Virus record (IMG/VR): IMGVR_UViG_3300046170_000155 | Coordinates: 1 to 56,438 of that record | Source of the DNA: a virus | Taxonomy: Duplodnaviria; Caudoviricetes | Direction: 5' to 3' (one strand) | Length of the DNA: 56,438 nucleotides | In this document: positions 1 through 56,438 of the stretch, piece by piece | How positions within the stretch are numbered: the stretch's first letter is position 1 | Layout: every line of letters starts with the position of its first letter | Translations under genes and position numbers: made by a program | Notes under the pieces: model-generated | The model's input: the letters and a program-made list of their open reading frames with translations, nothing else | What the model was told of the DNA's origin: nothing | Databases searched by the model: none

Positions 1-120
1 CAGACACCTATCCGAGAGTGGAAGACAGGTGCGAGATACAAAGGAGAGAAATAACCAGAGGCTCCGTGTCCATACAGAACCTCCGAGTATTTAGACAAAG
101 TTTGGTTGGAAACTTTATCT
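1..120 (-). ncRNA. Candidate small structured RNA (three hairpins, may extend beyond window start)
   Basis: Inverted repeats 5-31, 58-83 and 93-120; five A.C mismatches on + become G.U pairs on -. Begins ~7 nt downstream of a minus-strand -10 box. No ORF. Confidence 0.55.
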
Positions 121-126
121 TCTTCA

Positions 127-155
127 AGATTAACAGAAATGGTAGATACATACAA
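127..155 (-). promoter_or_regulatory. Leftward sigma70-type promoter
   Basis: Minus strand reads TTGTAT-17 nt-TAATCT with extended TG (tgtTAATCT). Confidence 0.6.
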
Positions 156-184
156 TTTTATAAAAGTTTGTTTTTATAAAATTG
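153..184. repeat. Perfect 13-bp inverted repeat between divergent promoters
   Basis: CAATTTTATAAAA (153-165) and TTTTATAAAATTG (172-184), 6-nt spacer. Confidence 0.9.
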
Positions 185-210
185 ACATAGGACAGATATC
201 TCTCTAGTGT
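182..210 (+). promoter_or_regulatory. Rightward sigma70-type promoter
   Basis: TTGACA (182-187), 17 nt, TAGTGT (205-210). Confidence 0.65.
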
Positions 211-216
211 GTTTAA

Positions 217-395
217 TTACAAACAGTTCAAGATACTGGCTCTCAAAATATCTTGTCCGATTAAAACATCTGTGAGCGGTCTAGCCAGCCCGTGGGTCGT
301 CCGGTAAGGGACATCCCTCGGTATATTTAAATTTTGGTTGGGCGGGACCGCACAGGGTTAGCTCTACCAATACAAAAAGTTGGGGGGCAGGGGCA
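217..395 (+). ncRNA. Candidate ~180-nt structured RNA
   Basis: GC-rich non-coding island. Hairpin 229-255, long bulged stem 270-290/336-355 enclosing hairpin 291-320, 3' hairpin 361-388. Confidence 0.5.
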
Positions 396-435
396 ATAAA
401 AAAAAATATTCAAAGTTGGGTGCTACTATAAAAAA

Positions 436-627
436 ATGACTTTAGATTATATACAAAATGGAATGAGATTTAAAGTAAACGGGGAACAGATAACTTACAT
501 CAAGAGTAAAAAAATAATCGACACTTGGACTCAGCCAAATCTAAACCCAAAAGTTCTTGAACGATATGTAATCGACAGAATGATTTCTTTAGCTTATCTA
601 TACAAAGAGGAACTAATTCGACTATAA
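436..627 (+). CDS. Hypothetical protein
   Basis: 63-aa ORF, ATG 6 nt after TGcTACTAT (leaderless arrangement). Confidence 0.55.
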   Translation: MTLDYIQNGMRFKVNGEQITYIKSKKIIDTWTQPNLNPKVLERYVIDRMISLAYLYKEELIRL

Positions 628-665
628 TAAAACCTATGGTTTTAGATTTAAATGTTAAGATAAAT

Positions 666-722
666 ATGTCGGCTCCACTAACCGATATCCTCCCATCACT
701 GGCTATTCTTTCGGGGATAGCC
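666..722 (+). promoter_or_regulatory. Structured leader or small RNA upstream of the HNH gene
   Basis: TGtTAAGAT at 653-661; hairpin 666-688 (loop CTCCACTAA), CCTCCC linker, hairpin 701-722 with TTCG loop. Confidence 0.5.
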
Positions 723-744
723 TTATCTAAAAGGAGTTACGCGC

Positions 745-1134
745 TTGAGTGTTAGATGGGAACCAGAAAACGAAACTTACGAGGAATTTAAAAAACGAAG
801 AAGTGATAGTTTTGGAATTTCGGGAATGGGGCAGAAAAAACGAGAAGGCACCGGTAAGAAGAATCTTTCAGAGCTTCGGGAGAAAGCTTTACAAAGAGCT
901 CACTACACATGTGAGTGGCCGGATTGCAATTCTAAAAAATGGCTAGAGATGGCGCATTTAAAAGCAAAGGGTATGGGTGGAGCAAACAGAAACATATCTG
1001 ATGACCCAATGAATGTTTGCATGCTTTGTAAACATCATCATGACATCTTTGACGGCAGACAACAAGTTGGTTCTCAAAGAGAATATACTGCACTACTCAA
1101 AGGATTTCTTGTATTACAATGGAGAATGAAATGA
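745..1134 (+). CDS. HNH endonuclease (terminase-adjacent)
   Basis: CEWPDC...EMAHLK..GMGG...MNVCMLCKHHHD; RBS AAGGAG before TTG; position resembles HK97 gp74. Confidence 0.85.
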   Translation: MSVRWEPENETYEEFKKRRSDSFGISGMGQKKREGTGKKNLSELREKALQRAHYTCEWPDCNSKKWLEMAHLKAKGMGGANRNISDDPMNVCMLCKHHHDIFDGRQQVGSQREYTALLKGFLVLQWRMK

Positions 1135-1412
1135 GTAAAGTTTATGAAGAGCTGAAGGAGTTCAATCCTAAAGCAATGATAATTGAAGATTTTGAAGAGG
1201 CCTATCTTGGTTTTTCAACTGATGGCAAAGCAATCTATGATTTCTACACAATGTTAGATTTAGTTATTGATGGTATCTATGAAGATGCTCCAGAACAACT
1301 AACAGAAGATGAGGCTTATGGCGAAGCCTACGCACATCTTGACTGTAATGTTATTGGCGTTCAAAAAGGTCAATACAGTCCAATCATTATGTATAAAGAA
1401 ATCTATGACTAA
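1131..1412 (+). CDS. Hypothetical acidic protein
   Basis: ORF coupled by ATGA overlap to the HNH gene and overlapping the terminase start. Confidence 0.7.
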   Translation: MSKVYEELKEFNPKAMIIEDFEEAYLGFSTDGKAIYDFYTMLDLVIDGIYEDAPEQLTEDEAYGEAYAHLDCNVIGVQKGQYSPIIMYKEIYD

Positions 1413-2637
1413 CAAGTATGTTCCTAAGTTACCTCCGTTACACGAGGGACAACTCAAAGTAGCTAAATCAGAAGCGCGTTGGAAAATACTATGTGCTGGT
1501 AGACGATTTGGTAAAACAAGACTTGGTGTCCAATTATGTATGGAAGTTGCTCTTAGGGGCGGAAGAGCTTGGTGGGTAGCACCTACTTTTTCTATTGCTA
1601 GAGTTGGTTGGCGTGATATCGCTGCAAGTGCAAAATCATTTCCTAGAGAAATAGAACCAACAGTATCTTTAGCTAATATGCAAATTGATTTAGCTAACGG
1701 AGGCTCTATCGCAGTTCGTTCTGCTGATAATCCACAAAGACTTCGTGGAGAGGGTCTTGACTACTTAGTTATGGACGAGGCTGCATTCGTAAAACCAGAA
1801 GTATGGGCAGAAGTTCTCAGACCTACACTTACAGAGCGTAAAGGTTCTGCTTTATTTATTTCAACACCTATTGGTAGAGATAACTGGTTTTTTGATTTAT
1901 GGGAAAATGCAGACGATGCAGAGAACTGGGAACGATTTAGATTTTCTACTACTGACAATCCTATGATTGACCCCGAAGAAGTAGAGTCTGCTAGAAAAGA
2001 AGTCGGCTCTATAGTTTTTGCACAAGAGTACTTAGCAGAGTTCGTTGACGCAGGTCAAGGTATGTTAAAGCCGGAGTGGATGAATTATTATATTATTGCT
2101 CCAGACGCAGCAGGTAATCTTAAATGTATTGTTGATGGTTCAGAATACTACTTAGATGCCCTACCTAAATACGGAGTTGTTGATTTAGCTACTACTACAA
2201 ATAAAGATTCAGATTACACAGTTATAACAAGTTTTGCACAAACGCCAGATAATAAGCTTTTAATAATAGACATGGTACGACAGAAAATGGAAGGTCCAGA
2301 CATCATACCTGCAATAAAACGAGCAATTCACAAAAATAAGTTACAATATGTAGGTATAGAACGCCAAGGTTTTCAAACCACGATAATCCAGATGGCGCAA
2401 CGAGCTGGTATTCGAGTTAGAAATCTTAAGACGGATAAAGATAAAGTTACAAGAGCTTTACCCCTAGCTGCAAGAATGGAAGCGGGAGAAGTATTTTTAC
2501 TAAGAGATACTCACTGGCTACCAGAAGTAGAGAGAGAAATAATGACTTTCCCAGCAGGTGCTCATGATGATATTATCGACACTTTGTCGTATGGTGTTCA
2601 ACTACTACAAGATAAAAAGAGCTGGAGCGCATATTAA
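1405..2637 (+). CDS. terL: Terminase large subunit
   Basis: Q-motif LHEGQ, Walker A AGRRFGKT, Walker B YLVMDEAA, coupling motif ISTP, nuclease VDLA...HDDIID; likely start ATG 1405. Confidence 0.97.
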   Translation: MTNKYVPKLPPLHEGQLKVAKSEARWKILCAGRRFGKTRLGVQLCMEVALRGGRAWWVAPTFSIARVGWRDIAASAKSFPREIEPTVSLANMQIDLANGGSIAVRSADNPQRLRGEGLDYLVMDEAAFVKPEVWAEVLRPTLTERKGSALFISTPIGRDNWFFDLWENADDAENWERFRFSTTDNPMIDPEEVESARKEVGSIVFAQEYLAEFVDAGQGMLKPEWMNYYIIAPDAAGNLKCIVDGSEYYLDALPKYGVVDLATTTNKDSDYTVITSFAQTPDNKLLIIDMVRQKMEGPDIIPAIKRAIHKNKLQYVGIERQGFQTTIIQMAQRAGIRVRNLKTDKDKVTRALPLAARMEAGEVFLLRDTHWLPEVEREIMTFPAGAHDDIIDTLSYGVQLLQDKKSWSAY

Positions 2638-4079
2638 TGGCTGAAGATAAGTCAAGATTTTCAAAAGCATTAGACTGGTTGAATGCACCAACTGATGCAA
2701 GAGTAAGAAGAGAACAAAAAGGCATTACTGTTAATCAACAGGAATATTCATTTTTAAATCAAGCTGTATACGGTTATAACACCGAATCTGGTTACTTTGA
2801 CCATAAAAAGATAGCAGAAGTAGGTGACGGCACTGGTAACTCAGCAGTTGTCGCTTGTTTAAATGTTTTAGCAACATCGTTTGCTGAACCAGGATTACTT
2901 GTCTCAAAAAGAAACTCCGAAGGAGACTATACAAGAGACATGAATCATCCACTTGCTAGATTGTTTAGAAGACCAAATCCATATATGACACAGCAGTTAC
3001 TTGCTAACTATATTGTTACATCAATTAATGCAGCAGGAGACGCTTTTATATATAAGAATAGGAACGCGAGAGGTGAAGTTGTCGAGCTAGTACCCCTTAT
3101 GCCTCATTTAGTAGAAGCTAAAGGTACACAAAACGAATTAATTACACATTACAATTATCAACCGCAGGGTGGACTTCAAGGTCAAGACAATGTAAGAATT
3201 GACAAGAAAGATATGTTTCACTTAAGACAATCTGTTGACCCTAATGATATGAGAAGAGGAATGGCTCCTCTAAGGTCAGTTTTACGAGAAATTGCTGGTG
3301 ATGAAGCAGCCGGACAATATACTGCCGCTTTATTACACAACATGGCTGTTCCCGGAGTAATCCTCTCCCCAAGAGATGATGCTATGGGTGGTCCAACGAG
3401 AGACGAAGCTGAAGCTATTGCAGATATGTATAAGCAGAAGTTTGGTGGTAAAAACAGAGGTGCTCCTATGGTTTTATCTGGTGCTATGAATGTTGAAGTT
3501 GTATCTTTTTCTCCAGACCAAATGAAGTTAGCCGAATTAAGAAGAATACCAGAAGAAAGAGTTTCTGCTGTACTTGGCGTTCCAGCTGTTCTTGCAGGAC
3601 TTGGTGCTGGTCTCGATTCTGCTACATATTCAAATACGAAAGAACTTAGAGAGTTCTTTACAGAGTCAAAAATGGTCCCAATGTGGAACATGGTTGCGAG
3701 TGATTTGACTCATCAATTGTTACGACCAGAGTTTGACGGTAACGATAATCAATACTGCGAGTATGATATCGGAAGCGTTAGAGCTTTAGCTGATGACAAA
3801 GACAACCTCTATAAACGCATGAACACTGCTGTACAAGGGGGTTGGGTAACAATTGGCGAAGCAAGAAAAGTTGTAGGACTAGAGGCTGATAATAGACATG
3901 ATGTTTATTTAAGACCTCTTAACATGATTCAAGTAACAGAAGATGGTAGTCCACTTTTAAATGAAGGTGGAACAGATACAGCTGACAAACCAACTAATGA
4001 TAATGACGATGATGAGTCTAAAGCAACATTGACTACTCGACTTTACCTCCAGAGTACAGAAGAGAAGAAGAAGTATTGA
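2637..4079 (+). CDS. Portal protein, HK97 family (probably continues to 5322 across indels)
   Basis: V.ACLNVLA, RPNPYMT, GDAFIY, GMAPL, N.AVPGVIL, VLGVP..LAG, ATYSN, WVTIGEAR; directly after terL. Confidence 0.95.
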   Translation: MAEDKSRFSKALDWLNAPTDARVRREQKGITVNQQEYSFLNQAVYGYNTESGYFDHKKIAEVGDGTGNSAVVACLNVLATSFAEPGLLVSKRNSEGDYTRDMNHPLARLFRRPNPYMTQQLLANYIVTSINAAGDAFIYKNRNARGEVVELVPLMPHLVEAKGTQNELITHYNYQPQGGLQGQDNVRIDKKDMFHLRQSVDPNDMRRGMAPLRSVLREIAGDEAAGQYTAALLHNMAVPGVILSPRDDAMGGPTRDEAEAIADMYKQKFGGKNRGAPMVLSGAMNVEVVSFSPDQMKLAELRRIPEERVSAVLGVPAVLAGLGAGLDSATYSNTKELREFFTESKMVPMWNMVASDLTHQLLRPEFDGNDNQYCEYDIGSVRALADDKDNLYKRMNTAVQGGWVTIGEARKVVGLEADNRHDVYLRPLNMIQVTEDGSPLLNEGGTDTADKPTNDNDDDESKATLTTRLYLQSTEEKKKY

Positions 4080-5322
4080 CTACACCTACAAGACTTGACC
4101 AAGGAAAAAGTTGCACTTGATAAAGATATGTTTGACAATCCAGGCAGAAGCTATTGAAAGGTCTAAAGAACTAAGTTGTTCTCTTGGTGTACACAGTCAT
4201 GAAGTAGATGGCAAAGAAGTCTTTATGCCTTGTAAGACACATGAAGAATATGAAGAAGCTGTCAGTAAACCTAAAAAGTCTAAAGACATTGAGGAATTAA
4301 AAGTTTCTTTAGAAGAAGCTGAAACAATGTACGAAAAAGGAGACAAACTGAATAGTCCAGAAGAAAAAGCACCAGATAAAGTAACAAACTTTCCTAAGAG
4401 TGGAGATAATCAGAAAATAAGTTTATCTAACTCACAACATAAACAATTTCCCTAGTCACGCTTATGTTAAAGATTTAAAAGAAAACTGGCCAGAGATTTG
4501 GAGAAGAGCAGGTACCGGTGGTAATCCTCCTACTTCATTTACTGGTAACGATGCTTTCAATAGATGGACAGCTTACAAAGGCGGAGACAGAAGCGAATCA
4601 GTTCTTAACTGGGTTAAGAGAAGAGAACGCTTTATGAATCGTCACAAGAAGAATAACAGACTTAACGGAACTATTGCTGTTATGAAATGGGGCGGTGTAA
4701 CTGCTGGTGGTGTTTCACAAATGAAATCAGTTGTTAATGATTACAAAAAAGTTATTAGAGAGCGTAGAAAAAAATCTCTTAATATAGCTGAAGATTACTT
4801 ATTGAAAGCAGTATCTGAGTAGAGTAAGAACTGCTCTTACTAAAAAAGTAAAAGACCATAACTGCTAAAAATCCAAAGCATAGAGCAACACTGAGAATGC
4901 TTATTGCAGTATTCAACAGAGGTGTTGGTGCATACAGAACTAACCCCGGTTCAGTCAGAGGCAATGTTACATCTGCTGACCAGTGGGCAATGGCCAGAGT
5001 TAACGGTTTTATAAGAGCATTAAGAAGTGGTAAGTTTAGAAGAAAACCTTACGACCAAGATTTACTACCAAGCTCACATCCATTGTCATCTAAAAAATCT
5101 GGAACTAAAGCAGAGTCAGTTAGAGCAGGACAAGCAGTTAGTTGGTCAATCAATAAAGACCCAGACCCACCTTCAATTGTTCACGGTATTGTTACATCAG
5201 TAAGTGATGACGAAGCAACTGTTATGGTATGGGCTCGTTTAGAAAATGGTCAACATCAGAAGACAGATAGAAGTGTTAAAGTGCTTATCTCAAAGCTCAG
5301 AATAATATCTGACTTTAGATAA
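4040..5322 (+). CDS. Multi-domain C-terminal extension of the portal (frameshifted in this assembly)
   Basis: ORF pieces 4111-4455, ~4452-4822 and 4897-5322 join through single-base indels, with no internal RBS or start seen. Contains a C.GVHSH...MPC..H module, an RGVGAYRTNP...QWAMARV module and an SH3/Tudor-like tail. Confidence 0.65.
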
Positions 5323-5401
5323 TAAAACACTAAAAGTCGAAATCATATTATACAATAATTAAAACGCGCTTCTACAAATTTATATTGTAGAATATTGAGG
5401 T

Positions 5402-6648
5402 ATGATGAACAACGAATCTAAAAATATAGACATAGAGTTAAAAGATGACTCTGGTCAAGTAGAAGCAGTATTCAGTCTATTTAACTCTCTTGATAGTGAT
5501 GGAGATGTTGTTGTACCGGAGCTGTCAAATCTGGTTTTAAAAATAATCAAGTACCTATGGTTTGGTCTCACAAATGGGACATGCCTATTGGTAAAGGTAC
5601 AATCGCACAAGATAATGATAAAGCAGTATTTAAAGGCGAATTTTTTATGGACACAGAGTCTGGTAAAGAAGCTTATAATCTTGTAAAAAATATGGGCGAT
5701 ATGCAACAATGGTCTTTTGGCTATAAAGTAAACGATTCCGAGTTTGCTAAAGCAGAAACACAAAATGGTGAAACAGACGCTAGATACCTTAAAGACCTTA
5801 CAGTTTACGAAGTTTCTCCTGTTTTAGTTGGAGCTAATCAAGATACATATACTCTTGCTATAAAGTCCAACACAGAATTACTTAAAGAAATTACAAAAGA
5901 AAAAAGTGGAGAAGAAGAAGTTGAAGTTTCTTCTACCTGTGCTTGCAACTGTGGTTCTAAAAGTGATGAAGATGACAAAGAAGAAATGAAGTCTTGCAAA
6001 TATCACGAAGGTGGTGCTTGTGCTAAAGATGGTAAAAAATCTGAAGCTAAAGGTAAAGGCGAGTGTAAATATGGTAATGGAGGTAACTGTATGAAAGAAT
6101 ATGATGACGAGAAAAAGTCAGACGAAGATTTAGAAGTTTCACAGGAAGACAGCAAGTCTTTCTCTGAAGAAGTCAAAGATGTGCTTGCTGCATTGGATGA
6201 CTTAGTAGCCCGAGCAAAAGCTATTTCTATGCTCAGAGGCGAAGATGGGAGAAAATTAGGCGTTAAAGCCACCGAAGCACTTCGTGCAGTCGCAGACGAC
6301 TTAAACGATGCTTGGACCGAGATTGATGAGTTCATCGGACATGTCGGAACCGAGGGTGCTTTGGAGTTAGAAGTAGATGAAGAACTTGTGGAAGATGAGC
6401 CAGCCGAATCTGAAGAGGTAGCTGAGGCTTCAACTGATACTATTGATGTTGAAACAGAAGTCGAAGAAGTTACTGAGGAAGAAGCACCAGCAGAGGAATC
6501 TGTTGATGTAGAACCGGAAGATGAAGCTGCTGAAGAAGAAACTCCAGAAGATAACACTGATTCCTCTGACGAAGAATTTGATGCTGAGTGGGTGAGGGCA
6601 CAGCAAATTATTGCTGAATCCTTAGTCGAAGAAATAGAAGAAGTATAA
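5402..6648 (+). CDS. Prohead protease (HK97 family) with long acidic C-terminal extension; frameshift ~5520
   Basis: F..LDSDGDVV / MVWSHKW..PIG, WSFGY, YEVSPVLVGAN; between portal and capsid genes. Confidence 0.92.
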
Positions 6649-6674
6649 GCAATAACGATTGGAGAAATCCCAAA

Positions 6675-7918
6675 ATGAGTAAACAAAAAGAACTCATGGA
6701 CCAAATCGCTGTTAAAAGAGCAGAATTAAAATCTGTTTTTGAATCCGCTGAAGACGGCAAGTACAACTCTGACCAAAAAGAAGAGATTAAGTCAAGAAAT
6801 GACGAACTTGCTGGATTAGTCGAAGACCTTTCAATTGAGAAGAAAAAAGCTTCCAATGAAAAAGCTCTCGAAGTAGATTCAAAACCCGTTGCAGAAATGC
6901 CGTTAGCTAATAACGAAGGTTCAGAAGCTAAATCTGTTGGACAGCTATTTACAGAGTCCGAAGCCTACAAAATTATGTAGGTACAGGGGTCAAAGGTATT
7001 GACTCAAAAGTTGAGACAAAAACATCACTAACAACTACAGGATATCCACCGGAAGTCTTAAGACAACCTGGAATCTTGGAGACATCTCTTAGAGACCCTA
7101 ATGCTGTTATATCATTATTTGATGTAATTAACACAGACCAAAATGCTTTCTCATACCTTGAGGAAACAACCTTCACAAACAATGCAGCTGAAGCTGCTGA
7201 AGGTTCAGCAGTCGGTGAAGCAGCATTAGCTTTCACAGAGCAAACAGAAGCAATCCGTAAAATGGGTATTTTCATCCCAGTTACAGATGAATTATTAGCA
7301 GACGAATCTGGTATTCAAGGTTACTTGAACTCTAGACTTCAAACAATGATTAGACTTCGTATGGACAGCCAACTCCTTAGTGGAGACGGTACTGCTCCAA
7401 ACTTAGAAGGAATCTTGGACGCTGGTAAATCTGGTGTTGGTAGCACAGACTTTAGCTCCTATGCAGGAACTTTAGGAAAAATTGGAGCTATCTACGGAGC
7501 AATCACTGACATTCGTGTCAACGCATTCACAGAACCAGATGCAATTATTATGCATCCTAATGACTGGAATGACATTGTCACATCTGTAGGTGCAGACTTT
7601 GCAGGAACTTCATCCGCTGGATATACAGAAAAGTCACCACTTTTCGTAGCAGCAGGTGGAATGGGCGCAGGTCCTTCAGCACAAATCTGGGGACTAAAAG
7701 TAGTTCCTACAACCGCAATTTCCGCAGGTACAGTACTTGTTGGTAAATTCGGTGGTGGCGAAGCAGCTAATGTCGTTATGAGACAAGGTATGGAAATAGC
7801 CGTATCTGATTCACATAGCGATTTCTTTACAAAGAATCAATTAGCAATCAGAGCTACTATGAGAGTCGGTTTCCCTGTTTACAGGCAAGCAGCTTTTCAT
7901 AAACTAACAAATATGTAA
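6675..7918 (+). CDS. Major capsid protein (HK97 fold); frameshifts ~6975 and ~7050
   Basis: Coiled-coil delta domain ending EAK|SVGQLF; EG...E...F, IPVTDELLAD, LLSGDGT, IMHPNDW, IWGLKVV, FTKNQLAIRA..R...AAF; RBS GGAG. Confidence 0.95.
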
Positions 7919-7941
7919 TATTCGTTAGTAGCGAAATTTCA

Positions 7942-7975
7942 AGAGGGCCGGGTAAAACCGGCTCTTTTGTTTTTA
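7942..7975 (+). terminator. Rho-independent terminator after capsid gene
   Basis: AGAGGGCCGG-GTAAAA-CCGGCTCTTTT stem followed by T-rich tail. Confidence 0.85.
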
Positions 7976-7995
7976 TAAGGTAGAATATAAACATT

Positions 7996-8255
7996 ATGTC
8001 AGAATATACAAAACCAGAAAAAACAATTTGGAAGATAAGGATGATGGTCCTATTTGGAAGGTCCTATGGCAGAACTACCTAAATCTGGGTCTCAAAGATT
8101 GCAAAAGCAGTAAAGAAGTATCTAAAGAATGGTTAAAGAGCAAGGTTGGGGACCCTGAGAAGAGAAAAAAGTCAGCACCTATAAAAAAATCTGCTCCTAA
8201 GAAAAAGTCGAAACCAAAGCTGTTAAACCATCAGAAGAAAATAAAGGAGTCCTAA
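7996..8255 (+). CDS. Small Lys/Ala/Pro-rich head-associated protein (frameshifted)
   Basis: ATG 7996 after TAGAAT; reading continues across frames to KAVKPSEENK; typical slot after capsid gene. Confidence 0.5.
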
Positions 8256-8893
8256 ATGGCTCTTTGTAGCGTAGTGATGTAGAAACATTTCTGAAATTGA
8301 TTTAAATTCACATGTTGAAGCTTCAGTTACAAATACTTTATACCTTATGTTGATGCTGCTATTAAGCGGTTACTTGTCATGATGTTGAACAAGCTACATT
8401 TACTAGAAGTATTTTGAGGGAAGAACAACAAGATATTTCTAAGACACATTCCTATTGCGTCTATTACTTCTGTTCTGAAGACAGTAACACATTGGTATCC
8501 GGTAATGAAAAAGATTATGTTCATTACGATAACGGTAGATTAAGAAGAATAGTAGTTAGATGGTCTGGAATAAAACCTAAAAATATTTCAGTCACTTATG
8601 TTGGTGGATATCAATCAGCTGACATTCCAGAACAAATAAAACAAACAGCTGCAAGAGCTTCTGGTAGATTACTTTTAACTTCCTTACAAAACTCGGCTAA
8701 AGCTGACACAGGTCAAATCTCAAGTCATCTAGCAGACAATACTACACCTACTAATTTTGACATTGCCTTGTCTGAAAGAATTGGAGACTATGATATAGCA
8801 TTTGCGGATGTTGTAGTTCAAAATTTACAACCTGTTTTAACTAATGCTGACATGGCTATATTAAACCCATTTAAAAGCAGATTCTTTGTATAA
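8256..8893 (+). CDS. Head-tail connector/adaptor (gp6/gp15-like); 5' part frameshifted
   Basis: RBS AAGGAG, ATG 8256; ISVTYVGGY...IPEQIKQ.A, SERIGDY, ILNPFK. Confidence 0.8.
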
Positions 8894-8899
8894 TAGAGT

Positions 8900-9535
8900 A
8901 TGGTACATAGAAAAGCCCCTTCCCTCGAGGAAGCAAGGGAGTTCTTTCTAGCAGACCCTAATAAAATGCTCCAAGAATGGGCAGATGAGTGGGGCGTCAC
9001 ACACGAAAGAGTTCGTCAATTAAGAATTGAATCTGGCGTTCCTCAACGAGGTGCTTACAATCAAGAAACCGCCGAATCAATATTAGAAGTTATTAGAACT
9101 GGTCGTGGTGGTTTAACTACACCTAGAACTTATGAAGATGTCAATATAGGCTAGAAAGATTTAAAACCTGGATAGAAGAAGAAGAAGGTTTAGCGAACGT
9201 GTCAAGAAGCTCAAAAAGAAGCAGCTAAAAGTTTAAAAGACCCTATTGAGAAAGAATGTAAATATTGTCGTCAATGGAAAGCAGTAGAAGACTTTAAAAG
9301 AAACCAAAAATACTTAGACGGATATACTAAATTCTGTATTGATTGCTTACAAGTATTAAAAGAAAAAAAAGAAGAACTTGGTGATGAGAAAATTAAAACT
9401 ATGTTTGTCTTGTAAGAAAGATAAAAAGACATTCAGATTTAGCTAAAATCCCAAACTCAAAAGATGGTTAAAATTATTTTGTAAAAATTGTCACAAGACA
9501 AACAATAAAAAGAAAAGGCGTAGAAATGCCCAGAT
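8900..9535 (+). CDS. HTH plus tandem Cys4 zinc-binding protein (frameshifted)
   Basis: Sigma70 region-4-like LQEWADEWGVTHERVRQL; downstream frames give KECKYCRQWK..EDF..N..Y.DG..KFCIDC and a second CLSCKKDK...DG...FCKNC. Confidence 0.65.
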
Positions 9536-9765
9536 ATGATTATAAATGTTTATCCTGTGAAACAAGTTATGAGATAACACATAAAATAACTGAAGACCCA
9601 GAAGTTTTATGTCCTAAAGATAATGTAGTTTGCAAAAGACAAATAAGTAAAAATGTAAGGTTTGAAACACCAGTAGATATTGACTGGGAAAAAGACCCTA
9701 AAGATTTATCTGAAAGTTCATTTAAACAATATCAAAAAGCAAAGAAACAAAAATTTCAATGGTAA
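9526..9765 (+). CDS. FmdB-family zinc-ribbon protein
   Basis: MPRYDYKCLSC...E......CP....KRQIS signature. Confidence 0.85.
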   Translation: MPRYDYKCLSCETSYEITHKITEDPEVLCPKDNVVCKRQISKNVRFETPVDIDWEKDPKDLSESSFKQYQKAKKQKFQW

Positions 9766-10937
9766 AAGAAGAAATAGAAGATATTCAAAACGGAAATGGT
9801 AGATATTTCTTTTCTTATCAGTCCTATCAAATATTAAAAGACCCAATTTCTACTAACACTTTTACCTTTACAGCTTTAGTACCTGTAAAACAATTTGCAA
9901 TTGACAGACCTAATTTAAAGCAGTTAATACCTATACACCAAGATGTGAAAAAAACTCCAGTGTATAAAGATGAGCAAGAAAACTTTTTAAGAGCTTTAAA
10001 AGAACACGAAGGCGAAGCAAACATATTTCATCATAAAAACCACGGTATAACTATTTTTTGTGAAAATATTAAAATAGAAGAAAGCAGAAATTTGTTGGAA
10101 GTAACAATCAACGATTACTACAGAGAGGGAATTATTGACGGCTCTCACATTTATGAATGTATAAAAAATACTCCTGCTGTTGATTTACCCTAAAAAATGT
10201 TTTATAAAACTAGAAATAATTGTTGGTTTACATAATAGGCATGCTGAAGATATTATAAAAGCAAAAAATACAAAGATAAGAACAGTTAACAAAGCTTCTT
10301 TAAGTAAAACAGATATTGAGTGGATTGATAATTCTTTAAAAGATACTGGATACGAAGATACCTTAGACCATGCAACAGTATTGTCTTTAATAAACTTATT
10401 TAGAAATAACAAGTACGATTCAGAAATAGATGAACAACCTATAAACAGCTACTCTGACAAAAACATGGTTGTTGAGATTATAAAAAAAACAAAGATGAGT
10501 ATAAAATATTTTCAGAAATAATAAAAGACATACTTTACTTATACGATTATACAAATGTCGTAGGTCAAGAACTATGGTCAGAGAAAAAAGGAACCCTAGG
10601 AAGTTCTGGTATATCTCTACCCTATAAACAAAAACATTACGAATTTCCAATGATGAAAAAAAAGCTAGACTATAAATTTCACGATGCTGTTACATTTCCG
10701 TTACTTAACGGATTAAGAATGTACATAATATTTATAGAGGGTAAAGCACAGTGGTCTAAAGATTTTAATAAAATTCTTGAAACCTATAAAGCTTTGATAC
10801 CAGAATTAATAAAGATAATTAGAGACCACAACAAACAAATAGGATATAATGTACACCTATTGGGTAAAAGTAAATTACTTTACAGTATTATTTACAAAGA
10901 ACTTCTTATGGGAGACTTGTTAAATCAATTTCAATAA
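9759..10937 (+). CDS. AIPR-like (ParB-superfamily) protein, motifs diverged; frameshifts ~10190 and ~10480
   Basis: FHHKNHGITI, GIIDGSH, IKLEIIVG, P..SYS.K, DILYLYD, FPLL..LR, W..DF, LGKS in the order seen in AIPR proteins; ~390 aa when joined. Confidence 0.6.
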
Positions 10938-10957
10938 TCTTGTAGTAAAGTAGTTGT

Positions 10958-11293
10958 ATGCCTATAAGACACAGAAACTTACCGGAAACTTGCACAATTC
11001 AAACAGTATCCGAAACAGCAGTTGATGAAAGAGGTTTACCTAGTTCATCTTGGGCTGACACATACACAAGCGTAAAAGCAAAGTTTGAAAGCCAAGGAAT
11101 AGAAGAAGATAGAGATGGTAGAAATACCACTGTTGAAACATTTGGAATTTATATAGAACCTAATGTTACTGTTGTTCCGGGTGATAGACTGGTCAAAGGT
11201 AGCGAATACCATGAAATAATTAGCGTTCAGCAAGTAAAGGATAGATATGGAAAAGAATGTTATAAGTATCTTGAATCTCTTGTAAGAACCTAA
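10958..11293 (+). CDS. Head-closure protein (SPP1 gp16-like)
   Basis: 111 aa; TIQ...DERG...W, GDRLV...YHEIISV pattern; synteny. Confidence 0.8.
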   Translation: MPIRHRNLPETCTIQTVSETAVDERGLPSSSWADTYTSVKAKFESQGIEEDRDGRNTTVETFGIYIEPNVTVVPGDRLVKGSEYHEIISVQQVKDRYGKECYKYLESLVRT

Positions 11294-13334
11294 TGCCACA
11301 ATATTTAAAATTTTTCAAAGAGGGTGTAACCCTAAATAAACCAAAATCTAATGCTGGCCGTAAAGGTGGAGCAGTTGGTGGTTTTCGTAACAGACTTTAT
11401 AAATTTGGTAAAACAGCTGGTGATGTTAACGCTGTTGTACAATCACAATTTATAAAAAATGCAAGAAGAAGTGCATATACATACGCGCGTGGCGGAGGTT
11501 TTATAGCTGCTGCAACTTCCGGAGATTTTAGAAAAAAATACGGTTCCGCTCAATCTTTAGCACTTCGTGGAGCAAGAGTTGGTGTAGGTAGATTGTCTGG
11601 TATGGCTATAAATCAAGTTGTACCAAGAAGTGTGGGTCCTATCCTTGGTCGTCTAGCAAGAAGAGAGTTAGGTGGATATATCTCTAAGAGTCCAATGTAC
11701 CAAATGGCAAATAAAAAAATTGAATCAAAACTTACTGGTTTTTTTAATTCTGATGCACAACCTCATTATCATCATGTAGTTACAAACATGAATATACAAG
11801 AAGTTTTAGATTTACAAATAGAAAGAACAGCACAGCTTATAAGAGCAAGCGCTCCAGATATTTCTTCTGGTCAATACATGTTAGGGGTTGGTGCTAGTGA
11901 ATTAGGTATAAATATAAAAGATACAAGATTAAGACAAGACCAATATGATGAAGAAGCCGGAATGAGTTTTGATGAAAATTATAAACTTAAAACTCTTAAA
12001 GGTTACTCAAATACTGGAACTAAGAAAAACCCAGTAATTTCTAAAGAATATGTTGAAATGGATATATTTGGATTCACAGAACCCGGTAGAGCTAGAGAAC
12101 TATTACTTAAATCTGTACATACAAATCGTGCAAAAGTACCTAAAGCTAAAAAAGGCAAAATGGGACAACAAATATTTACAGGTGATGTAAGGGTTGGAAC
12201 AAGTAGAAAAAATGGTGTAACAGCAGATTTATTTCCTTGGATATGGCTTGTAGAATACGGTGGACCAATTACACAACGAAGTTTCTAGCTGGAGTAGAAA
12301 AGAAAACAAACCAGTAGTAAAAGATGTCAAAAAATATATACCACCAACATTGTTTGTGACCTAGAAGCGTTCAAGCAGTTAACAATATGAAGTTTGATGG
12401 TGCCAAAGTAAAAGTGCAAATGAAAGCTCCTAGAGTTGGAGGAGTAAAAAATCCAGTAGAACTTATGAATAACATACTTAGTGAAAAAGGCAGATATGAC
12501 CAAATGATTAAGAAAAAAGGTTTAGCTATTGAAAAAGACGGAAGAATAAGTTACAAACCTAAAAGTTTGTTGGCAGCTATGAATAGAAAAGGAACAGGCA
12601 GACATTTTAGCCAAGGTATAAAAAAAGAAAATGTAGCTGGAAGAAATAGAAGATTTTACAAATATAATAAAAAACATGATATAGCTGGTGTAAAAGTACA
12701 TAATACTCATGGAGTTGCTTATTCTCAAGAACTACAGGATGCTATTGGTGTTAAGTTTGCACCCGATTCAATCACAGCAACTGTTAACTTTAAAAATGTT
12801 GGAAAAATTAAAGGTGGAGTATCAGCTAGAGAAAAGTTTCTTACAAACATACTTACTGATAAAAATCCTAGTAAAACACGCGGTGGTGCTTCAAGAGCAG
12901 GTCTTCTTAACAATGTTGAGATGTTTGGGGAACAAAATAGTAAAAGAGCTTTTAATCAAACACAAGCTTCTGATTATGTTGATTTTGACACTTTCGATGT
13001 ATCTGGAAACACAGGATTTGGAAAAATTAGTGGTCAAAGACTTTCAAACTATATAAGTAAAAACTACAATGTTAGTGTTCGTAGAGGTAGCAAAGGAAGC
13101 GGCTCTGGAGCATATGAAGTTACATTTACAAGAAAGAATAAAGGAACTAAAAAAGGTGGTAGTAAGAGAAGTGGAAGTCCTACTGATAAAAGATATCAAT
13201 CTGGAGCAAAACGACCTTTACAGAAACAAAATAAATCTGCTCAAGCAGCTGCTAGAGCACTTGTTGAAAATGCTAACTATGAAGAAATAATATCAGCAGC
13301 ATCTTTTTTCTATAACTCTCCAGATGAAGGTTAA
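11293..13334 (+). CDS. Very basic protein with embedded HK97 gp10-like motifs; frameshifts 12285-12365
   Basis: TAQLIRASAP...G, WIWLVEYGG...YIPPTLFVTRSV; lies between head-closure and tail terminator; K/R/G-rich. Confidence 0.6.
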
Positions 13335-13352
13335 GTGGTAGGATAAATAATT

Positions 13353-13850
13353 ATGGGTATAAAAGCAGTAGGCGCACAGTTTGACCAAAATCAGAATTTT
13401 CCACCAGATGCAGAAATTATATTTCGTGAATGGTGTATCAATACAACAGCTATAACAAATTTATGTAGTTCAAGAGTAGCTACTAGATTACCTCGTAGTG
13501 CAGAATTACCTTTTTTAACAATATTTAATGCAGGAGGAACACTTATGTCTCCTACATCTGAAGCAGCTGTAACTGGAGCTGCTATAACAGTAGATGCTTA
13601 TGCAGGACGCTGGGGTGGTGGAGGAACTACTTCTCAACCAGATTATGCAAACGCTTATGCTTTAGCAAATGCTGTAGCTGAATCTGCTTTTAAAATGAAA
13701 AGTACAAGAGTTGTTACTCCTACAACTAACACAGCAGCAGTTATTTACAGCATGGAGGTACAAGGATTACCTTCTCGCATAGAGGAGACTGACACCGGAT
13801 TAGGACATTATCAGCTATCATTAATAATGTATTACCGAGGACTAGATTGA
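13353..13850 (+). CDS. Tail terminator/completion protein (DUF3168-like)
   Basis: PDAE, RVATRLP...LPFLTI, ITVDAYA, A..LANAV; upstream of major tail gene. Confidence 0.75.
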   Translation: MGIKAVGAQFDQNQNFPPDAEIIFREWCINTTAITNLCSSRVATRLPRSAELPFLTIFNAGGTLMSPTSEAAVTGAAITVDAYAGRWGGGGTTSQPDYANAYALANAVAESAFKMKSTRVVTPTTNTAAVIYSMEVQGLPSRIEETDTGLGHYQLSLIMYYRGLD

Positions 13851-13851
13851 T

Positions 13852-14124
13852 ATGAAGAAGATAAAAGTAAAAATTAATCCTTTGTTGCTAGAGAAGACAA
13901 CTGTTCGAGATACTGTAACAGGAATAGTCTTTAGTCACAAGGGATGGGCAGAGATAGACATGGCCGTCTGGGAGCGCCTTAAAGATGCTACTTATAAACA
14001 GGGAACACAAAAAATCTCTGTTTTAATAGCTGATGAGGAAAAACTAGACGACTCTACAGCAGAGGACGACAAGGAATCTGTTGAAGAGGTAGTGGAAGAC
14101 TTCTTTATTGCTGAAGAAGAATAA
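13852..14124 (+). CDS. Hypothetical protein
   Basis: 90-aa ORF with GAGG RBS, acidic C-terminus. Confidence 0.7.
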   Translation: MKKIKVKINPLLLEKTTVRDTVTGIVFSHKGWAEIDMAVWERLKDATYKQGTQKISVLIADEEKLDDSTAEDDKESVEEVVEDFFIAEEE

Positions 14125-14206
14125 CCGGCAAAGCTGAAATCGACTTGAAAAAGTCGGCTGAGCTCAGCTGATAAGTATAAGTATAAGATATGTTAGGAGA
14201 TAACAA

Positions 14207-14887
14207 ATGAGCTTCAATACAAGCGGTACTATATCCGAAGTATTAATAGGTACAGGTGTTCTCTATTACGCAGATAGGACTACAAGTTCTTTAGTATTCC
14301 CAGCCGATAACAGCGGCGCATGGGAAAACCCTACAACACTATCAGTTCCATTTTCAGAAGTTGGTTATTCTGAAGATGGCTGGACTTTAGAAGTTGATAA
14401 AACTTTTGAAGATGTTATGGTTGCCGAAGAAGTAGACCCTATTAAGACTCTTAAGTCAGCACAAGAAGTAAGACTAACTGGTGAACTATCACAAGCTGGT
14501 ATTGACAAACTTCAAATCGCAATGGGTGGCGGTGTTAAAGCAGAAGATACAATTACTGCTACAACAACACAAACCACTGGTAGCGATTTTGATACAGGAT
14601 ATGATTCATATATCCCACCTTTGTCAGATACTTTCACAGAATATGCGATGGTATTACACACAGATGGTCCAGCTGGTGCAGACAGACAGTTCCACATTCC
14701 TAGAGCAGTGAATGTTGGTTCTTTCGCAATGAGTCACCAAAAGGCTCCAGCAAAAGTTAGTTTGGCAACAGAATTTAAACTTCTTGTTCCAGATTCAACT
14801 TTAAATGTTGGTTCTACAAGTGGTGCATACTACTTGTTCAGAGTCATAGATAACACTAACGATACTGACGAGTTAGATATTAACTAA
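14207..14887 (+). CDS. Major tail (tube) protein
   Basis: VLIG.G.LY.A, VGYSEDGWTL, V.EEVDPI; strong RBS AGGAG; precedes tail chaperones. Confidence 0.85.
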   Translation: MSFNTSGTISEVLIGTGVLYYADRTTSSLVFPADNSGAWENPTTLSVPFSEVGYSEDGWTLEVDKTFEDVMVAEEVDPIKTLKSAQEVRLTGELSQAGIDKLQIAMGGGVKAEDTITATTTQTTGSDFDTGYDSYIPPLSDTFTEYAMVLHTDGPAGADRQFHIPRAVNVGSFAMSHQKAPAKVSLATEFKLLVPDSTLNVGSTSGAYYLFRVIDNTNDTDELDIN

Positions 14888-14909
14888 AAAATTAGATAGG
14901 AGAATATAA

Positions 14910-15263
14910 GTGGAAAAGTTTAAAGACTTTGATGAGGCTTTAGAAGCCGATAATTTATTAAAATTGCAGATGAAGGTAGCAGGAAAAACATACGATTTAC
15001 CAGCTACCTTACCTGCAAAAGCAGTCCTTTCGCAAATGAAGATGGCCGAAGACGGAAACAACCAAGACCTATCAGCAATTGCGGACTGGGTGGAATCAAT
15101 AGTGGGTAAAGATAATTTCAACTCAATGCTAGATGATGGTGTGGGCTGGGAGAAGCTTAATGACATACTTGTATGGTTATTAGAAGCTTACGGACTAGCA
15201 TCACCAGAAGAAGTTGAGGAAGCACAAGAAGCCGCTGCCGAAGAGGGTGATAGCCCAAAATAA
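14910..15263 (+). CDS. Tail assembly chaperone (gpG)
   Basis: RBS AGGAG, GTG start; KDFD...GKTYDLPA.LPA; ends at slippery site. Confidence 0.85.
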   Translation: MEKFKDFDEALEADNLLKLQMKVAGKTYDLPATLPAKAVLSQMKMAEDGNNQDLSAIADWVESIVGKDNFNSMLDDGVGWEKLNDILVWLLEAYGLASPEEVEEAQEAAAEEGDSPK

Positions 15264-15607
15264 CTTGGTCTCCAGGTGACATTTTAAGTTACTGGGGACA
15301 AGTAGAAGCAGACTTTCTTAGGTATTACGGCATTGATAAACCTCAAGATGTTGAATATCGTAAATTTCTTAGACTATTAAGAAACTTACCCGCAGATGGT
15401 TCAGTTTTTTACGGCCGACTTCGTGAAGACCAAATTACTATTGACGAAGAAACTGGAAAAGTATTCCGTAAAGAAGAGTATAACAAAGAAAGTAAACAAG
15501 CTAGAAGAATGCTTCAAAGACAACACAATCGACATAACAAACCTCGAGAGAGAGTTTCTATAGACCAGTTTCTTGGTGGTAAATCTGGAATTACAGGCAA
15601 AGGTTAA
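15254..15607 (+). CDS. Tail assembly chaperone -1 frameshift extension (gpGT)
   Basis: Slippery C CCA AAA at 15254-15260 just before TAA; -1 frame open for 117 codons (WGQVEADFLRYYGID...RLLRNLP) ending just before the tape measure gene. Confidence 0.85.
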   Translation, partial: PKITWSPGDILSYWGQVEADFLRYYGIDKPQDVEYRKFLRLLRNLPADGSVFYGRLREDQITIDEETGKVFRKEEYNKESKQARRMLQRQHNRHNKPRERVSIDQFLGGKSGITGKG

Positions 15608-15616
15608 TAGATAGCA

Positions 15617-18600
15617 ATGAATCAAGATTTAAGAGTAACTTACGAATTAGTACAAACTAAAGTACAAAACAAAGCAGCTAAACAGACTGAAAAGTCTATG
15701 AAGAAGTTAACAACTCAAGCTGCACATACAAACGCTATGGTTTCTGGTGCTGCTGGTGCAATGGCTGGTGCTCTTGCCGCAGTAGGTGGAGCAATGTTCT
15801 TAACAGTAGGTGCTGCTTCTAAATTTGAAGATTCATTTGCTGGTATTAGAAAAACTGTAGATGCAACCGAAGCACAATTTAGTACACTAGCACTTCAAGT
15901 AAGACAACTAGCGCAAGATATACCAGTTGCTGTAACTCAGTTAAATCAAATTGGTGAACTTGGTGGTCAGTTAGGTGTAGGAGTTGAGAACCTAGAAGAA
16001 TTTATTGAAGTTATTGCACAGGTAGGTGTTGCAACAAGACTGTCAACAGAATCAGCAGCACTATCATTAGCACGACTTGACCAGATATTTGGATTACAAG
16101 GTAAAAGTTTCGATAGATTAGCTTCTTCATTAGTTGACTTAGGTAACAACTTCGCAGCTCTGGAAGATGAGATACTTTCTACTGCATTGAGGCTCGCAGC
16201 AGCAGGTAAAGTTGCTGGTGCTACAGCAGCAGATGTTTTAGGTATTGCAACAGCACTTCAAGCAGTCGGTGTTCAGTCACAAGCTGGTGGTACAGCTATG
16301 GCTCGTGTATTCCAACAAATTCAAATTGCAGTTGCTACAGGTGGTAGACAGTTAGAAGTATTTGCTGAGACTACAGGCTTAACAACAAAAGAATTTCAAG
16401 ACTTAGCTAAAGTAGACCCAGCTTCAGCTCTTAACTTATTCGTTACATCATTAGCTTCTGCTTCTAAAGCAGGTACAAATGTTATTGAAGTTCTTGACCA
16501 ATTAGGTCTTAAACAACAGAGAACAATCAGAGCGTTACTTGCTGTGGGTGAAGCAGAAGGACTATTAACAGATACTCTTGCAACTGCTAATAGTGCTTTT
16601 GAAGCAAACATAGCATTAACTACTGAAGCAGAAAAACGATTCGAGACATTTAAATCAGAAACAAAACTTTTGATGAATGAGCTTACGGAATTAAGAATAC
16701 AAATAGGTAATGAATTACTACCTACTGCAAAAGCTCTTGTTACCACATTGTCTGCTCTAATTGGAGGTTTCCAAAATACAAGTGAAACATCTGAAGGTGT
16801 AGGAACAAGTGTAAAAGTCTTGTTTGGAATTATTGTTTCTATGACAGCAGCAACTGCTGCACTTGGAGCGGCAACTAAAACTTACAACGCTATTGCATTA
16901 GCTAACGGTATTACTGTTGAGGACTTAGGTAAAAGAATAAAAAGAAATGCTAAAAATATGAGTAGGTCTACTAAAACAGCAAAAGCTTTACAAAAAACAA
17001 TGGTTGGCTTAAGATTTTCAATGATTGGATTAGGAGTCGCTCTTGCTGCAATAACTGTTGCATATACTATATTTACCAGAAGACAAGAAGCTGCTAGAAG
17101 AGCTTCAGAAAGTTTTTTAGCAAATAGAGCAGCTGTTGCAAGCATAACAGAAAAAGTAGCAGATAAAGAAAAGGAACTACAAGACTTAATAAATTCAGAA
17201 GATATGTCGGAAGCAAGATTAGATTTACTGAGAGCAGAACTCGATAAACTTAGGGAAATAGAAGAGCAGATAAAGAAAAAATCTATGATAGATTTCTTTA
17301 AACAAGCAGGGATAGATGGAGAATCTGCTGAAGAAGCACAAAAATCATTAGAAGATGTTGGCGGTGCTATTACTGATTTTTATAATTCTGGTTTAGGAGA
17401 GGACATCAAAGTTAGTGTCGCTGGTGCTGGATTGGAAGCTTTTCAGTTTAACACAGCAAACGAAGCTGCATCAGAGTTAAATGATGGTTTAAAAGGTGTA
17501 GGTTTATCTTTAGAAGAATTATCAACCTTAACACCAGACCAGTTATTAGATACTTTAGGATTACTAGAGGCTAAGGGTGTAGATGCGTTCAAACTTTATT
17601 CAAAAACAATAGAGCCAATTGTTAGAACTAATAGACATTTAAATGCTGGTGCATTGGAACTCAATGAAACTCAAGATGCACAATTTGAAACTTTAAGAAG
17701 AAACGCAGCAGGATTAGAAATTATTCAAAAAGCTCTTGTAGAAACAGATGTAAGTGAAAAAGCATTAAAAGATACTATACAAGAAAATGTAGACGCTTAT
17801 AACGAATTAGATACTAGACAAGACGAAGTAGCCATATCTTTGACAGATGTTCTTGACGGAACTTTAAGTTATGTTGATTTATTAAAAGCATTAGATGGAG
17901 AGCAAGAAAATTCAGTAGACTCTGCTCAACAATTAGCAGAAGCTACATTTGCCCTATCAGACCAAGTAACTGATAATATAAATAAATTCAGAGATTTAAA
18001 CTCAGTGCTTCAAGACTTCGGAAGAATAGCACCAATGAATTTAAACCAAATGTTAACTGGAATGGAAAAAGCTGATGAAAGAGCAGATTTCCTAAGAACA
18101 ACAGTTATAAGTCTTGCTAAATCTGGATTTGTTCCTTTATCTAAAGCTTTAACTGATTTACCTTTACAGGAAAGTATTGGATTAGCTTTAACCTTAACAG
18201 AAGAATTGTCAAAGTTAAAAGAATTAGAAAAATTAAATATTGGAAATGAAGAAGATACCCCAGAATTAATAGCACAAAGAGACATTATTGCTGACATTCA
18301 AAATATGTTAACCAGAGATAATCCAGAGTTAAGAAGCTTAACTTTTAATGACGAACAGTTGAAAACTTTTATAAATGAACAAGAAAGATTAATTACAAAT
18401 ACAGAATATATTGACCAAGTTAATAATAATCTTACAGTCCAAGCTGAAGGTCAATTAGAGTTAGAAAGACAACAAGCAGAAGCAGCTTTACAAATATTTA
18501 ACATTGCAAGACAAGAAGAAGAAACTAAAGAAAGAATAGCAGACCTTCAAGAAGAAATGGTTGAAATGACTGCTGATATTGTAGCTAATGGTTTTGTTAT

Positions 18601-19744
18601 TACTCAGCAGCAAATTAGACAATTAGAAGTTACAGAAGCACAAGAAGGATTTTCAGAAGCAATAGCTGAATTTGGTAAAGAAGGTGTTGTAACCAATAAT
18701 GAGCAATTAGCAATTTTACAAGCTCAATTAAATCTACAGAGAATGAGAGATAAAATTGAAGGTACAATGTCTAATCGTGACAAAATAAGAATTAGAGATA
18801 AAAAGAAAGAAATTAAATTTTTAGAAATGGCTGTTGAGCAAGGAGTAGCTGAACAGTTAGATTTAGATGCAGCTAAAGATGAATTATCAGATTTAGAAAA
18901 TCCTATATCAGATGCTGAACTTGCTATTTTAAATCTTCAAGAAAAAATTGCAGACGCACAACTTAAAGTACTTGAGAGTCAAAAGAAAAGACTTGACCCG
19001 TCAGTTGTGGAAGCAATAAAAGCCGTAGCAGCAGCCCAGTCTTTAGAAGCAGATGCTGTAGAAAAATATGCTGATAAAGAGCATGACTTAGCTGAAGCAA
19101 TGATAGAAGCAAGACTGCAAACTGAAAAAAATGCACTAATCATAGATGAGCTTACAAGAAAATATCCGGGACTACAAGGAATCATTACTGAATTAGCAAA
19201 AGATATAGGCATTCCAGAATCAATACTTCAATCAACATTAGATGCAATGACTACAGTTGAGGCTAGCTACAAAAAGAAAGTTGAGGATATGGTTCTAGCT
19301 GGTAGAACAGCTTTGTTTGACATAAAAGAAATAACTGATTTCATAGATGCAGAAATGCAAAAACAAGCAGGCTATTTCAATAATCTTGATATAAACTACA
19401 CACCTCGTGACACTAGCGATGTAAATAAAAGACAATACACCTTACATCAATTTGGTGAACGAACAATGAACAATTACACAGGTGGTAATGTTCCTATTGG
19501 TAGAACATCAATAGTTGGTGAAAGAGGACCAGAAGTTATTATGTCAACACCGGGTGGTACATCAGTATTTTCTAATAAGACAGGTGGAGGAGTAGGCGGA
19601 ATTAATGTTGCTCACATGGATGTCAATATTACAGGTTTACCAGCAGACCCACTTTCTGCAAGAAAAGCTGCTATAAATATAAGAAAAGAACTTATGAAGC
19701 TAGAAAAGGAAGGAACCTCCGGTACAGGTTTAAGGAATAGATAA
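15617..19744 (+). CDS. Tape measure protein (TP901-like core)
   Basis: 1375 aa, helical and Ala-rich; FEDSFAGIRKTVD, LGNNFAA.E.EI, AGGTAM; C-terminal GG.V...VGERGPE. Confidence 0.95.
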   Translation: MNQDLRVTYELVQTKVQNKAAKQTEKSMKKLTTQAAHTNAMVSGAAGAMAGALAAVGGAMFLTVGAASKFEDSFAGIRKTVDATEAQFSTLALQVRQLAQDIPVAVTQLNQIGELGGQLGVGVENLEEFIEVIAQVGVATRLSTESAALSLARLDQIFGLQGKSFDRLASSLVDLGNNFAALEDEILSTALRLAAAGKVAGATAADVLGIATALQAVGVQSQAGGTAMARVFQQIQIAVATGGRQLEVFAETTGLTTKEFQDLAKVDPASALNLFVTSLASASKAGTNVIEVLDQLGLKQQRTIRALLAVGEAEGLLTDTLATANSAFEANIALTTEAEKRFETFKSETKLLMNELTELRIQIGNELLPTAKALVTTLSALIGGFQNTSETSEGVGTSVKVLFGIIVSMTAATAALGAATKTYNAIALANGITVEDLGKRIKRNAKNMSRSTKTAKALQKTMVGLRFSMIGLGVALAAITVAYTIFTRRQEAARRASESFLANRAAVASITEKVADKEKELQDLINSEDMSEARLDLLRAELDKLREIEEQIKKKSMIDFFKQAGIDGESAEEAQKSLEDVGGAITDFYNSGLGEDIKVSVAGAGLEAFQFNTANEAASELNDGLKGVGLSLEELSTLTPDQLLDTLGLLEAKGVDAFKLYSKTIEPIVRTNRHLNAGALELNETQDAQFETLRRNAAGLEIIQKALVETDVSEKALKDTIQENVDAYNELDTRQDEVAISLTDVLDGTLSYVDLLKALDGEQENSVDSAQQLAEATFALSDQVTDNINKFRDLNSVLQDFGRIAPMNLNQMLTGMEKADERADFLRTTVISLAKSGFVPLSKALTDLPLQESIGLALTLTEELSKLKELEKLNIGNEEDTPELIAQRDIIADIQNMLTRDNPELRSLTFNDEQLKTFINEQERLITNTEYIDQVNNNLTVQAEGQLELERQQAEAALQIFNIARQEEETKERIADLQEEMVEMTADIVANGFVITQQQIRQLEVTEAQEGFSEAIAEFGKEGVVTNNEQLAILQAQLNLQRMRDKIEGTMSNRDKIRIRDKKKEIKFLEMAVEQGVAEQLDLDAAKDELSDLENPISDAELAILNLQEKIADAQLKVLESQKKRLDPSVVEAIKAVAAAQSLEADAVEKYADKEHDLAEAMIEARLQTEKNALIIDELTRKYPGLQGIITELAKDIGIPESILQSTLDAMTTVEASYKKKVEDMVLAGRTALFDIKEITDFIDAEMQKQAGYFNNLDINYTPRDTSDVNKRQYTLHQFGERTMNNYTGGNVPIGRTSIVGERGPEVIMSTPGGTSVFSNKTGGGVGGINVAHMDVNITGLPADPLSARKAAINIRKELMKLEKEGTSGTGLRNR

Positions 19745-20226
19745 TGATAAAGAAGATAAAAGATAATATAGGTTTAGTTGCAACAGCTATTGCCCTTATG
19801 GGTTCAATTGGTGCAGGAGTGCAATCAGTCGGACAAATAGTTAATACACTTCAAGGTATTGATGAAAGAATGGTTGGAATAGAAATAGAGTTTGAACAAC
19901 TCAAACAAGACACAATGGTTTCAAATGATATTGCAGTTCTTTATGAAAAAATAGAAGACTTAGAAATAGCTGCACAGAATGTTGGCAAGTTTAATGAAGA
20001 GATAGCTACCTTACAAGCTAACTTATATAACTTAGAGCAACAGGTTAGAGATGGTGGGTTTGATTTAGATAGATATTACTTACTAGAAAAGTGGGAGTAT
20101 CAAGACCTTAATGACTCAATAACTAGAGCCGAAACACAAGTTCAAGTCGTTACTAATAGTTTGTGGGAACTTAACGATTTAAAAACTAGATTAGCTTACT
20201 TAGAAGCAGCAGGTCATGGACACTAA
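19744..20226 (+). CDS. Hypothetical protein, N-terminal membrane segment plus coiled coil
   Basis: KKIK then hydrophobic IGLVATAIALMGSIGAGV, then heptad repeats. Confidence 0.7.
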   Translation: MIKKIKDNIGLVATAIALMGSIGAGVQSVGQIVNTLQGIDERMVGIEIEFEQLKQDTMVSNDIAVLYEKIEDLEIAAQNVGKFNEEIATLQANLYNLEQQVRDGGFDLDRYYLLEKWEYQDLNDSITRAETQVQVVTNSLWELNDLKTRLAYLEAAGHGH

Positions 20227-20227
20227 A

Positions 20228-20350
20228 ATGATAGACAACAAAGAAAAACATTACTTGAAAGCTTGTAAATCAGATTTTAAATGTGGTAATTATTTTTATG
20301 GACCTAAATATCAGTACTGTGAAAAATGTAGAGCAAAGGATATGTGCTAA
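20228..20350 (+). CDS. 40-aa Cys-rich peptide
   Basis: MIDNKEKHYLKACKSDFKCGNYFYGPKYQYCEKCRAKDMC; fills the gap exactly and its stop overlaps the next ATG. Confidence 0.6.
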   Translation: MIDNKEKHYLKACKSDFKCGNYFYGPKYQYCEKCRAKDMC

Positions 20351-21606
20351 TGGCTAATACAGTAACAATAGGTAGATTAACTTTTACATCTCCATCTAAC
20401 TTAGCTTACAATGGTGGTGCTAAAACAAGAAATTATACCCTTAGTGGAACAATTGCTCCTACAGGTGCAAATGGTTTAGATGTATCAGAAGCAAAGTACA
20501 TAAGAGATGAATTAGTCTCTATGGCTAATTACGACATAGTATATCCTTTTACCTACACAGGTGATACAACAATTTCTGCTTATGTAAAAATAGAGAGCGC
20601 AGATGTTAACATTGACAGGTTTTTTGGTGCAGGTATGAAATACAATGTCTCATTGAACTTTTTAGGTAATCCCGGAGAACTAAGATTTGAATCACAATTT
20701 TCTGGTGGTGTTTTAGATAATGACCATAGTGTAACTTCTACAGACTCACAATTCTTTTCTCCACCTGTAGGTGCATATTCTATACACATACCTTCAGTAG
20801 GTACAGGAAATCCTCCTGCACAAGAAGATAGAATTGCTTCTTATGGTACTTCTACAGTAACTCTTAAATACTTTAGTGGAGATAACATAAGAACCGACAA
20901 TATAGAATTTGAGTGTAATCCAGAAGATTATCTAAAAGGTGCTTGCGAGATATCAACTAACAGTAGAGTTAGATGTGGACTATATAGCCCTAATACAAAT
21001 GTAGACCAGACTGTTATAAGTAATGGTCTAATAAAAATGGAGTTAACAAATAGTAACACTCAGTCAAGATTTACAACCAGCTTATGGGAAAGCGATGGTT
21101 GGAGAAGTGATAAAGAATTTGCTGTATCTAAAGGTTCTTCTGAAACTGAATGGGATGGTTGGAAGACAGTACAAATAATTAAAAACTATCCAGAGTGTGT
21201 AACAGTTAGATTTACAGCAAACTCAGAAACAAATGGAACAGGAAGATTAACCTTTGATGTTTCTCTCAGAAGAGGTTCAAGATATTTTAGCTTAGTAATT
21301 AATTCATACGGAACTGCTGACCGTATAACAATTAAAAGAACTACGGCAGAGGCATCAACTTCTGCAACAGGATATATAGTTTCTAGTTCAAATGATAGTG
21401 AAGGAAATTATTACTTATTAGGTTCGCCTAATACATTTACAGCAGACACAAGTGATGGTGGGATTTACCTTACAGCTACTCAAATGAAAGCATTTGTAGG
21501 ATATGCCTTAAACGGCTCTTCTTCTGCTGGTGAAAATACACCAGACAATGTTAGAGATTCTTATCTTGATTATATATATGAGTATGTAAGGTCAATTAAG
21601 TCATGA
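20350..21606 (+). CDS. Minor tail protein (distal-tail position)
   Basis: Ser/Thr/Gly-rich beta-type protein between tape measure and large tail protein. Confidence 0.7.
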   Translation: MANTVTIGRLTFTSPSNLAYNGGAKTRNYTLSGTIAPTGANGLDVSEAKYIRDELVSMANYDIVYPFTYTGDTTISAYVKIESADVNIDRFFGAGMKYNVSLNFLGNPGELRFESQFSGGVLDNDHSVTSTDSQFFSPPVGAYSIHIPSVGTGNPPAQEDRIASYGTSTVTLKYFSGDNIRTDNIEFECNPEDYLKGACEISTNSRVRCGLYSPNTNVDQTVISNGLIKMELTNSNTQSRFTTSLWESDGWRSDKEFAVSKGSSETEWDGWKTVQIIKNYPECVTVRFTANSETNGTGRLTFDVSLRRGSRYFSLVINSYGTADRITIKRTTAEASTSATGYIVSSSNDSEGNYYLLGSPNTFTADTSDGGIYLTATQMKAFVGYALNGSSSAGENTPDNVRDSYLDYIYEYVRSIKS

Positions 21607-24600
21607 GTGTAAATGAAAAGTTAATGGCTCCGGGAACATTTAATGTTTCCTTAAGTTTAGAGACCACACCTAATTCAGTTATAAATGCAATGGTTCCATG
21701 GGGAAATATTGTCTTAACTCCAACAAGAATAAACCCAGATGAATTTACAGATGCTCAAGTAAGAGATTTAGCAAGATATGTAGGTATTGTTCAAACACAA
21801 GAAATAAGTGAAGAAGGAATTGAAATAGGTGGTAAAGGTATTCTTACTTATCTAGGAGATAATGATTCTAGAGGTTTAGTGCTTGCAAGAAATGCTGGTA
21901 TAGGTGCTGTTAGAGATTATCAGAGAGATACTTTAGATGATGTACTAGATAGAAATACATCAACACCTAATGGACTACTAAGAGATGAAGCAGGAAATGT
22001 AAGAGCAGTAAGAAAAGGTACAGTAACAGAAGTTTCTTTTGACGACACAGTACTTCTTTTAAATTTTGAGGGAAGCAATGGAGATACTACTACTACTGAT
22101 GGCTCTGTATTTACATCTAATCAAGTTATTACTTTTAGTGGAACAGCAGATATTTCTAGTGACCAAGCAAATTATGGAAATACAAGTCTTAATCTAAGTA
22201 CAGACGGATTTGTAACCGTAGCAGATAGACCAGAATTAGATTTAACTTATCAAGAGTTTACAGTCGAATGGTGGGAGTATAGAACATCTTCTAGTGGTAA
22301 TCCTACCGTCATGGCTAGAAACAATGATACATACTCTCCATGGATATTTGGTAAAGCTGTTAATGGAAGAAACAAAGCTTTTATTACTCACGATGGTAAT
22401 GGATATGGAACAGATGAAGACTTAAATATAGATATGGGTTCTATTGATTTAAATCAATGGAATCATTTTGCTATTTCACATAAAGGCAATAAGTTTAGAA
22501 CTTATAAAAATGGTGTACAGGTAGCAGAAGAAGATAGACCAGAATTATTTATCAGAGTTAGTTCAGACTCTTTACAGATTGGTAAAGGACAAGACGGAAA
22601 CTTTTTTGAAGGTTATCTTGATGGAATAGTTGTAACTAGAGGTGCAGCAAAGTATTGGGACGCATTTACTCCTAGTACTTCTGCACCTGTAGCTACAACA
22701 TCTAACAAAACTTATACAGGTAAACACTATTTAGAAGGAGCGTATAAAGCTCTAAAAACAGTAGCAACAGCACTAGGCGCTGAGTTTAAAATTAATAATA
22801 ACGGTACATTAGATGTTGGCCCCGCTTCTAGTTTGTTTACTGGTCATGAGGATAACGAACCCCAAGGAATTATAGTAAGAAGATTATCTGGGCAAGACCC
22901 TTCAATTAAAGGTTATGATGGTTTTGATTTAACAACAGAGTTTAATGCAGAAGATTATGTAAGTCGTGTAGAACTTATTGCAAACGGTAATGGAAAAGAA
23001 ATTAACTTAGGTCAAGCTGATGCTAAGAACATTCCATATAAAGACTTGTTTGGCAATCCTTTAGAGAGAATACAGATTTTAGCAGAAAATGAAATACCAG
23101 ATAATCTAAGAGATGTTAGAGCAGAAGCTTACCTTAATGAATATAACAAAATAGATAAAACATTAAATGTAGGTCTATCAGACTATGACATATCGGGAGA
23201 TATTAGTGTTGGAGATGTTATCTATGTATACGACCCAGAAGTAGGTTTTGAAGATACACAAGATGAGGCAACACTAGAAAACAGAGATAGATATGAAATT
23301 ACATATCAAGGTCAAATACTAAACCCTATAAAAATTAGAATAATGGGTTTATCTTTTCCTATATCAGAAGGTATGGGGGTTTATTACAGAGATGCTAATG
23401 GTAACTATACAGATATAACTGATTACACAAATTTTGAAGTAGGAAGTACTCAAATAGAAGTAGGTTCTACTACACCAAATATAAATGAAGATTTAAGAGC
23501 TACTGGTTCAATTGTTTCAATTGGAAGTACTAACGAATATCATGTACCAGACGCTCCTACTAACTTAACAGTAGCAAAAGGTACTTATCAAGATGGTAGT
23601 GGTAGACCTTTTGCTTTTGCTCGTTTAAGTTGGACTGAGCCAAATAACACAGACGGTTCAAGAATTACTGACGGTAATATGTATCGTGTTAGGTATAGAC
23701 AAGTTACAGATGTTGACGGAAACAATCTTATAGATAGTAACGACAATCAAGTCACAGATTATGAATATTTATCTGTTTCCTTTGGAACTACTACAACAGT
23801 TATTAAAGGATTAGGTGTAAGTAATACTTATGAGTTTGGAGTACAAGCTATAGATAACTCTGGTTTTTCTGCTGGCTATTCTATTATTACAGCAGAACAA
23901 ATGCCTGTTGACGGTACTATACCACCTGCACCTGTAGCACCTACAGGAACTTTTGGAGCAATAGCTTCTAATGCAGCACAAATACAAATATCTCATAAAT
24001 TAGCAGCTGCTGAAGATGCAGATGGTAATGCAATAAACTCACCAACAAACTTTACTTTACCTAGAGATATTGACCATTTGAATGTGTATAGAAACACAAG
24101 CTCATCTTTTACTCCTAGTGCTAGTACTTTTGTTGGAGAGATACAAGCAAGAGCTGGACATATAGACGGAGAAATAACAGCTATAAATACTTTTATTGTT
24201 AGTACAGCAGGTACATGGTATTACAAACTTACAGCAGTTGATGTAGCTGGAAATGAATCTGACCCATCTACTGCTCAACAAGCAGAACACGAATTAATAA
24301 CTAAAGAGTATATCGCAGACGCAGAAATTACAACTATAAAAATTGGTGAAGCACAAGTAACTGATGCAAAAATAGACACTATGACTGCTGCTAAAATTAC
24401 AGCAGGAACTATTAGTGGTAAAGAAATAATAATTGATACAGATAGTGCTACCGACCCATCAAACCCTGTATTGGGAACAATACGAAGTAATAATTATGTA
24501 ACAAATACATCTGGTTGGATTATAAAATCTGATGGCTCTGTTGAGTTTGAAACAGGAACATTTAGAGGAAATTTAGATGCAGCAGGCGGTACATTTTCTG

Positions 24601-26105
24601 GAGATTTAAGTGCAGCAGGTGGTACATTCACAGGAACACTATCTGGTGTAGACGGTAACTTTACAGGAACAATTTCTGCCACACAAATAACTGGTGGAAC
24701 TTTGACTGCAAACATTATAGACGGTGGAGAAATAGATGGTTCGTCTATAGATTTAGGTAGCGGAACATTTACTGTTGACACCTCTGGAAATATGGTTGCG
24801 ACCTCTGCAACTATTACAGGTGCAATAACATCATCATCTGGAACTATCGGTGGTTGGACAATAGGTTCAACAGATTTATCTTCTGGAAATATATCAATAG
24901 ATTCTGGTGGAACTATATCGGGTAATTATTCTGCTAGTACTGGTTGGAGAATACAGTCAGATGGTAGTGCAGATTTTAATAATGTAAATGTTAGAGGAGA
25001 CCTTTTAGGTGTAGAGCTTAAGGGAGATTTAGACTTTAACGGTGGTAGATTAAGAACATCAACATCTGGAACAAGAATTGAAATAACTGACAACAACAAC
25101 CAAGAAGGTGAAATAGATTTTATAACAAGCGCTGGGTTTACGGGTAAAATATCTGCTGATTCTACAACTCAATTCCTTATTGAAAATGGTGTGTTATCTG
25201 GAAAAATAAAACTTGCTTTGGATGCTGCACAAGACGAAATAGAATTACAAGCTACAAGAATTAACTTTTCTGACCCTCTTGGGTTAAATCCAATAATTGA
25301 AATAAATGGTAGTACTAGTACAAATAAAAAATTAGGTGTAAATTCAAGTGGTCGTTTAGAATTTCAAACTGATTCTGTTGGTTCTCACTCTCATTCAGAA
25401 TCAGATATATCAAATATTGGTAATCACGCTCACGCATCGAATGCTAGCTGGTTATCTGGATATGCTTCTACAAGTCATAATAACGACCAACACTCAACAA
25501 ATTTTGCAACAGAATCATCTGTTACTTCTCTAACAAACTCTTTAACAAGCCATGTTGGTCACTCAACTGTAGGTACTGGTATATCTCAAATAAACTCTCC
25601 ATCTAAAGGATTTTTTAGTAGTTATTCATTTAATTCAGGAACAGGTGCTTTTTCTGTGTCTACCTCAACAGTAACATCATCCTCTATAACTGTTGGTAAT
25701 TTATTTCCAAATACAAGTAATGGAAACCTAGGTTTTCCTACTAGTTCTTTAAGGTGGAAGAACCTTTATCTACAAAACTCACCCAATGTATCTTCAGACG
25801 AAAGAAAAAAAGAAGACATTGAGGACCTTATTTATGGCTTAGATTATATAAAGTCTTTAGAACCTAAATCTTTTAAAATGAAAGACAGGGAAGATGAAGC
25901 TATAAATTTTGGTTTTATTGCACAAGATTTATATACAACACCACCAGAACCAAATATTGATATTGCTTTAGTTGAGTACACAGAGGATAGTGATGATTAC
26001 GGAGTTAGATATACAGAATTAATTGCTCCTTTAGTAAAAGCAATACAAGAACTCTCAGCTAAGAATGATGAGTTACAATTAAGACTAGAAGCGTTGGAGG
26101 GATAA
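21603..26105 (+). CDS. Large tail-tip/central fibre protein with LamG, Fn3 and C-terminal S74 chaperone domains
   Basis: LLLNFEG...FTVEWW...NQWNHFAI...F.GYLD (LamG); YEFGVQAIDNSG and WYYKLTAVDVAGNES (Fn3); SDERKKEDI...GFIAQD...Y.ELIA.LVKAIQEL (S74). Confidence 0.9.
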   Translation: MSVNEKLMAPGTFNVSLSLETTPNSVINAMVPWGNIVLTPTRINPDEFTDAQVRDLARYVGIVQTQEISEEGIEIGGKGILTYLGDNDSRGLVLARNAGIGAVRDYQRDTLDDVLDRNTSTPNGLLRDEAGNVRAVRKGTVTEVSFDDTVLLLNFEGSNGDTTTTDGSVFTSNQVITFSGTADISSDQANYGNTSLNLSTDGFVTVADRPELDLTYQEFTVEWWEYRTSSSGNPTVMARNNDTYSPWIFGKAVNGRNKAFITHDGNGYGTDEDLNIDMGSIDLNQWNHFAISHKGNKFRTYKNGVQVAEEDRPELFIRVSSDSLQIGKGQDGNFFEGYLDGIVVTRGAAKYWDAFTPSTSAPVATTSNKTYTGKHYLEGAYKALKTVATALGAEFKINNNGTLDVGPASSLFTGHEDNEPQGIIVRRLSGQDPSIKGYDGFDLTTEFNAEDYVSRVELIANGNGKEINLGQADAKNIPYKDLFGNPLERIQILAENEIPDNLRDVRAEAYLNEYNKIDKTLNVGLSDYDISGDISVGDVIYVYDPEVGFEDTQDEATLENRDRYEITYQGQILNPIKIRIMGLSFPISEGMGVYYRDANGNYTDITDYTNFEVGSTQIEVGSTTPNINEDLRATGSIVSIGSTNEYHVPDAPTNLTVAKGTYQDGSGRPFAFARLSWTEPNNTDGSRITDGNMYRVRYRQVTDVDGNNLIDSNDNQVTDYEYLSVSFGTTTTVIKGLGVSNTYEFGVQAIDNSGFSAGYSIITAEQMPVDGTIPPAPVAPTGTFGAIASNAAQIQISHKLAAAEDADGNAINSPTNFTLPRDIDHLNVYRNTSSSFTPSASTFVGEIQARAGHIDGEITAINTFIVSTAGTWYYKLTAVDVAGNESDPSTAQQAEHELITKEYIADAEITTIKIGEAQVTDAKIDTMTAAKITAGTISGKEIIIDTDSATDPSNPVLGTIRSNNYVTNTSGWIIKSDGSVEFETGTFRGNLDAAGGTFSGDLSAAGGTFTGTLSGVDGNFTGTISATQITGGTLTANIIDGGEIDGSSIDLGSGTFTVDTSGNMVATSATITGAITSSSGTIGGWTIGSTDLSSGNISIDSGGTISGNYSASTGWRIQSDGSADFNNVNVRGDLLGVELKGDLDFNGGRLRTSTSGTRIEITDNNNQEGEIDFITSAGFTGKISADSTTQFLIENGVLSGKIKLALDAAQDEIELQATRINFSDPLGLNPIIEINGSTSTNKKLGVNSSGRLEFQTDSVGSHSHSESDISNIGNHAHASNASWLSGYASTSHNNDQHSTNFATESSVTSLTNSLTSHVGHSTVGTGISQINSPSKGFFSSYSFNSGTGAFSVSTSTVTSSSITVGNLFPNTSNGNLGFPTSSLRWKNLYLQNSPNVSSDERKKEDIEDLIYGLDYIKSLEPKSFKMKDREDEAINFGFIAQDLYTTPPEPNIDIALVEYTEDSDDYGVRYTELIAPLVKAIQELSAKNDELQLRLEALEG

Positions 26106-26278
26106 TGCACGAATTAACAGAACAAGAAAAAGAAGCTCTTTTATTATTACAAATAAAACAAGCTCGTGAAATATTGTATGGTGCTCAAAATATTGAAGAA
26201 GATGAAGAAACCATAAATCATTTACAATCAAAAGTTAATACATTAGAAGCTAAATATACAGAACAATTCGGTGAATAA
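26105..26278 (+). CDS. Small coiled-coil hypothetical protein
   Basis: 57 aa MHELTEQEKEALLLLQIK...; TAATG coupling at both ends. Confidence 0.65.
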   Translation: MHELTEQEKEALLLLQIKQAREILYGAQNIEEDEETINHLQSKVNTLEAKYTEQFGE

Positions 26279-26610
26279 TGGCTGAAGAAGTAGAGCCTAA
26301 AAAAGAGCCAAAACCAAAAAAAAATAATAATTTTGACTATAGATTACATAGTCATGGCGATAAGTTAGCTTATTTACTTGACCAAATGTTTGCTTTGGAA
26401 GGAGCTTTATTTGCTCACAATATAAATATGTTGGACGAGAATCATTCTATGTATCACGAATGGAAAGAAAAACAAACACAAATAGAAAATGAAATATTTA
26501 GATTGAGATACATCTATGAAAAAATGGGGGGTGCTTGGGAAAACCTACAAGATATAGAGTGGGAAGATTCAGTTGACGAGTACGGAGAACCCATAGATGA
26601 CACAGACTAA
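26278..26610 (+). CDS. Hypothetical protein
   Basis: 110-aa ORF coupled to neighbours. Confidence 0.7.
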   Translation: MAEEVEPKKEPKPKKNNNFDYRLHSHGDKLAYLLDQMFALEGALFAHNINMLDENHSMYHEWKEKQTQIENEIFRLRYIYEKMGGAWENLQDIEWEDSVDEYGEPIDDTD

Positions 26611-27736
26611 CCATACACATACATCAGAGGAGATGGCAACATCTACTTCTTTTACTCACTCTTTTCAAGGTTTTCAAACACAAAACTATACAACTAAGAT
26701 AGAATCTTTTCAAGATATACTTTATCTTGACGGTAAGTCTATATTTTCTGATGGTGCTTTATCAATTGGTACATCTAGTAGTAATCCAATTTATTTAGGT
26801 ACTGATTCAAATGCACATTTTAAAATAGAAACAGATGGAACAATTAACTTCCTATCTGGAAAAATGTCTATTGATGGAGATACAGGTTCTGTAGGTCAAG
26901 TTCTATCTAGTGATGGAAGTGGTAATTTATCTTGGCAGACAGTAGATTTTACCCAGTACGCTTTTTCTAATATTTCTGTATCTGGCGAAGTAAACATACA
27001 AGCTAGCTCTACTAGTGATACATTAACTTTTGCTGCTGGTTCTGGTATAGATATTGCAACATCTGGTAGTACAGTAACTATATCGAGTGATAGTACTGCA
27101 CACAATACCTTTAAATTTATAGCACCATTAGACGGTGCAGGTTCTACATCTGGTAATACAATTACAGCAGATAGTCAAAATGATACACTTACCTTTGTTG
27201 CTGGTAGTGGTATATCTCTATCTTTTGATGAAAATAATGACAAAATTACATTTGAGGCAAGTCAAGCAGGCGAAACAAATCAGAACGCTATCACATCTAT
27301 TGGTGTGTCTGGTCAATCTACACTATCTGCTAGTCAATCAAGTGATGCAATAAATTTTGATTCTGTAACAGACAGAAATATTGTAGAAATAAGTACAGAT
27401 ACCGCTAATAAAAAAGTTAACTTCAAAACCAAGTTACCAAGAACTTTAAGTATGAGTGGTAGAATACCAACAAGGCTAAGTGACGGAAGTATATCTGGAA
27501 TGCCTCTCAAAAATCACTTCTTTAACCAAACAGTTAGCGGTGTTAACGTAAGTGGTGGAGGTTCATCAGTAGGTTTTAGCGCTAGAGCAGTTGTTTGTAA
27601 GGAAGCAAATGGTACTACTCATAAAATAACTATGCCTGCGTCCGGTGACAACAGCTTATCATTCTCTCTGGGTGAAAATTCGTCTGGAAGTTCACTTGGA
27701 ACACTAGAAATAGATATGACAGAAAGTAATTTATAA
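26597..27736 (+). CDS. Tail fibre/adaptor protein
   Basis: G..GQVLSSDGSGNLSW and three AF..I.V.G...I.A....DTLTF.AGSGI repeats. Confidence 0.8.
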   Translation: MTQTNHTHTSEEMATSTSFTHSFQGFQTQNYTTKIESFQDILYLDGKSIFSDGALSIGTSSSNPIYLGTDSNAHFKIETDGTINFLSGKMSIDGDTGSVGQVLSSDGSGNLSWQTVDFTQYAFSNISVSGEVNIQASSTSDTLTFAAGSGIDIATSGSTVTISSDSTAHNTFKFIAPLDGAGSTSGNTITADSQNDTLTFVAGSGISLSFDENNDKITFEASQAGETNQNAITSIGVSGQSTLSASQSSDAINFDSVTDRNIVEISTDTANKKVNFKTKLPRTLSMSGRIPTRLSDGSISGMPLKNHFFNQTVSGVNVSGGGSSVGFSARAVVCKEANGTTHKITMPASGDNSLSFSLGENSSGSSLGTLEIDMTESNL

Positions 27737-30700
27737 TGGCCGCGAAAAGCCCAATTAGGTATATATTCGATACAGATGGTAACGTATCCGAATTTTCAGA
27801 GTTTCAAGCTTCGGACTTTATTTCAATAAGTGATGGTGGTACAGGTGCTATAACTGCTTCAGCTGCTAGAACAGCTCTTGGATTAGAAATCGGAACAGAT
27901 ATTCAAGGTTATGACGCAGAACTACAAGCTTTATCTGGATTAACACCAACTGATTCTAATTTTATTGTTGGTAATGGAACTACTTTTGTTACAGAATCTG
28001 GTTCAACAGTTAGAAACTCATTAGGTTTAGGGACAGCTGACTCTGTAGAATTTAATACCATACAAACTGCTAACTTAACAATAGGTGGTCCTTCCTTAAC
28101 ATTAGAGGGAGCTACTAACGATTCTTTTGAGGCTACTTTAGTAGTAACAGACCCAACAGCAGACAGAACAATAACTTTTCAAGACGCAACTGGAACGGTT
28201 GCTTTATTATCTGATGTAACAGCACAAGATGTTGATTTTGCAGGTGATACAGGAACTGGTGCAGTAGATTTAGACTCACAAACTTTTACAATTCAAGGTA
28301 CTACTAACGAAATAGAAACTAGTGCTAGTGGTCAGATTTTGACAATTGGTTTGCCAAACGATGTAACTATAGGTAACGACTTAACTATTACAGGTAACTT
28401 AACTGTTCAAGGAACTCAAACAATATTAGAAACAGAGACCTTAACAGTAGATGATAATGTTATAGTTCTAAACTCTAATGCTACTGGCTCTGCAACTGTA
28501 GATGCTGGTATAGAGATAGAAAGAGGAGATGACTCTAATGTAACTCTTGTATGGGACGAAACAAACAACAGATGGACTGTTGGCTCAGAATCTTTTGTTG
28601 CCTCTACCTTTATAGGTAACTTAACAGGAAATGTTACAGGAAATGTAACAGGAAATGTTGCAGGAGATTTAACAGGTAATGTAACCGCAACATCTATACT
28701 TGCTGATGGTGTAACGGCTAGTACTCAATCAGTTGGAGATAATTCAACTAAAGTTGCAACTACTGCTTATGTAGATGCACAAGTAGCTACTGAAGATACA
28801 TTAGCAGAAATGAACGATGTAACACTTACAAGTTCACAAAACGGAGATTTCTTAAGATATAACGGAAGCGTATGGATTAATGACGCAGTTGATTTAGCAA
28901 CAGATACAGTAGGTGACTTTGTACAAAGTATAACTGCTGGTGATGGTCTAGCAATAGATGTTACTTCTGGAGAAGCACAAACTCCAACTCTTTCTGTAAA
29001 TGTTGATGATAGTTCTATAGAGATAGATACCGATACATTACAAGTAAAAGCTCTTGGTATTACAAATGCAATGCTTGCTGGTTCTATTGAGAATGCAAAG
29101 CTTACAAATAGTGACATAACTTTCACAGATGGAACTACTCCAACTGTTGCAAGTCTTGGAGATACAATAACTTTTACTGGTGGTACTGGCGTAACAATTG
29201 CTAATACTTCTGGTAACTTTGATTTTAGTTTTGACATCGCAGAAGTAAAATCACAAGTAGACGAATATGCACAAGATGCTTTAAATGATGCTTTTGCAGC
29301 AGGTACACAAACAAGAATAACAGTAGCTTATGACGACAATGCTAACTCACTTAGCTACACAGTAGATGATGATTTAGCTAATTACGATAACACAAATACT
29401 GCTTTCATAGATTTAACAGACTTATCAGTAGCAAGTGGTTCTGGTCTTACTTATAACTCTTCAACTGGAGAGTTTGGAACTTCTGCAATACCTAATTCAC
29501 AACTTGAAAATAGTTCTGTAACTATTAATGCTAATGCTCTATCACTTGGTGGAACATTAACATTAGTTACAGACGATATAGCAGAAGATGGTTCACCAAC
29601 TAATCTTTGGTATACAGACGCAAGGGTCGGAACTTACCTTACAACTAATAGCTACGCTACAGAAACTTATGTTGATAATGCAGTAGCAACTGAAAACGAA
29701 ATAAGCGAAATGAATGATGTCACACTGACATCCTTATCTACTGGTGAATTTTTACAATATAATGGTTCAGCTTGGGTAAACATTGATTTAGATACTGACG
29801 ACATTGACGAAGGTTCTAACTTATTTTATACAACTACAAGAGCTAATACAGATATAGATGCAAGAGTAGATAAAGCTTTTGTTGATGCTCTTAATGTAGA
29901 TGCAGATACCTTAGATGGTATTAACAGCACAGGATTTGCTACAGCTGCTCAAGGAACATTAGCTGATAGTGCTGTACAACCAAGTGATAATATATCAACT
30001 CTTACTAATGACAGTGCATTTATAACTCTTACAAGTTTATCTGGAACATCTGGTGTTACTTATAACAATGCAACTGGTGCAATATCTATTGGACAGCCAG
30101 TAGCAACTACTGACAATGTTACATTTAATAATATAACTGTAGATGGAGTACTTAATTCAGACGATATAACAGCTACAACTATGACTGTTTCTAATGATTT
30201 AGTTGTAACTGGAGATTTAACAGTACAAGGAACAACTACAACTCTTAATACTGACACAGTATCTACTGAAGAAAATATGATAAAACTTGCTAGTGGTAAT
30301 ACTGGTAACGGAACAGACATTGGTATATACGGTAAAGTTGTTCAGTCGTCCACAACTAAATATGTAGGTTTACATTGGGACCCAGGTGTAGGTCAAAATA
30401 AATTTAAACTATTCGATAGTCTAACTGTTGAACCAGCAGGTACAGTCGATACTGCTGACCTCTTCTTATAACAAAGCAGTATTAGTAGCAGACATAGAAG
30501 GTAATGTAACTGGTGCTTTAACTGGTAATGCAGACACTGCAACTGCTTTAGCTTCTGGACAAAACTTCTCATTAACTGGAGATGTCACTGCAAGTGCTAT
30601 AAGTTTCGATGGAACTGGTGCAGTAGCTTTAGCAACAACAGTAACTGAAAGTGCTGTAACTCAGCATCAAGCTGCGTTAAGTATTACTGAATCACAGATA

Positions 30701-33700
30701 TCTGATTTACAATCTTACTTAACTGCTGAAACAAATGATTTATCATCAGTTGTAACTTGGGCTAATGTTCCAGATGCTAATATTACTGAGTCTTCTGTTA
30801 CACAACATCAAGCAGCTTTATCAATAACAGAATCACAAATTTCTGATTTAGGAAGTTACATAACTGCTACATCTAGTGATACGCTAACAAACAAAACAAT
30901 AAACTTTGAAAATAATACTGTAATAGTTGAATATGCAGTAACAGTAGCTGGTGGTAAATTCCTCATAGATGGAGAGTCACAAGCAACAATATCATTCAAC
31001 CCAGGTATAACATATAGATTTGACTTATCAAGTAGTTCAACATCTTCTCATCCATTTGCTCTATCTACAACAGACAATAACTCTGGTAATTCGGAGTACA
31101 CAACAGGTAAGACAGAAAATGGAACACAAGGTCAATCTGGCGCTTACATTGAGTACACAGTTAACGGTGCAACTCCAGATATTCTTTACTACTATTGTGA
31201 ATCACACTCTGGTATGGGTGGAACAGTTACAGTATTCGGTTCAGCTTACGGTGATGCAGATGTACAAGCATACATAAGTGCTGGTGCTGGAATCTCAATA
31301 AGTTCTTCTGGTCAAATATCATCAACAATAACTCAATACTCTGATTCAGATGTAGCTTCATATTTAACAACTAATAGTTATGCTACTCAAGCTTATGTAA
31401 CTAGTCAGATACAAACTAAAGATGAGCTTTCAGAACTATCTGGAGATTCAGATGATATTACACAAGGTTCTACCAATCTTTATTACTCTTCATCTTTATT
31501 TGATACAGATTTAGCTACAAAAACAACAGATAACTTAACAGAAGGTTCTACAAATCTTTATTATGCAGATTCGCTAGTAGAAACATATTTATCTGGTGGC
31601 AACGGTATAACCTACTCTTCTGGAGCTATTTCAGTAGATTCAACAGTTATAACAGGACAAACAGCAGAAACTTCAATAGACACTACTAACGATTTAGTTT
31701 TAATATACGATAATTCAAATACGGCATTAAGAAAGATGGCAGTATCTGATTTACTAGCAAGTGCTGGTGCAGGTTCAATGTCAAGCTTTACTCTTAGCGA
31801 TGGAACTAATACTCAAACAATTGGTGATTCTGAAACTTTAACAGTAACAGGTGGAACAGCGATTTCTGCAACTGTTGGTGCTACAGATGAAGTAACAATA
31901 GCTTTTGATAACTCTAGTGACTTAGATATGAATGGTCAGAGAGTTCTGTTTGCAAATGTTTACTCTCAAGAATCTGATTTACCTAGTGCTTCAACTTATC
32001 ATGGTATGTTTGCTCATGTTCATGGAACTGGAAGAGCTTACTATGCTCATAACGGTAACTGGGTTGAATTAATTGGTGAAAATGAAATAGGTACAGGTTT
32101 AAGTTACAGCGGTGGTACTTTAACTTCAACAATCACTCAATATGCTGACTCAGATGTAGAATCATATTTATCTGGAGGAACTGGAATAAGTTTCTCTTCT
32201 GGTGCTATAGCTATCGACTTTAGTGAGTTCAATACAGACAGTATTGTAGAAGGCTCAACAAATGAATTTTATACAGATGCTAGAGTAGGCAGTTACTTAA
32301 CAGCTAACAATTATGCTACAGAAAGTTATGTCGATACAGAAATAGCAAACTTAGTAGATACAGCTCCATCAACATTAGACACTCTTAATGAATTAGCAGC
32401 AGCTTTAGGTGATGATGCAAACTTCTCAACTACTGTTACAAACTCTATTGCTACTAAATTAGCGATAACAGACTTTACAAGTACGGCGAACACTTGGTTC
32501 TCAACTAAAAATCTTAATGACTTAGCTGATGTAGGATTCGCAGACCCAACATCAACTGAAGATGGAAAAGTTGTTTACTGGGATGATAGTGCTGGAGCTT
32601 TTGGTTTAATATCAGTTGCTGGTCTCTCTGGCTCTGGTGAAACTAACACAGCTTCTAACATTGGTACAGCAGGTGTAGGTTTATTTGATGGTAAAGTCGG
32701 AGAAGATTTACAGTTTAAGAAACTAAACGCAGGTTCTGCAAAGATTACAATTACTGATGACACTTCTAATAATGAAGTAGATATCAACTTAGGTTCTGTC
32801 TCTATAGACGATTTAAGTGATGTTGACACTACTACATCCGCACCATCAACCAATCAAGCTTTATTATGGAATGGAAGTAACTGGGTAGCGGGAGATGTTG
32901 CTACATCTGGTGGCGGAACTGAAGGCATACTTACTTTCACACATTTTGACAATACTTCAGACAATATAGATTTAACAGCAGGAAAAATAGATTTCTTACA
33001 CTTTGATGACAGTGAAGATGATATAGAATTTACACAAAACAAAATAGATTTCTTACATTTTAATGATGTAGAAGATGACATCACTCTTATCTCATATACA
33101 AAGTTAGACGATATATTTGATGTTGACTTAACTTCTTTAGCTACTGGAGACTTTTTAAGATATGATGCAAGCTCAAACACATGGAAAGCTGACCAAGTCG
33201 GAACTACTGAAGGTATTCTTGATTTTGTACACTTTGACAATACAAGCGATAATATTGACTTAACTAATGCACAGTTAACATTGACTGATGCTGATGGTAC
33301 AGGAATAGTAATACCTTTAGAGCAAAATAAAATTGATTTTGTAGAATACGATGGAACTTCTGATGATATAAACCTAACAAGTTATGTAAGACTTGATGAT
33401 GTTTATGATATAGACCTTACAGGTTCTTCTTCTGGAGATATAATTAAATATAACGCTTCAAGTGGAACATGGATTGCTACAGATATACCAACAGAAGTAG
33501 ATGCACATTTAGTTGGCGGAACAGGCGTAACATACTCAGCAGGAAATATCAGTATTGGTCAAGATGTTGGAACAACTGATGATGTAACTTTTAACACTGT
33601 AACTGGTAATCTAACTGGTAATGTCACAGGTAATGTAACTGGAAATGTTACAGGTAATGTGACAGGAACTGTATCTGATGTAAGCAATCATGATACAGAT

Positions 33701-34846
33701 GATATTAGCGAAGGCTCTACAAATCTTTATTTCACTAACGCTAGAGCAGATGCAAGAATTGCAGCAGCTAGCATAGATGACCTTTCAGATGTTGATACAA
33801 CTACAGCATCTCCTTCAACAGGACAAGCTTTAATATGGAATGGTTCAGCTTGGGCCCCAGCAGCTGCTGGTGGTGGAGTTGCGGGAACAGTAGCCTTTAT
33901 TCAATATGACGAGACCATAGACAATATTGCCTTAGATTCACAAGGTGAAGTTCCATTTATACATTTTGACGACACAGTAGATGACATAATAGTCACAGAT
34001 AATATCCTTTCATTCGTAGAATATGACGAAACTGTTGATAATATTTCACTTGAACACGAAACTATAAATCTTTACAACTTAAATAATGTAAGTACCAATG
34101 GATTAAAAGATGGATATATTCTTAAATATAGTTCTTCAACAGGTTCTTGGTATGCAGAAGCACCAGAAGGTAGTGCTACAGCAATAGAATTTGTCAGAGC
34201 AAGTAATGCTAATGACTATATAGAAATTGGCAACAATATCTTACCTTTCTATCACTATGATGGTGTACAAGATAATATTCCTACTGATGGAACCTTATCT
34301 GTTGTTGAATATGACGGAACAGTAGATAACATAGATTTTGCTTCTCCAGTTCCTTATGAAAATCACATTAGAGATGAAGACGGAACTACAGTAGTTTCTG
34401 CTGATAGAACAAATAATACAGTAGAAGTTTATACAAACAGTGAATCAAGAATGTCTATTGATAATGATGGAACAGTCGATATTAGTTCTTCCAAGTTAAC
34501 AATTGCTGGAAGTTCTGGAAATGCTGACCAAGTACTAACAACAGATGGTTCTGGAACTATCTCTTGGGCAGACGGAGGTTCTTCAGATGCAATAACTTCA
34601 GATGATACAAATACTTCTATAACAACACAAAACACAGCAGATACAATAGAATTTACTGCTGGTGGCTCTGCAAGAGCTAAACTAGATAGTTCGATGAGTA
34701 TGGAAGCAGCAGGTGGCTTCTTTAATCACCAAACTACATTATCTGCTAGCGACACTACTATACCAAATGGTACAGGAACAGTTGCAGCTGGACCGTTAAC
34801 AATAACAGGAACAGTTACTGTAGAAGGGGTCTTGGCAGTCGTATGA
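27736..34846 (+). CDS. Giant (~2370 aa) acidic fibre protein; single indel ~30458
   Basis: ORFs 27736-30471 and 30428-34846 join by removing one C (DTADSSYNK). GNVTGNVTG, TDD..EGS.NLYY, L.DV.......GDFL.YNG..W and AP.TLDTLNELAAALGDD motifs; C-terminal AAGPLTITGTVTV. Confidence 0.85.
30643..30850 (+). repeat. Intragenic duplication TESxVTQHQAALSITESQISDL
   Basis: 22-aa motif at ~30643-30709 and ~30785-30850 with mostly synonymous differences. Confidence 0.9.
32920..34340 (+). repeat. About 12 copies of a 17-18 aa hxFxH/EF/YDxxxDxIxL motif
   Basis: For example ILTFTHFDNTSDNIDL, IDFLHFDDSEDDIEF, IDFVEYDGTSDDINL, VPFIHFDDTVDDIIV, LSVVEYDGTVDNIDF; arranged as four triads. Confidence 0.85.
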
Positions 34847-34870
34847 TATACTTCATACAGGGAGTTTCTT

Positions 34871-36190
34871 ATGAGTAAAATAGAAGTTAACGAAATATCA
34901 AAAACATCAACTGGAAGTGAAATAACTATATCCAGTCCTATTACTATGGATTCACCAATAAAGGTAAAGTCGTATGATGCTTCTGGAATTGCTGGTTTAA
35001 CAGCTTCAACTGGACAACTGATATATGATAGCGACAACTCAACACTTAAAGTATATACAGGTTCTGCGTGGGAAGCTGTCGGCGGTGCAAGTGACCCTTT
35101 AGAAGTAAATGCAATAAATGCAGCTACTAGCGGTGGTCCTATATCTTTAGGTTCGGAACTAAAACTTAAAAACCAAACGACATCTCAAATAAACGCATTA
35201 TCTGGAATGCTTGAGGGAGAAACAGTCTATGATTCCGATTTGGGAACAATTAAAGTATATAACGGAAGTTCTTGGGCTAAGATGTCAGAATCGACATATC
35301 AATTTCAAGTTCAATATTTAGTTATTGGTGGTGGCGGTGCAGGTTCACATCAACATGGCGGAGGCGGTGGAGCAGGTGGTTATCGCTCTTCGTATGGTAC
35401 AGAAGTCTCTGGTGGTGGAAATACTACAGAGTCAACTATAACTATTACACCCGCTGGTACTTATACAGTAGAAGTTGGTGGTGGTGGTGCATCTACAAGT
35501 GGACAGGGTAGTTCAGAATGGGCTAGTAACTCTGCTTCTGGTGATGACAGTATTTTTCATACAGTAACCTCTAAAGGTGGAGGTGGCGGTGGACAATGGA
35601 ATGGTCATGTAGGTGTAGCTGGTGGTTCTGGTGGCGGAGGTGCTACTCATGGCGCATCTGGTGGTGCAGGAGAACCAAATCAAGGTTATGCAGGAGGTAC
35701 AGGCTCTAATGTTTCTAATCACTTCGCAGGAGGTGGCGGTGGCGCTGGAGCTGTTGGTGTCACTGGTGTAAACAACAAAGCTGGAAATGGTGGTATTGGC
35801 GTTGCATCTTCAATAACTGGTTCAACAGTCACAAGAGCTGGTGGAGGCGGTGGTGGTTCCTATACTGGTGGTGCTGGTAACACAGGTTGGAGAGGTCTTG
35901 GCGGAGATGGCGGAGGCGGAGATGGCGGAGTCAACAACGGTGGACAAAATGAACTTGTTACAGCTGATAATGGTACTGTTAATACAGGAGGCGGTGGCGG
36001 TGGAATTGGTCCATATGCTACAGCGTATACTAATGGTGCTGGTGGAAGTGGTGTAGTTATTCTTCGATATCCAAATACTTGGACTATATCTGTCGGAATA
36101 GGATTAGTATGGAGTGGTACAGAAAATGCTGCTGGAACTGATAAATACGCAGTAATTACAGGCGGTGCAGGAACCGTCACTTGGAGTTAA
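34871..36190 (+). CDS. Glycine-rich virion/fibre-tip protein
   Basis: MSKIEVNEI N-terminus; two G.LIYDSD...KVY.GS.W modules; VQYLVIGGGGAG...GGSGVVILRYP domain. Confidence 0.85.
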   Translation: MSKIEVNEISKTSTGSEITISSPITMDSPIKVKSYDASGIAGLTASTGQLIYDSDNSTLKVYTGSAWEAVGGASDPLEVNAINAATSGGPISLGSELKLKNQTTSQINALSGMLEGETVYDSDLGTIKVYNGSSWAKMSESTYQFQVQYLVIGGGGAGSHQHGGGGGAGGYRSSYGTEVSGGGNTTESTITITPAGTYTVEVGGGGASTSGQGSSEWASNSASGDDSIFHTVTSKGGGGGGQWNGHVGVAGGSGGGGATHGASGGAGEPNQGYAGGTGSNVSNHFAGGGGGAGAVGVTGVNNKAGNGGIGVASSITGSTVTRAGGGGGGSYTGGAGNTGWRGLGGDGGGGDGGVNNGGQNELVTADNGTVNTGGGGGGIGPYATAYTNGAGGSGVVILRYPNTWTISVGIGLVWSGTENAAGTDKYAVITGGAGTVTWS

Positions 36191-36196
36191 AATATT

Positions 36197-36601
36197 ATGG
36201 CACATTACGCATTTATAAACGAATTTAATACAGTAGTAAGAGTTATTACTGGTGTAGATGAAAATGATACTTCTACACTTCCAGAAGGCTTTGATAGCTG
36301 GGAAGCATGGTATCAAAATTACAAAGGACTTACTTGTAAAAGGACTTCTTACAACACAGTAAGAAATACACATACTAATGAAGGAACTCCTTTTAGAGGT
36401 AACTATGCAGGTAAGGGATATACTTACGATTCAGACAACGATGTATTTATACCACCTAAACCTTTTGGTAGTTGGATTCTTAATGAAAGTACTTGGTCTT
36501 GGGAATCACCATTAGATTACCCAGATGATGGTCAAGAATATATTTGGAATGAAAATGCTTATGCAGAAGATGACACTACAGGTTGGGAGATTAAAGCATA
36601 A
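36197..36601 (+). CDS. MAHYA-type partner of glycine-rich protein
   Basis: MAHYA...RTSYNT...PFRGNYAG.G.TYD...D.FIPPKPF.SW; paralog of 41503-41928. Confidence 0.85.
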   Translation: MAHYAFINEFNTVVRVITGVDENDTSTLPEGFDSWEAWYQNYKGLTCKRTSYNTVRNTHTNEGTPFRGNYAGKGYTYDSDNDVFIPPKPFGSWILNESTWSWESPLDYPDDGQEYIWNENAYAEDDTTGWEIKA

Positions 36602-36864
36602 TGGGTAAAATTAAAGTAGACCAAATAGAAATAGAATCTGGTAACTCTATACAGCTAAATAATGCTGTCAAGATAAAATCATACGATGCAGCAGGAATTG
36701 CAGCATTAACCCCATCTTCTGGTGACTTGATATATGATTCTGATAACAATGCACTCAAAGTTTATAAAAGTTCTTCGTGGGAAGAAGTAGGCGATACTGT
36801 TGACTTAAGTAGTTATGCTACTAAAGACGATGCTTTCGCTTATCAAATAATTATAGGAGATTAA
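36601..36864 (+). CDS. Short fibre-anchor protein
   Basis: MGKIKVDQI; KIKSYDAAGIAAL...GDLIYDSDN..LKVY near-identical to 34871 protein; hydrophobic C-terminus AFAYQIIIG. Confidence 0.8.
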   Translation: MGKIKVDQIEIESGNSIQLNNAVKIKSYDAAGIAALTPSSGDLIYDSDNNALKVYKSSSWEEVGDTVDLSSYATKDDAFAYQIIIGD

Positions 36865-37194
36865 ATGGCTTACGATTATAAATCTGTCAATGCTGATTTA
36901 GGAACTACTATTGATACATCTATTTATGAATGTCCATCAGCAAAAACTGCTGTTGTTCTTTTATGTCAAATAGCAAATATCGATGGTTCTAATAGTGTAA
37001 ATGTTTATGTAGATTATTACGATAGTAGTAATACTCAAGCAAAAGCACTAGCGCATGAACTTCCAGTTCCAGCAGACACATCACTAAACCCTATTGGGGG
37101 AAAGCTTGTTTTAGAAGCTGGAGACCAACTTAGAGCTTGGGCAAGTGCTGCTTCAGATGCAGAGATAGTTGTTTCAGTAGTAGAGATTAGCTAA
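36865..37194 (+). CDS. ~110-aa beta-sandwich virion adaptor protein
   Basis: IYECPS..TAVV...IAN...VPAD......KLVLEAGDQL; paralog of 38447 and 44078. Confidence 0.8.
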   Translation: MAYDYKSVNADLGTTIDTSIYECPSAKTAVVLLCQIANIDGSNSVNVYVDYYDSSNTQAKALAHELPVPADTSLNPIGGKLVLEAGDQLRAWASAASDAEIVVSVVEIS

Positions 37195-37913
37195 TGAGAA
37201 CTAGAAATGGTTTTATAGGAGTTGTTCCACAACAAGATTCTACTACTGGTAATTCTGGTGTATTATCAGTAAACTCACACAATATAGAAAAATCAAGAAA
37301 TAATTTAAAAAGTTTAGACCTTCCTCCAGCAAGTCACGGGCTAAGGTTGTTTCTAGATGCAGGACAAGAAGCATCATATACTTCTGGTAGTACTTGGACT
37401 GACATAAGTGGTAATGGTAGAAATGCAACGCTATATAATGTTAGTCATACTACTGCTACGCCTAGTTATTTTAATTTAACAACCTCATTTAGTTTTGCTA
37501 CTCCAGCCAATACATTAGGAAGTAGTAACAGCTCAGTTTCTATGGTAATAAAAACAGGTGATTCCCAATCAATGTTAGTAACTGATGATGGTAATCAAGA
37601 TTATTTAGGTGCATACAGAAGTGGTAACGCATACTATCACAACAATGTTGGTGGAGGAAAAAATCTTTACATAAATGGAACGAGTCAGACAAATTTATAT
37701 AGTACGATAAGAACAAATAACTCTTTATTGGTTACAGTAACTGATTGTGATTTTTCTTTTGGCTCTAATAGATTTGTTTTTAATACTTATGGAAGTTTTC
37801 AATTTGGAGATGGTAGATTGTACGCTGTTGTAGTTCACGATGGTAATCTTAGTTCTAGCCAAGTAACTGATTTATATAACTGGTTTAACTCAAGAGGATA
37901 CATAAACGCATGA
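37194..37913 (+). CDS. Lectin/concanavalin-like putative receptor-binding protein
   Basis: GL.LFLDAG..ASY..GSTWTDISGNGRNATL...LSSSQV..LYN. Confidence 0.75.
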   Translation: MRTRNGFIGVVPQQDSTTGNSGVLSVNSHNIEKSRNNLKSLDLPPASHGLRLFLDAGQEASYTSGSTWTDISGNGRNATLYNVSHTTATPSYFNLTTSFSFATPANTLGSSNSSVSMVIKTGDSQSMLVTDDGNQDYLGAYRSGNAYYHNNVGGGKNLYINGTSQTNLYSTIRTNNSLLVTVTDCDFSFGSNRFVFNTYGSFQFGDGRLYAVVVHDGNLSSSQVTDLYNWFNSRGYINA

Positions 37914-38044
37914 GTTGGATACTAAAACAGCACGGAACAACTTTTATTATGGAATTTGATACAGCAGAAGAAGCTGCTGCACATACACATACTGTAGATT
38001 CAGAAAATATGATATCTTGGTATATAGAAGAGAACATTACATAA
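37910..38044 (+). CDS. 44-aa hypothetical protein
   Basis: ATGA overlap, RBS GAGGA; MSWILKQHGTTFIMEFDTAEEA... Confidence 0.55.
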   Translation: MSWILKQHGTTFIMEFDTAEEAAAHTHTVDSENMISWYIEENIT

Positions 38045-38095
38045 TGACTAAGAGTATAAAATTATCTGTTAGAATAGTAAAGATATAGGGAATTC

Positions 38096-38437
38096 ATGTC
38101 AAGTATTTTAAAAGTAGACTCAATAGAAGAAAGAACATCTGGTGGTGGTGTATCGTTTACAGGTACATTAATTCCAGATGCTTTACGCTTAGCGTCAAAA
38201 ACAACAGCAGAAAGAAATTTACTATCTGCCAGTACTGGTGATATGTTATTTAATACAGATACAGCAGTAATAGAATTTTACAACGGCTCTAGTTGGGCAG
38301 GAATTGACACATTGTTAACTCTTGTAGATGAAGACGATATGGCTTCTAACAGTGCTAGTTCCGTTCCTTCACAACAATCAGTAAAAGCTTATGCAGATAC
38401 TAAGGCAAGCATTGGGCTTGTTATAGCTTTAAGTTAG
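38096..38437 (+). CDS. Short fibre-anchor protein
   Basis: MSSILKVDSI; TTAERN...GDMLFNTD...EFYNGSSW; DEDDMASNSA..VPSQQSVKAY; C-terminal ASIGLVIALS. Confidence 0.8.
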   Translation: MSSILKVDSIEERTSGGGVSFTGTLIPDALRLASKTTAERNLLSASTGDMLFNTDTAVIEFYNGSSWAGIDTLLTLVDEDDMASNSASSVPSQQSVKAYADTKASIGLVIALS

Positions 38438-38446
38438 GAGAAAAAA

Positions 38447-38776
38447 ATGGCAGAAACATTCAAAAGTCTAACAGTTGACGCTGGTACAGCTATGGCTGAT
38501 TTAATACCTACAGTCGCTGCTGGTACGACAGTTATTGTTTTAAGCTGTAGAGCGACAAACATACACGCAACATTAGATGCCACTGTAAGTGCAGAAGTAA
38601 CAGATGGTTCTTCAAAGAATGGTTATATTGCTTTTACACTTCCAGTACCAAATACTAGTTCCGTTGAACTTGCAGGTAATTCTAAAATCGTTTTACAGAC
38701 AGGCGATAAGTTGCAAGGACTTGCAGCTGTTGCTAGTACAATAGAGTATGTAATTTCTTATCTTGAAATGACTTAA
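38447..38776 (+). CDS. ~110-aa beta-sandwich virion adaptor protein
   Basis: MAETFKS...VP..SSVEL...KIVLQTGDKL; RBS AGGAG. Confidence 0.8.
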   Translation: MAETFKSLTVDAGTAMADLIPTVAAGTTVIVLSCRATNIHATLDATVSAEVTDGSSKNGYIAFTLPVPNTSSVELAGNSKIVLQTGDKLQGLAAVASTIEYVISYLEMT

Positions 38777-38777
38777 A

Positions 38778-39533
38778 ATGACTCGTAAGGTCAATCCGTT
38801 ATATTTAGGAAAAGCACCAGAAGATGCAAGTTCTGATGTCGTTAGTGGTGTATTTGATACACAAACTGTTTATCAAAATTCAGCTAATAATTTTATGCCA
38901 GTTAACCCGCCTACATCAACTGCGGCAAGTAGAATTTATATACCTTCCTCCTTTGATGATGGTAACAATGTTTGGGAAAATTTCTTAGGAACATCGGGTA
39001 CTAATAGTAGTTCTAGTAGAGGAAATCCTACATTAGCTACAAATGTAACACCAGCTAATGGTTCTAGTAAAATAACAAGTTATGTACAAGGAGGAACGGG
39101 AGATGGTTTAGTTTTTTCTGGAACTCAAGTAGCAAACACTTATACAACTATACATGTCACTAGATGGTCTGGTGGAAGTAACCAAAGAATATGGGGTGGA
39201 ACTGTTGGAAATTGGCTTTCTGGACATTGGAATGGTAATTCAGCAGTTGCTTATCATAATGGTTGGCTTATTTCAAGTAACGGTGCTGGCTCAAATTGGT
39301 TAATATCAGTTGACGCACCTAGTTATTATCGAGGATATTGGGGTACTGGTTCTGAACAAGGAGGAACTGGTGGTTCAACTACTATTGGTGGAAGTTGGGC
39401 TCTAAACGCCACAGCAAACTCTGAATACAGTAACTGGCAGTGTTATGGAATGTGGTATTGGGGTTCTGTTTTAAGTGCTAATGATAGAACTATTGCCGTT
39501 GACTTTATAAAAAATCTTGTAGGAGTAGGATAA
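38778..39533 (+). CDS. Trp/Gly-rich lectin-like putative receptor-binding protein
   Basis: YLGKAP N-terminus; YT.IHV.R....NQRI....NWLSGHW...VAYHNGW. Confidence 0.7.
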   Translation: MTRKVNPLYLGKAPEDASSDVVSGVFDTQTVYQNSANNFMPVNPPTSTAASRIYIPSSFDDGNNVWENFLGTSGTNSSSSRGNPTLATNVTPANGSSKITSYVQGGTGDGLVFSGTQVANTYTTIHVTRWSGGSNQRIWGGTVGNWLSGHWNGNSAVAYHNGWLISSNGAGSNWLISVDAPSYYRGYWGTGSEQGGTGGSTTIGGSWALNATANSEYSNWQCYGMWYWGSVLSANDRTIAVDFIKNLVGVG

Positions 39534-39775
39534 TGAAAAAGATTATGTTTATCATGCCAGAGCATGTATCCGAAATAGATTTTAGTGAAATAACACAAGA
39601 ATCAGAAGATAACCTTACTTATAATGAATTAGAAACTTTAACTTATATAACTTGGCAAGGTGATAACCCAAGTTCAGTACAATCTTTAATAGATAACTAC
39701 AATTATCCAGTACAAGATGAAAATGACATAGATGAATTATCTTTTACTGATAAATGGATGCTGTTTATTGGATGA
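39533..39775 (+). CDS. Small acidic hypothetical protein
   Basis: 80 aa, coupled TAATG, RBS present; IDFSEI.Q.S...W.G..PS. Confidence 0.7.
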   Translation: MKKIMFIMPEHVSEIDFSEITQESEDNLTYNELETLTYITWQGDNPSSVQSLIDNYNYPVQDENDIDELSFTDKWMLFIG

Positions 39776-39846
39776 CTAAAAAACACTTATTTAGAATACC
39801 TGTGATAAACTTTGTTTATCCTTTTAATTACACATAGGAGAAATAT

Positions 39847-40692
39847 ATGGGATATAGACCAATACATGTTAACGAAACTGGTGGAGATACTACTGGTTTA
39901 AGAGAGTTTGCCAATGGTGCAGATTCTGGTGTGATAGTTCCTTCTGGAACAACACCTCAAAGAGAATCTGGTGCGACAGCAGGTACAGTAAGATACAACA
40001 CAACAATCGGAGCTTTTGAATACACAACAGGTAGCGATACTTGGGTAACTTTAGGAGAAGCTGCTGCTGACGGTTCTACAAAAGGTATAGCAACATTTGA
40101 TTCAACAGAATTTTCTGCATCATCTGGTGTTATAAGCATAGGAACACTTGATGCTTCTACCATTGCAGACGGAAGCGTAACAAACGCAGAGTTTCAATAT
40201 ATAGGAACATTAACTTCTAATGCACAAACTCAGTTAGATGCAAAAGCAACAACAGCTAATACACTTGATTCCTTCGCTGCACCAACTGCGGCTATAGATA
40301 TAAATGGTCAAGAAGTATCAGATATTAAATTAAAGAATTATTACGAGACAGATGTTGCACTAACTTCAAGCTCTGGAGTGGTAGCAATTGATTTATCAGC
40401 AGGTAATGTTGGAGCCTTGACTTTAACAGAGAATGTTACAGACATTGACTTTACAAATGTACCAACTGATGGTTCTTCATCTTTTATGTTAAAAATTACA
40501 CAAGACGCTTCTTCAGCTTATACAGTAGCTATAAATGCTATGACTGTTAATGGAGGAAGCGATGTCACAGGACTAACAGCTGGTGGAGCAGGATATACAA
40601 TGTCTGCAACACTAGGTGGAGTTGATGTTTTAACAATAATGTTCTTAGACGCAGGAACACCACTAATAAACGCACTGCAAGACTTTAGCTAA
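39847..40692 (+). CDS. Secondary fibre protein
   Basis: N-terminal RPIHV.E.GGDTTGLREFANGADSG shared with 43479; C-terminal IDLS.GN...LTL..N...LKITQD domain; RBS AGGAG. Confidence 0.8.
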   Translation: MGYRPIHVNETGGDTTGLREFANGADSGVIVPSGTTPQRESGATAGTVRYNTTIGAFEYTTGSDTWVTLGEAAADGSTKGIATFDSTEFSASSGVISIGTLDASTIADGSVTNAEFQYIGTLTSNAQTQLDAKATTANTLDSFAAPTAAIDINGQEVSDIKLKNYYETDVALTSSSGVVAIDLSAGNVGALTLTENVTDIDFTNVPTDGSSSFMLKITQDASSAYTVAINAMTVNGGSDVTGLTAGGAGYTMSATLGGVDVLTIMFLDAGTPLINALQDFS

Positions 40693-40701
40693 GGAGTACT
40701 A

Positions 40702-41493
40702 ATGCCTTTAGGTTCAGCAAGATTCGGAATGCTCGGAGGAGCACCAGATATGGAAATGACACTATATATGGTTGCTGGCGGTGGCGGTGGCGGTCTCGGT
40801 ACTGGTCATTCGGGCTGGGGTTATTTTAGAGGCGCTGGCGGTGGCGGTGGCGGTTATATAACTGGTACAGCAGAATTTTTTCAACCAAACACAGACTATG
40901 CAGTTGACATAGGTGGTGGCGGTGGTGGCCAAGGCCAAGGTGGAGCTACTACTTTAGTTTATCAAGACGCAACTCTAACTTGTGTAGGTGGAGGAAAAGG
41001 CGGTAACGGTTCTGGTAATCATGCTGGAGGCGGAGGCGGTGGCGCTGGAGGTTCTGGCGGTGGTGGTGGAACAGTATTTGCTAATATTCGTCCTTATGAT
41101 AGTCACGGTTACGGTGGTGGAGCTGCACAGCAGCCATCACAAACAGTTCCAGCAGGTTTTTCATCTTTAGGTAATGCTGGTGCACAAGGTAACAGAGGTT
41201 CTGGTTTCTCAGATGGTAATCCACCTCCAGGTGGAGCAGGTAGTGCTGGTTCTGGAACATTAGCTCCTTTAGGATTTTCCGTAGGTAATGGTGGTGCAGG
41301 TAATACAGTAAACAGAGGAAATGGTGGAACAGAAGGTTCAAATACAGGTGGTGGCTCTGGAATGATTTATATTTTATTTAATGAATTACTTTCAGTAAAC
41401 ATTGGTACAGGTGTAGTAGGTACTACAGGAACTTATAGTGGACAAAATTATGTTCATATAACTGGTGGGGCAGGAGATATTAGGTTCGCCTAA
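40702..41493 (+). CDS. Glycine-rich virion/fibre-tip protein
   Basis: YMVAGGGGGG...GAGGGGGGY...GGGSGMIYI; related to C-terminal domain of 34871. Confidence 0.8.
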   Translation: MPLGSARFGMLGGAPDMEMTLYMVAGGGGGGLGTGHSGWGYFRGAGGGGGGYITGTAEFFQPNTDYAVDIGGGGGGQGQGGATTLVYQDATLTCVGGGKGGNGSGNHAGGGGGGAGGSGGGGGTVFANIRPYDSHGYGGGAAQQPSQTVPAGFSSLGNAGAQGNRGSGFSDGNPPPGGAGSAGSGTLAPLGFSVGNGGAGNTVNRGNGGTEGSNTGGGSGMIYILFNELLSVNIGTGVVGTTGTYSGQNYVHITGGAGDIRFA

Positions 41494-41502
41494 TAATTAA
41501 TT

Positions 41503-41928
41503 ATGGCTCATTACGCAATTTTAGATGACGACAGCATAGTAACTCAAGTTATTGTAGGTATAGACGAAGACGATACTGACAATTTACCAGAAGAGTTTGG
41601 TAGCTGGGAAGATTTTTATAGTTCTATAAAAGATGGAAAAACTGTAAAAAGAACAAGTTACAACACTTTTGCAGGAGAGCACGAACTAGATGGTACACCT
41701 TTTAGAGGAAACTATGGAACAGTTGGTTTTATTTACTATGCAGAACAAGATATGTTTTTACCACCAAAGCCTTTTGACAGTTGGGTAGAAGATTTTGATA
41801 ACTTTTATTGGAAAGCACCTATAGACAAACCAAATGATACTGATAACTTTGGCTGGGTAGAAGACGATTATCAAGACGACAATACAACTGGTTGGTTGTT
41901 AATAGAAGAACCCGAAGACGGAGAATAA
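41503..41928 (+). CDS. MAHYA-type partner protein
   Basis: Paralog of 36197 (KRTSYNT, PFRGNY, PPKPF.SW). Confidence 0.85.
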   Translation: MAHYAILDDDSIVTQVIVGIDEDDTDNLPEEFGSWEDFYSSIKDGKTVKRTSYNTFAGEHELDGTPFRGNYGTVGFIYYAEQDMFLPPKPFDSWVEDFDNFYWKAPIDKPNDTDNFGWVEDDYQDDNTTGWLLIEEPEDGE

Positions 41929-41973
41929 CTCTAAATCCTTCTTTTTAACTAGTATTTATGTATACTACAACTA

Positions 41974-42684
41974 GTGAAAAATATTATAACATTCGGTACT
42001 TTTAGTAAAGATATTTACTACACAGAAGCAATTCATCCAATACCTATGTCAGAATACCCTATTGAGTGGTATGAAAATATAAAAGCTGAGAAACTATACT
42101 TTGATGGGCAGGATGGAAAGAATGTTAAATCATGTCCAAGCTTTATAGAAATCTATCAAGAAGGCTATGTAATACCATCACCAACAGATTACTCCATAAG
42201 CGTAACCCCTCAAGGTGAGTTCTTTTGGGAGTGTGCTAGAAGCTTTAAAGATGTTATGGAAAGAGATGATATTGAATATCACTACAACGAACAATTAGTA
42301 AGCCATCTACCTAAAGACTATGACACTAAAATGATAATAAAGATAAACCTACCATGGAAAGTGTTTACACCTAAAGGTTACTCAATCAGAATAATGAAAA
42401 TGCCTTTTACTAGTAATAAACTTTGGGAGCCTACTTATGGGGTTCTAAGAACTGATAGAAATTATCATTTAAACTTTCAAACTAATATTAAGTCAAACAC
42501 TGAAGAAGTGTTTATTTCACAAGGAGAGCCTTTAGCTTTAATTGTTCCCTATAAAAGAGAAGATTTTAAAAGTCAGATTGTTGATTTAAATGAAAAAAAT
42601 CAATATAGTACTCAATATCATAAGCATTATCTAAAAACTTACGGAACTTTTAAACCAAATTTTAGAAAAGACTACTGGGCATAA
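41974..42684 (+). CDS. Uncharacterised enzyme-like protein, paralog 1 (possible dUTPase-like/DUF6065-like fold)
   Basis: KSCPSF....GYVIP.P.D; PW..FTPKGYS; GV.RTD; I.QGEPL..IVPYKRE. Confidence 0.6.
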   Translation: MKNIITFGTFSKDIYYTEAIHPIPMSEYPIEWYENIKAEKLYFDGQDGKNVKSCPSFIEIYQEGYVIPSPTDYSISVTPQGEFFWECARSFKDVMERDDIEYHYNEQLVSHLPKDYDTKMIIKINLPWKVFTPKGYSIRIMKMPFTSNKLWEPTYGVLRTDRNYHLNFQTNIKSNTEEVFISQGEPLALIVPYKREDFKSQIVDLNEKNQYSTQYHKHYLKTYGTFKPNFRKDYWA

Positions 42685-42685
42685 A

Positions 42686-43408
42686 ATGAAAAAAATAACT
42701 GTATATTATGCAAGTCCAGATAACTTACAAGAAACACAAGACTGGTCAATACTTTATAAAGAGCCTACAAGTCTTAACAAATACTTATCAAAAAACATCA
42801 ACAAAGAACGAAGTAATGATGTACAAAACCGTGGATTTATGTCTTGTACAGCATATAAGGGACTAACTAATAACACTTATGTTATAGAAAATCCTATAGA
42901 TTCAAGTTATACATTAGATGGAAATATGCAATCAACTTCTAAAAATTCTTTATCTGCACTATATAAAAGAGAACCACAACTCAATAATCAAATACTTTTT
43001 GAGTATAACTATCCTCTTATCTTTTTTGCTGAAGAAAGTCTAGAGATGCAGTTTACAGCTCCCTATTTCCTAAATGCACCTCATCTAAAATATGGAGCGG
43101 TAACACCAGGCCAATACAATATTGGTAAATGGTTTAGACCCATACAGACAGAAATAAATTTATGGGACAATGTTAAAGAGTTTGAGATAAAAAAAGGTGA
43201 ACCTTTGGCCTTTATAAACTTTTTAACAGACAAAAAAATAGAATTTAAGATGTTTGAGATGACTACTGATTTAGCAAAAATTATGAATGTATGTGCTACA
43301 GCTAGTACTTGGGAAGTTAATGTTCCTTTAGCAAATAGATACAAGCGTTTTCATGAAAGCAAAATGTTAAACAAAACTATAAAAAAAATAAAAGAAAATT
43401 TAGTCTAA
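42686..43408 (+). CDS. Uncharacterised enzyme-like protein, paralog 2 (divergent)
   Basis: F.SC.A......YVI.NP.D; PG.YNIGKWFRP; IKKGEPLAFI.F. Confidence 0.55.
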   Translation: MKKITVYYASPDNLQETQDWSILYKEPTSLNKYLSKNINKERSNDVQNRGFMSCTAYKGLTNNTYVIENPIDSSYTLDGNMQSTSKNSLSALYKREPQLNNQILFEYNYPLIFFAEESLEMQFTAPYFLNAPHLKYGAVTPGQYNIGKWFRPIQTEINLWDNVKEFEIKKGEPLAFINFLTDKKIEFKMFEMTTDLAKIMNVCATASTWEVNVPLANRYKRFHESKMLNKTIKKIKENLV

Positions 43409-43478
43409 AATTAAAAACCACTGTTTTAAATTAATGTGATAGAATTTTAATATCCTTAAAAACATATGGGAGTAAACA

Positions 43479-44063
43479 ATGTCAAATAGACCAATACATG
43501 TAACAGAGAGCGGTGGAGATACCACTGGTCTTAGAGAGTTTGCCAACGGTGCTGACTCCGGTGTTATAATACCTCAAGGAACTCAAAATCAAAGAGAGTC
43601 TACACCTACTGATGGTGTTCTTAGGTTTAACACTGATACAAATTCATTAGAATATTACGGAAACTCAACATGGGTAACACTTGGAGAAGTAAGTAGTATC
43701 GATGATATAAACGATGTGACTTTAACAAGTTCACAATCTGGAGATTTCTTAAAGTACAACGGTTCAGCTTGGGTAAATGACCCAATTAATTTAGAGACTG
43801 ATACTGTAGGAAACTTTGTAGAAGATGTAGCAGCAGGAAATGGTCTTGCTAAAACTTCTTCAGCAGGTGAAGGTCAAGATGTCGACCTAGCTATAGACAT
43901 CAACGGAGCTACTGATGGTACAAGTATCACAGTAGATAGTGCAGCTGACTTAGTATTACTATATGACGCTGACGCAGGAGCTGTTAAGAAAGTTCAAACA
44001 GGACAAATTGCAACTCCAACTAAATTAAATTCCGCAACTATATTTTTTGCGGCTAACGGATAG
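43479..44063 (+). CDS. Secondary fibre/anchor protein
   Basis: Same N-terminus as 39847; internal modules match the giant fibre; hydrophobic C-terminus ATIFFAANG. Confidence 0.8.
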   Translation: MSNRPIHVTESGGDTTGLREFANGADSGVIIPQGTQNQRESTPTDGVLRFNTDTNSLEYYGNSTWVTLGEVSSIDDINDVTLTSSQSGDFLKYNGSAWVNDPINLETDTVGNFVEDVAAGNGLAKTSSAGEGQDVDLAIDINGATDGTSITVDSAADLVLLYDADAGAVKKVQTGQIATPTKLNSATIFFAANG

Positions 44064-44077
44064 TATAGGAGAAATTA

Positions 44078-44389
44078 ATGGCGACAGGATTATTAGCAAG
44101 AAGAGACGGTGACGATACCGATGGTACAGTATATACTGCACCAGCGAGTAATGTTGCAGTTGTAAACTTGAATATCGCTAACACCACAACTACAGCTGAT
44201 GATGTAACAATATATGTTGCACCATCTGGAGCTACATTAGGAACAGAACACAAAATAGAGGTTCTTAGTCTTAGTGGGCAAAATGTTCTTGAAAGAACAA
44301 ACATCGTTTTAGATGCTGGTTCTTTTATTGCAGTTAATGCAACTGCTGGAACAGTAGCTAATGTTTGGGGCGTAGAAGAAGCAGTATAG
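44078..44389 (+). CDS. ~105-aa beta-sandwich virion adaptor protein
   Basis: MATGLL...TVYTAPA...VVNLNIAN...VLERTNIVLDAG...VWGVEE; RBS AGGAG. Confidence 0.8.
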   Translation: MATGLLARRDGDDTDGTVYTAPASNVAVVNLNIANTTTTADDVTIYVAPSGATLGTEHKIEVLSLSGQNVLERTNIVLDAGSFIAVNATAGTVANVWGVEEAV

Positions 44390-44397
44390 GAGTATAA

Positions 44398-44694
44398 ATG
44401 AAGTTTTTTGCAGTTAAAGATGAATATGATGTATGTTGTGCTGTAAAGCAAGTAACATCTGATGTTATTCAAGTAGTGGATGGCGTTGAACAATTATTCT
44501 CTGACTTAGATGACCATATTGAACTATCTTCTTTTGAAGAAGAAACCATAGGTAAAAAATTAATCGATGGCGAATGGACCTCAGCTGGAACAGACGCTGA
44601 AGGTAATGATTACTGGTGGTACGATGGTGACAAGTATGGTAACACATATGATGATGATGGGAACATTGTAGGCTCAGTAGAAATTACGGAGTAA
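44398..44694 (+). CDS. Acidic hypothetical protein
   Basis: 98 aa, RBS AGGAG. Confidence 0.75.
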   Translation: MKFFAVKDEYDVCCAVKQVTSDVIQVVDGVEQLFSDLDDHIELSSFEEETIGKKLIDGEWTSAGTDAEGNDYWWYDGDKYGNTYDDDGNIVGSVEITE

Positions 44695-44696
44695 TT

Positions 44697-45035
44697 ATGG
44701 GAAGATATGGCGTTGACATAGCTCCCGTAGCAGGAATAAAATCTATACAAACTGGTCATTATACAGGCAATGCAGGTGGTTCTACATCTCAAATTAATGA
44801 CGACACCACAATAGAACCAATAGATGAAACAAAATCTTTTATGGTTGTTTGTGAAAGTGGTAGTTTCCCAGTTACTAATGAAGGTGGCGGAGTTACAGAC
44901 AACAGAGTTTATCCACATCCACAAGCAGCAGCATATTTATTAGATGATAAAACAGTAAGAGTTAGATATAGAATATCTTCTTTCGGTCAATCTGAAACAC
45001 AATATGTATACTGGCAAGCAATCGAGATGATATAA
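44697..45035 (+). CDS. Small beta protein, MGR paralog 1
   Basis: IKSIQ.G...TI..ID.TKS...A.L....TV....WQAIE. Confidence 0.75.
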   Translation: MGRYGVDIAPVAGIKSIQTGHYTGNAGGSTSQINDDTTIEPIDETKSFMVVCESGSFPVTNEGGGVTDNRVYPHPQAAAYLLDDKTVRVRYRISSFGQSETQYVYWQAIEMI

Positions 45036-45353
45036 ATGGGTAGAGCGTCAAACAGAAGTACTATCAAATCTATACAAAGGGTATATTATGCAAACACTAC
45101 TTCATCCTATGCTCTTGTTAACAACACAATTTCTTCTGTGGATACAGATAAATCAGTAGTTGTACACAACTCAAGTAATGGACATTATAGAGGAACTGGT
45201 GCTTGGGAAAATTATTACTACATGAATGGTTCTAGTGTTCAAAACGGAGCAAAGTTAGATAGCTCAACAAATGTTGTAGTAGCTAGATATAACCCTAACA
45301 ACCAAAATAGAAGAAATGTTTATGTAGAAGTACAAGTTGTGGAGTACTACTAA
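45036..45353 (+). CDS. Small beta protein, MGR paralog 2
   Basis: IKSIQ...NTISSVDTDKS...AKLDSSTNV...QVVEYY. Confidence 0.75.
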   Translation: MGRASNRSTIKSIQRVYYANTTSSYALVNNTISSVDTDKSVVVHNSSNGHYRGTGAWENYYYMNGSSVQNGAKLDSSTNVVVARYNPNNQNRRNVYVEVQVVEYY

Positions 45354-45619
45354 TGGGTAGAAGAATGTCAAGTCCTATAGTTAAAAGCAGACAAGTTGCC
45401 GAAGCAGTAAGTAATGCTACTGGAACTAATGTTACTATATCATCAGTTGATATGAATAAAACAGTTGTTTATACTACCGCACAAGATGGTAATAACAGAA
45501 GAGAGAGTAACTCTCCTTGTGCTAGGTTAACAACTGCAACAAATGTACTTTTCAGTGGTCACAATTATAACTCACTAGGAGCAGGAAGAATGTATGCGTA
45601 TGTCGTGGAGTATTACTAA
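45353..45619 (+). CDS. Small beta protein, MGR paralog 3
   Basis: VKSRQ...TISSVDMNKT...ARLTTATNV...YVVEYY. Confidence 0.75.
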   Translation: MGRRMSSPIVKSRQVAEAVSNATGTNVTISSVDMNKTVVYTTAQDGNNRRESNSPCARLTTATNVLFSGHNYNSLGAGRMYAYVVEYY

Positions 45620-45897
45620 TGGGTAGAAGTATAAGTAACGGAAGAGGAGCTATAAGGTCAAAGCAAGTTATTGCTCAAAGTAACAATGCTTACACTAGAA
45701 ATAACACAATATCCGCTGTAGACCCAGATAGAACAGTTTTATATCAAGCTGCAACATCTACTAGTTTCCAAGGTGGACAAAGAAGAATACATGCAGCACT
45801 TACTAGTTCTACTAATGTACAAAGCTCTGGTGATGGTTATGCTCAACCAACAGGTGGAACAGCATTTAACTGGACTGAAATTATTGAATATAACTAG
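45619..45897 (+). CDS. Small beta protein, MGR paralog 4
   Basis: IRSKQ...TISAVDPDRT...AALTSSTNV...EIIEYN. Confidence 0.75.
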   Translation: MGRSISNGRGAIRSKQVIAQSNNAYTRNNTISAVDPDRTVLYQAATSTSFQGGQRRIHAALTSSTNVQSSGDGYAQPTGGTAFNWTEIIEYN

Positions 45898-46879
45898 ATA
45901 AACCTAGTTTTTTATACAATCTATTAAAACCTTCTTTAGAATAAAAATTACTAGGCTCTCTTATTACATGTTTATTGTTTATTAAATAATTAGTTGCTAT
46001 ATCGTTAGCTTGTTTCCAAAACTCAGAATTAAAAGGAACTCTAGACACATAGTGTAACATCAAGACCTCTAAGGCCTCTTTAATATAGTCATTGTAAAGA
46101 AAAAGTGCATGGTCTTTTTTTATAGTCTTATTCATAATGTCTTGACTTAAATCAAGTAATCTCAATGCTCCAGATAAAGAAGTAGCATCAAAAGGTTCTA
46201 TAAAGAAAGCATTAAGACCTAGGTGTAGATAATTATCTTGAAATGGGTCTTTTTTGTAGTAGCTGTTAAAGTCCATGGCATGAAAGTAATCTTGCTTAAA
46301 TACCTTAAAATAATCTTTAATCTCTTCTGTTGAAGTGATATTTTTATTGTAAACATAATACATGTAAATATAGTTATAAGTAGGTATTATTTGAACCCAC
46401 CCATGTTCTTCGGCAACTAAATGTGTATAAGTTCTCTTAGATTTATTAGGTATGCGTATCCCAATTGCAGCATTTACAGGAACTTTTATAATATTATATG
46501 AATTATCTACGACAGGTTTTTTTGTTTGTATTGTGTAATCTATATCTTTAGTTTCTTTTATGTCTAAGTTTTTATAAATATAATTGTTAAAAGACCAAGA
46601 ATCAAAGTGCATAGCTACATACGGAGCTGTAAAATTTGAGTAAAAGTCATTACAACCAAAGTTTGTTTTTCTAACACCAGTTTTTACTATGGCGTTAAAA
46701 TTGGGAAAATCTTTATATTCTATATCAATAGAATCTTTTAAGAACGGGATGAGGTCTAATGTAGATGACATAGGTAAGGTAAAGTAATCATCTTGTCTGT
46801 TCCACTTTAAAGGGTTTTCTATATACTTTAAAGCAGCTAAATGTGCAGAAATTCCGTTTCCAATAATTTCAATTTTCAT
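45881..46879 (-). CDS. Flavin-dependent tryptophan-halogenase-like protein (compact, diverged)
   Basis: MKIEIIGNGISA (Rossmann), AIVKTGV (catalytic Lys region), AMHFD, GWVQIIP (WxWxIP-like), GL.AFFIEPFDATS, LHY...SEFWK. Confidence 0.75.
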   Translation of the reverse strand: MKIEIIGNGISAHLAALKYIENPLKWNRQDDYFTLPMSSTLDLIPFLKDSIDIEYKDFPNFNAIVKTGVRKTNFGCNDFYSNFTAPYVAMHFDSWSFNNYIYKNLDIKETKDIDYTIQTKKPVVDNSYNIIKVPVNAAIGIRIPNKSKRTYTHLVAEEHGWVQIIPTYNYIYMYYVYNKNITSTEEIKDYFKVFKQDYFHAMDFNSYYKKDPFQDNYLHLGLNAFFIEPFDATSLSGALRLLDLSQDIMNKTIKKDHALFLYNDYIKEALEVLMLHYVSRVPFNSEFWKQANDIATNYLINNKHVIREPSNFYSKEGFNRLYKKLGLSSYIQ

Positions 46880-46900
46880 ATTATGTATTATACTCCTAGT
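46880..46900. promoter_or_regulatory. Overlapping bidirectional -10 boxes (leaderless divergent promoter)
   Basis: 21-nt gap ATTATGTATTATACTCCTAGT: TATACT on + and TATAAT on -, each 6-7 nt before a start codon. Confidence 0.7.
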
Positions 46901-47602
46901 ATGAAAAAAATAATATTTACTACAGAAAAAACTGGTTTTGCAGATATAAAGTTTACACAACCACAACCATCTAAAAACTTTATACCCTCTTGGTTTACTA
47001 ATATGCCTATGAACTTACCTTTACCAAACAATCATAACTTTGTATCAAAACTTATTCCAAACTTTAAAGGTGCTAGACATTGCCCTAGTTTTGTAGAAGT
47101 ATTTAGAGAAGGCTATGTTTTAGTAGCACCTTGTGACATACACATGTTTTTTCAAGATGGAGAGTTTTTCATGAATCCATCTAATGATGAGTTTATAGTT
47201 AGAACACACGCAAAAGAACAGTTTATGGACTATATACCAAAAGATAGTGGAATAAGAGCTACTGTAAATATTAATACGGGGTGGTTTGGAATTACTCCAA
47301 AAGGTTACGGACTTAGATATCTACCTCTAATGTATGACTTTAATAAAGAATGGTCAGCTAATTATGGTGTGGTTCATACTGATAAGCTACACGAATTATC
47401 AGTTCAGTTATTTTATACATCAGATAAAGATGAGATACTTATAAAACAAGGTGAGCCTCTTTGCTATATAATTCCTTACAAGAGAGAAACCTTTAATTGG
47501 ACAATAACTTCTATAACTGAAAAATTAAGGAAAAAAATAAGAACAGGTCACTATAAAGTAGTAAACAAATTTAAGTCTGGCTATGCTAGAAATGAATCTT
47601 AA
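46901..47602 (+). CDS. Uncharacterised enzyme-like protein, paralog 3
   Basis: PQPS..FIPSWF..M; RHCPSF....GYVL.AP.D; W...TPKGY; GVVHTD; IKQGEPL..IIPYKRE. Confidence 0.6.
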   Translation: MKKIIFTTEKTGFADIKFTQPQPSKNFIPSWFTNMPMNLPLPNNHNFVSKLIPNFKGARHCPSFVEVFREGYVLVAPCDIHMFFQDGEFFMNPSNDEFIVRTHAKEQFMDYIPKDSGIRATVNINTGWFGITPKGYGLRYLPLMYDFNKEWSANYGVVHTDKLHELSVQLFYTSDKDEILIKQGEPLCYIIPYKRETFNWTITSITEKLRKKIRTGHYKVVNKFKSGYARNES

Positions 47603-47608
47603 CAAAAC

Positions 47609-48355
47609 ATGAAGATAGAAGTAATCCCTAGATTTAAAATGTTTGAAGACCTTGTTGAAGCTTACCCTCCACAGCTTGCTAATAAATTCTTACCAGAATG
47701 GTTTAAAGAAATGAAAGTAGGTAGTGAGATAGCATCATTCTTAGAGGAATTTCATGGAGTTTTCTCAGATGAAGCGCACGGTGCTAAAAAATGTCCAGCT
47801 ATAAGAGATTTAATGACAGAAGGTTTCATCATACCTTTATGGGGAAAAATGTATATGGGACACGAATATGATGATGAAGGAAATGCTATACAAACTCATT
47901 ATGGTATGACTGCTAGTAATGCAGTACAGTATGACTTCTTTGGTAGCCACTTTGAGAAACAAGTAGGTGGAATGGATGTTGGTTTAGCCCAAATGGGTAA
48001 AGAAAAAAGAATACTTAAACTAGAAAGCCCTTATAAGATAATAGTTCCAGAAGGCTACAACCTACTATATGTAGACCCTTTTTATCACTTTAGAAAAGAA
48101 ATAAGACTATTAGAAGGACTTGTAGAAGCAGATAAGTGGGGATATATAACCTTTCCTTTTAGTTTACAAGAAAAAGATTTTGTTTTACCAGCTGGTACAC
48201 CACTTATACAAGCTATTCCTTACAAGAGAGAAGAACAAAAACTCTCATTAGATGTCCGTAAAGGTACAGATGAAGAATATGATAAGAACGACATAGAGCT
48301 TTTTAGAGCAGAAGTTGAGAGAGTCAATTATAAGACTTACCCAGATAAATTCTAG
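47609..48355 (+). CDS. Uncharacterised enzyme-like protein, paralog 4
   Basis: PP..A.KFLPEWFK; KKCPAI.D....GFIIPLW; P..I.VPEGY; G.VEAD; LPAGTPLIQ.IPYKRE. Confidence 0.6.
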   Translation: MKIEVIPRFKMFEDLVEAYPPQLANKFLPEWFKEMKVGSEIASFLEEFHGVFSDEAHGAKKCPAIRDLMTEGFIIPLWGKMYMGHEYDDEGNAIQTHYGMTASNAVQYDFFGSHFEKQVGGMDVGLAQMGKEKRILKLESPYKIIVPEGYNLLYVDPFYHFRKEIRLLEGLVEADKWGYITFPFSLQEKDFVLPAGTPLIQAIPYKREEQKLSLDVRKGTDEEYDKNDIELFRAEVERVNYKTYPDKF

Positions 48356-48369
48356 GTTATAATTAATAC

Positions 48370-48561
48370 ATGGATATATCAAAATTCCCAGAGGGAACAA
48401 AGCGCGAAGATGCTATTAACGAGATAATTGATGACGAGCAATTTAAAGAGACTGTGTTAAAACAGTTCAATTATATGCGAATTAAAGGAATCAATCTTGT
48501 ACAAGATGCAGATGATATGGTAAACCTTTATCTAAAAATCTGTAAGCAATTTGACAAATAA
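48370..48561 (+). CDS. Hypothetical protein
   Basis: 63 aa, ATG 6 nt after TATAAT. Confidence 0.65.
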   Translation: MDISKFPEGTKREDAINEIIDDEQFKETVLKQFNYMRIKGINLVQDADDMVNLYLKICKQFDK

Positions 48562-48637
48562 TTAAAACAATCTAAATACCAACAGCCCACAATTTCTATG
48601 CTAAAATAGTGTTAAGTAATAGTTAATTGGAGGATAA

Positions 48638-48898
48638 ATGGCTGATAATGTCAAACTCGAAGATATGAATGAAGAACAATTGCGTAATGCAGTTTCATCT
48701 TTACTTCAACAAGTACAGCAAGCAGATGCAACTATAAGAGATTTAGGTGCAAAAGTTGCTAATAAAGAAATAGAAAATTCTAGATTTAGAAGTATTCTAG
48801 GAATGAATCAACAAGCACAACAAGCTGCTGCTCAGCAAGAAGAAAATGCTGAAGAAACTTCTGAAGAAGAAGTAGCAAGTGAGGAAGAAGCCGAGTGA
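48638..48898 (+). CDS. Coiled-coil acidic hypothetical protein
   Basis: RBS GGAGG; promoter TGcTAAAAT upstream. Confidence 0.75.
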   Translation: MADNVKLEDMNEEQLRNAVSSLLQQVQQADATIRDLGAKVANKEIENSRFRSILGMNQQAQQAAAQQEENAEETSEEEVASEEEAE

Positions 48899-49128
48899 TG
48901 GGTTCCTTAGAAGATTATGCTAAGGATGAAAAAAGTAAATCTAACAGGGTTGCGTGGAGAGAAAGAACATCTGAAAATGAACAGTTGTGGACTGAAGCTA
49001 TAGACGGTATTCAAAAAGGATACTCTGTCAGTACAGTAGCTAGATGGCTTATGAAAGAAAAAGGATGTCCTTTATCAATTCATACTCTTCGTCATCAACT
49101 TAAGGAATCGCTTGATGAGCGGTCTTGA
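48898..49128 (+). CDS. Small HTH-like protein
   Basis: GYSVSTVARWL...G..LS..TLRH; precedes phosphoesterase. Confidence 0.6.
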   Translation: MGSLEDYAKDEKSKSNRVAWRERTSENEQLWTEAIDGIQKGYSVSTVARWLMKEKGCPLSIHTLRHQLKESLDERS

Positions 49129-50332
49129 CGAATACGCCAAGGCAGTAAGAAGCGTTCAAAACGCTAAAGCTGATAAAAAAGAACACCCGAAGGGTTGGGA
49201 ACCGGGAGTCGTTCTTAACGGAGGTAAAAGTTATGTAGCCTCTGGTCCTGTTAAATCTGAAAAAGAAGCAAGAAAAAAATGGGACAACTATATAGAATTG
49301 CTTGGTTTTAATGCTGATGAATTTGAAATTATAGAACCTGTTCATGTCAGAACTTGGGACATGCAAACACCCGAGGGTGTTCAAAGAATGTTCTACTATA
49401 AAGCAGATGTTCGTTCTAAAAAACATTTAGAAAATGACTTTGATTATGAAGCTTTAGTCAAAGAAATTAAAAAAGTTAAAAAACCAAGTCGTAAACTTAA
49501 AACGAAAGAAAACGGAAGTATGGTTGTTTGCTTATCAGATTGGCAAATGGGAAAACGCGATGGGGATGGAACAGAGGGAATTGTTAAGAGAATAACTCAA
49601 ATGATACCGGATGTTTTAGACAGAGTAAAAGAGCTTCGTAAAACAGGTAACCCTATAAACAAACTTTATGTGTTTGGATTAGGTGACCTCGTTGAAGGGT
49701 GTGGAGACCATTACGCCATGCAACAATTTTCAGTCGAGCTCGACCAACGCCGCCAAGAAATGGTAGCTAGAAGACTTTTAGTTAAGGCACTAAAAGAATG
49801 GGCACCAGAATTTGAAAAGGTGGTCGTGGTCTGCATTCCCGGTAACCATGGTGAAAACCGCAAAAACGGTAAAGCATTTACTAATTGGGGAGATAATATG
49901 GATGTTTCCATATTTGACCATGCACAAGAAATTCTTGCAGAAAACAAAGCGTTTAAGCATGTATCTTTTGTTATACCCGATAATGAGCTATATCTAACTT
50001 TAGATATCGATGGTGTCATACTTGGGGCGGCTCATGGCCACCAATTTCGTACGGGCGGGAAGTATTCACATCAGAAAGCTGTGGCGTGGTTATCTGGACA
50101 AGCATTTGGTAAAACAGATGCTGGAGATGTAGATATTTTACTATCGGGTCATTATCATCATTTATTTGTAATAAACGAGGGACAGCGTACTCTTATGCAA
50201 GCACCGTCTGTTGATGGGGGTTCAGAGTGGTTTGAATCTTTAAGTGGTAAAAACTCTTTTTCTGGAACACTTACCTTTACAATTAAGTCAAGGGAAAACA
50301 AACTTCCTTGGGATAATTTACAAGTATTGTAA
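49115..50332 (+). CDS. Calcineurin-like metallophosphoesterase (Mre11/SbcD-like)
   Basis: LSDWQ, GDLVE, PGNHG, AHGH, GHYH motifs. Confidence 0.9.
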   Translation: MSGLDEYAKAVRSVQNAKADKKEHPKGWEPGVVLNGGKSYVASGPVKSEKEARKKWDNYIELLGFNADEFEIIEPVHVRTWDMQTPEGVQRMFYYKADVRSKKHLENDFDYEALVKEIKKVKKPSRKLKTKENGSMVVCLSDWQMGKRDGDGTEGIVKRITQMIPDVLDRVKELRKTGNPINKLYVFGLGDLVEGCGDHYAMQQFSVELDQRRQEMVARRLLVKALKEWAPEFEKVVVVCIPGNHGENRKNGKAFTNWGDNMDVSIFDHAQEILAENKAFKHVSFVIPDNELYLTLDIDGVILGAAHGHQFRTGGKYSHQKAVAWLSGQAFGKTDAGDVDILLSGHYHHLFVINEGQRTLMQAPSVDGGSEWFESLSGKNSFSGTLTFTIKSRENKLPWDNLQVL

Positions 50333-50538
50333 TGGTTACTCCTGCTGATTTATTTAAACAATATAATGAAATAAAAAAACAAGTAAGAAACTTAAACAAT
50401 AAAGCTGAATTGTCTGTAATTAACAGAGATAAAATATGGAAATCTATAGATGATTTAAGACGCAAAAGCTCAAGAATAGAAAAACTTGTATTACTATTAG
50501 CAGTGATACAAACAATATATATATTTATAGGAGTTTAA
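50332..50538 (+). CDS. Coiled-coil protein with C-terminal membrane anchor (lysis cassette)
   Basis: LVLLLAVIQTIYIFIGV; coupled to endolysin. Confidence 0.65.
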   Translation: MVTPADLFKQYNEIKKQVRNLNNKAELSVINRDKIWKSIDDLRRKSSRIEKLVLLLAVIQTIYIFIGV

Positions 50539-51371
50539 TGTCTTATTATTTAGTAGATAACGAAAACCCTAACGCAAAGATACGCGATAACGGTAAAAAG
50601 GGACAATACTATCCAACACGCTCAAAAAAGATTCAAGGTATCGTAGTGCATACTGCTGAAGGTGGTAAAAAAGCAATAAACATTGCGAAGTACTTGTCAA
50701 CTACTGACAGAACAGCATCTGCTCATGTGGTAATTGATGATAAAGAGATAGTTGATTTGGTTCCAGACGACTTTACCGCATTTCATTGCAGGGGCTCTAA
50801 TAGCAAATCTCTAGGTTTAGAGATGGCTTATTTTGCTCATAAGTGGGGTGAAGACCCAGAATTTGAAGAAGCTTGTATAGCTTTGTCAGCAAGCTGGTGT
50901 GCAGAAAAAGCAAAACTGTATGATATTCCAATGAAGAGAGTTACTCTTGAAGAATGGGAAGCCGGTAAAAAAGGTTTTATATCTCATGCAGAATGCGACC
51001 CAACAAGAAGAACAGACCCAGGTCCAAACTTTGATTGGGATAAGTTCTTTGCTTACATGCAAGGTTCTGTTGATGATTATGATACAGAATTTGAAGAAGT
51101 AGTAGTAGAAAAAAAAGAAACACAAGTTTACGATTTCTCTGTAGTGCCAAAATGGCCAGGTAGAGTGTTTAAAAGAAACAGTCCACTAATCAGAGGAGAA
51201 GATGTCAAACAATGGCAAAATGCTGTTGGAGGACTTAGCGGAGATGGTGTTTTTGGAGGCAAGTCCGAAACGGCTTGTATTAACTTCCAAAAAGAACATG
51301 GATTAAAAGTTGATGGAGTAGTCGGCAAAATAACATGGGACACTACCTTTGCTTATCAGAAAAATAGTTAG
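50538..51371 (+). CDS. Endolysin: N-acetylmuramoyl-L-alanine amidase plus peptidoglycan-binding domain
   Basis: IVVHTAE, ASAH, AFHC, SLGLE, SHAE...TDPGPNFDW; G.DVK.WQ...DGVFG..ET...FQ...GL.VDGVVG. Confidence 0.95.
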   Translation: MSYYLVDNENPNAKIRDNGKKGQYYPTRSKKIQGIVVHTAEGGKKAINIAKYLSTTDRTASAHVVIDDKEIVDLVPDDFTAFHCRGSNSKSLGLEMAYFAHKWGEDPEFEEACIALSASWCAEKAKLYDIPMKRVTLEEWEAGKKGFISHAECDPTRRTDPGPNFDWDKFFAYMQGSVDDYDTEFEEVVVEKKETQVYDFSVVPKWPGRVFKRNSPLIRGEDVKQWQNAVGGLSGDGVFGGKSETACINFQKEHGLKVDGVVGKITWDTTFAYQKNS

Positions 51372-51380
51372 GAGATTATT

Positions 51381-51620
51381 TTGGCAAAAGCTAAAAAGAA
51401 ATCAATTAAGAATAGCTACTGGAAAGATGTAGCGATTAGAGCTATAAGAACTGCTGTGCAAGTATTTGCAGGCGTACTTATGGCTAATCAAGCAGGAATG
51501 TTTGAAGCAGATGTTTTGATGGCTGGCTTAATAGCCGGAGCATCAGCCCTTGTTGCTGTCATCCAAAACGCATTGGAAGACGCACCATTTGACTTTATGT
51601 CAAAGATACCAAAGGGTTAA
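51381..51620 (+). CDS. Holin (r1t-like)
   Basis: WKD.A.RAIRT.VQ plus two hydrophobic helices; RBS AGGAG; follows endolysin. Confidence 0.8.
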   Translation: MAKAKKKSIKNSYWKDVAIRAIRTAVQVFAGVLMANQAGMFEADVLMAGLIAGASALVAVIQNALEDAPFDFMSKIPKG

Positions 51621-51650
51621 TTTCTCACAAGAGAAAAGAAGCGCGGACTC

Positions 51651-51680
51651 CGGGGCGGTATTACCGCCTCGTTGTCATTT
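51651..51680 (+). terminator. GC-rich hairpin after holin, probable terminator
   Basis: CGGGGCGG-TATTA-CCGCCTCG then TTGTCATTT. Confidence 0.6.
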
Positions 51681-51698
51681 ATGGGATAAAATATATTG

Positions 51699-51800
51699 AT
51701 GAGAAAAAAAAGAACAAATACAATGCCTAAACAAATTTATCCTAATCTAAACAGAAAGCAAAGAAGAGCTTTAGCTGCAAGTTTAGGAAAAGATAAATAA
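51699..51800 (+). CDS. 33-aa basic peptide with NRKQRR motif
   Basis: ATG 6 nt after TAAAAT; stop overlaps the nuclease ATG. Confidence 0.5.
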   Translation: MRKKRTNTMPKQIYPNLNRKQRRALAASLGKDK

Positions 51801-52129
51801 TGTTTTATTATAAAGTAGAAGTTTTAAGAATAGTAGATGGAGATACTGTAGATGTCAGAATGGATTTGGGTTTTAATGTGTGGCATAAATGTCGTGTACG
51901 ACTCTTGGGCATTAATGCTCCGGAATCACGAACAAGAGATTTGGAAGAGAAAGCAAGAGGGTTGGCTGCGAAGCAATGGCTCATTGATAAATTAGATTCT
52001 AAACCTGTAGAAATGCAATCTCACGGCACCGGCAAGTATGGTCGAGTACTTGGTGAACTTTTTGTAGAAGGTGTAAACATAAATCAACTTATGATTAAAG
52101 AAGGACACGCCGTAGAATATAACGGCTGA
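51800..52129 (+). CDS. Thermonuclease (SNase-like)
   Basis: IVDGDTV, RVRLLGINAPE, GKYGRVLG, IN..MIKEG.A. Confidence 0.93.
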   Translation: MFYYKVEVLRIVDGDTVDVRMDLGFNVWHKCRVRLLGINAPESRTRDLEEKARGLAAKQWLIDKLDSKPVEMQSHGTGKYGRVLGELFVEGVNINQLMIKEGHAVEYNG

Positions 52130-52220
52130 AACAAAGATTTAACATCTATAAACCACTATTAAGAAATTATAATGATACTATGTATCTCTTATGTATGATT
52201 TACAAAGTTATTTAGGAAAG

Positions 52221-52370
52221 ATGTCAGCTGGAATGGTTAGCTCTAATAAGTTAAACCAAGCTAAGTATGGCAAGCCTAAGAAAAAAAGAAGAAATAAAGT
52301 TTCGTCACAAGCAAACTTTCATCAACAATACCATATTAATTGGGAAATTACAGAAGACGATTTGCCTTAA
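52221..52370 (+). CDS. 49-aa basic hypothetical protein
   Basis: MSAGMVSSNKLNQAKYGKPKKKRR...; AGGA upstream. Confidence 0.45.
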   Translation: MSAGMVSSNKLNQAKYGKPKKKRRNKVSSQANFHQQYHINWEITEDDLP

Positions 52371-52407
52371 AAAGTTATGATATAATGTTCTCTGATTAGG
52401 AGAAACA

Positions 52408-55267
52408 ATACAAAAAATACAAACAGCTTTACGGCTATTAGTAGTATTACTACTTATATATCCAATGCCTATTGCTATGGGTGCAGAAGTAACAGTCAGT
52501 GAAAATTTTAATGATTTAACTTATCAAGCAGGTTTAACTATTAGTGGTGGTAGTCAAGCTGCATATATTTATGCAGGCGAACAAGATAGGTATGGAACGA
52601 CAGGTAGTTCATTAGGAATTACAAGTGGCACTTATACTTTTGAATTTTCTAGTGACATTGATGTATATGAAGTAGGTTTTGTTGTAGGTGCAGTAAATTA
52701 TGCTTGGTCTATTAAGTGGTATTACGCTGATGGAACAGATGAAACTGTAAGTAAGAACGCACAAAACAACCAAAACTTAGATACTATGTATGAAACTATC
52801 TACAAGTCATACACTGATTACAATGCTGTAGCAGAAAACACAGATAAATTTATTACAAAGTTTGAAGTTATATTATCTGATTTATCTTTACTAGATACTT
52901 TATATTGGCAATATGATGACTCAACTTCTACTGGTAGCTTTGCTACTACGACTACTACAACATTAGCTAGTGGAATAGGTGACCCAACTAATCTAACCAC
53001 TTCTGCAAACTTACACAGTGGAGCAATAAGCATTGATTGGGATGCAGCTACAGGATATCAATATGATGCAGAACGCTACGCTGTAGCTTTTAGTAATGAT
53101 AACTTCCAAAGTATGAACTACGCAGTAGCAACAGGTAATGTAGGTGGTGCTAATGCTCTAAATACAGAATATACATTTACTAAAACATATTTAGATTCAG
53201 AGTTTGATGTAGGCGATACTATTTACTTTAAAGTAAGAGCAGACAATGATACCAACTCTCAATACTCTAACTGGACTGCTGTAGCTAGTTATGTAATACA
53301 AGATGTAGCAGCAGGGGTTACTAATTTAACTATAGAAAATACTGAGTATCAAGGATTAAAATTTACTTGGACAAATCCGGGAACAGGTTGGTCAAGTCCT
53401 ACAAGTTACAAAATAGAATACAGTGATGGAGATAACACTTGGAATTATGATGACGATGATGTTTACAGTCAAAATATAACAGATGCAAGTCTTACAACTT
53501 ATAATCTTGAATCTATAACAGCAGGAACTTATTGGTTTAGTTTTTATGCTTGCACACAAAATGGTAGCTGGTGTCATGGGAATCAAGGAACTAGTCCTGT
53601 TCAAATAACAGTTAATGCTACTACTCCTACAACTACAACAACTATTCCTGCGTTCTTAGGACCTCCAATGAATACAGCAGTAACTCAAGAATACAATGTA
53701 GGTGTAAAGGTAGATTGGGATGAAGCAAATACAGGAACTCTAACTGCTGAAACTTATGAACTGTACTATAGAACAAGTGCTGAAAATGAAATAATAGTTT
53801 ATAACATAACGGAAACCGAATATACTATTCCTTATGCAAGCATTACTAATGGAACTTGGGAATTTTCAGTTAGAGGTTATAGCTCTGATGATAATGCTTA
53901 TAGTGCTTTTTCTACCGAACCGACACTAACTGTCTTTAATCAAAAAGCTAAAGACGATGCAGATGCGGCTGCTCAAGCAGCTTATGAAGCCGAACAAGCT
54001 CGTATCGCTGAGGAAAATCGTATTGCCGCAGAGAAAGCTGAGGAAGCTCGTAAGGCAGAAGAAGCTCGTAAGGCTGAGGAGGCTCGCATAGCTCAAGAAA
54101 AAGCTGAAGAAGAGGCTCGTATTGAAGCAGAGCGTATTGCAGAAGAAGAGCGTTTAGCTGAAGAAGAGCGTCTCCGTTTAGAAGAAGAAGCTAGAATCCA
54201 AGCTGAGTTAGCAGAGTTAGCTCGTATTGAAGCTGAAGAAGAAGCTAAAATACAAAAAGAATTAGAACAATCTATACTTAAAGATGTAGATACTGATAAT
54301 TTATCTGACGATGAAAAAAAAGATTTAAAAGTATTAGTTGATACAATACAAGAGTTACAAGAAACATTAGAGGTTATAGAAGTTGAAGAAGAAGTTTTTG
54401 AGTTTAAAGAAGTTATTATTGTTGCTCCTACTACTACGAGCACCACGACTACAACCTATACCTATCATCGAAGATTTTGCAGATGAAGAAGTTGACGAGA
54501 TACTTGAGGTTGAGCCACTTCCTAGTGATAAGGGAGACGAAGAGGTACAACTCACTGAAGAAGAAGTAGAAATTTTAGTTGAGGAAACTGAAGAAGCTAT
54601 TGCAGAAGTTGTTACTATTGAGATAGTAGAAGAAGAACCTATCGATACCGAAGGTTTGACAGAGGAGGAAGTTTTTGAAGCAGAAGAAAAAGCAGACGAA
54701 GAGCTTACAGAAAAAGTCGAGGCAGCCGTTGCAGAATTACCTACAGAAGAAAAGGTTAAAGTTGTCCAAGCAGTTGCAGAAACCAAGATACAAAACCTAG
54801 GTAATGCAGATAAGACTACACAGAAGATAGTCCAAGCTGTTGTTAAAGAAGTTACCAAAGTAGAAACTGTAGCTGAACTAACTGAGGAAGAAAAAACTGA
54901 GGTAGGTCAAGTACTAGGTTTCACAGAAGAAGAAGCCTCAGAAGACCTTACAATCATTGCAGAACAAGCTGCGACAGATGAAAATACAGCACAAGCATTA
55001 GATGAATTTGTTGAAAGGTCAATTGCTAGTTCCGATGTAGAAGAGTTTACACTTGCTGATGTCGTTACTGAGGTACAAATAGAAGCATTTCTAGAAAACC
55101 CCGTTCAACAGATTTTTGATGTAAACTTAGTAGAGTTGGATATCAGTACTATTGGACAAGACATGACCAGTGACCAAAGGGAAAAGGCACAGGAAGTAGT
55201 CGTCCCAGTAATCATTGCGTCTCAGATAATTGCACAAGCGGGTGCATTAATGACTAGGAGATTTTAA
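52408..55267 (+). CDS. Large exported Fn3-domain protein with helical stalk and C-terminal hydrophobic segment; indel ~54454
   Basis: RBS AGGAG then in-frame ATA yields signal peptide ..KIQTALRLLVVLLLIYPMPIAMG; three Fn3-like units; poly-Thr linkers; EEARIAEE repeats; C-terminal VVVPVIIASQIIAQ. Confidence 0.75.
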
Positions 55268-55531
55268 ATGATTAAGAAATTAATAAAGTTTTTATATAAG
55301 GTATTAGGCATTCCTTTTGAATTAATAAAATATGTCATATCAGTAAAGAATCTTAAGTTTATTGGTAAATGGGTAATAGACGCTATTAAAGAATCTATTG
55401 CACAGATTTTTACCATTTTAGGTTTCTTTATCGCATGGTTTACACTTACAGGTTCTGCACAGGACATTGTAGGTATTGCAATACTTGTATCCGTAACAGT
55501 ATGGTTACTTACTATATACATAAGAGACTAA
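55268..55531 (+). CDS. Small membrane protein (2 TM)
   Basis: IFTILGFFIAWFTL, IVGIAILVSVTVWLL; RBS AGGAG. Confidence 0.8.
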   Translation: MIKKLIKFLYKVLGIPFELIKYVISVKNLKFIGKWVIDAIKESIAQIFTILGFFIAWFTLTGSAQDIVGIAILVSVTVWLLTIYIRD

Positions 55532-55794
55532 TGCCAGCTAAAGCAACAAAATTTCAAAAGATTAAGATTATTATAGCGCGGATGCTTGCTGTGTTTATAG
55601 CTAACGGTCTTGCAGTAATAGGCGCTGGTTCGCTTATAGGCGTGGACACAGTAAGTTCCGTACTCTTAGCAGGTAGCTTAGGAGTTATTAAGGTAGCTGA
55701 ATCCTTAGCTAGAGCATATATAGACGATGGTAAAATAACATTAGAAGAGATAAACGAATCCTTTGCTATAATGGATAAACCAAAGAAAAAATAA
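55531..55794 (+). CDS. Small membrane protein with EF-hand-like DDGKITLEEI tail
   Basis: Start ATG 55531 coupled by TAATG; RMLAVF.A.GL.VIGAGSLIG. Confidence 0.75.
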   Translation: MPAKATKFQKIKIIIARMLAVFIANGLAVIGAGSLIGVDTVSSVLLAGSLGVIKVAESLARAYIDDGKITLEEINESFAIMDKPKKK

Positions 55795-55885
55795 TTATGT
55801 GTAAAATTTATAAAAAATCTGACCAAAGTTATGTACAAATATGTAATTGTAAATATGGCTCAGAATACTGTGTTGGGAAAATCTA

Positions 55886-56077
55886 ATGCCGAGTAGCACT
55901 AATAATAACGGCTTAACACAAAAGGAAATGCTACTGATGGTTTTAGAAGGACAAGATAAACTCAATGAGCGTATTGACTCGCTCCACGAAAAAGTCAACG
56001 CAAAGATTTCAAGACAGGAACTCGCAGGATGGGTTGTCGTTGTAGGCACACTCTCCGCACTCTCAACACAAATGTAA
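55886..56077 (+). CDS. Small coiled-coil/membrane protein
   Basis: GLTQKEML..VL.GQ.K...RID.LHEKVN.K plus hydrophobic end. Confidence 0.7.
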   Translation: MPSSTNNNGLTQKEMLLMVLEGQDKLNERIDSLHEKVNAKISRQELAGWVVVVGTLSALSTQM

Positions 56078-56101
56078 TCAGTCGCCTCGAAAGGAGGTAT
56101 C

Positions 56102-56242
56102 ATGACAGAAATCATATTAGTACTTACAGTCTCACTTATATCTATTGGTGTATTGGTTTGGCTAGCAGTACTTTCCACGAGATTAATAAAAGAATTTATA
56201 CCAATAGTACAGGAGATTTTAGATGAGAAAAAAAGTCAATAG
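56102..56242 (+). CDS. 46-aa membrane peptide
   Basis: RBS AGGAGG; MTEIILVLTVSLISIGVLVWLAVL. Confidence 0.65.
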   Translation: MTEIILVLTVSLISIGVLVWLAVLSTRLIKEFIPIVQEILDEKKSQ

Positions 56243-56363
56243 ATGTGATGAGTGTAAGGAACCACTCAAAAACATACAAACAAATCAATGGATGTGCCAA
56301 CAAAGTCCTACTAAATGTAAACAATCAACAAAAGTTTTGTTTATACACGAAGAAGAAGAATGA
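56223..56363 (+). CDS. 46-aa Cys4 peptide
   Basis: RBS AGGAG; CDEC...WMC......C. Confidence 0.55.
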   Translation: MRKKVNRCDECKEPLKNIQTNQWMCQQSPTKCKQSTKVLFIHEEEE

Positions 56364-56438
56364 TTGAATGGATTTATATAATATTGTGTATTGGGTTGCT
56401 TTATGTAGCCTCTTTTATTGGTTCTCGAAAGAATTAAG

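Follow-up and report, generated by a model that had tools for sequence, protein, structure and literature searches.

Genes and Features at the Locus

The DNA analyzed here, which we call the window, is an entire IMG/VR virus record of 56,438 bp from a marine phage, classed as linear and estimated to be 97% complete. Nearly all long ORFs of the record lie on the plus strand, and positions 1–435 are non-coding. The features of the left end of the window, including a structured element on the minus strand and a divergently oriented leader RNA that precedes the first genes, are listed in Table 1.

Table 1. Positions of genes and predicted elements at the left end of the window.
Feature	Position	Strand	Details
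Inner border of the inverted repeat (R)	1–3		Same outside sequence found next to the window start and next to the window end, the latter inverted
HP3	4–32 (pairs 32–23/13–4)	−	10 bp, loop UCCACUCUC, without a U-run
Linker	33–48	−	Unpaired, CU-rich, contains CUCUCCUUU (48–40); plus strand reads AAAGGAGAG (40–48)
HP2	49–92 (core 86–74/67–55)	−	13-bp G+C-rich core, loop AUGGAC, from the MFE
HP1	93–120 (pairs 120–110/103–93)	−	11 bp, loop CCAACC, from the MFE
Extended −10, TGT-TAATCT	127–135	−	TAATCT at 132–127, TG at 135–134
−35-like hexamer TTGTAT	150–155	−	Read from sequence; TTGnnn in relatives is TTGTGT, TTGCAA or TTGCAT
Divergent promoter TTGACA-17-TAGTGT	182–210	+	Both hexamers conserved in relatives
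Pseudoknotted leader RNA	227–314 (region 182–435)	+	Upstream of the 63-aa gene, HNH and TerL
63-aa ORF	436–627	+	First gene of the record
HNH endonuclease	745–1134	+	PF13391 and several PHROG families
TerL	1309–2637	+	Followed by the portal gene

The TerL protein is <30% identical to those of cultured phages, with Pelagibacter phages among the top matches listed, and a blastn search of cultured phage records with window 1–440 returned no match. Neither relatives of TerL nor a degenerate 40-nt pattern of HP2 were found in the 185,579 species genomes searched, so these searches give no lead to a host or a prophage. A search for tRNA and tmRNA genes likewise found none. The only long minus-strand ORF of the record with a family match is a 361-aa tryptophan-halogenase-like ORF at 45881–46966 (PF04820, E 1e-11). 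At 421–438, TGC-TACTAT lies six bases 5′ of the 63-aa gene's ATG, as would suit leaderless initiation; a GUUGGGUGCUA box upstream of it is conserved in many relatives.

A Strand-Specific Structure on the Minus Strand

An earlier note on this DNA, made from the sequence, had proposed that the minus strand of the first 120 nt encodes a small RNA with three consecutive hairpins. The minus strand of 1–125 has an MFE of −44.1 kcal/mol (z −5.96), which none of 200 shuffles equaled; the plus strand of the same stretch reaches −25.1 kcal/mol (z +0.13), and 109 of 200 shuffles were as good. When the whole record was scanned on both strands in 125-nt segments with a step of 20 (5632 folds), the minus-strand element ranked as the fourth most stable fold and the best on its strand, the most stable of all being plus strand 261–385. 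Three adjacent hairpins are present in both the MFE and the centroid. The MFE thus bears out the hairpins and their places, as well as the three loops and the unpaired linker that the earlier note had described, except that HP2 is longer than proposed: its core is extended by five A-U pairs (92–88/53–49), with UUAUUUCUCU following on the 3′ side. The structure was also said to be strand-specific by virtue of five G.U pairs; the specificity stands, with G.U accounting for 8 of the 39 pairs rather than five.

Close relatives, which we refer to as type 1, comprise the window, five viral contigs, and three metagenome contigs, for a total of nine sequences, seven of them distinct. In the stems of this set, 99.6% of cells are paired. 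Thirty-two of the 39 pairs are invariant, six have changes on one side, one is broken, and none has changed on both sides. All six one-sided changes retain pairing through G-C, G.U, and A-U steps, and on the plus strand they would be A.C mismatches. By hairpin, HP1 has eight invariant pairs, two with one-sided changes that still pair, and the broken one, which closes the loop in one variant; HP2 has 15 invariant pairs of 18, the other three having one-sided changes that still pair; and HP3 has nine invariant pairs and one G.U to A-U change. Variable columns are less frequent in stems (8/78) than among unpaired positions (16/47; Fisher p 0.0019). Comparison of the type-1 alignment with shuffles did not separate the structure from chance; the seven distinct sequences are too alike. 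Covariation among homologs, which the earlier note had put forward as a check, therefore gave a mixed answer, with pairing retained wherever one side changed and no double changes. The most divergent type-1 pair, L005/L084, has GUAACUCAA in place of UCCACUCUC in loop 3 and CCCCUCUGU in place of CUCUCCUUU in the linker, together with a 7-nt insertion there; in L008, the linker tract is CUCUCCUCU. The three-hairpin structure is real, strand-specific, and under constraint.

The earlier note had also allowed that sequence upstream of the record might reveal the region to be coding. In L004, a contig 98% identical to the window, the minus-strand ORF at 3–155 stops 7 nt past window position 1. The completed ORF has 53 aa and a TTG start inside the −35 hexamer, and the 7-nt linker insertion of L005/L084 breaks it. 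We rejected this 53-aa ORF and a 47-aa ORF as genes, as the overlapping ORF is not conserved. On sequence grounds, the minus-strand element is non-coding.

Promoter, Transcript Ends, and RNA Libraries

The promoter that had been proposed for the element, TTGTAT-17-TAATCT, is present with the stated 17-nt spacer, and its key bases are conserved. Its match to consensus is weak, at 3/6 for each hexamer (6/12 in all), and a consensus scan did not list it; within the family, the promoter of the window's allele is the weakest. TAATCT is identical in all nine type-1 sequences. L005 and L084 keep the TTG of the −35 hexamer and TAATCT, and their spacer has diverged in sequence yet remains 17 nt long; the TG of the extended −10 is missing from both. 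The position of the promoter predicts a transcript start at ~119–121.

In a scan of the non-coding stretch for terminators, HP2 was the only terminator-like site that lies downstream of the promoter on the minus strand. Its tail, TTATTTCTCT, is interrupted; in a variant present in RNA run X3, the tail becomes UUAUUUUU, an improved U-tail. HP2 would be the likeliest terminator of a minus-strand RNA.

In one search, parts of 1–440 were found in RNA libraries from three runs (X1–X3) belonging to two studies. The evidence consists of unstranded Logan assembly contigs, which carry no strand, ends, or level, and in which uncovered parts are uninformative. A 151-nt unitig of run X3, an oligo-dT library, spans window −14 to 137 at depth 2, and further contigs cover 178–360 and 339–451. 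These contigs attest to presence in RNA libraries, not to a transcript; the 151-nt unitig could equally come from DNA carry-over or from plus-strand TerS read-through.

A Variable Slot in Distant Relatives

Thirty-two further loci match the window only from ~200 or ~275 onward. The sequence to the left of these points is unrelated to that of the window and has the same minus-strand layout: an extended −10, then one or two hairpins, and, after a short single-stranded segment, a terminal hairpin, which in most distant relatives is followed by a U-run. The predicted RNAs are ~45–95 nt long. A strict extended −10 pattern occurs at the same relative place and on the same strand in 18 of 23 lineage representatives, the exceptions being L017, L036, L052, L072, and L084. 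Unrelated bodies occupy the slot in relatives with TerL proteins ~84–94% identical.

The terminal hairpin was compared across 13 lineages. Four of its ten pairs have changes on both sides, pairing holds in 99.2% of cells, and none of 500 shuffles reached its covariation score; its 15-nt loop is almost invariant. In L054, L029, L036, L074, and L037, the terminal hairpin is preceded by YCCUCCUUUGUG, and our own alignment suggests that HP3 and the CUCCUUUGU before it correspond to the terminal hairpin of the relatives and this L054-type motif. CCAACC, the loop of HP1, recurs in an exposed position in two unrelated alleles, in the hairpin loop of the L016 type and at the predicted 5′ end of the L072 type. 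Because relatives carry different units with the same layout, place, and strand, the locus appears to be a slot of exchangeable small transcription units, and we read the window's element as one allele of this putative small-RNA slot, back-to-back with the promoter of the packaging operon. A SET-domain gene (PF00856, E 1e-9) lies between the small-RNA unit and the inverted repeat described below in L036 (4608–4913, minus strand) and likewise in L037; in L036, by our own reading, TGn-TATACT lies a few bases before its ATG.

The Divergent Leader RNA and a Possible Link to the Putative Small RNA

The plus-strand leader has a P1 hairpin (227–235/249–257), whose loop CUGGCU (236–241) pairs with AGCCAG (284–289), and a second hairpin at 300–314. 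Double-sided changes occur in 12 of 18 pairs among 21 distinct relatives, four of them among the six pseudoknot pairs. Pairing is retained in 97.4% of cells overall and in 100% of those in the pseudoknot, as opposed to 23–38% in slid controls, and none of 500 shuffles reaches the observed value. Rfam has no match to this RNA. The leader is a stronger structured-RNA candidate than the minus-strand element, as judged by its much stronger covariation.

The leader P1 loop, CUGGCUUUCAGAA, has a complement (8 + 5 bp) in the terminal loop of the L025, L054, and L017 types, an invariant 15-nt sequence, UUCUGUUAAAGCCAG. Small variants of this pairing differ in their effect: by our own reading, the change in L042 is compensatory, L017 has a wobble, and L029 and L037 have mismatches. 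The window's allele lacks that terminal loop and offers only CCAACCAAA opposite UUUGGUUGG at 332–340. For each of 16 sequences, the window and 15 relatives, the best duplex between small RNA and leader was compared with 100 shuffles, and none was better than these (z −1.28 to +1.42). We therefore raise a link between the two RNAs only as a hypothesis. One form of it, which we regard as unlikely, is that the slot holds interchangeable trans-acting RNAs that dock on the divergent pseudoknotted leader and control the packaging/structural operon, i.e., a phage kissing-loop switch. The invariant terminal loop of most relatives (AAAGCCAG...) would then compete with AGCCAG for the P1 loop CUGGCU and open the pseudoknot, and the window's allele would be a replacement with another seed, the loop CCAACC(AAA), facing UUUGGUUGG at 332–340 or a GUUGGG box before the first gene. 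The candidate partners in such kissing-loop docking in the relatives would be AAAGCCAG and CUGGCUUU.

An Inverted Repeat at the Edges of the Record

Contigs L003 and L004 are 97% identical to the window over several kb and 98–99.8% identical over 1–440. They extend left of position 1 through ~320 nt of non-coding sequence to a small terminase gene on the plus strand (L004:3913–4374; phrog_4102, E 1.6e-32) and then to minus-strand ORFs. Circular closure, with the end of the record joined to its start, was rejected, since both contigs continue left with sequence that is absent from the record. A contig of RNA run X2 aligns to L003 993–1119 and continues into the last bases of the window in reverse complement; the last 24 bases of the window occur in no other viral contig. 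In relatives, right-hand contigs end in inverted, identical copies of the first 66, 77, or 127 nt of left-hand contigs (pairs L074/L086, L059/L090, and L016/L096). As these junctions indicate, one and the same sequence adjoins the record at either end, in opposite orientations, and 3 nt separate the three-hairpin element from the border of this repeat. Contig ends are scattered at 0, 38, 52, 66, 77, 103, and 127 nt, a pattern that looks like assembler k-mer overlaps into the repeat and not like one physical end. The 97% completeness estimate is evidently too high, as the record leaves out the small terminase gene and a further 7.9 kb or more (in L084).

In relatives, the right-end repeat forms the 3′ part of a complete gene, whose product is a small cysteine-rich protein (~45 aa) with the pattern CPVC...GLYC...CP...QK...CCEGG that matches a C4 zinc finger weakly and below threshold. 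Complete copies (L086:14491–14637, L090:14681–14803, and L096:15077–15202) are confined to the right end of the long unique segment, and the copy beside the small-RNA slot is inverted and lacks a start (e.g., in L059). The window's lineage has only a degenerate, non-coding remnant of the gene. In L109, the right end and the cysteine-rich gene are followed by the small terminase gene in inverted orientation; in ~25 contigs, the small terminase gene lies before the window start in forward orientation. In more distant relatives, the cysteine-rich gene is directly upstream of TerL. No recombinase able to flip the repeat-bounded segment was found among the 10 window proteins scanned or the ORFs of L004, and no second repeat copy was found in the first 36 kb of the 47.6-kb relative G001.

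Two other sequences in relatives are of note. At L004:4600–4692, to the left of window position 1, and in the homologous parts of relatives, the repeat contains TTGTGA/TCACAA half-sites with a spacing of 1 or 8 nt and a CCCCCGGGGG palindrome; the half-sites and the palindrome may be protein-binding or cos-related. At L106:15892–16110, the first 70 nt of G001 recur as an exact inverted copy (15892–15961), and a 20-nt unit, GAAAATCAATGCTAATTTTT, is present in two exact copies and a third near-copy at a switch in gene orientation, an arrangement that looks origin- or partition-like.

A Probable Small RNA Gene and Its Alternatives

We consider that window 155–4 on the minus strand has a somewhat better than even chance of being a small non-coding RNA gene of the phage, working by the steps and with the type of target set out here. 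We favor this interpretation because of the z-score of the fold and its rank (4/5632), the retention of pairing in one-sided changes, the slower change of the stems, the promoter, and the conservation of the slot. A sigma-70-type extended −10 promoter (155–127) would start transcription near 120. The RNA would fold HP1 and HP2 and mostly end at the U-rich tail after HP2, giving a length of ~70–75 nt; read-through would add the CU-rich linker and HP3, for a length of ~120 nt, and would stop at the border of the inverted repeat. Pairing with a target would involve exposed bases of the loops or the linker, CCAACC for example, and that target would more likely be the divergent leader of the phage itself, or some other specific mRNA, than ribosome-binding sites (RBSs) in general. 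We infer the transcript, its ends, and any target from the features described above. The element most likely represents an undescribed family of phage small RNA. Of the earlier proposal, one part is supported, a strand-specific, non-coding, promoter-preceded structure that looks like a small RNA gene, in a slot that is kept in relatives; the part that had it targeting RBSs found no support.

The element might instead act in cis on leftward transcription, as a 5′ leader or attenuator with hairpins that pause, terminate, or antiterminate RNA polymerase before minus-strand genes. L004 does have seven minus-strand ORFs further to the left, and in L036 and L037, the SET-domain gene follows the terminal hairpin on the same strand, the hairpin there being without a U-run. 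However, that gene has, by our own reading, its own TGn-TATACT element just upstream of the ATG, and most alleles end in a strong hairpin with a U-run. In the window's lineage, moreover, the next 1.2 kb leftward consist of the repeat remnant, non-coding sequence, and the oppositely oriented small terminase gene. We judge attenuation to be quite unlikely.

An alternative that we think very unlikely is the one suggested in the earlier note, a global anti-Shine-Dalgarno RNA whose C-rich loops and CUCUCCUUU tract pair with AAAGGAGAG-like sites, favoring genes that lack a Shine-Dalgarno sequence. The CUCUCCUUU tract is indeed unpaired in the MFE, and the YCCUCCUUUGUG found before the terminal hairpin in five relatives is a related motif. 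A GGAG/GAGG core at −18 to −5 precedes only 27 of 72 plus-strand ORF starts in a crude gene call, although this compares with a background of 5.5%. The premise that many genes of this phage are leaderless proved weak, as an extended −10 is positioned for leaderless initiation at only three of the 72 crude gene starts. Several observations weigh against the idea as a whole. The tract is not kept, being CCCCUCUGU in L005/L084 and CUCUCCUCU in L008, and the CU-rich motif is missing from most alleles. Of the loops, the third is not conserved and the first two are not of anti-Shine-Dalgarno sequence. The tract lies 3′ of HP2, the only terminator-like hairpin; if HP2 does terminate transcription, the main RNA does not include the tract. 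The single occurrence of AAAGGAGAG in the record is the complement of the element itself, and the start sites of the phage have nothing beyond a generic AAGGAG. Nothing that we found singles out RBSs as targets, and a literature search for phage-encoded anti-Shine-Dalgarno small RNAs found nothing relevant.

The anti-Shine-Dalgarno proposal had drawn on a likeness to the cuckoo RNAs of Alphaproteobacteria (CcsR/RSs0680, SmelC397/NfeR1 type). According to PMC4615179, members of this family have two to four adjacent hairpins with loops of 9–27 nt and, as the family's one conserved feature, CCUCCUCCC in every loop, and their exposed, pyrimidine-rich bases are proposed to have an anti-Shine-Dalgarno action. 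The window's element shares the number of adjacent hairpins, with three, and the exposed pyrimidine-rich bases, and differs in its loops, none of which contains CCUCCUCCC and which are 6, 6, and 9 nt long. No Rfam family fits either: Rfam 15 has no match at gathering score anywhere in the record, and the only hits were chance matches to a snoRNA (E 2.2) in 1–500 and to a miRNA (E 3.9) in L025 1–600. We therefore reject membership in the family as defined in PMC4615179, and the likeness is not supported.

We give little credence to a tiny protein gene with a structured mRNA. A 21-codon minus-strand ORF starts at an AUG in the HP2 loop (72–70), six bases downstream of GGAGG, and stops at 9–7, placing Shine-Dalgarno sequence and start codon within HP2, an arrangement known from some small toxin mRNAs. 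The sequence does show the GGAGG-N6-AUG spacing, every variant begins with AUG or GUG, and by a hand count on the alignments, five of ~9 substitutions inside the ORF are synonymous. Nonetheless, the 7-nt insertion of L005/L084 stops the ORF after 14 codons, the CU-rich motif common to the L054 type is in a different reading frame there, and the matching frame in L059 has no start codon. The stretch at window 8–70 has no Pfam match, and a conserved small ORF, as expected of a type I toxin-like mRNA, was not found.

Equally improbable is a DNA-level element marking the border of the inverted repeat or of the packaging region (a recombination, cos, or terminase-binding site), with any RNA incidental. 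In its favor, HP3 is only 3 nt from the border, at least 12 independent contigs break within ~125 nt of it, and the element is flanked by the small terminase gene on one side and HNH/TerL on the other. Against it, eight G.U pairs and the retention of pairing on one strand only misfit a double-stranded DNA site, and the contig breaks, by our own interpretation, look like assembler overlaps.

Comparison with Known Systems

Phages lambda and P22 encode small RNAs, OOP and Sar, that have their own promoter and terminator and are read against the neighboring operon; both overlap and act on a defined gene (cII and ant, respectively). Like them, the window's putative RNA has a short predicted transcript and a promoter of the host type, would end in a U-rich tail after a hairpin, and runs against all of the neighboring genes. 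Unlike OOP and Sar, it overlaps no coding sequence and has only a candidate target. ColE1 RNA I/RNA II and R1 CopA/CopT are antisense controls that act through kissing loops. The complementarity of UUCUGUUAAAGCCAG in the L025, L054, and L017 types to CUGGCUUUCAGAA, in a P1 loop that also forms the pseudoknot, is reminiscent of these systems; here, however, the two RNAs would come from separate, non-overlapping DNA, and the window's allele is without that loop. Lastly, the put RNA of HK022 is a promoter-proximal antiterminator with two hairpins. The window's element similarly has stable hairpins immediately 3′ of an early-type promoter and differs in that no operon follows in the window's lineage.

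Implications

For annotation, the record is cut at the inverted repeat and is without its small terminase gene. Few small RNAs, to our knowledge, have been described from uncultured marine phages. If our interpretation is correct, these phages have a fixed genomic slot in which related phages swap small RNAs beside the control region of the packaging genes. The small-RNA candidate and the strongly covarying leader would then be a testable pair for RNA-based control of late genes.

Follow-up and report, generated by a model that had tools for sequence, protein, structure and literature searches.

A conserved RNA motif with a covarying kissing-loop fold between the terminase genes of marine siphoviruses

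The c4 RNA of phages P1 and P7 and the CI RNA of P4 carry short loops that are complementary to segments of the same leader, and these loops and segments change together between phages. In the hok/sok system, in par of pAD1 and in sar of P22, the leaders are controlled by antisense RNA. Packaging of the phi29 type depends on an ATPase that requires a packaging RNA (pRNA), and no small terminase takes part. Small ribozymes are typically compact, closed by a pseudoknot-like lock, rich in invariant unpaired bases and resident in phages. The put RNAs of phage HK022 are ~70 nt long and consist of two stem-loops and a short triplex; they are promoter-proximal, function independently of protein and act over more than 10 kb (PMC9378689). 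In addition, more than 10,000 candidate RNAs have been predicted from IMG/VR, and the main text of that survey places 14 of them consistently upstream of a putative large terminase gene (PMC10690425).

Here we describe a structured element upstream of the packaging genes of a virus from the same data source as the orphan candidates of PMC10690425. The window, by which we mean the whole stretch of DNA analysed, is the complete IMG/VR record IMGVR_UViG_3300046170_000155, a linear sequence of 56,438 bp with an estimated completeness of 97%. Judging from covariation, a group of related marine tailed phages carries at this place a conserved, intricately folded RNA of ~145-190 bases; it is a real conserved structured RNA motif that has a well-supported kissing-loop fold and is absent from Rfam 15. 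We infer its transcription, its strand and all aspects of its mechanism from the DNA sequence.

The put RNA of HK022 may serve as the nearest working analogy. In both systems a structured RNA directly follows a promoter of the host type and opens a long, one-directional operon with internal terminators, and no dedicated protein is evident for either. The put RNAs belong to the early operons of a lambdoid phage, whereas the element precedes the structural operon of a marine siphovirus and has five helices over ~140 nt together with a loop-loop pairing. Because size and architecture differ, the element is not a member of the put family; antitermination is, by analogy, a candidate role for it. 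The resemblance to c4 and CI RNA lies in the complementary short segments within one leader, which co-change between related phages. In contrast to those RNAs, both complementary segments of the element are hairpin loops, and these lie 41-46 nt apart, as would suit an intramolecular kissing complex; moreover, neither immunity nor lysogeny genes were identified in this phage. No c4-type family was assigned, because the element has no Rfam match of any kind.

Genomic setting and distribution

The window contains 43 ORFs of at least 120 aa, 35 on the + strand and 8 on the - strand, and since all eight of the latter overlap larger + strand ORFs, coding was taken to be one-directional (+). Among the encoded proteins are an HNH endonuclease (745-1134), a large terminase (TerL, 1405-2637) that matches annotated terminase large subunits, and a portal (2637-4079). 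From the further presence of an HK97-type capsid protein, a prohead protease and a tape measure of 1375 aa, the phage was identified as a siphovirus. A PHROG search of some replication-side genes returned no regulator. The element lies within the first 435 bases, which are non-coding, as the contig begins inside an intergenic region. In the near-identical loci L003, L004 and L143, a small terminase gene (terS; phrog_4102, E 1.6e-32) ends ~540 nt upstream of the element. The first two of these are 97% identical to the window over the shared ~4.3-4.6 kb, and the five proteins tested from L143 are 100% identical. On this basis, the element was placed between terS and terL. The gene order, TerS, non-coding DNA, element, 63-aa ORF, HNH, TerL, is constant: TerS was found upstream in all 19 metagenome loci that offer at least ~780 nt of upstream sequence, and HNH and TerL were found downstream wherever the contig was long enough (36 metagenome loci). 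The GC content is 0.50-0.53 at 251-400, as compared to 0.25-0.26 in the adjacent 101-250 and 401-500, and it is mostly 0.3-0.45 further downstream.

The 63-aa ORF directly after the element had no informative match in PHROG, Pfam or the Atlas. By tblastn, 35 of the 36 metagenome loci have it 184-240 nt downstream of where the element starts; the remaining locus has only 25 nt of flank. A conserved GTGCTAnnAT-like motif, located 6-13 nt ahead of its ATG, may act as a translation signal or as a promoter of the extended -10 type; the consensus promoter scan reported no promoter at this motif.

To survey relatives, we searched viral contigs with TerL and obtained 204 relatives among 212 candidate stretches, from which the best 80 were kept. 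Blastn detected the element in 43 of these 80, at 72-100% identity. The other 37 fall into three groups. Twenty-one begin inside or after the downstream ORF and are hence uninformative; 11 form a clade with 65% TerL identity that also lacks the 63-aa ORF and HNH; and five (L009, L010, L011, L049 and L067) keep the 63-aa ORF and carry other sequence, or almost none, upstream of it. A covariance model gave no match in the 65%-TerL clade or in those five loci, and the element is absent from close relatives with 93-94% identical TerL. A search with TerS yielded 29 loci, 18 with the element and 11 without it by the model, and one of the 18, L167 (100.8 bits), is clearly more divergent.

Pattern searches gave a similar distribution. 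A 19-base core pattern was found in 39 viral stretches, all but one on contigs from the earlier TerL search. A 17-base pattern, which detects near-exact cores only, was found in 43 metagenome stretches, 36 of which the covariance model confirmed as full-length; its five matches in the genomes of 185,579 species were all left unconfirmed by the model. The same species' genomes contained no TerL relatives, and no host or prophage was found there. Blastn with window positions 150-440 against the INPHARED phages gave no match, and the INPHARED relatives of TerL are all below 30% identity. As far as sampled, the motif thus appears confined to one clade of marine siphoviruses. We rejected the idea that its core is more conserved than the flanking genes, since identity at 300-349 (0.80) is similar to that of TerL (0.7-0.96); in six representatives compared with the window, core identity exceeds only that of the directly adjoining sequence (0.36 on the upstream side, 0.6-0.7 within the ORF).

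Between clades, homology to the window begins at ~201-204, in the promoter, or at 275-297, and in the element-less loci L009-L011 it begins exactly at the ATG of the 63-aa ORF (436). Promoter and leader therefore behave as one swappable cassette, and because related loci have the same ORF with other upstream sequence, the cassette is not essential. These element-less loci share an upstream region with two inverted repeats of the TTCACAA..TTGTGA type; beyond this region, L009 has a different GC-rich segment of ~190 nt, L010 and L011 have one hairpin, and L049 has almost nothing.

Comparison with Rfam 15 at gathering scores, over the whole window and both strands, gave no match. In E-value mode, positions 100-520 gave only four noise matches (E 1.9-9.9), which were to a fragment of the Na+ riboswitch lying outside the element and to unrelated families from eukaryotes or viruses; no riboswitch class matched the element, and six related element-less loci and window positions 600-800 gave nothing usable. 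ARAGORN found no tRNA or tmRNA gene in the window. In a full-text search of the literature, the titles and abstracts of the matches listed contained no description of the element, and the main text of PMC10690425, as searched, contains no kissing-loop element between terS and terL. The element may already be among the unnamed candidates of that survey.

Covariation and the fold of the element

The minimum free energy (MFE) fold of the + strand has -59 kcal/mol and z = -2.5, and that of the - strand has z = -1.8, with 4 of 200 shuffles as good in either case; taken from one sequence, the fold is a modest gain over chance. Pairing was assessed in two alignments, a structure-blind MAFFT alignment of 29 sequences, 24 of them distinct (A1), and a model-fitted alignment of 61 hits, 36 of them distinct (A2). 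In A1, 96.2% of 624 cells were paired, as compared to 31-36% when the partners were slid; in A2, 96.9% were paired, and slid controls over both alignments gave 29-37%. Changes on both sides were seen at 15 of 26 pairs in A1 and again in A2, and none of 500 shuffles attained the observed covariation. On this evidence, five helices are backed by covariation: P1, P2, P2b, P3 and a 6-bp kissing pairing between the loops of P1 and P2 (Table 1).

Table 1. Features of the element and its surroundings, in window coordinates
Feature	Position	Strand	Basis or observation
Terminator-like hairpin, 13 pairs and T-run	55..86	-	Terminator scan
Perfect 13-nt inverted repeat, 153-165/172-184	153..184	.	Repeat search of L004 (97% identical)
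Sigma70-type promoter: -35 TTGACA 182-187, 17-nt spacer, -10 TAGTGT 205-210	182..210	+	Motif, predicted
P1 hairpin, 13-nt loop	229-235/249-255	+	Two-sided changes at all 7 pairs; 88.7-90.1% of cells paired
Kissing 5' half CUGGCU, in P1 loop	236-241	+	Pairs with 283-288
P2 hairpin	276-279/290-293	+	100% of cells paired (36 distinct sequences)
Kissing 3' half AGCCAG, in P2 loop	283-288	+	Pairs with 236-241
P2b hairpin	299-302/309-312 plus 296:315	+	Covariation at 296:315
P3 helix	319-322/347-350	+	99.3% of cells paired
Conserved 3' tail CACAGGGUUAGCU..	351-366	+	Near-invariant in A1
P4, variable 3' hairpin with A-rich loop	362-388	+	MFE fold
GTGCTAnnAT-like conserved motif	419..429	+	Alignments
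63-aa ORF, directly after the element	436..627	+	ORF list
Promoter-like site TTTAAA, 17 nt, TATAAT (10 of 12)	446..474	-	Consensus scan

The kissing pairing is intact in 100% of its 216 cells (36 distinct sequences), and four of its six pairs change on both sides. We found five fully complementary forms, CUGGCU/AGCCAG, CUGACU/AGUCAG, CACGCU/AGCGUG, CUAGCU/AGCUAG and CUGACC/GGUCAG, and a sixth, CUGACC/GGUUAG, which contains one G.U pair and occurs in L167. In P2, 25 distinct sequences have U-A and 11 have C-G at pair 277:292, and pair 276:293 is G.U in 34 of 36. In P2b, pair 296:315 is A-U in 20, G.U in 9, G-C in 5 and something else in 2, and at the closing pair 299:312, A-U and A.C were each seen once and G.U once or twice; in the clade of the window this hairpin is extended, 294-296 also being paired with 315-317. 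Pair 322:347 of P3 is C-G in 20, A-U in 12 and U-A in 4. P3 encloses an AU-rich stretch (323-335) and a conserved G-rich stretch (336-346), and both the latter and the unpaired stretch 351-361 hardly vary in A1. Variation is found in the linker 256-275, including 1-4-nt indels, so that the spacing between the kissing halves varies as well; this tolerance of indels argues against coding and against a rigid DNA site. At the place of P4, other clades form different stems around an A-rich loop, as judged from the per-clade sequences by eye and with no formal count. An A-run (398-406) follows P4. A small hairpin of 4 bp (352-355/362-365) is possible and was left out of the fold; it is 95.8% paired, shows no covariation and is mismatched in the window itself.

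The element had been proposed in a first-pass annotation of the window, made from this one sequence, and the comparison with relatives bears out its 5' and GUCC hairpins. The 5' hairpin CAAGATA/TATCTTG corresponds to P1, the GUCC-GGUAAG-GGAC hairpin (299-312) is conserved across relatives, the AU-rich loop is present at 323-335, and the 3' hairpin is found at ~362-388 in the MFE fold. The GC island claimed at 217-395 agrees with the base composition, and the failure to recognise a tRNA, a tmRNA, an SRP RNA or a known ribozyme was matched by the ARAGORN and Rfam results. Homologs whose substitutions break the pairing had been named as evidence that would count against the proposal; the opposite was seen, in that compensatory changes keep the pairing in relatives. 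The exception is the ~20-bp bulged stem that had been drawn between 270-290 and 336-355. Its MFE counterpart, of 22 pairs, is paired in only 77.5% of cells (24 distinct relatives), a value attained by 384 of 500 shuffles, and in covariation it does not exceed the controls. The part 270-274/351-355 is broken in most relatives, and the GCGG/CCGC part is compatible everywhere but competes with the covarying P2 and P3. The 5' and GUCC hairpins are retained, and the long stem gives way to P2, P3 and the kissing pairing 236-241/283-288, which had not been seen. An all-against-all analysis of column covariation was also tried and set aside, being too noisy because of the clade structure.

Strand, promoters and terminators

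Watson-Crick covariation fits either strand. G.U pairs, which can form on the + strand only, were counted against A.C pairs, which would be G.U pairs on the - strand. A2 contains 51 G.U cells versus 5 A.C cells. A single terminal pair, 276:293, contributes 34 of these 51, and without it the count is 17 G.U versus 5 A.C; in A1 it is 34 versus 4. The G.U pair in the kissing helix of L167 works on the + strand only and would be a C.A mismatch on the - strand, and in three clades the variable 3' hairpin contains, by eye, G.U pairs that fit only the + strand. These counts make it considerably more probable that the functional RNA is read from the + strand than from the - strand.

The predicted + strand promoter (Table 1) would place the transcript start at about 216-219. 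The first-pass annotation had called it a consensus TTGACA promoter. Its -35 hexamer is indeed present, at 17 nt from TAGTGT, but the consensus promoter scan omits the site because its -10 matches at three of six positions. For the next gene the first-pass annotation had likewise claimed a separate promoter; the conserved GTGCTAnnAT-like motif lies ahead of that gene's ATG, and the scan reports no promoter there. Each of the 26 representative loci has a TAnnnT hexamer whose last base lies 13-15 nt before the equivalent of window position 226, with a TTGACA/TTGCAA-like hexamer 16-17 nt further upstream, amid flanks that are unrelated between clades. The mean best promoter score is 7.9 of 12, as compared to 6.3 in shuffles under the same positional limits, and only 4 of the 26 loci reach 9 of 12. 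The right arm of the inverted repeat at 153..184, which was seen only in the window's clade, overlaps the -35 hexamer, and the repeat is a possible operator.

In none of the 26 loci did the interval from the element to the ORF contain a + strand terminator-like site. Transcription initiated around 217 would hence be expected to continue through the ORF into HNH and TerL, and the element, with no + strand terminator of its own, resembles the leader of an operon more than a separate gene of ~180 nt. What the first-pass annotation had described as an undescribed phage non-coding RNA upstream of the packaging genes is thus upheld as to structure, conservation and absence from Rfam, and doubtful as to a free-standing gene; the roles it put forward (decoy, regulator, packaging) are hypothetical. 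Further along the operon, after the capsid gene, a strong + strand terminator is predicted at 7940-7969. In public sequencing runs, most of the 3-kb stretch was found in 14 DNA runs, and 6 RNA runs contained 6-9% of its sampled words. Logan contigs of four RNA runs cover parts of 601-2900 (HNH, TerL) and none cover 1-600; as these data are contigs rather than reads, the gap over 1-600 is uninformative on expression, strand and ends.

On the - strand, a promoter-like site lies at 474-446, inside codons 4-13 of the 63-aa ORF, with a predicted start at ~439 from which transcription would read back through the element. The site is also present in L026 and L033; of 19 representative loci, 14 have it with a score of 10 of 12, and in L068 another - strand site reaches 9 of 12. 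Because the site is located in conserved codons, its conservation may merely reflect coding, and promoter-like sites are no commoner in the window than in shuffles (61 found versus 58 expected in 1-20000). The hairpin at 86-55 is the strongest - strand terminator-like site in the whole window. Two further clades have hairpins of unrelated sequence with T-runs at the corresponding position (-121 to -171), and the stems of these hairpins, paired by hand, contain G.U pairs on the - strand only. A strict scan found a - strand terminator in 9 of 26 loci and none in 17; six of these 17 have, by eye, a large-loop hairpin with a T-rich tail there, the loop of which resembles the P1 loop. From these signals, a convergent antisense transcript of ~390 nt, from ~439 to the terminator at 86-55, is likely and would overlap the element.

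Possible roles of the element

The reading that we find best supported, and hold only tentatively, its probability being somewhat short of even, is that of a + strand, cis-acting leader of the head and packaging operon. The RNA would be made from its own sigma70-type promoter and would form the promoter-proximal leader of a long operon comprising the 63-aa ORF, HNH, TerL, the portal and onward. It would fold into a compact body, in which four short hairpins or helices are locked by the 6-bp pairing of the P1 and P2 loops and the conserved stretches 336-346 and 351-361 are left unpaired, and it would act in cis on its own transcript. Two modes of action can be envisaged. The leader might alter the transcribing polymerase in a put-like manner, allowing it to read through internal terminators such as 7940-7969, or it might be a docking site for a factor that sets the expression of the leader-proximal genes. 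The overlapping convergent antisense transcript would probably tune the leader. A cis-acting leader is suggested by the host-type promoter, the position at the head of the operon, the internal terminator, the lack of a terminator of its own and the conserved unpaired bases. Against it stand a soft strand assignment, in which most G.U cells come from one terminal pair, the weak -10, the five related loci that have the same ORF and dispense with the element, and a size about twice that of put with another architecture. In addition, the motif before the ATG could be a separate promoter, which would leave the element transcript without an obvious cis target, and the promoter-like site and terminator that bracket the region on the - strand are the signature of a discrete gene on the opposite strand. 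The other readings (trans-acting RNA, antisense RNA, ribozyme, DNA site, pRNA-like RNA) are ranked below the cis-acting leader.

Some of the same observations would fit a free-standing or processed + strand small RNA that acts in trans as a regulator, decoy or sponge, with read-through into the ORF being incidental. Such an RNA would have its own conserved promoter, the conserved motif ahead of the ATG could be a separate promoter for the ORF, its unpaired stretches are very strongly conserved in primary sequence, and close relatives differ in whether they carry the cassette, a pattern like that of accessory genes. However, neither a + strand terminator nor any other defined 3' end was recognised in the 26 loci, and we consider this role unlikely.

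As the main rival, the functional RNA might be the ~390-nt - strand transcript itself, antisense to both the leader and its promoter, which would down-regulate the late operon either through pairing or through transcriptional interference; the conserved hairpins would then belong to this antisense RNA. The element resembles hok/sok, par and sar in being a structured 5' leader that may be overlapped by a convergent transcript, although the antisense RNA is here a prediction. It differs from those systems in its intramolecular loop-loop covariation, which is not known from them, and in the downstream 63-aa ORF, which, by eye, shows no obvious membrane helix and no resemblance to a membrane toxin. 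The - strand has a promoter-like site and a terminator-like hairpin that would bracket a discrete gene, and the + strand has no such bracket. This terminator-like site is the strongest on that strand in 56 kb of + coding genome, its counterparts in two more clades are of unrelated sequence with G.U pairs on the - strand only (hand-paired), the promoter has a perfect TATAAT and recurs in most representative loci, and all of the Watson-Crick covariation would suit an antisense RNA equally. The G.U counts, with or without the terminal pair, the mismatch that the kissing helix of L167 would then contain and the G.U pairs of the 3' hairpin in three clades all point to the + strand instead. Moreover, the - strand promoter lies in conserved codons and such sites are no commoner than chance in this AT-rich genome, and the strict terminator is missing from 17 of 26 loci, apart from the large-loop hairpins in six of them. 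We therefore consider it unlikely that the antisense transcript is the functional RNA.

A self-cleaving or processing element, whether a ribozyme of a new small class or a target for an RNase, might shorten the late polycistronic RNA at its 5' end. This role, already raised by the first-pass annotation, would agree with the compact shape, the pseudoknot-like loop pairing, the near-invariant unpaired nucleotides and the location in a phage, but no ribozyme family of Rfam 15 matched and no cleavage site could be deduced, and we regard this role as highly improbable. A site acting at the DNA level (cos or pac, an origin, or protein-binding inverted repeats), in which the covariation would reflect paired half-sites, is more improbable still. 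The location between terS and HNH/terL would suit it, and the ends of 17 of the 36 metagenome contigs, which fall 180-540 nt upstream of the element, could hint at a nearby genome end. These ends are scattered over more than 100 nt, however, and lie upstream of the element rather than within it; five separate helices covary, including all seven pairs of one stem, the spacing of the kissing halves varies with the linker indels, and G.U is tolerated where A.C rarely is. The genome may have a physical end (cos) around window position 1, although the contig ends cluster only loosely and at no single base.

The least probable reading is a phi29 pRNA-like packaging RNA whose loops pair between molecules to form a ring on the portal, for which the two loops with covarying complementarity, the position next to the packaging genes and the length (~120-170 nt; ~150 nt for the element) would speak, and against which stand the lack of any sequence or structure match to pRNA in Rfam even at E<=10, the lack of a terminal helix joining the 5' and 3' ends, the TerS, HNH and classical TerL of this phage and the relatives with nearly identical TerL that do without the element. 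The loops covary in the phi29-type manner, and sequence reads the same for pairing within and between molecules. To our knowledge, no need for a packaging RNA has been shown in phages with TerS, HNH and TerL. That the loop pair acts between molecules, forming multimers that aid packaging in such a phage, seems very improbable; if true, the phi29 group would no longer be the only one with a packaging RNA.

Orphan structured RNAs of phages are common in metagenomes, and few of them come with comparable internal evidence, which here consists of five covarying helices, six co-varying loop versions, a fixed place between terS and terL and signs of an antisense transcript. The motif is compact (~140 nt) and directly testable in vitro, and the natural compensatory loop variants provide ready mutants. 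The six versions of the loop pair may constitute a specificity code, by which each lineage would control its own late operon only. If the element is trans-acting or pairs between molecules, it would represent a new kind of phage RNA tool. If the cis-acting leader is put-like or binds a factor, it would show how an abundant set of uncultured marine siphoviruses can time or protect late transcription without a recognisable Q- or N-type protein.

A second conserved element upstream of the HNH gene

In addition to the structured RNA between terS and terL (the first element), we found a second conserved non-coding element in the window. The 115 blastn hits comprised 23 distinct full-length variants; 21 of these carry an identical 32-nt stretch within the element, and the remaining two depart from it at a single position. 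The second element was also present in loci from which the first element is absent (L009, L067). It contains a hairpin, GGCUAU..AUAGCC, for which a covarying form, GGCUAA..UUAGCC, was observed, and in the minimum free energy fold the Shine-Dalgarno sequence of HNH, GGAG, is predicted to pair with a CCUC segment of the element. No match to the element was found in Rfam. It may act as a translational gate for HNH or, alternatively, as a DNA site. A 39-aa ORF at window 636-755 is probably not a gene.

Features of the window and related loci
Feature	Sequence	Position	Strand	Description
Terminator-like hairpin	window	55-86	-	strong; T-run
Second conserved non-coding element	window	666-725		between 63-aa ORF and HNH gene
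Intrinsic-terminator-like site	window	7940-7969	+	strong; 12 pairs, 7 G-C, T-run
terS-downstream block	L004	2330-2500
terS-downstream block	L009	1-180
terS-downstream block	L010	2610-2790
terS-downstream block	L049
GC-rich segment	L009	260-420		~160-190 nt; several possible helices
One hairpin, then ACACAGGAGG	L010	2880-2940		also in L011

Features surrounding the first element

A strong terminator-like site is present on the minus strand of the window, in a genome that codes on the plus strand. Terminator-like sites were found at the matching relative position in L033, L052, L043, L065, L062 and L066. Across three clades, such minus-strand sites recur at this position in sequences that are unrelated to one another, which implies that antisense transcription would cross the first element and its promoter.

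In six related loci (L026, L058, L063, L020, L016 and L056), a hairpin, GAGACCGG..CCGGUCUC, lies approximately 125-165 nt upstream of the first element, ahead of its promoter. The 19-nt loop of this hairpin is a near copy of the P1 loop of the first element, including CUGGCU, and therefore could also pair with the P2 loop, the kissing partner of P1.

Different cassettes occupy the position of the first element in loci that lack it. The GC-rich segment of L009 was unique among the loci compared, and neither this segment nor the hairpin of L010 and L011 was matched in Rfam.

Variation and conservation on the terS side

The genomes are mosaic around the terS side. L112 shares 4.6 kb with the window at 97% identity, but for the 7 kb that precede this shared part (L112 4605-11639, upstream of the equivalent of window position 1), no match at E≤1e-5 was obtained anywhere in the window. 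The right end of the window (53.7-56.0 kb) is matched by sequence upstream of TerL in the clade whose TerL identity is 65%.

Directly downstream of terS is a conserved non-coding block of approximately 250 nt, which contains C-rich repeats as well as a palindrome of the CCCCCGGGGG type. Beyond the block are two inverted repeats, TTCACAA-N10-TTGTGA, that look like operators. The ends of many related contigs fall within or near this block, which could be the site of cos/pac or of the late-operon control region.

A terminator-like site after the capsid gene

The plus-strand terminator-like site lies directly 3' of the major capsid gene. Tail genes downstream of it would need their own promoters or read-through.

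What the first reader, a model, noticed from the sequence alone, without database searches (positions are those of the whole stretch)
2637..5322. Portal apparently fused to a multi-domain cargo polyprotein with protease-like Lys junctions
Seen: after the portal core, reading continues through single-base indels to 5322 (~890 aa in total) with no internal RBS seen. Modules: a Cys/His unit (AEAIERSKELSCSLGVHSHEVDGKEVFMPCKTH, DUF3721-like from memory), an unknown ~130-aa basic domain (TNFPKSGDN...WPEIWRRAG...MKWG), an RGVGAYRTNP...QWAMARVNGF domain (DUF5824-like from memory) and an SH3/Tudor-like end. Modules are preceded by K|A/V/S junctions (ESK|AT, EK|VA, ELK|VS, EEK|AP, LLK|AV, GTK|AE), like the capsid EAK|SV junction. 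Established: the HK97 protease cuts the capsid precursor after a Lys. Inference: the portal carries cargo domains into the prohead, where they are released and possibly ejected as DNA-binding or anti-defence factors.
Basis: partly seen in the sequence, partly recalled or inferred. Interest (0 to 1): 0.8.

Follow-up and report, generated by a model that had tools for sequence, protein, structure and literature searches.

The report
Portal protein carrying capsid-interior cargo modules
This marine phage's portal gene really does run on into about 420 extra residues of small uncharacterised domains, a known kind of portal-cargo fusion, and the breaks in the reading frame are assembly errors, not separate genes.

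Summary
Window 2637-5322 is one gene of about 893 codons. It is cut into seven frame pieces by six 1-base indels at 4038, 4101, 4145, 4453, 4819 and 4864. Of 60 non-redundant IMG/VR relatives, 42 carry one uninterrupted ORF from the portal to the same C-terminus, and 13 more are still open at the contig end. At least four of the five insertions hold both alleles of a polymorphic site side by side, which is a consensus artefact.

The protein is an HK97-family portal followed by: an acidic linker, DUF3721 (Cys/His), an invariant 25-residue block, a basic helical "TNFP" domain, DUF5824 (basic three-helix bundle) and an SH3/Tudor-like barrel.

The same modules occur in shuffled order in 1291 protein clusters. 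There they are fused to portals, MuF, prohead proteases and protease-capsid fusions, all of which face the capsid interior. Carriage inside the head is therefore well supported by inference.

Release by cleavage after Lys is only partly supported. The junction lysines are invariant in 37 of 37 close relatives, but only the Lys-Ala before the barrel is clearly kept in distant ones.

No known fold or function was found for the helical modules. Portal, MuF and protease-fused multidomain proteins are already described (Iyer et al. 2017), so this is a new member of a known kind.

The parts
2637..3960 (+). Portal core (HK97 family), about residues 1-441
   Evidence: PF04860 matches residues 69-412, E 2.9e-60. 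The relative's core matches solved portals: RcGTA 6tba E 4.2e-18, HK97 8cez E 2.1e-8, T5 pb7 9ilp E 1.9e-4. Those chains end within about 10 residues of the aligned core.
3961..4127 (+). Variable acidic linker (…NDDDESK|ATLTT…PPE…RLDQGK), read in three frames because of indels at 4038 (-1) and 4101 (+1). The false stop TGA lies at 4077-4079.
   Evidence: K of 'ESK' is the only invariant column in the first ~30 columns of the linker, 37 of 37.
4128..4263 (+). DUF3721 Cys/His module (MFDNP-AEAIERSKELSCSLGVHSHEVDGKEVFMPCKTH…), broken by a +1 indel at 4145
   Evidence: PF12518 E 1.8e-5, 24.8 bits (cut-off 27) in the window. 53.2 bits in P0121. The C..H…C..H pattern is kept in all DUF3721 copies of the 37-sequence alignment. 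The module is optional, in 0-2 copies at two insertion points.
4264..4370 (+). Conserved block …KPKKSKDIEELK|VSLEEAETMYEKGDKLNSPEEK|
   Evidence: 17 of its 25 columns are invariant in 37 of 37 relatives (L016 residues 552-576), while DUF3721 modules come and go on either side.
4371..4807 (+). Basic helical 'TNFP' domain (APDKVTNFPKSGDN…WPEIWRRAG…MKWGG…EDYLLK), broken by a +1 indel at 4453
   Evidence: No Pfam or PHROG family. AF2 gives six helices at pLDDT mostly above 90. T-[ND]-F-P is kept in 69-70 of 70 distant homologues. Net charge +15, pI 10.2 in L016.
4808..5109 (+). DUF5824 module (AVS.RVRTAL…NRGVGAYRTNPGSVRGNV…QWAMARVNGF…DQDLLPSSHPLSSKKSGTK), broken by +1 indels at 4819 and 4864
   Evidence: PF19141 E 6.1e-5, 23.6 bits (cut-off 25). 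60 of 106 representatives match at E<=1e-3. AF2 gives a three-helix bundle. pI is above 8 in 116 of 124 homologous modules.
5110..5322 (+). SH3/Tudor-like beta-barrel end (AESVRAGQAVSWSI…RIISDFR) and stop TAA at 5320-5322
   Evidence: AF2 strands at 255-311 of the 317-residue model. VIA-align: 6wau_A Z 7.3 / rmsd 1.8 / 54 aligned; 6kco_A Z 7.0. Absent in the natural variants L056 and L057, whose ORF stops after PLSSKK.
5402..6648 (+). Prohead protease (Peptidase_S78) with Cys-rich and acidic C-terminal part. Broken by a -1 indel at 5518. The candidate processing enzyme.
   Evidence: PF04586 E 9.1e-16. Intact at 419 and 416 aa in L016 and L007. Indel placed. Contigs of runs X2 and X6 carry an extra A or G at 5517.
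6675..7918 (+). Major capsid protein (HK97 fold), broken by a -1 indel at 6969
   Evidence: Intact at 413 and 414 aa in relatives. Matches HK97 gp5: 1ohg E 5.2e-27.

Best explanation
Window 2637-5322 is a single gene for an HK97-family portal protein of about 893 residues. The six frame breaks in this record are consensus errors made at polymorphic sites of a mixed phage population.

After the portal crown, which in solved homologues faces the capsid interior, comes an acidic linker and a string of small independent modules. These are DUF3721 (probably a metal-binding Cys/His knuckle), an invariant 25-residue block, a basic all-helical 'TNFP' domain, the basic three-helix DUF5824 domain and an SH3/Tudor-like barrel. 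Each virion would therefore take up 12 copies of this string inside the head, riding on the portal.

My reading is that these are capsid-interior cargo or accessory modules, probably nucleic-acid binding. Different phages load them by fusing them to whichever head-assembly protein faces inwards: the portal C-terminus, MuF, the prohead protease N-terminus or the protease-capsid N-terminus.

Shown: one ORF in relatives; the module architecture; the fusion partners; the conserved positive charge.

Inferred, with my odds: interior location 0.75; DNA or RNA binding 0.45; clipping by the adjacent S78 prohead protease after the conserved junction lysines 0.35; exit with the DNA into the host 0.3.
For: One gene:
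- Of 60 non-redundant portal reading frames in IMG/VR relatives, 42 run uninterrupted to the same ...ISDFR end. 13 are still open where the contig ends. 5 are otherwise: 2 natural stops before the barrel, 1 in-frame stop and 2 broken.
- In the protein collection, 118 of the 120 best hits to the extension also carry PF04860.

Artefact:
- Large ORFs elsewhere in the window (1375, 1500, 911 and 1472 aa) are intact.
- At 4145, 4453, 4819 and 4864 the window holds both alleles seen singly in relatives: G/C, T/C, A/G and C/T.
- In the rows shown for short-read contigs of four other runs, some contigs at 4102 and at 4450/4453 lack one base relative to the window, and some at 5517 add an A or a G.

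Interior cargo:
- 1291 representative clusters match the last 317 residues at E<=1e-3.
- Module order is permuted and modules occur singly.
- Among the 106 representatives of 330 aa or more, out of the 150 listed: Peptidase_S78 22, S78_2 17, Phage_portal 24, Phage_Mu_F 10, Phage_capsid 9. Known polyvalent-protein enzymes also appear: UDG 4, PAP2 2, 2H/LigT 1, Zeta toxin 1, GNAT 1 (examples).
- Salinibacter phage gene 3_10_11 is basic domain + DUF5824 + S78. Roseobacter phage CRP-823 has a DUF5824 gene between its portal and its protease-capsid fusion.

Charge: DUF5824 has pI above 8 in 116 of 124 homologues, median net charge +8. In L016 the basic domain is +15 and DUF5824 is +11.

Junctions:
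- Five lysines are invariant in 37 of 37. K463 is the only invariant residue in its stretch of variable linker.
- Optional DUF3721 inserts are bounded on both sides by K|A or K|I.
- The K-A before the barrel is kept in distant clusters: 22 of 31 and 25 of 31.
Against: - There is no direct evidence of encapsidation, cleavage, DNA binding or ejection.
- In distant relatives there is no fixed Lys before the basic domain, and only 46 of 97 have K or R before DUF5824.
- The K722|A723 junction sits between two confidently modelled helices (pLDDT about 88-94), not in a loose linker.
- K554 and K576 lie inside a fully conserved block, so their invariance says little.
- The close relatives are 75-93% identical on average per region, so invariance among them is weak evidence.
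- The capsid 'EAK|SV' is about 27 residues upstream of the HK97-equivalent cut.
- Where the modules are fused to the capsid protein (9 of 106), hundreds of copies per head would result. That fits an assembly-phase role followed by degradation better than retained cargo.
- The helical modules have no confident fold match: best Z 7.1, Foldseek E above 0.2.
- The read check used contigs of other samples, not raw reads of the source. Only 3 of the 8 gene-breaking indels appeared in the rows shown; 41 rows were hidden.
Confidence: 0.62

Rival explanations
1. The extension is a permanent part of the portal and is never released. It would act in assembly or packaging, for example by contacting the protease, scaffold or capsid delta domain to nucleate the prohead, or by holding or sensing the packaged DNA at the crown.
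For: The modules are as conserved as the portal core: mean pairwise identity is portal 0.916, basic 0.933, DUF5824 0.880, barrel 0.882. The fusion partners are all assembly proteins. Capsid-protein fusions imply hundreds of copies, which is hard to reconcile with retained cargo. No enzyme domain is present in this protein. The positive charge suits contact with packaged DNA.
Against: Module order is freely permuted, modules occur alone, and the SH3-like end is dispensable in L056 and L057. That is odd for a fixed structural interface. The modules co-occur with effector enzymes typical of injected polyvalent proteins. The portal-module linker is long, acidic and variable.
Confidence: 0.25
2. 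The modules are enzymatic or inhibitory anti-defence effectors injected with the DNA, as the first reader suggested as one option.
For: DUF5824 has many near-invariant polar residues: R, R, Q, W, R, D.D..P..HP. Its relatives share polypeptides with UDG, 2H phosphoesterase, GNAT, Zeta toxin and PAP2. Portal- and MuF-fused effectors are described in Iyer et al. 2017 (PMC5512222; passages read).
Against: No catalytic family or fold was detected. Conservation is high rather than fast-evolving. DUF5824 is a 95-residue three-helix bundle, which is small for an enzyme.
Confidence: 0.08
3. The window is correct as written. The portal ends at 4079 and the downstream pieces are separate small genes or a decaying pseudogene in this particular phage.
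For: The record as deposited has the stop and the six frame changes. Three of 60 relatives also show defects in this gene: L011, L015 and L064.
Against: None of the pieces has its own plausible start at its homology boundary. One indel cuts inside the DUF3721 domain. The essential protease and capsid genes are broken the same way. Four insertions are allele doublets. In the rows shown, contigs from other runs lack one base at 4102 and 4450/4453 and add one at 5517. CheckV rates the record 97% complete.
Confidence: 0.05

Closest known systems
Phage-type polyvalent proteins with portal, MuF or assemblin-like peptidase fusions (Iyer, Burroughs, Anand, de Souza, Aravind 2017, J Bacteriol, PMC5512222; passages read)
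   Same: Several unrelated globular domains sit in one polypeptide with a virion head domain. They are encoded in the late, terminase-portal module. They are proposed to be packaged in the head and delivered with the DNA. Proteolytic processing into units is proposed. Relatives of the present modules share chains with 2H, GNAT, UDG and Zeta domains.
   Different: This protein has no detectable enzyme domain and no zincin-like metallopeptidase. Its modules (TNFP domain, DUF5824, DUF3721) gave no match to any LPD or other named Pfam family in my scans. 'ChaB', 'SH3', 'Tudor' and 'marine' are not in that paper's main text; its supplements were not seen. The candidate processing enzyme here is the neighbouring S78 prohead protease.
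MuF/SPP1 gp7-type minor head proteins and MuF-fused toxins (as summarised in PMC5512222; Jamet et al. 2017 recalled, not read)
   Same: The gene position is right after the portal. The role is as head-interior carrier of variable C- or N-terminal modules. 10 of 106 representatives join the present modules to Phage_Mu_F, e.g. P0140 portal-DUF5824-basic-MuF and P0125 barrel-DUF5824-MuF.
   Different: There is no MuF domain in this protein. The portal itself is the carrier.
T4 internal proteins and Alt: loaded into the prohead by a targeting sequence, cut by the prohead protease gp21 and injected with the DNA (Alt is summarised in PMC5512222; IP details recalled)
   Same: Small basic proteins inside the head, released from a targeting part by the head protease and leaving with the DNA. 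This is the working model proposed here.
   Different: T4 uses a short N-terminal targeting peptide and the scaffold core, a different protease family, and cuts after Glu. Here the targeting would be covalent fusion to the portal and the proposed cuts follow Lys. Nothing has been shown experimentally.
HK97 head maturation: protease gp4 cuts capsid protein gp5 after Lys103, and cargo can be encapsidated through the protease's targeting region (recalled: Duda, Oh, Hendrix 2013; not read here)
   Same: The S78 protease and HK97-fold capsid protein lie next to the portal. Protease N-terminal fusions of the same modules are common: 39 of 106 carry S78 or S78_2.
   Different: The cleavage specificity of this phage's protease is unknown.

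Membership tests
HK97-family portal protein (Pfam PF04860) | Profile match above the curated cut-off over the whole portal core | tested here: met
   204.6 bits against a cut-off of 39.1; residues 69-412 match profile positions 1-319 of 321.
HK97-family portal protein (Pfam PF04860) | Sequence homology to solved HK97-family portals, with the gene directly after the large terminase | tested here: met
   RcGTA portal 6tba E 4.2e-18; HK97 portal 8cez E 2.1e-8. TerL lies at 1309-2637 (Terminase_6N and 6C).
HK97-family portal protein (Pfam PF04860) | Dodecameric ring at one capsid vertex, with the C-terminal crown inside | not testable with these tools
   Inferred from solved homologues only.
Phage-type polyvalent / portal-fused cargo proteins (Iyer et al. 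2017) | Two or more further globular domains in the same polypeptide as a virion head domain, in a terminase-portal phage | tested here: met
   The AF2 models show two helical domains and a barrel, plus DUF3721. One ORF in 42 of 60 relatives.
Phage-type polyvalent / portal-fused cargo proteins (Iyer et al. 2017) | Contains enzymatic or known nucleic-acid-binding effector domains | tested here: inconclusive
   None was detected in this protein by Pfam, PHROGs, PDB sequence or fold searches. Homologous modules share chains with UDG, PAP2, 2H, GNAT and Zeta in 9 of 106 representatives.
Phage-type polyvalent / portal-fused cargo proteins (Iyer et al. 2017) | Packaged in the head and delivered to the host | not testable with these tools
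   Needs virion proteomics or infection assays.
DUF3721 (PF12518) | Profile match above the cut-off (27 bits) | tested here: inconclusive
   The window copy, cut by the indel at 4145, scores 24.8 bits, E 1.8e-5. P0121 scores 53.2 bits. PF12518 is precomputed for P0001 and most of the top hits.
DUF5824 (PF19141) | Profile match above the cut-off (25 bits) | tested here: inconclusive
   The window scores 23.6 bits, E 6.1e-5, covering profile positions 71-121 of 127. Relatives score 29.4 bits (P0142), 27.1 (P0200) and 26.0 (P0127). The nearest ESM Atlas clusters are DUF5824, score 0.93.
SH3-like small beta-barrels (Tudor/KOW/chromo/SH3) | Five-stranded barrel that superposes on solved members | tested here: inconclusive
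   The model has five strands. Nearly all of the top 50 VIA-align rows are such barrels: Z 5.5-7.3, best is 6wau_A Z 7.3, rmsd 1.8, 54 aligned. This is below the tool's Z 8 caution line. No Pfam hit.
MuF / SPP1 gp7 family (PF04233) | Phage_Mu_F profile match | tested here: not met
   No match in any piece of the window gene at E<=1. Present only in some homologues of the modules.
Substrates of HK97-type (S78) prohead protease | Cleavage at defined sites during head maturation | not testable with these tools
   Only conservation of candidate lysines could be examined.
Sigma-factor region 2-like helical domain (considered for DUF5824) | Fold match clearly above background | tested here: inconclusive
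   About 19 of the 50 rows are sigma-factor or RNA-polymerase holoenzyme entries, aligned to residues 148-221. Z is only 4.4-6.3, below the tool's caution line for helical bundles.

The most novel reading that the evidence does not exclude
DUF5824, the TNFP domain and the small barrel are a very large, undescribed family of basic nucleic-acid-binding 'internal head proteins' of HK97-like marine phages. DUF5824 is also found in giant viruses. They are loaded by covalent fusion to any inward-facing head protein, cut free by the S78 prohead protease after acid-preceded lysines, and leave with the DNA to protect or prime it. This would be a portal-borne counterpart of the T4 internal-protein system.
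Probability: 0.2. Interest if true: 0.7.

Novelty: new member of a known kind. Interest (0 to 1): 0.42.

Why it matters
The gene is misread in the deposited record as a 480-aa portal plus fragments. In relatives it is annotated simply as 'HK97 family phage portal protein'.

The extension belongs to a module set present in more than a thousand 50%-identity protein clusters of mostly uncultured phages, all of them attached to head-assembly proteins. No paper in the searched library mentions DUF5824 or DUF3721.

If these modules are packaged and released, they would be among the commonest virion-carried proteins of marine siphophage-like viruses. They would also give a simple, testable model of cargo loading by portal fusion.

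If they stay on the portal, they define a new crown elaboration that touches the packaged DNA. Either way the claim is an inference from architecture, not a demonstrated function.

Tried and rejected
- DNA search of the phage collection with 2600-5400 found no match. The nearest cultured portals are only 33-35% identical: Sinorhizobium phage Aussie and Microcystis phage Mwe-Yong1.
- PHROGs gave nothing for the four modules.
- PDB sequence searches with the single protein and with the profile gave nothing usable.
- Foldseek against PDB gave no hit at E<=1e-3 for either model. The best for the helical pair was a cyanophage A4 pre-ejectosome chain at E 0.23, probability 0.25, which I treat as noise.
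- VIA-align on the helical domains gave Z of at most 7.1 (gamma-secretase subunit, mimivirus sulfhydryl oxidase, sigma region 2). All are under the tool's caution line, so no fold is assigned.
- BFVD returned only homologues. Some are named 'prohead protease', 'XkdF' or 'ChaB', which reflects their fusion partners.
- Reading TGA as a sense codon does not rescue the frame: after the 4077 TGA the frame meets a second TGA at 4155 and then a TAA.
- The apparent indel at 7932 is intergenic and is shared by two relatives, so it is natural variation and not an error.
- Literature searches for T5 portal processing by its head protease found nothing usable, so I make no claim about it.
- Earlier notes of this scan gave nothing for this genome.
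- I did not run complex prediction because I claim no specific binding pair.
- In the read-laying table some bins had no contig cover. That is not evidence of anything.

Full report
**What is in the window**

The window is a 56,438-base IMG/VR virus record rated 97% complete. Its left end holds an HNH gene, the large terminase (1309-2637), a portal ORF (2637-4079, 480 aa; PF04860 at 204.6 bits), a prohead protease (Peptidase_S78) and an HK97-fold capsid gene.

Between 4022 and 5322 the + strand has six further open pieces in changing frames. The protease and capsid genes are each split in two as well.

**One gene, broken by artefacts**

IMG/VR holds many close relatives:
- One search returned 66 loci with portal identity of 79-93%.
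- In one search, 167 stretches encode relatives of the basic piece; the best 80 were kept, at 82-99% identity.

In these relatives the portal runs straight on. L016 2626-5307 is 893 aa and L007 1273-4065 is 930 aa, both with intact protease and capsid genes.

After removing duplicates, 60 portal reading frames remain:
- 42 are continuous from the portal to ...ISDFR.
- 13 are still open where the contig ends.
- 2 (L056, L057) stop naturally after PLSSKK and lack only the barrel.
- 1 has an in-frame stop.
- 2 are broken.

In the 5.8-billion-protein collection, 1047 proteins of 491-1563 aa match the extension. Of the 120 best, 118 also carry PF04860.

Alignment of the window to L004 (94% nucleotide identity) and L061 (91.5%) places the indels as follows:
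- Single-base indels at 4038 (-1) and at 4101, 4145, 4453, 4819 and 4864 (+1 each).
- 5518 (-1, protease) and 6969 (-1, capsid).

A ninth difference at 7932 is intergenic and is shared with two relatives.

The big tail ORFs of the window are unbroken, so the errors cluster in the head module, where many co-occurring strains are similar. At 4145, 4453, 4819 and 4864 the window carries two bases where relatives carry one or the other. At 5518 the missing base is a four-allele third codon position.

In the rows shown for short-read contigs of four other runs, some contigs lack one base at 4102 and 4450/4453 and some add A or G at 5517. Only these three sites appeared in the rows shown; 41 rows were hidden, and these are contigs of other samples.

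I put about 0.9 on assembly artefact.

**Anatomy of the protein (L016 numbering)**

- The portal core spans 1-444. Solved homologues end about 10 residues after the aligned core.
- A variable acidic linker follows.
- There are 0-2 DUF3721 modules at two alternative insertion points. Some relatives also have a further small Cys/His module (KYIAEMPNG..C..H...KCF).
- An invariant block spans 552-576.
- The basic domain spans 577-722.
- DUF5824 spans 723-815.
- The barrel spans 823-893.

AlphaFold2 with 60- and 63-row alignments gave mean pLDDT of 86.2 and 88.2. The models show six helices (basic domain), three long helices (DUF5824) and a five-stranded barrel.

The barrel resembles Tudor/PWWP/KOW/SH3 domains, Z up to 7.3. 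The helical domains have no convincing structural neighbour. DUF5824 draws many sigma region-2 rows, but at Z of 6.3 or less.

Both helical modules are strongly basic, and for DUF5824 this holds in 116 of 124 homologues.

**Where else the modules occur**

An exhaustive HMMER search with the last 317 residues found 1291 representative clusters at E<=1e-3, of which 488 are at E<=1e-10.

Among the 150 listed, the modules appear alone and in both orders (basic-DUF5824, DUF5824-basic, barrel-DUF5824) and at the N-terminus, the middle or the C-terminus of proteins of 91-1270 aa.

Pfam scans covered the 106 of these that are 330 aa or longer; the 44 shorter ones were left out. Results:
- Peptidase_S78: 22
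- Peptidase_S78_2/XkdF: 17
- Phage_portal: 24
- Phage_Mu_F: 10
- Phage_capsid: 9
- DUF3721: 18
- UDG: 4
- PAP2: 2
- ChaB: 2
- 2H/LigT, Zeta toxin and GNAT: 1 each

Examples:
- P0136: basic-DUF5824-S78-capsid
- P0140: portal-DUF5824-basic-MuF
- P0125: barrel-DUF5824-MuF
- P0127: barrel-DUF5824-S78

In cultured phages:
- 183 Salinibacter phage records carry basic + DUF5824 at the N-terminus of an 852-aa protein that holds a weak S78 match. It lies just upstream of the capsid gene.
- Roseobacter CRP phages have a DUF5824 gene between the portal and a protease-capsid fusion.

The common denominator of the portal C-terminus, MuF, the protease and the capsid N-terminus is the inside of the prohead. 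This rests on established knowledge of HK97-like heads and is an inference here.

**The Lys-junction idea**

Points in favour:
- The five candidate lysines (K463, K554, K576, K722, K822) are invariant in 37 of 37 unique full-length relatives.
- K463 is the only invariant column in its ~30-column stretch of otherwise variable linker.
- Optional DUF3721 inserts begin right after K576 and end with ...K|AP, so each bead brings its own K|A or K|I boundary.
- In distant clusters the residue before the barrel is K in 22 of 31 and the next is A in 25 of 31. This dipeptide lies in a low-confidence segment eight residues before the first strand.

Points against:
- K or R precedes DUF5824 in only 46 of 97, though after an acidic run.
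- There is no fixed Lys before the TNFP domain.
- K554 and K576 sit in an invariant block, so their invariance is uninformative.
- K722 lies between two well-ordered helices.
- The capsid 'EAK|SV' (K85 in L016) is about 27 residues upstream of the residue that aligns with HK97 Ser104. Lysines 111 and 115 lie at the aligned position.

So cleavage after Lys is possible but unproven; I put it at about 0.35.

**Comparison with what is known**

Iyer et al. 2017 (PMC5512222; passages read) describe 'polyvalent proteins' in which effector domains are fused to MuF or portal domains. They note that assemblin-like peptidases sit at the C-termini of some. They propose packaging in the capsid, delivery with the DNA and proteolytic processing into units.

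The present protein fits that class in architecture and context. It lacks any recognised enzyme or metallopeptidase. Its modules matched no LPD family in my Pfam scans.

Full-text searches for DUF5824 and DUF3721 returned no papers. This is not proof that the modules are undescribed under other names, and supplements were closed.

Earlier notes of this scan report similar portal-cargo fusions in other genomes, one of them with Lys-Ser/Ala junctions. Those notes are unchecked leads, not support.

**Verdict**

- This is a real and very common portal-cargo fusion, misassembled in this record.
- It is a new member of a known kind. The function of its modules is unknown and their release is untested.

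Noticed in passing
window 5402-6648 and 6675-7918: The prohead protease and the major capsid genes are each split by a single missing base (5518 and 6969). Relatives have intact genes of 416-419 aa and 413-414 aa. Any annotation of this record will miscall the whole head module.
   Followed up: yes
window about 5930-6130 (protease ORF 5557-6648, residues ~125-190): Between the S78 domain and the acidic C-terminal part, the protease carries a Cys-rich insert with a repeated CKY(H/G)xGGxC(A/M)K motif. It is conserved in L016 and L007. It may be a small metal-binding element; no family was assigned.
   Followed up: no
window 745-1134: An HNH-type endonuclease-like ORF (…CEWPDCNSKKW…HHHDIFDG…) lies just upstream of the terminase, the usual HNH-terminase pairing of cos-type packaging. 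The HNH label comes from reading the sequence, not from a tool.
   Followed up: no
L001 (Salinibacter phage 3_10, OR896253.1) 2852-4545: Directly upstream of the module-protease gene sit a TnpB/Cas12f-like gene (Cas12f1-like_TNB, E 1.3e-20) and a 64-aa ORF matching ribosomal protein S15 (PF00312, E 5.3e-10).
   Followed up: no
L002 (Roseobacter phage CRP-823, PV211013.1) 4340-5056: The 238-aa DUF5824 gene is annotated 'major capsid protein'. It overlaps the following protease-capsid fusion ORF (5016-7268) by 41 bases. The label looks wrong, and the two ORFs may be one frameshifted unit.
   Followed up: partly
L056 and L057, ORF end near 4039 / 4263: These are natural variants of the portal fusion. 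They stop right after ...HPLSSKK and lack the SH3-like barrel, with the protease gene following normally. The barrel is therefore dispensable, and the boundary lies at the proposed junction.
   Followed up: yes
relatives such as L007 2650-3000 and L036: Many relatives carry an extra small module (KYIAEMPNGxYCVIxHxDGxIIKCFxTRxEAExFLNN) ahead of the conserved block. Its only weak match is phrog_3002 at E 0.0088.
   Followed up: partly
ESM Atlas clusters: DUF5824 also occurs with DUF5754 in a cluster of Nucleocytoviricota proteins. The module is therefore not confined to tailed phages.
   Followed up: no
window 15617-34846: Four very large intact ORFs (1375, 1500, 911 and 1472 aa) follow the head and neck genes. 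They are presumably tape-measure, tail or fibre proteins and were not examined.
   Followed up: no
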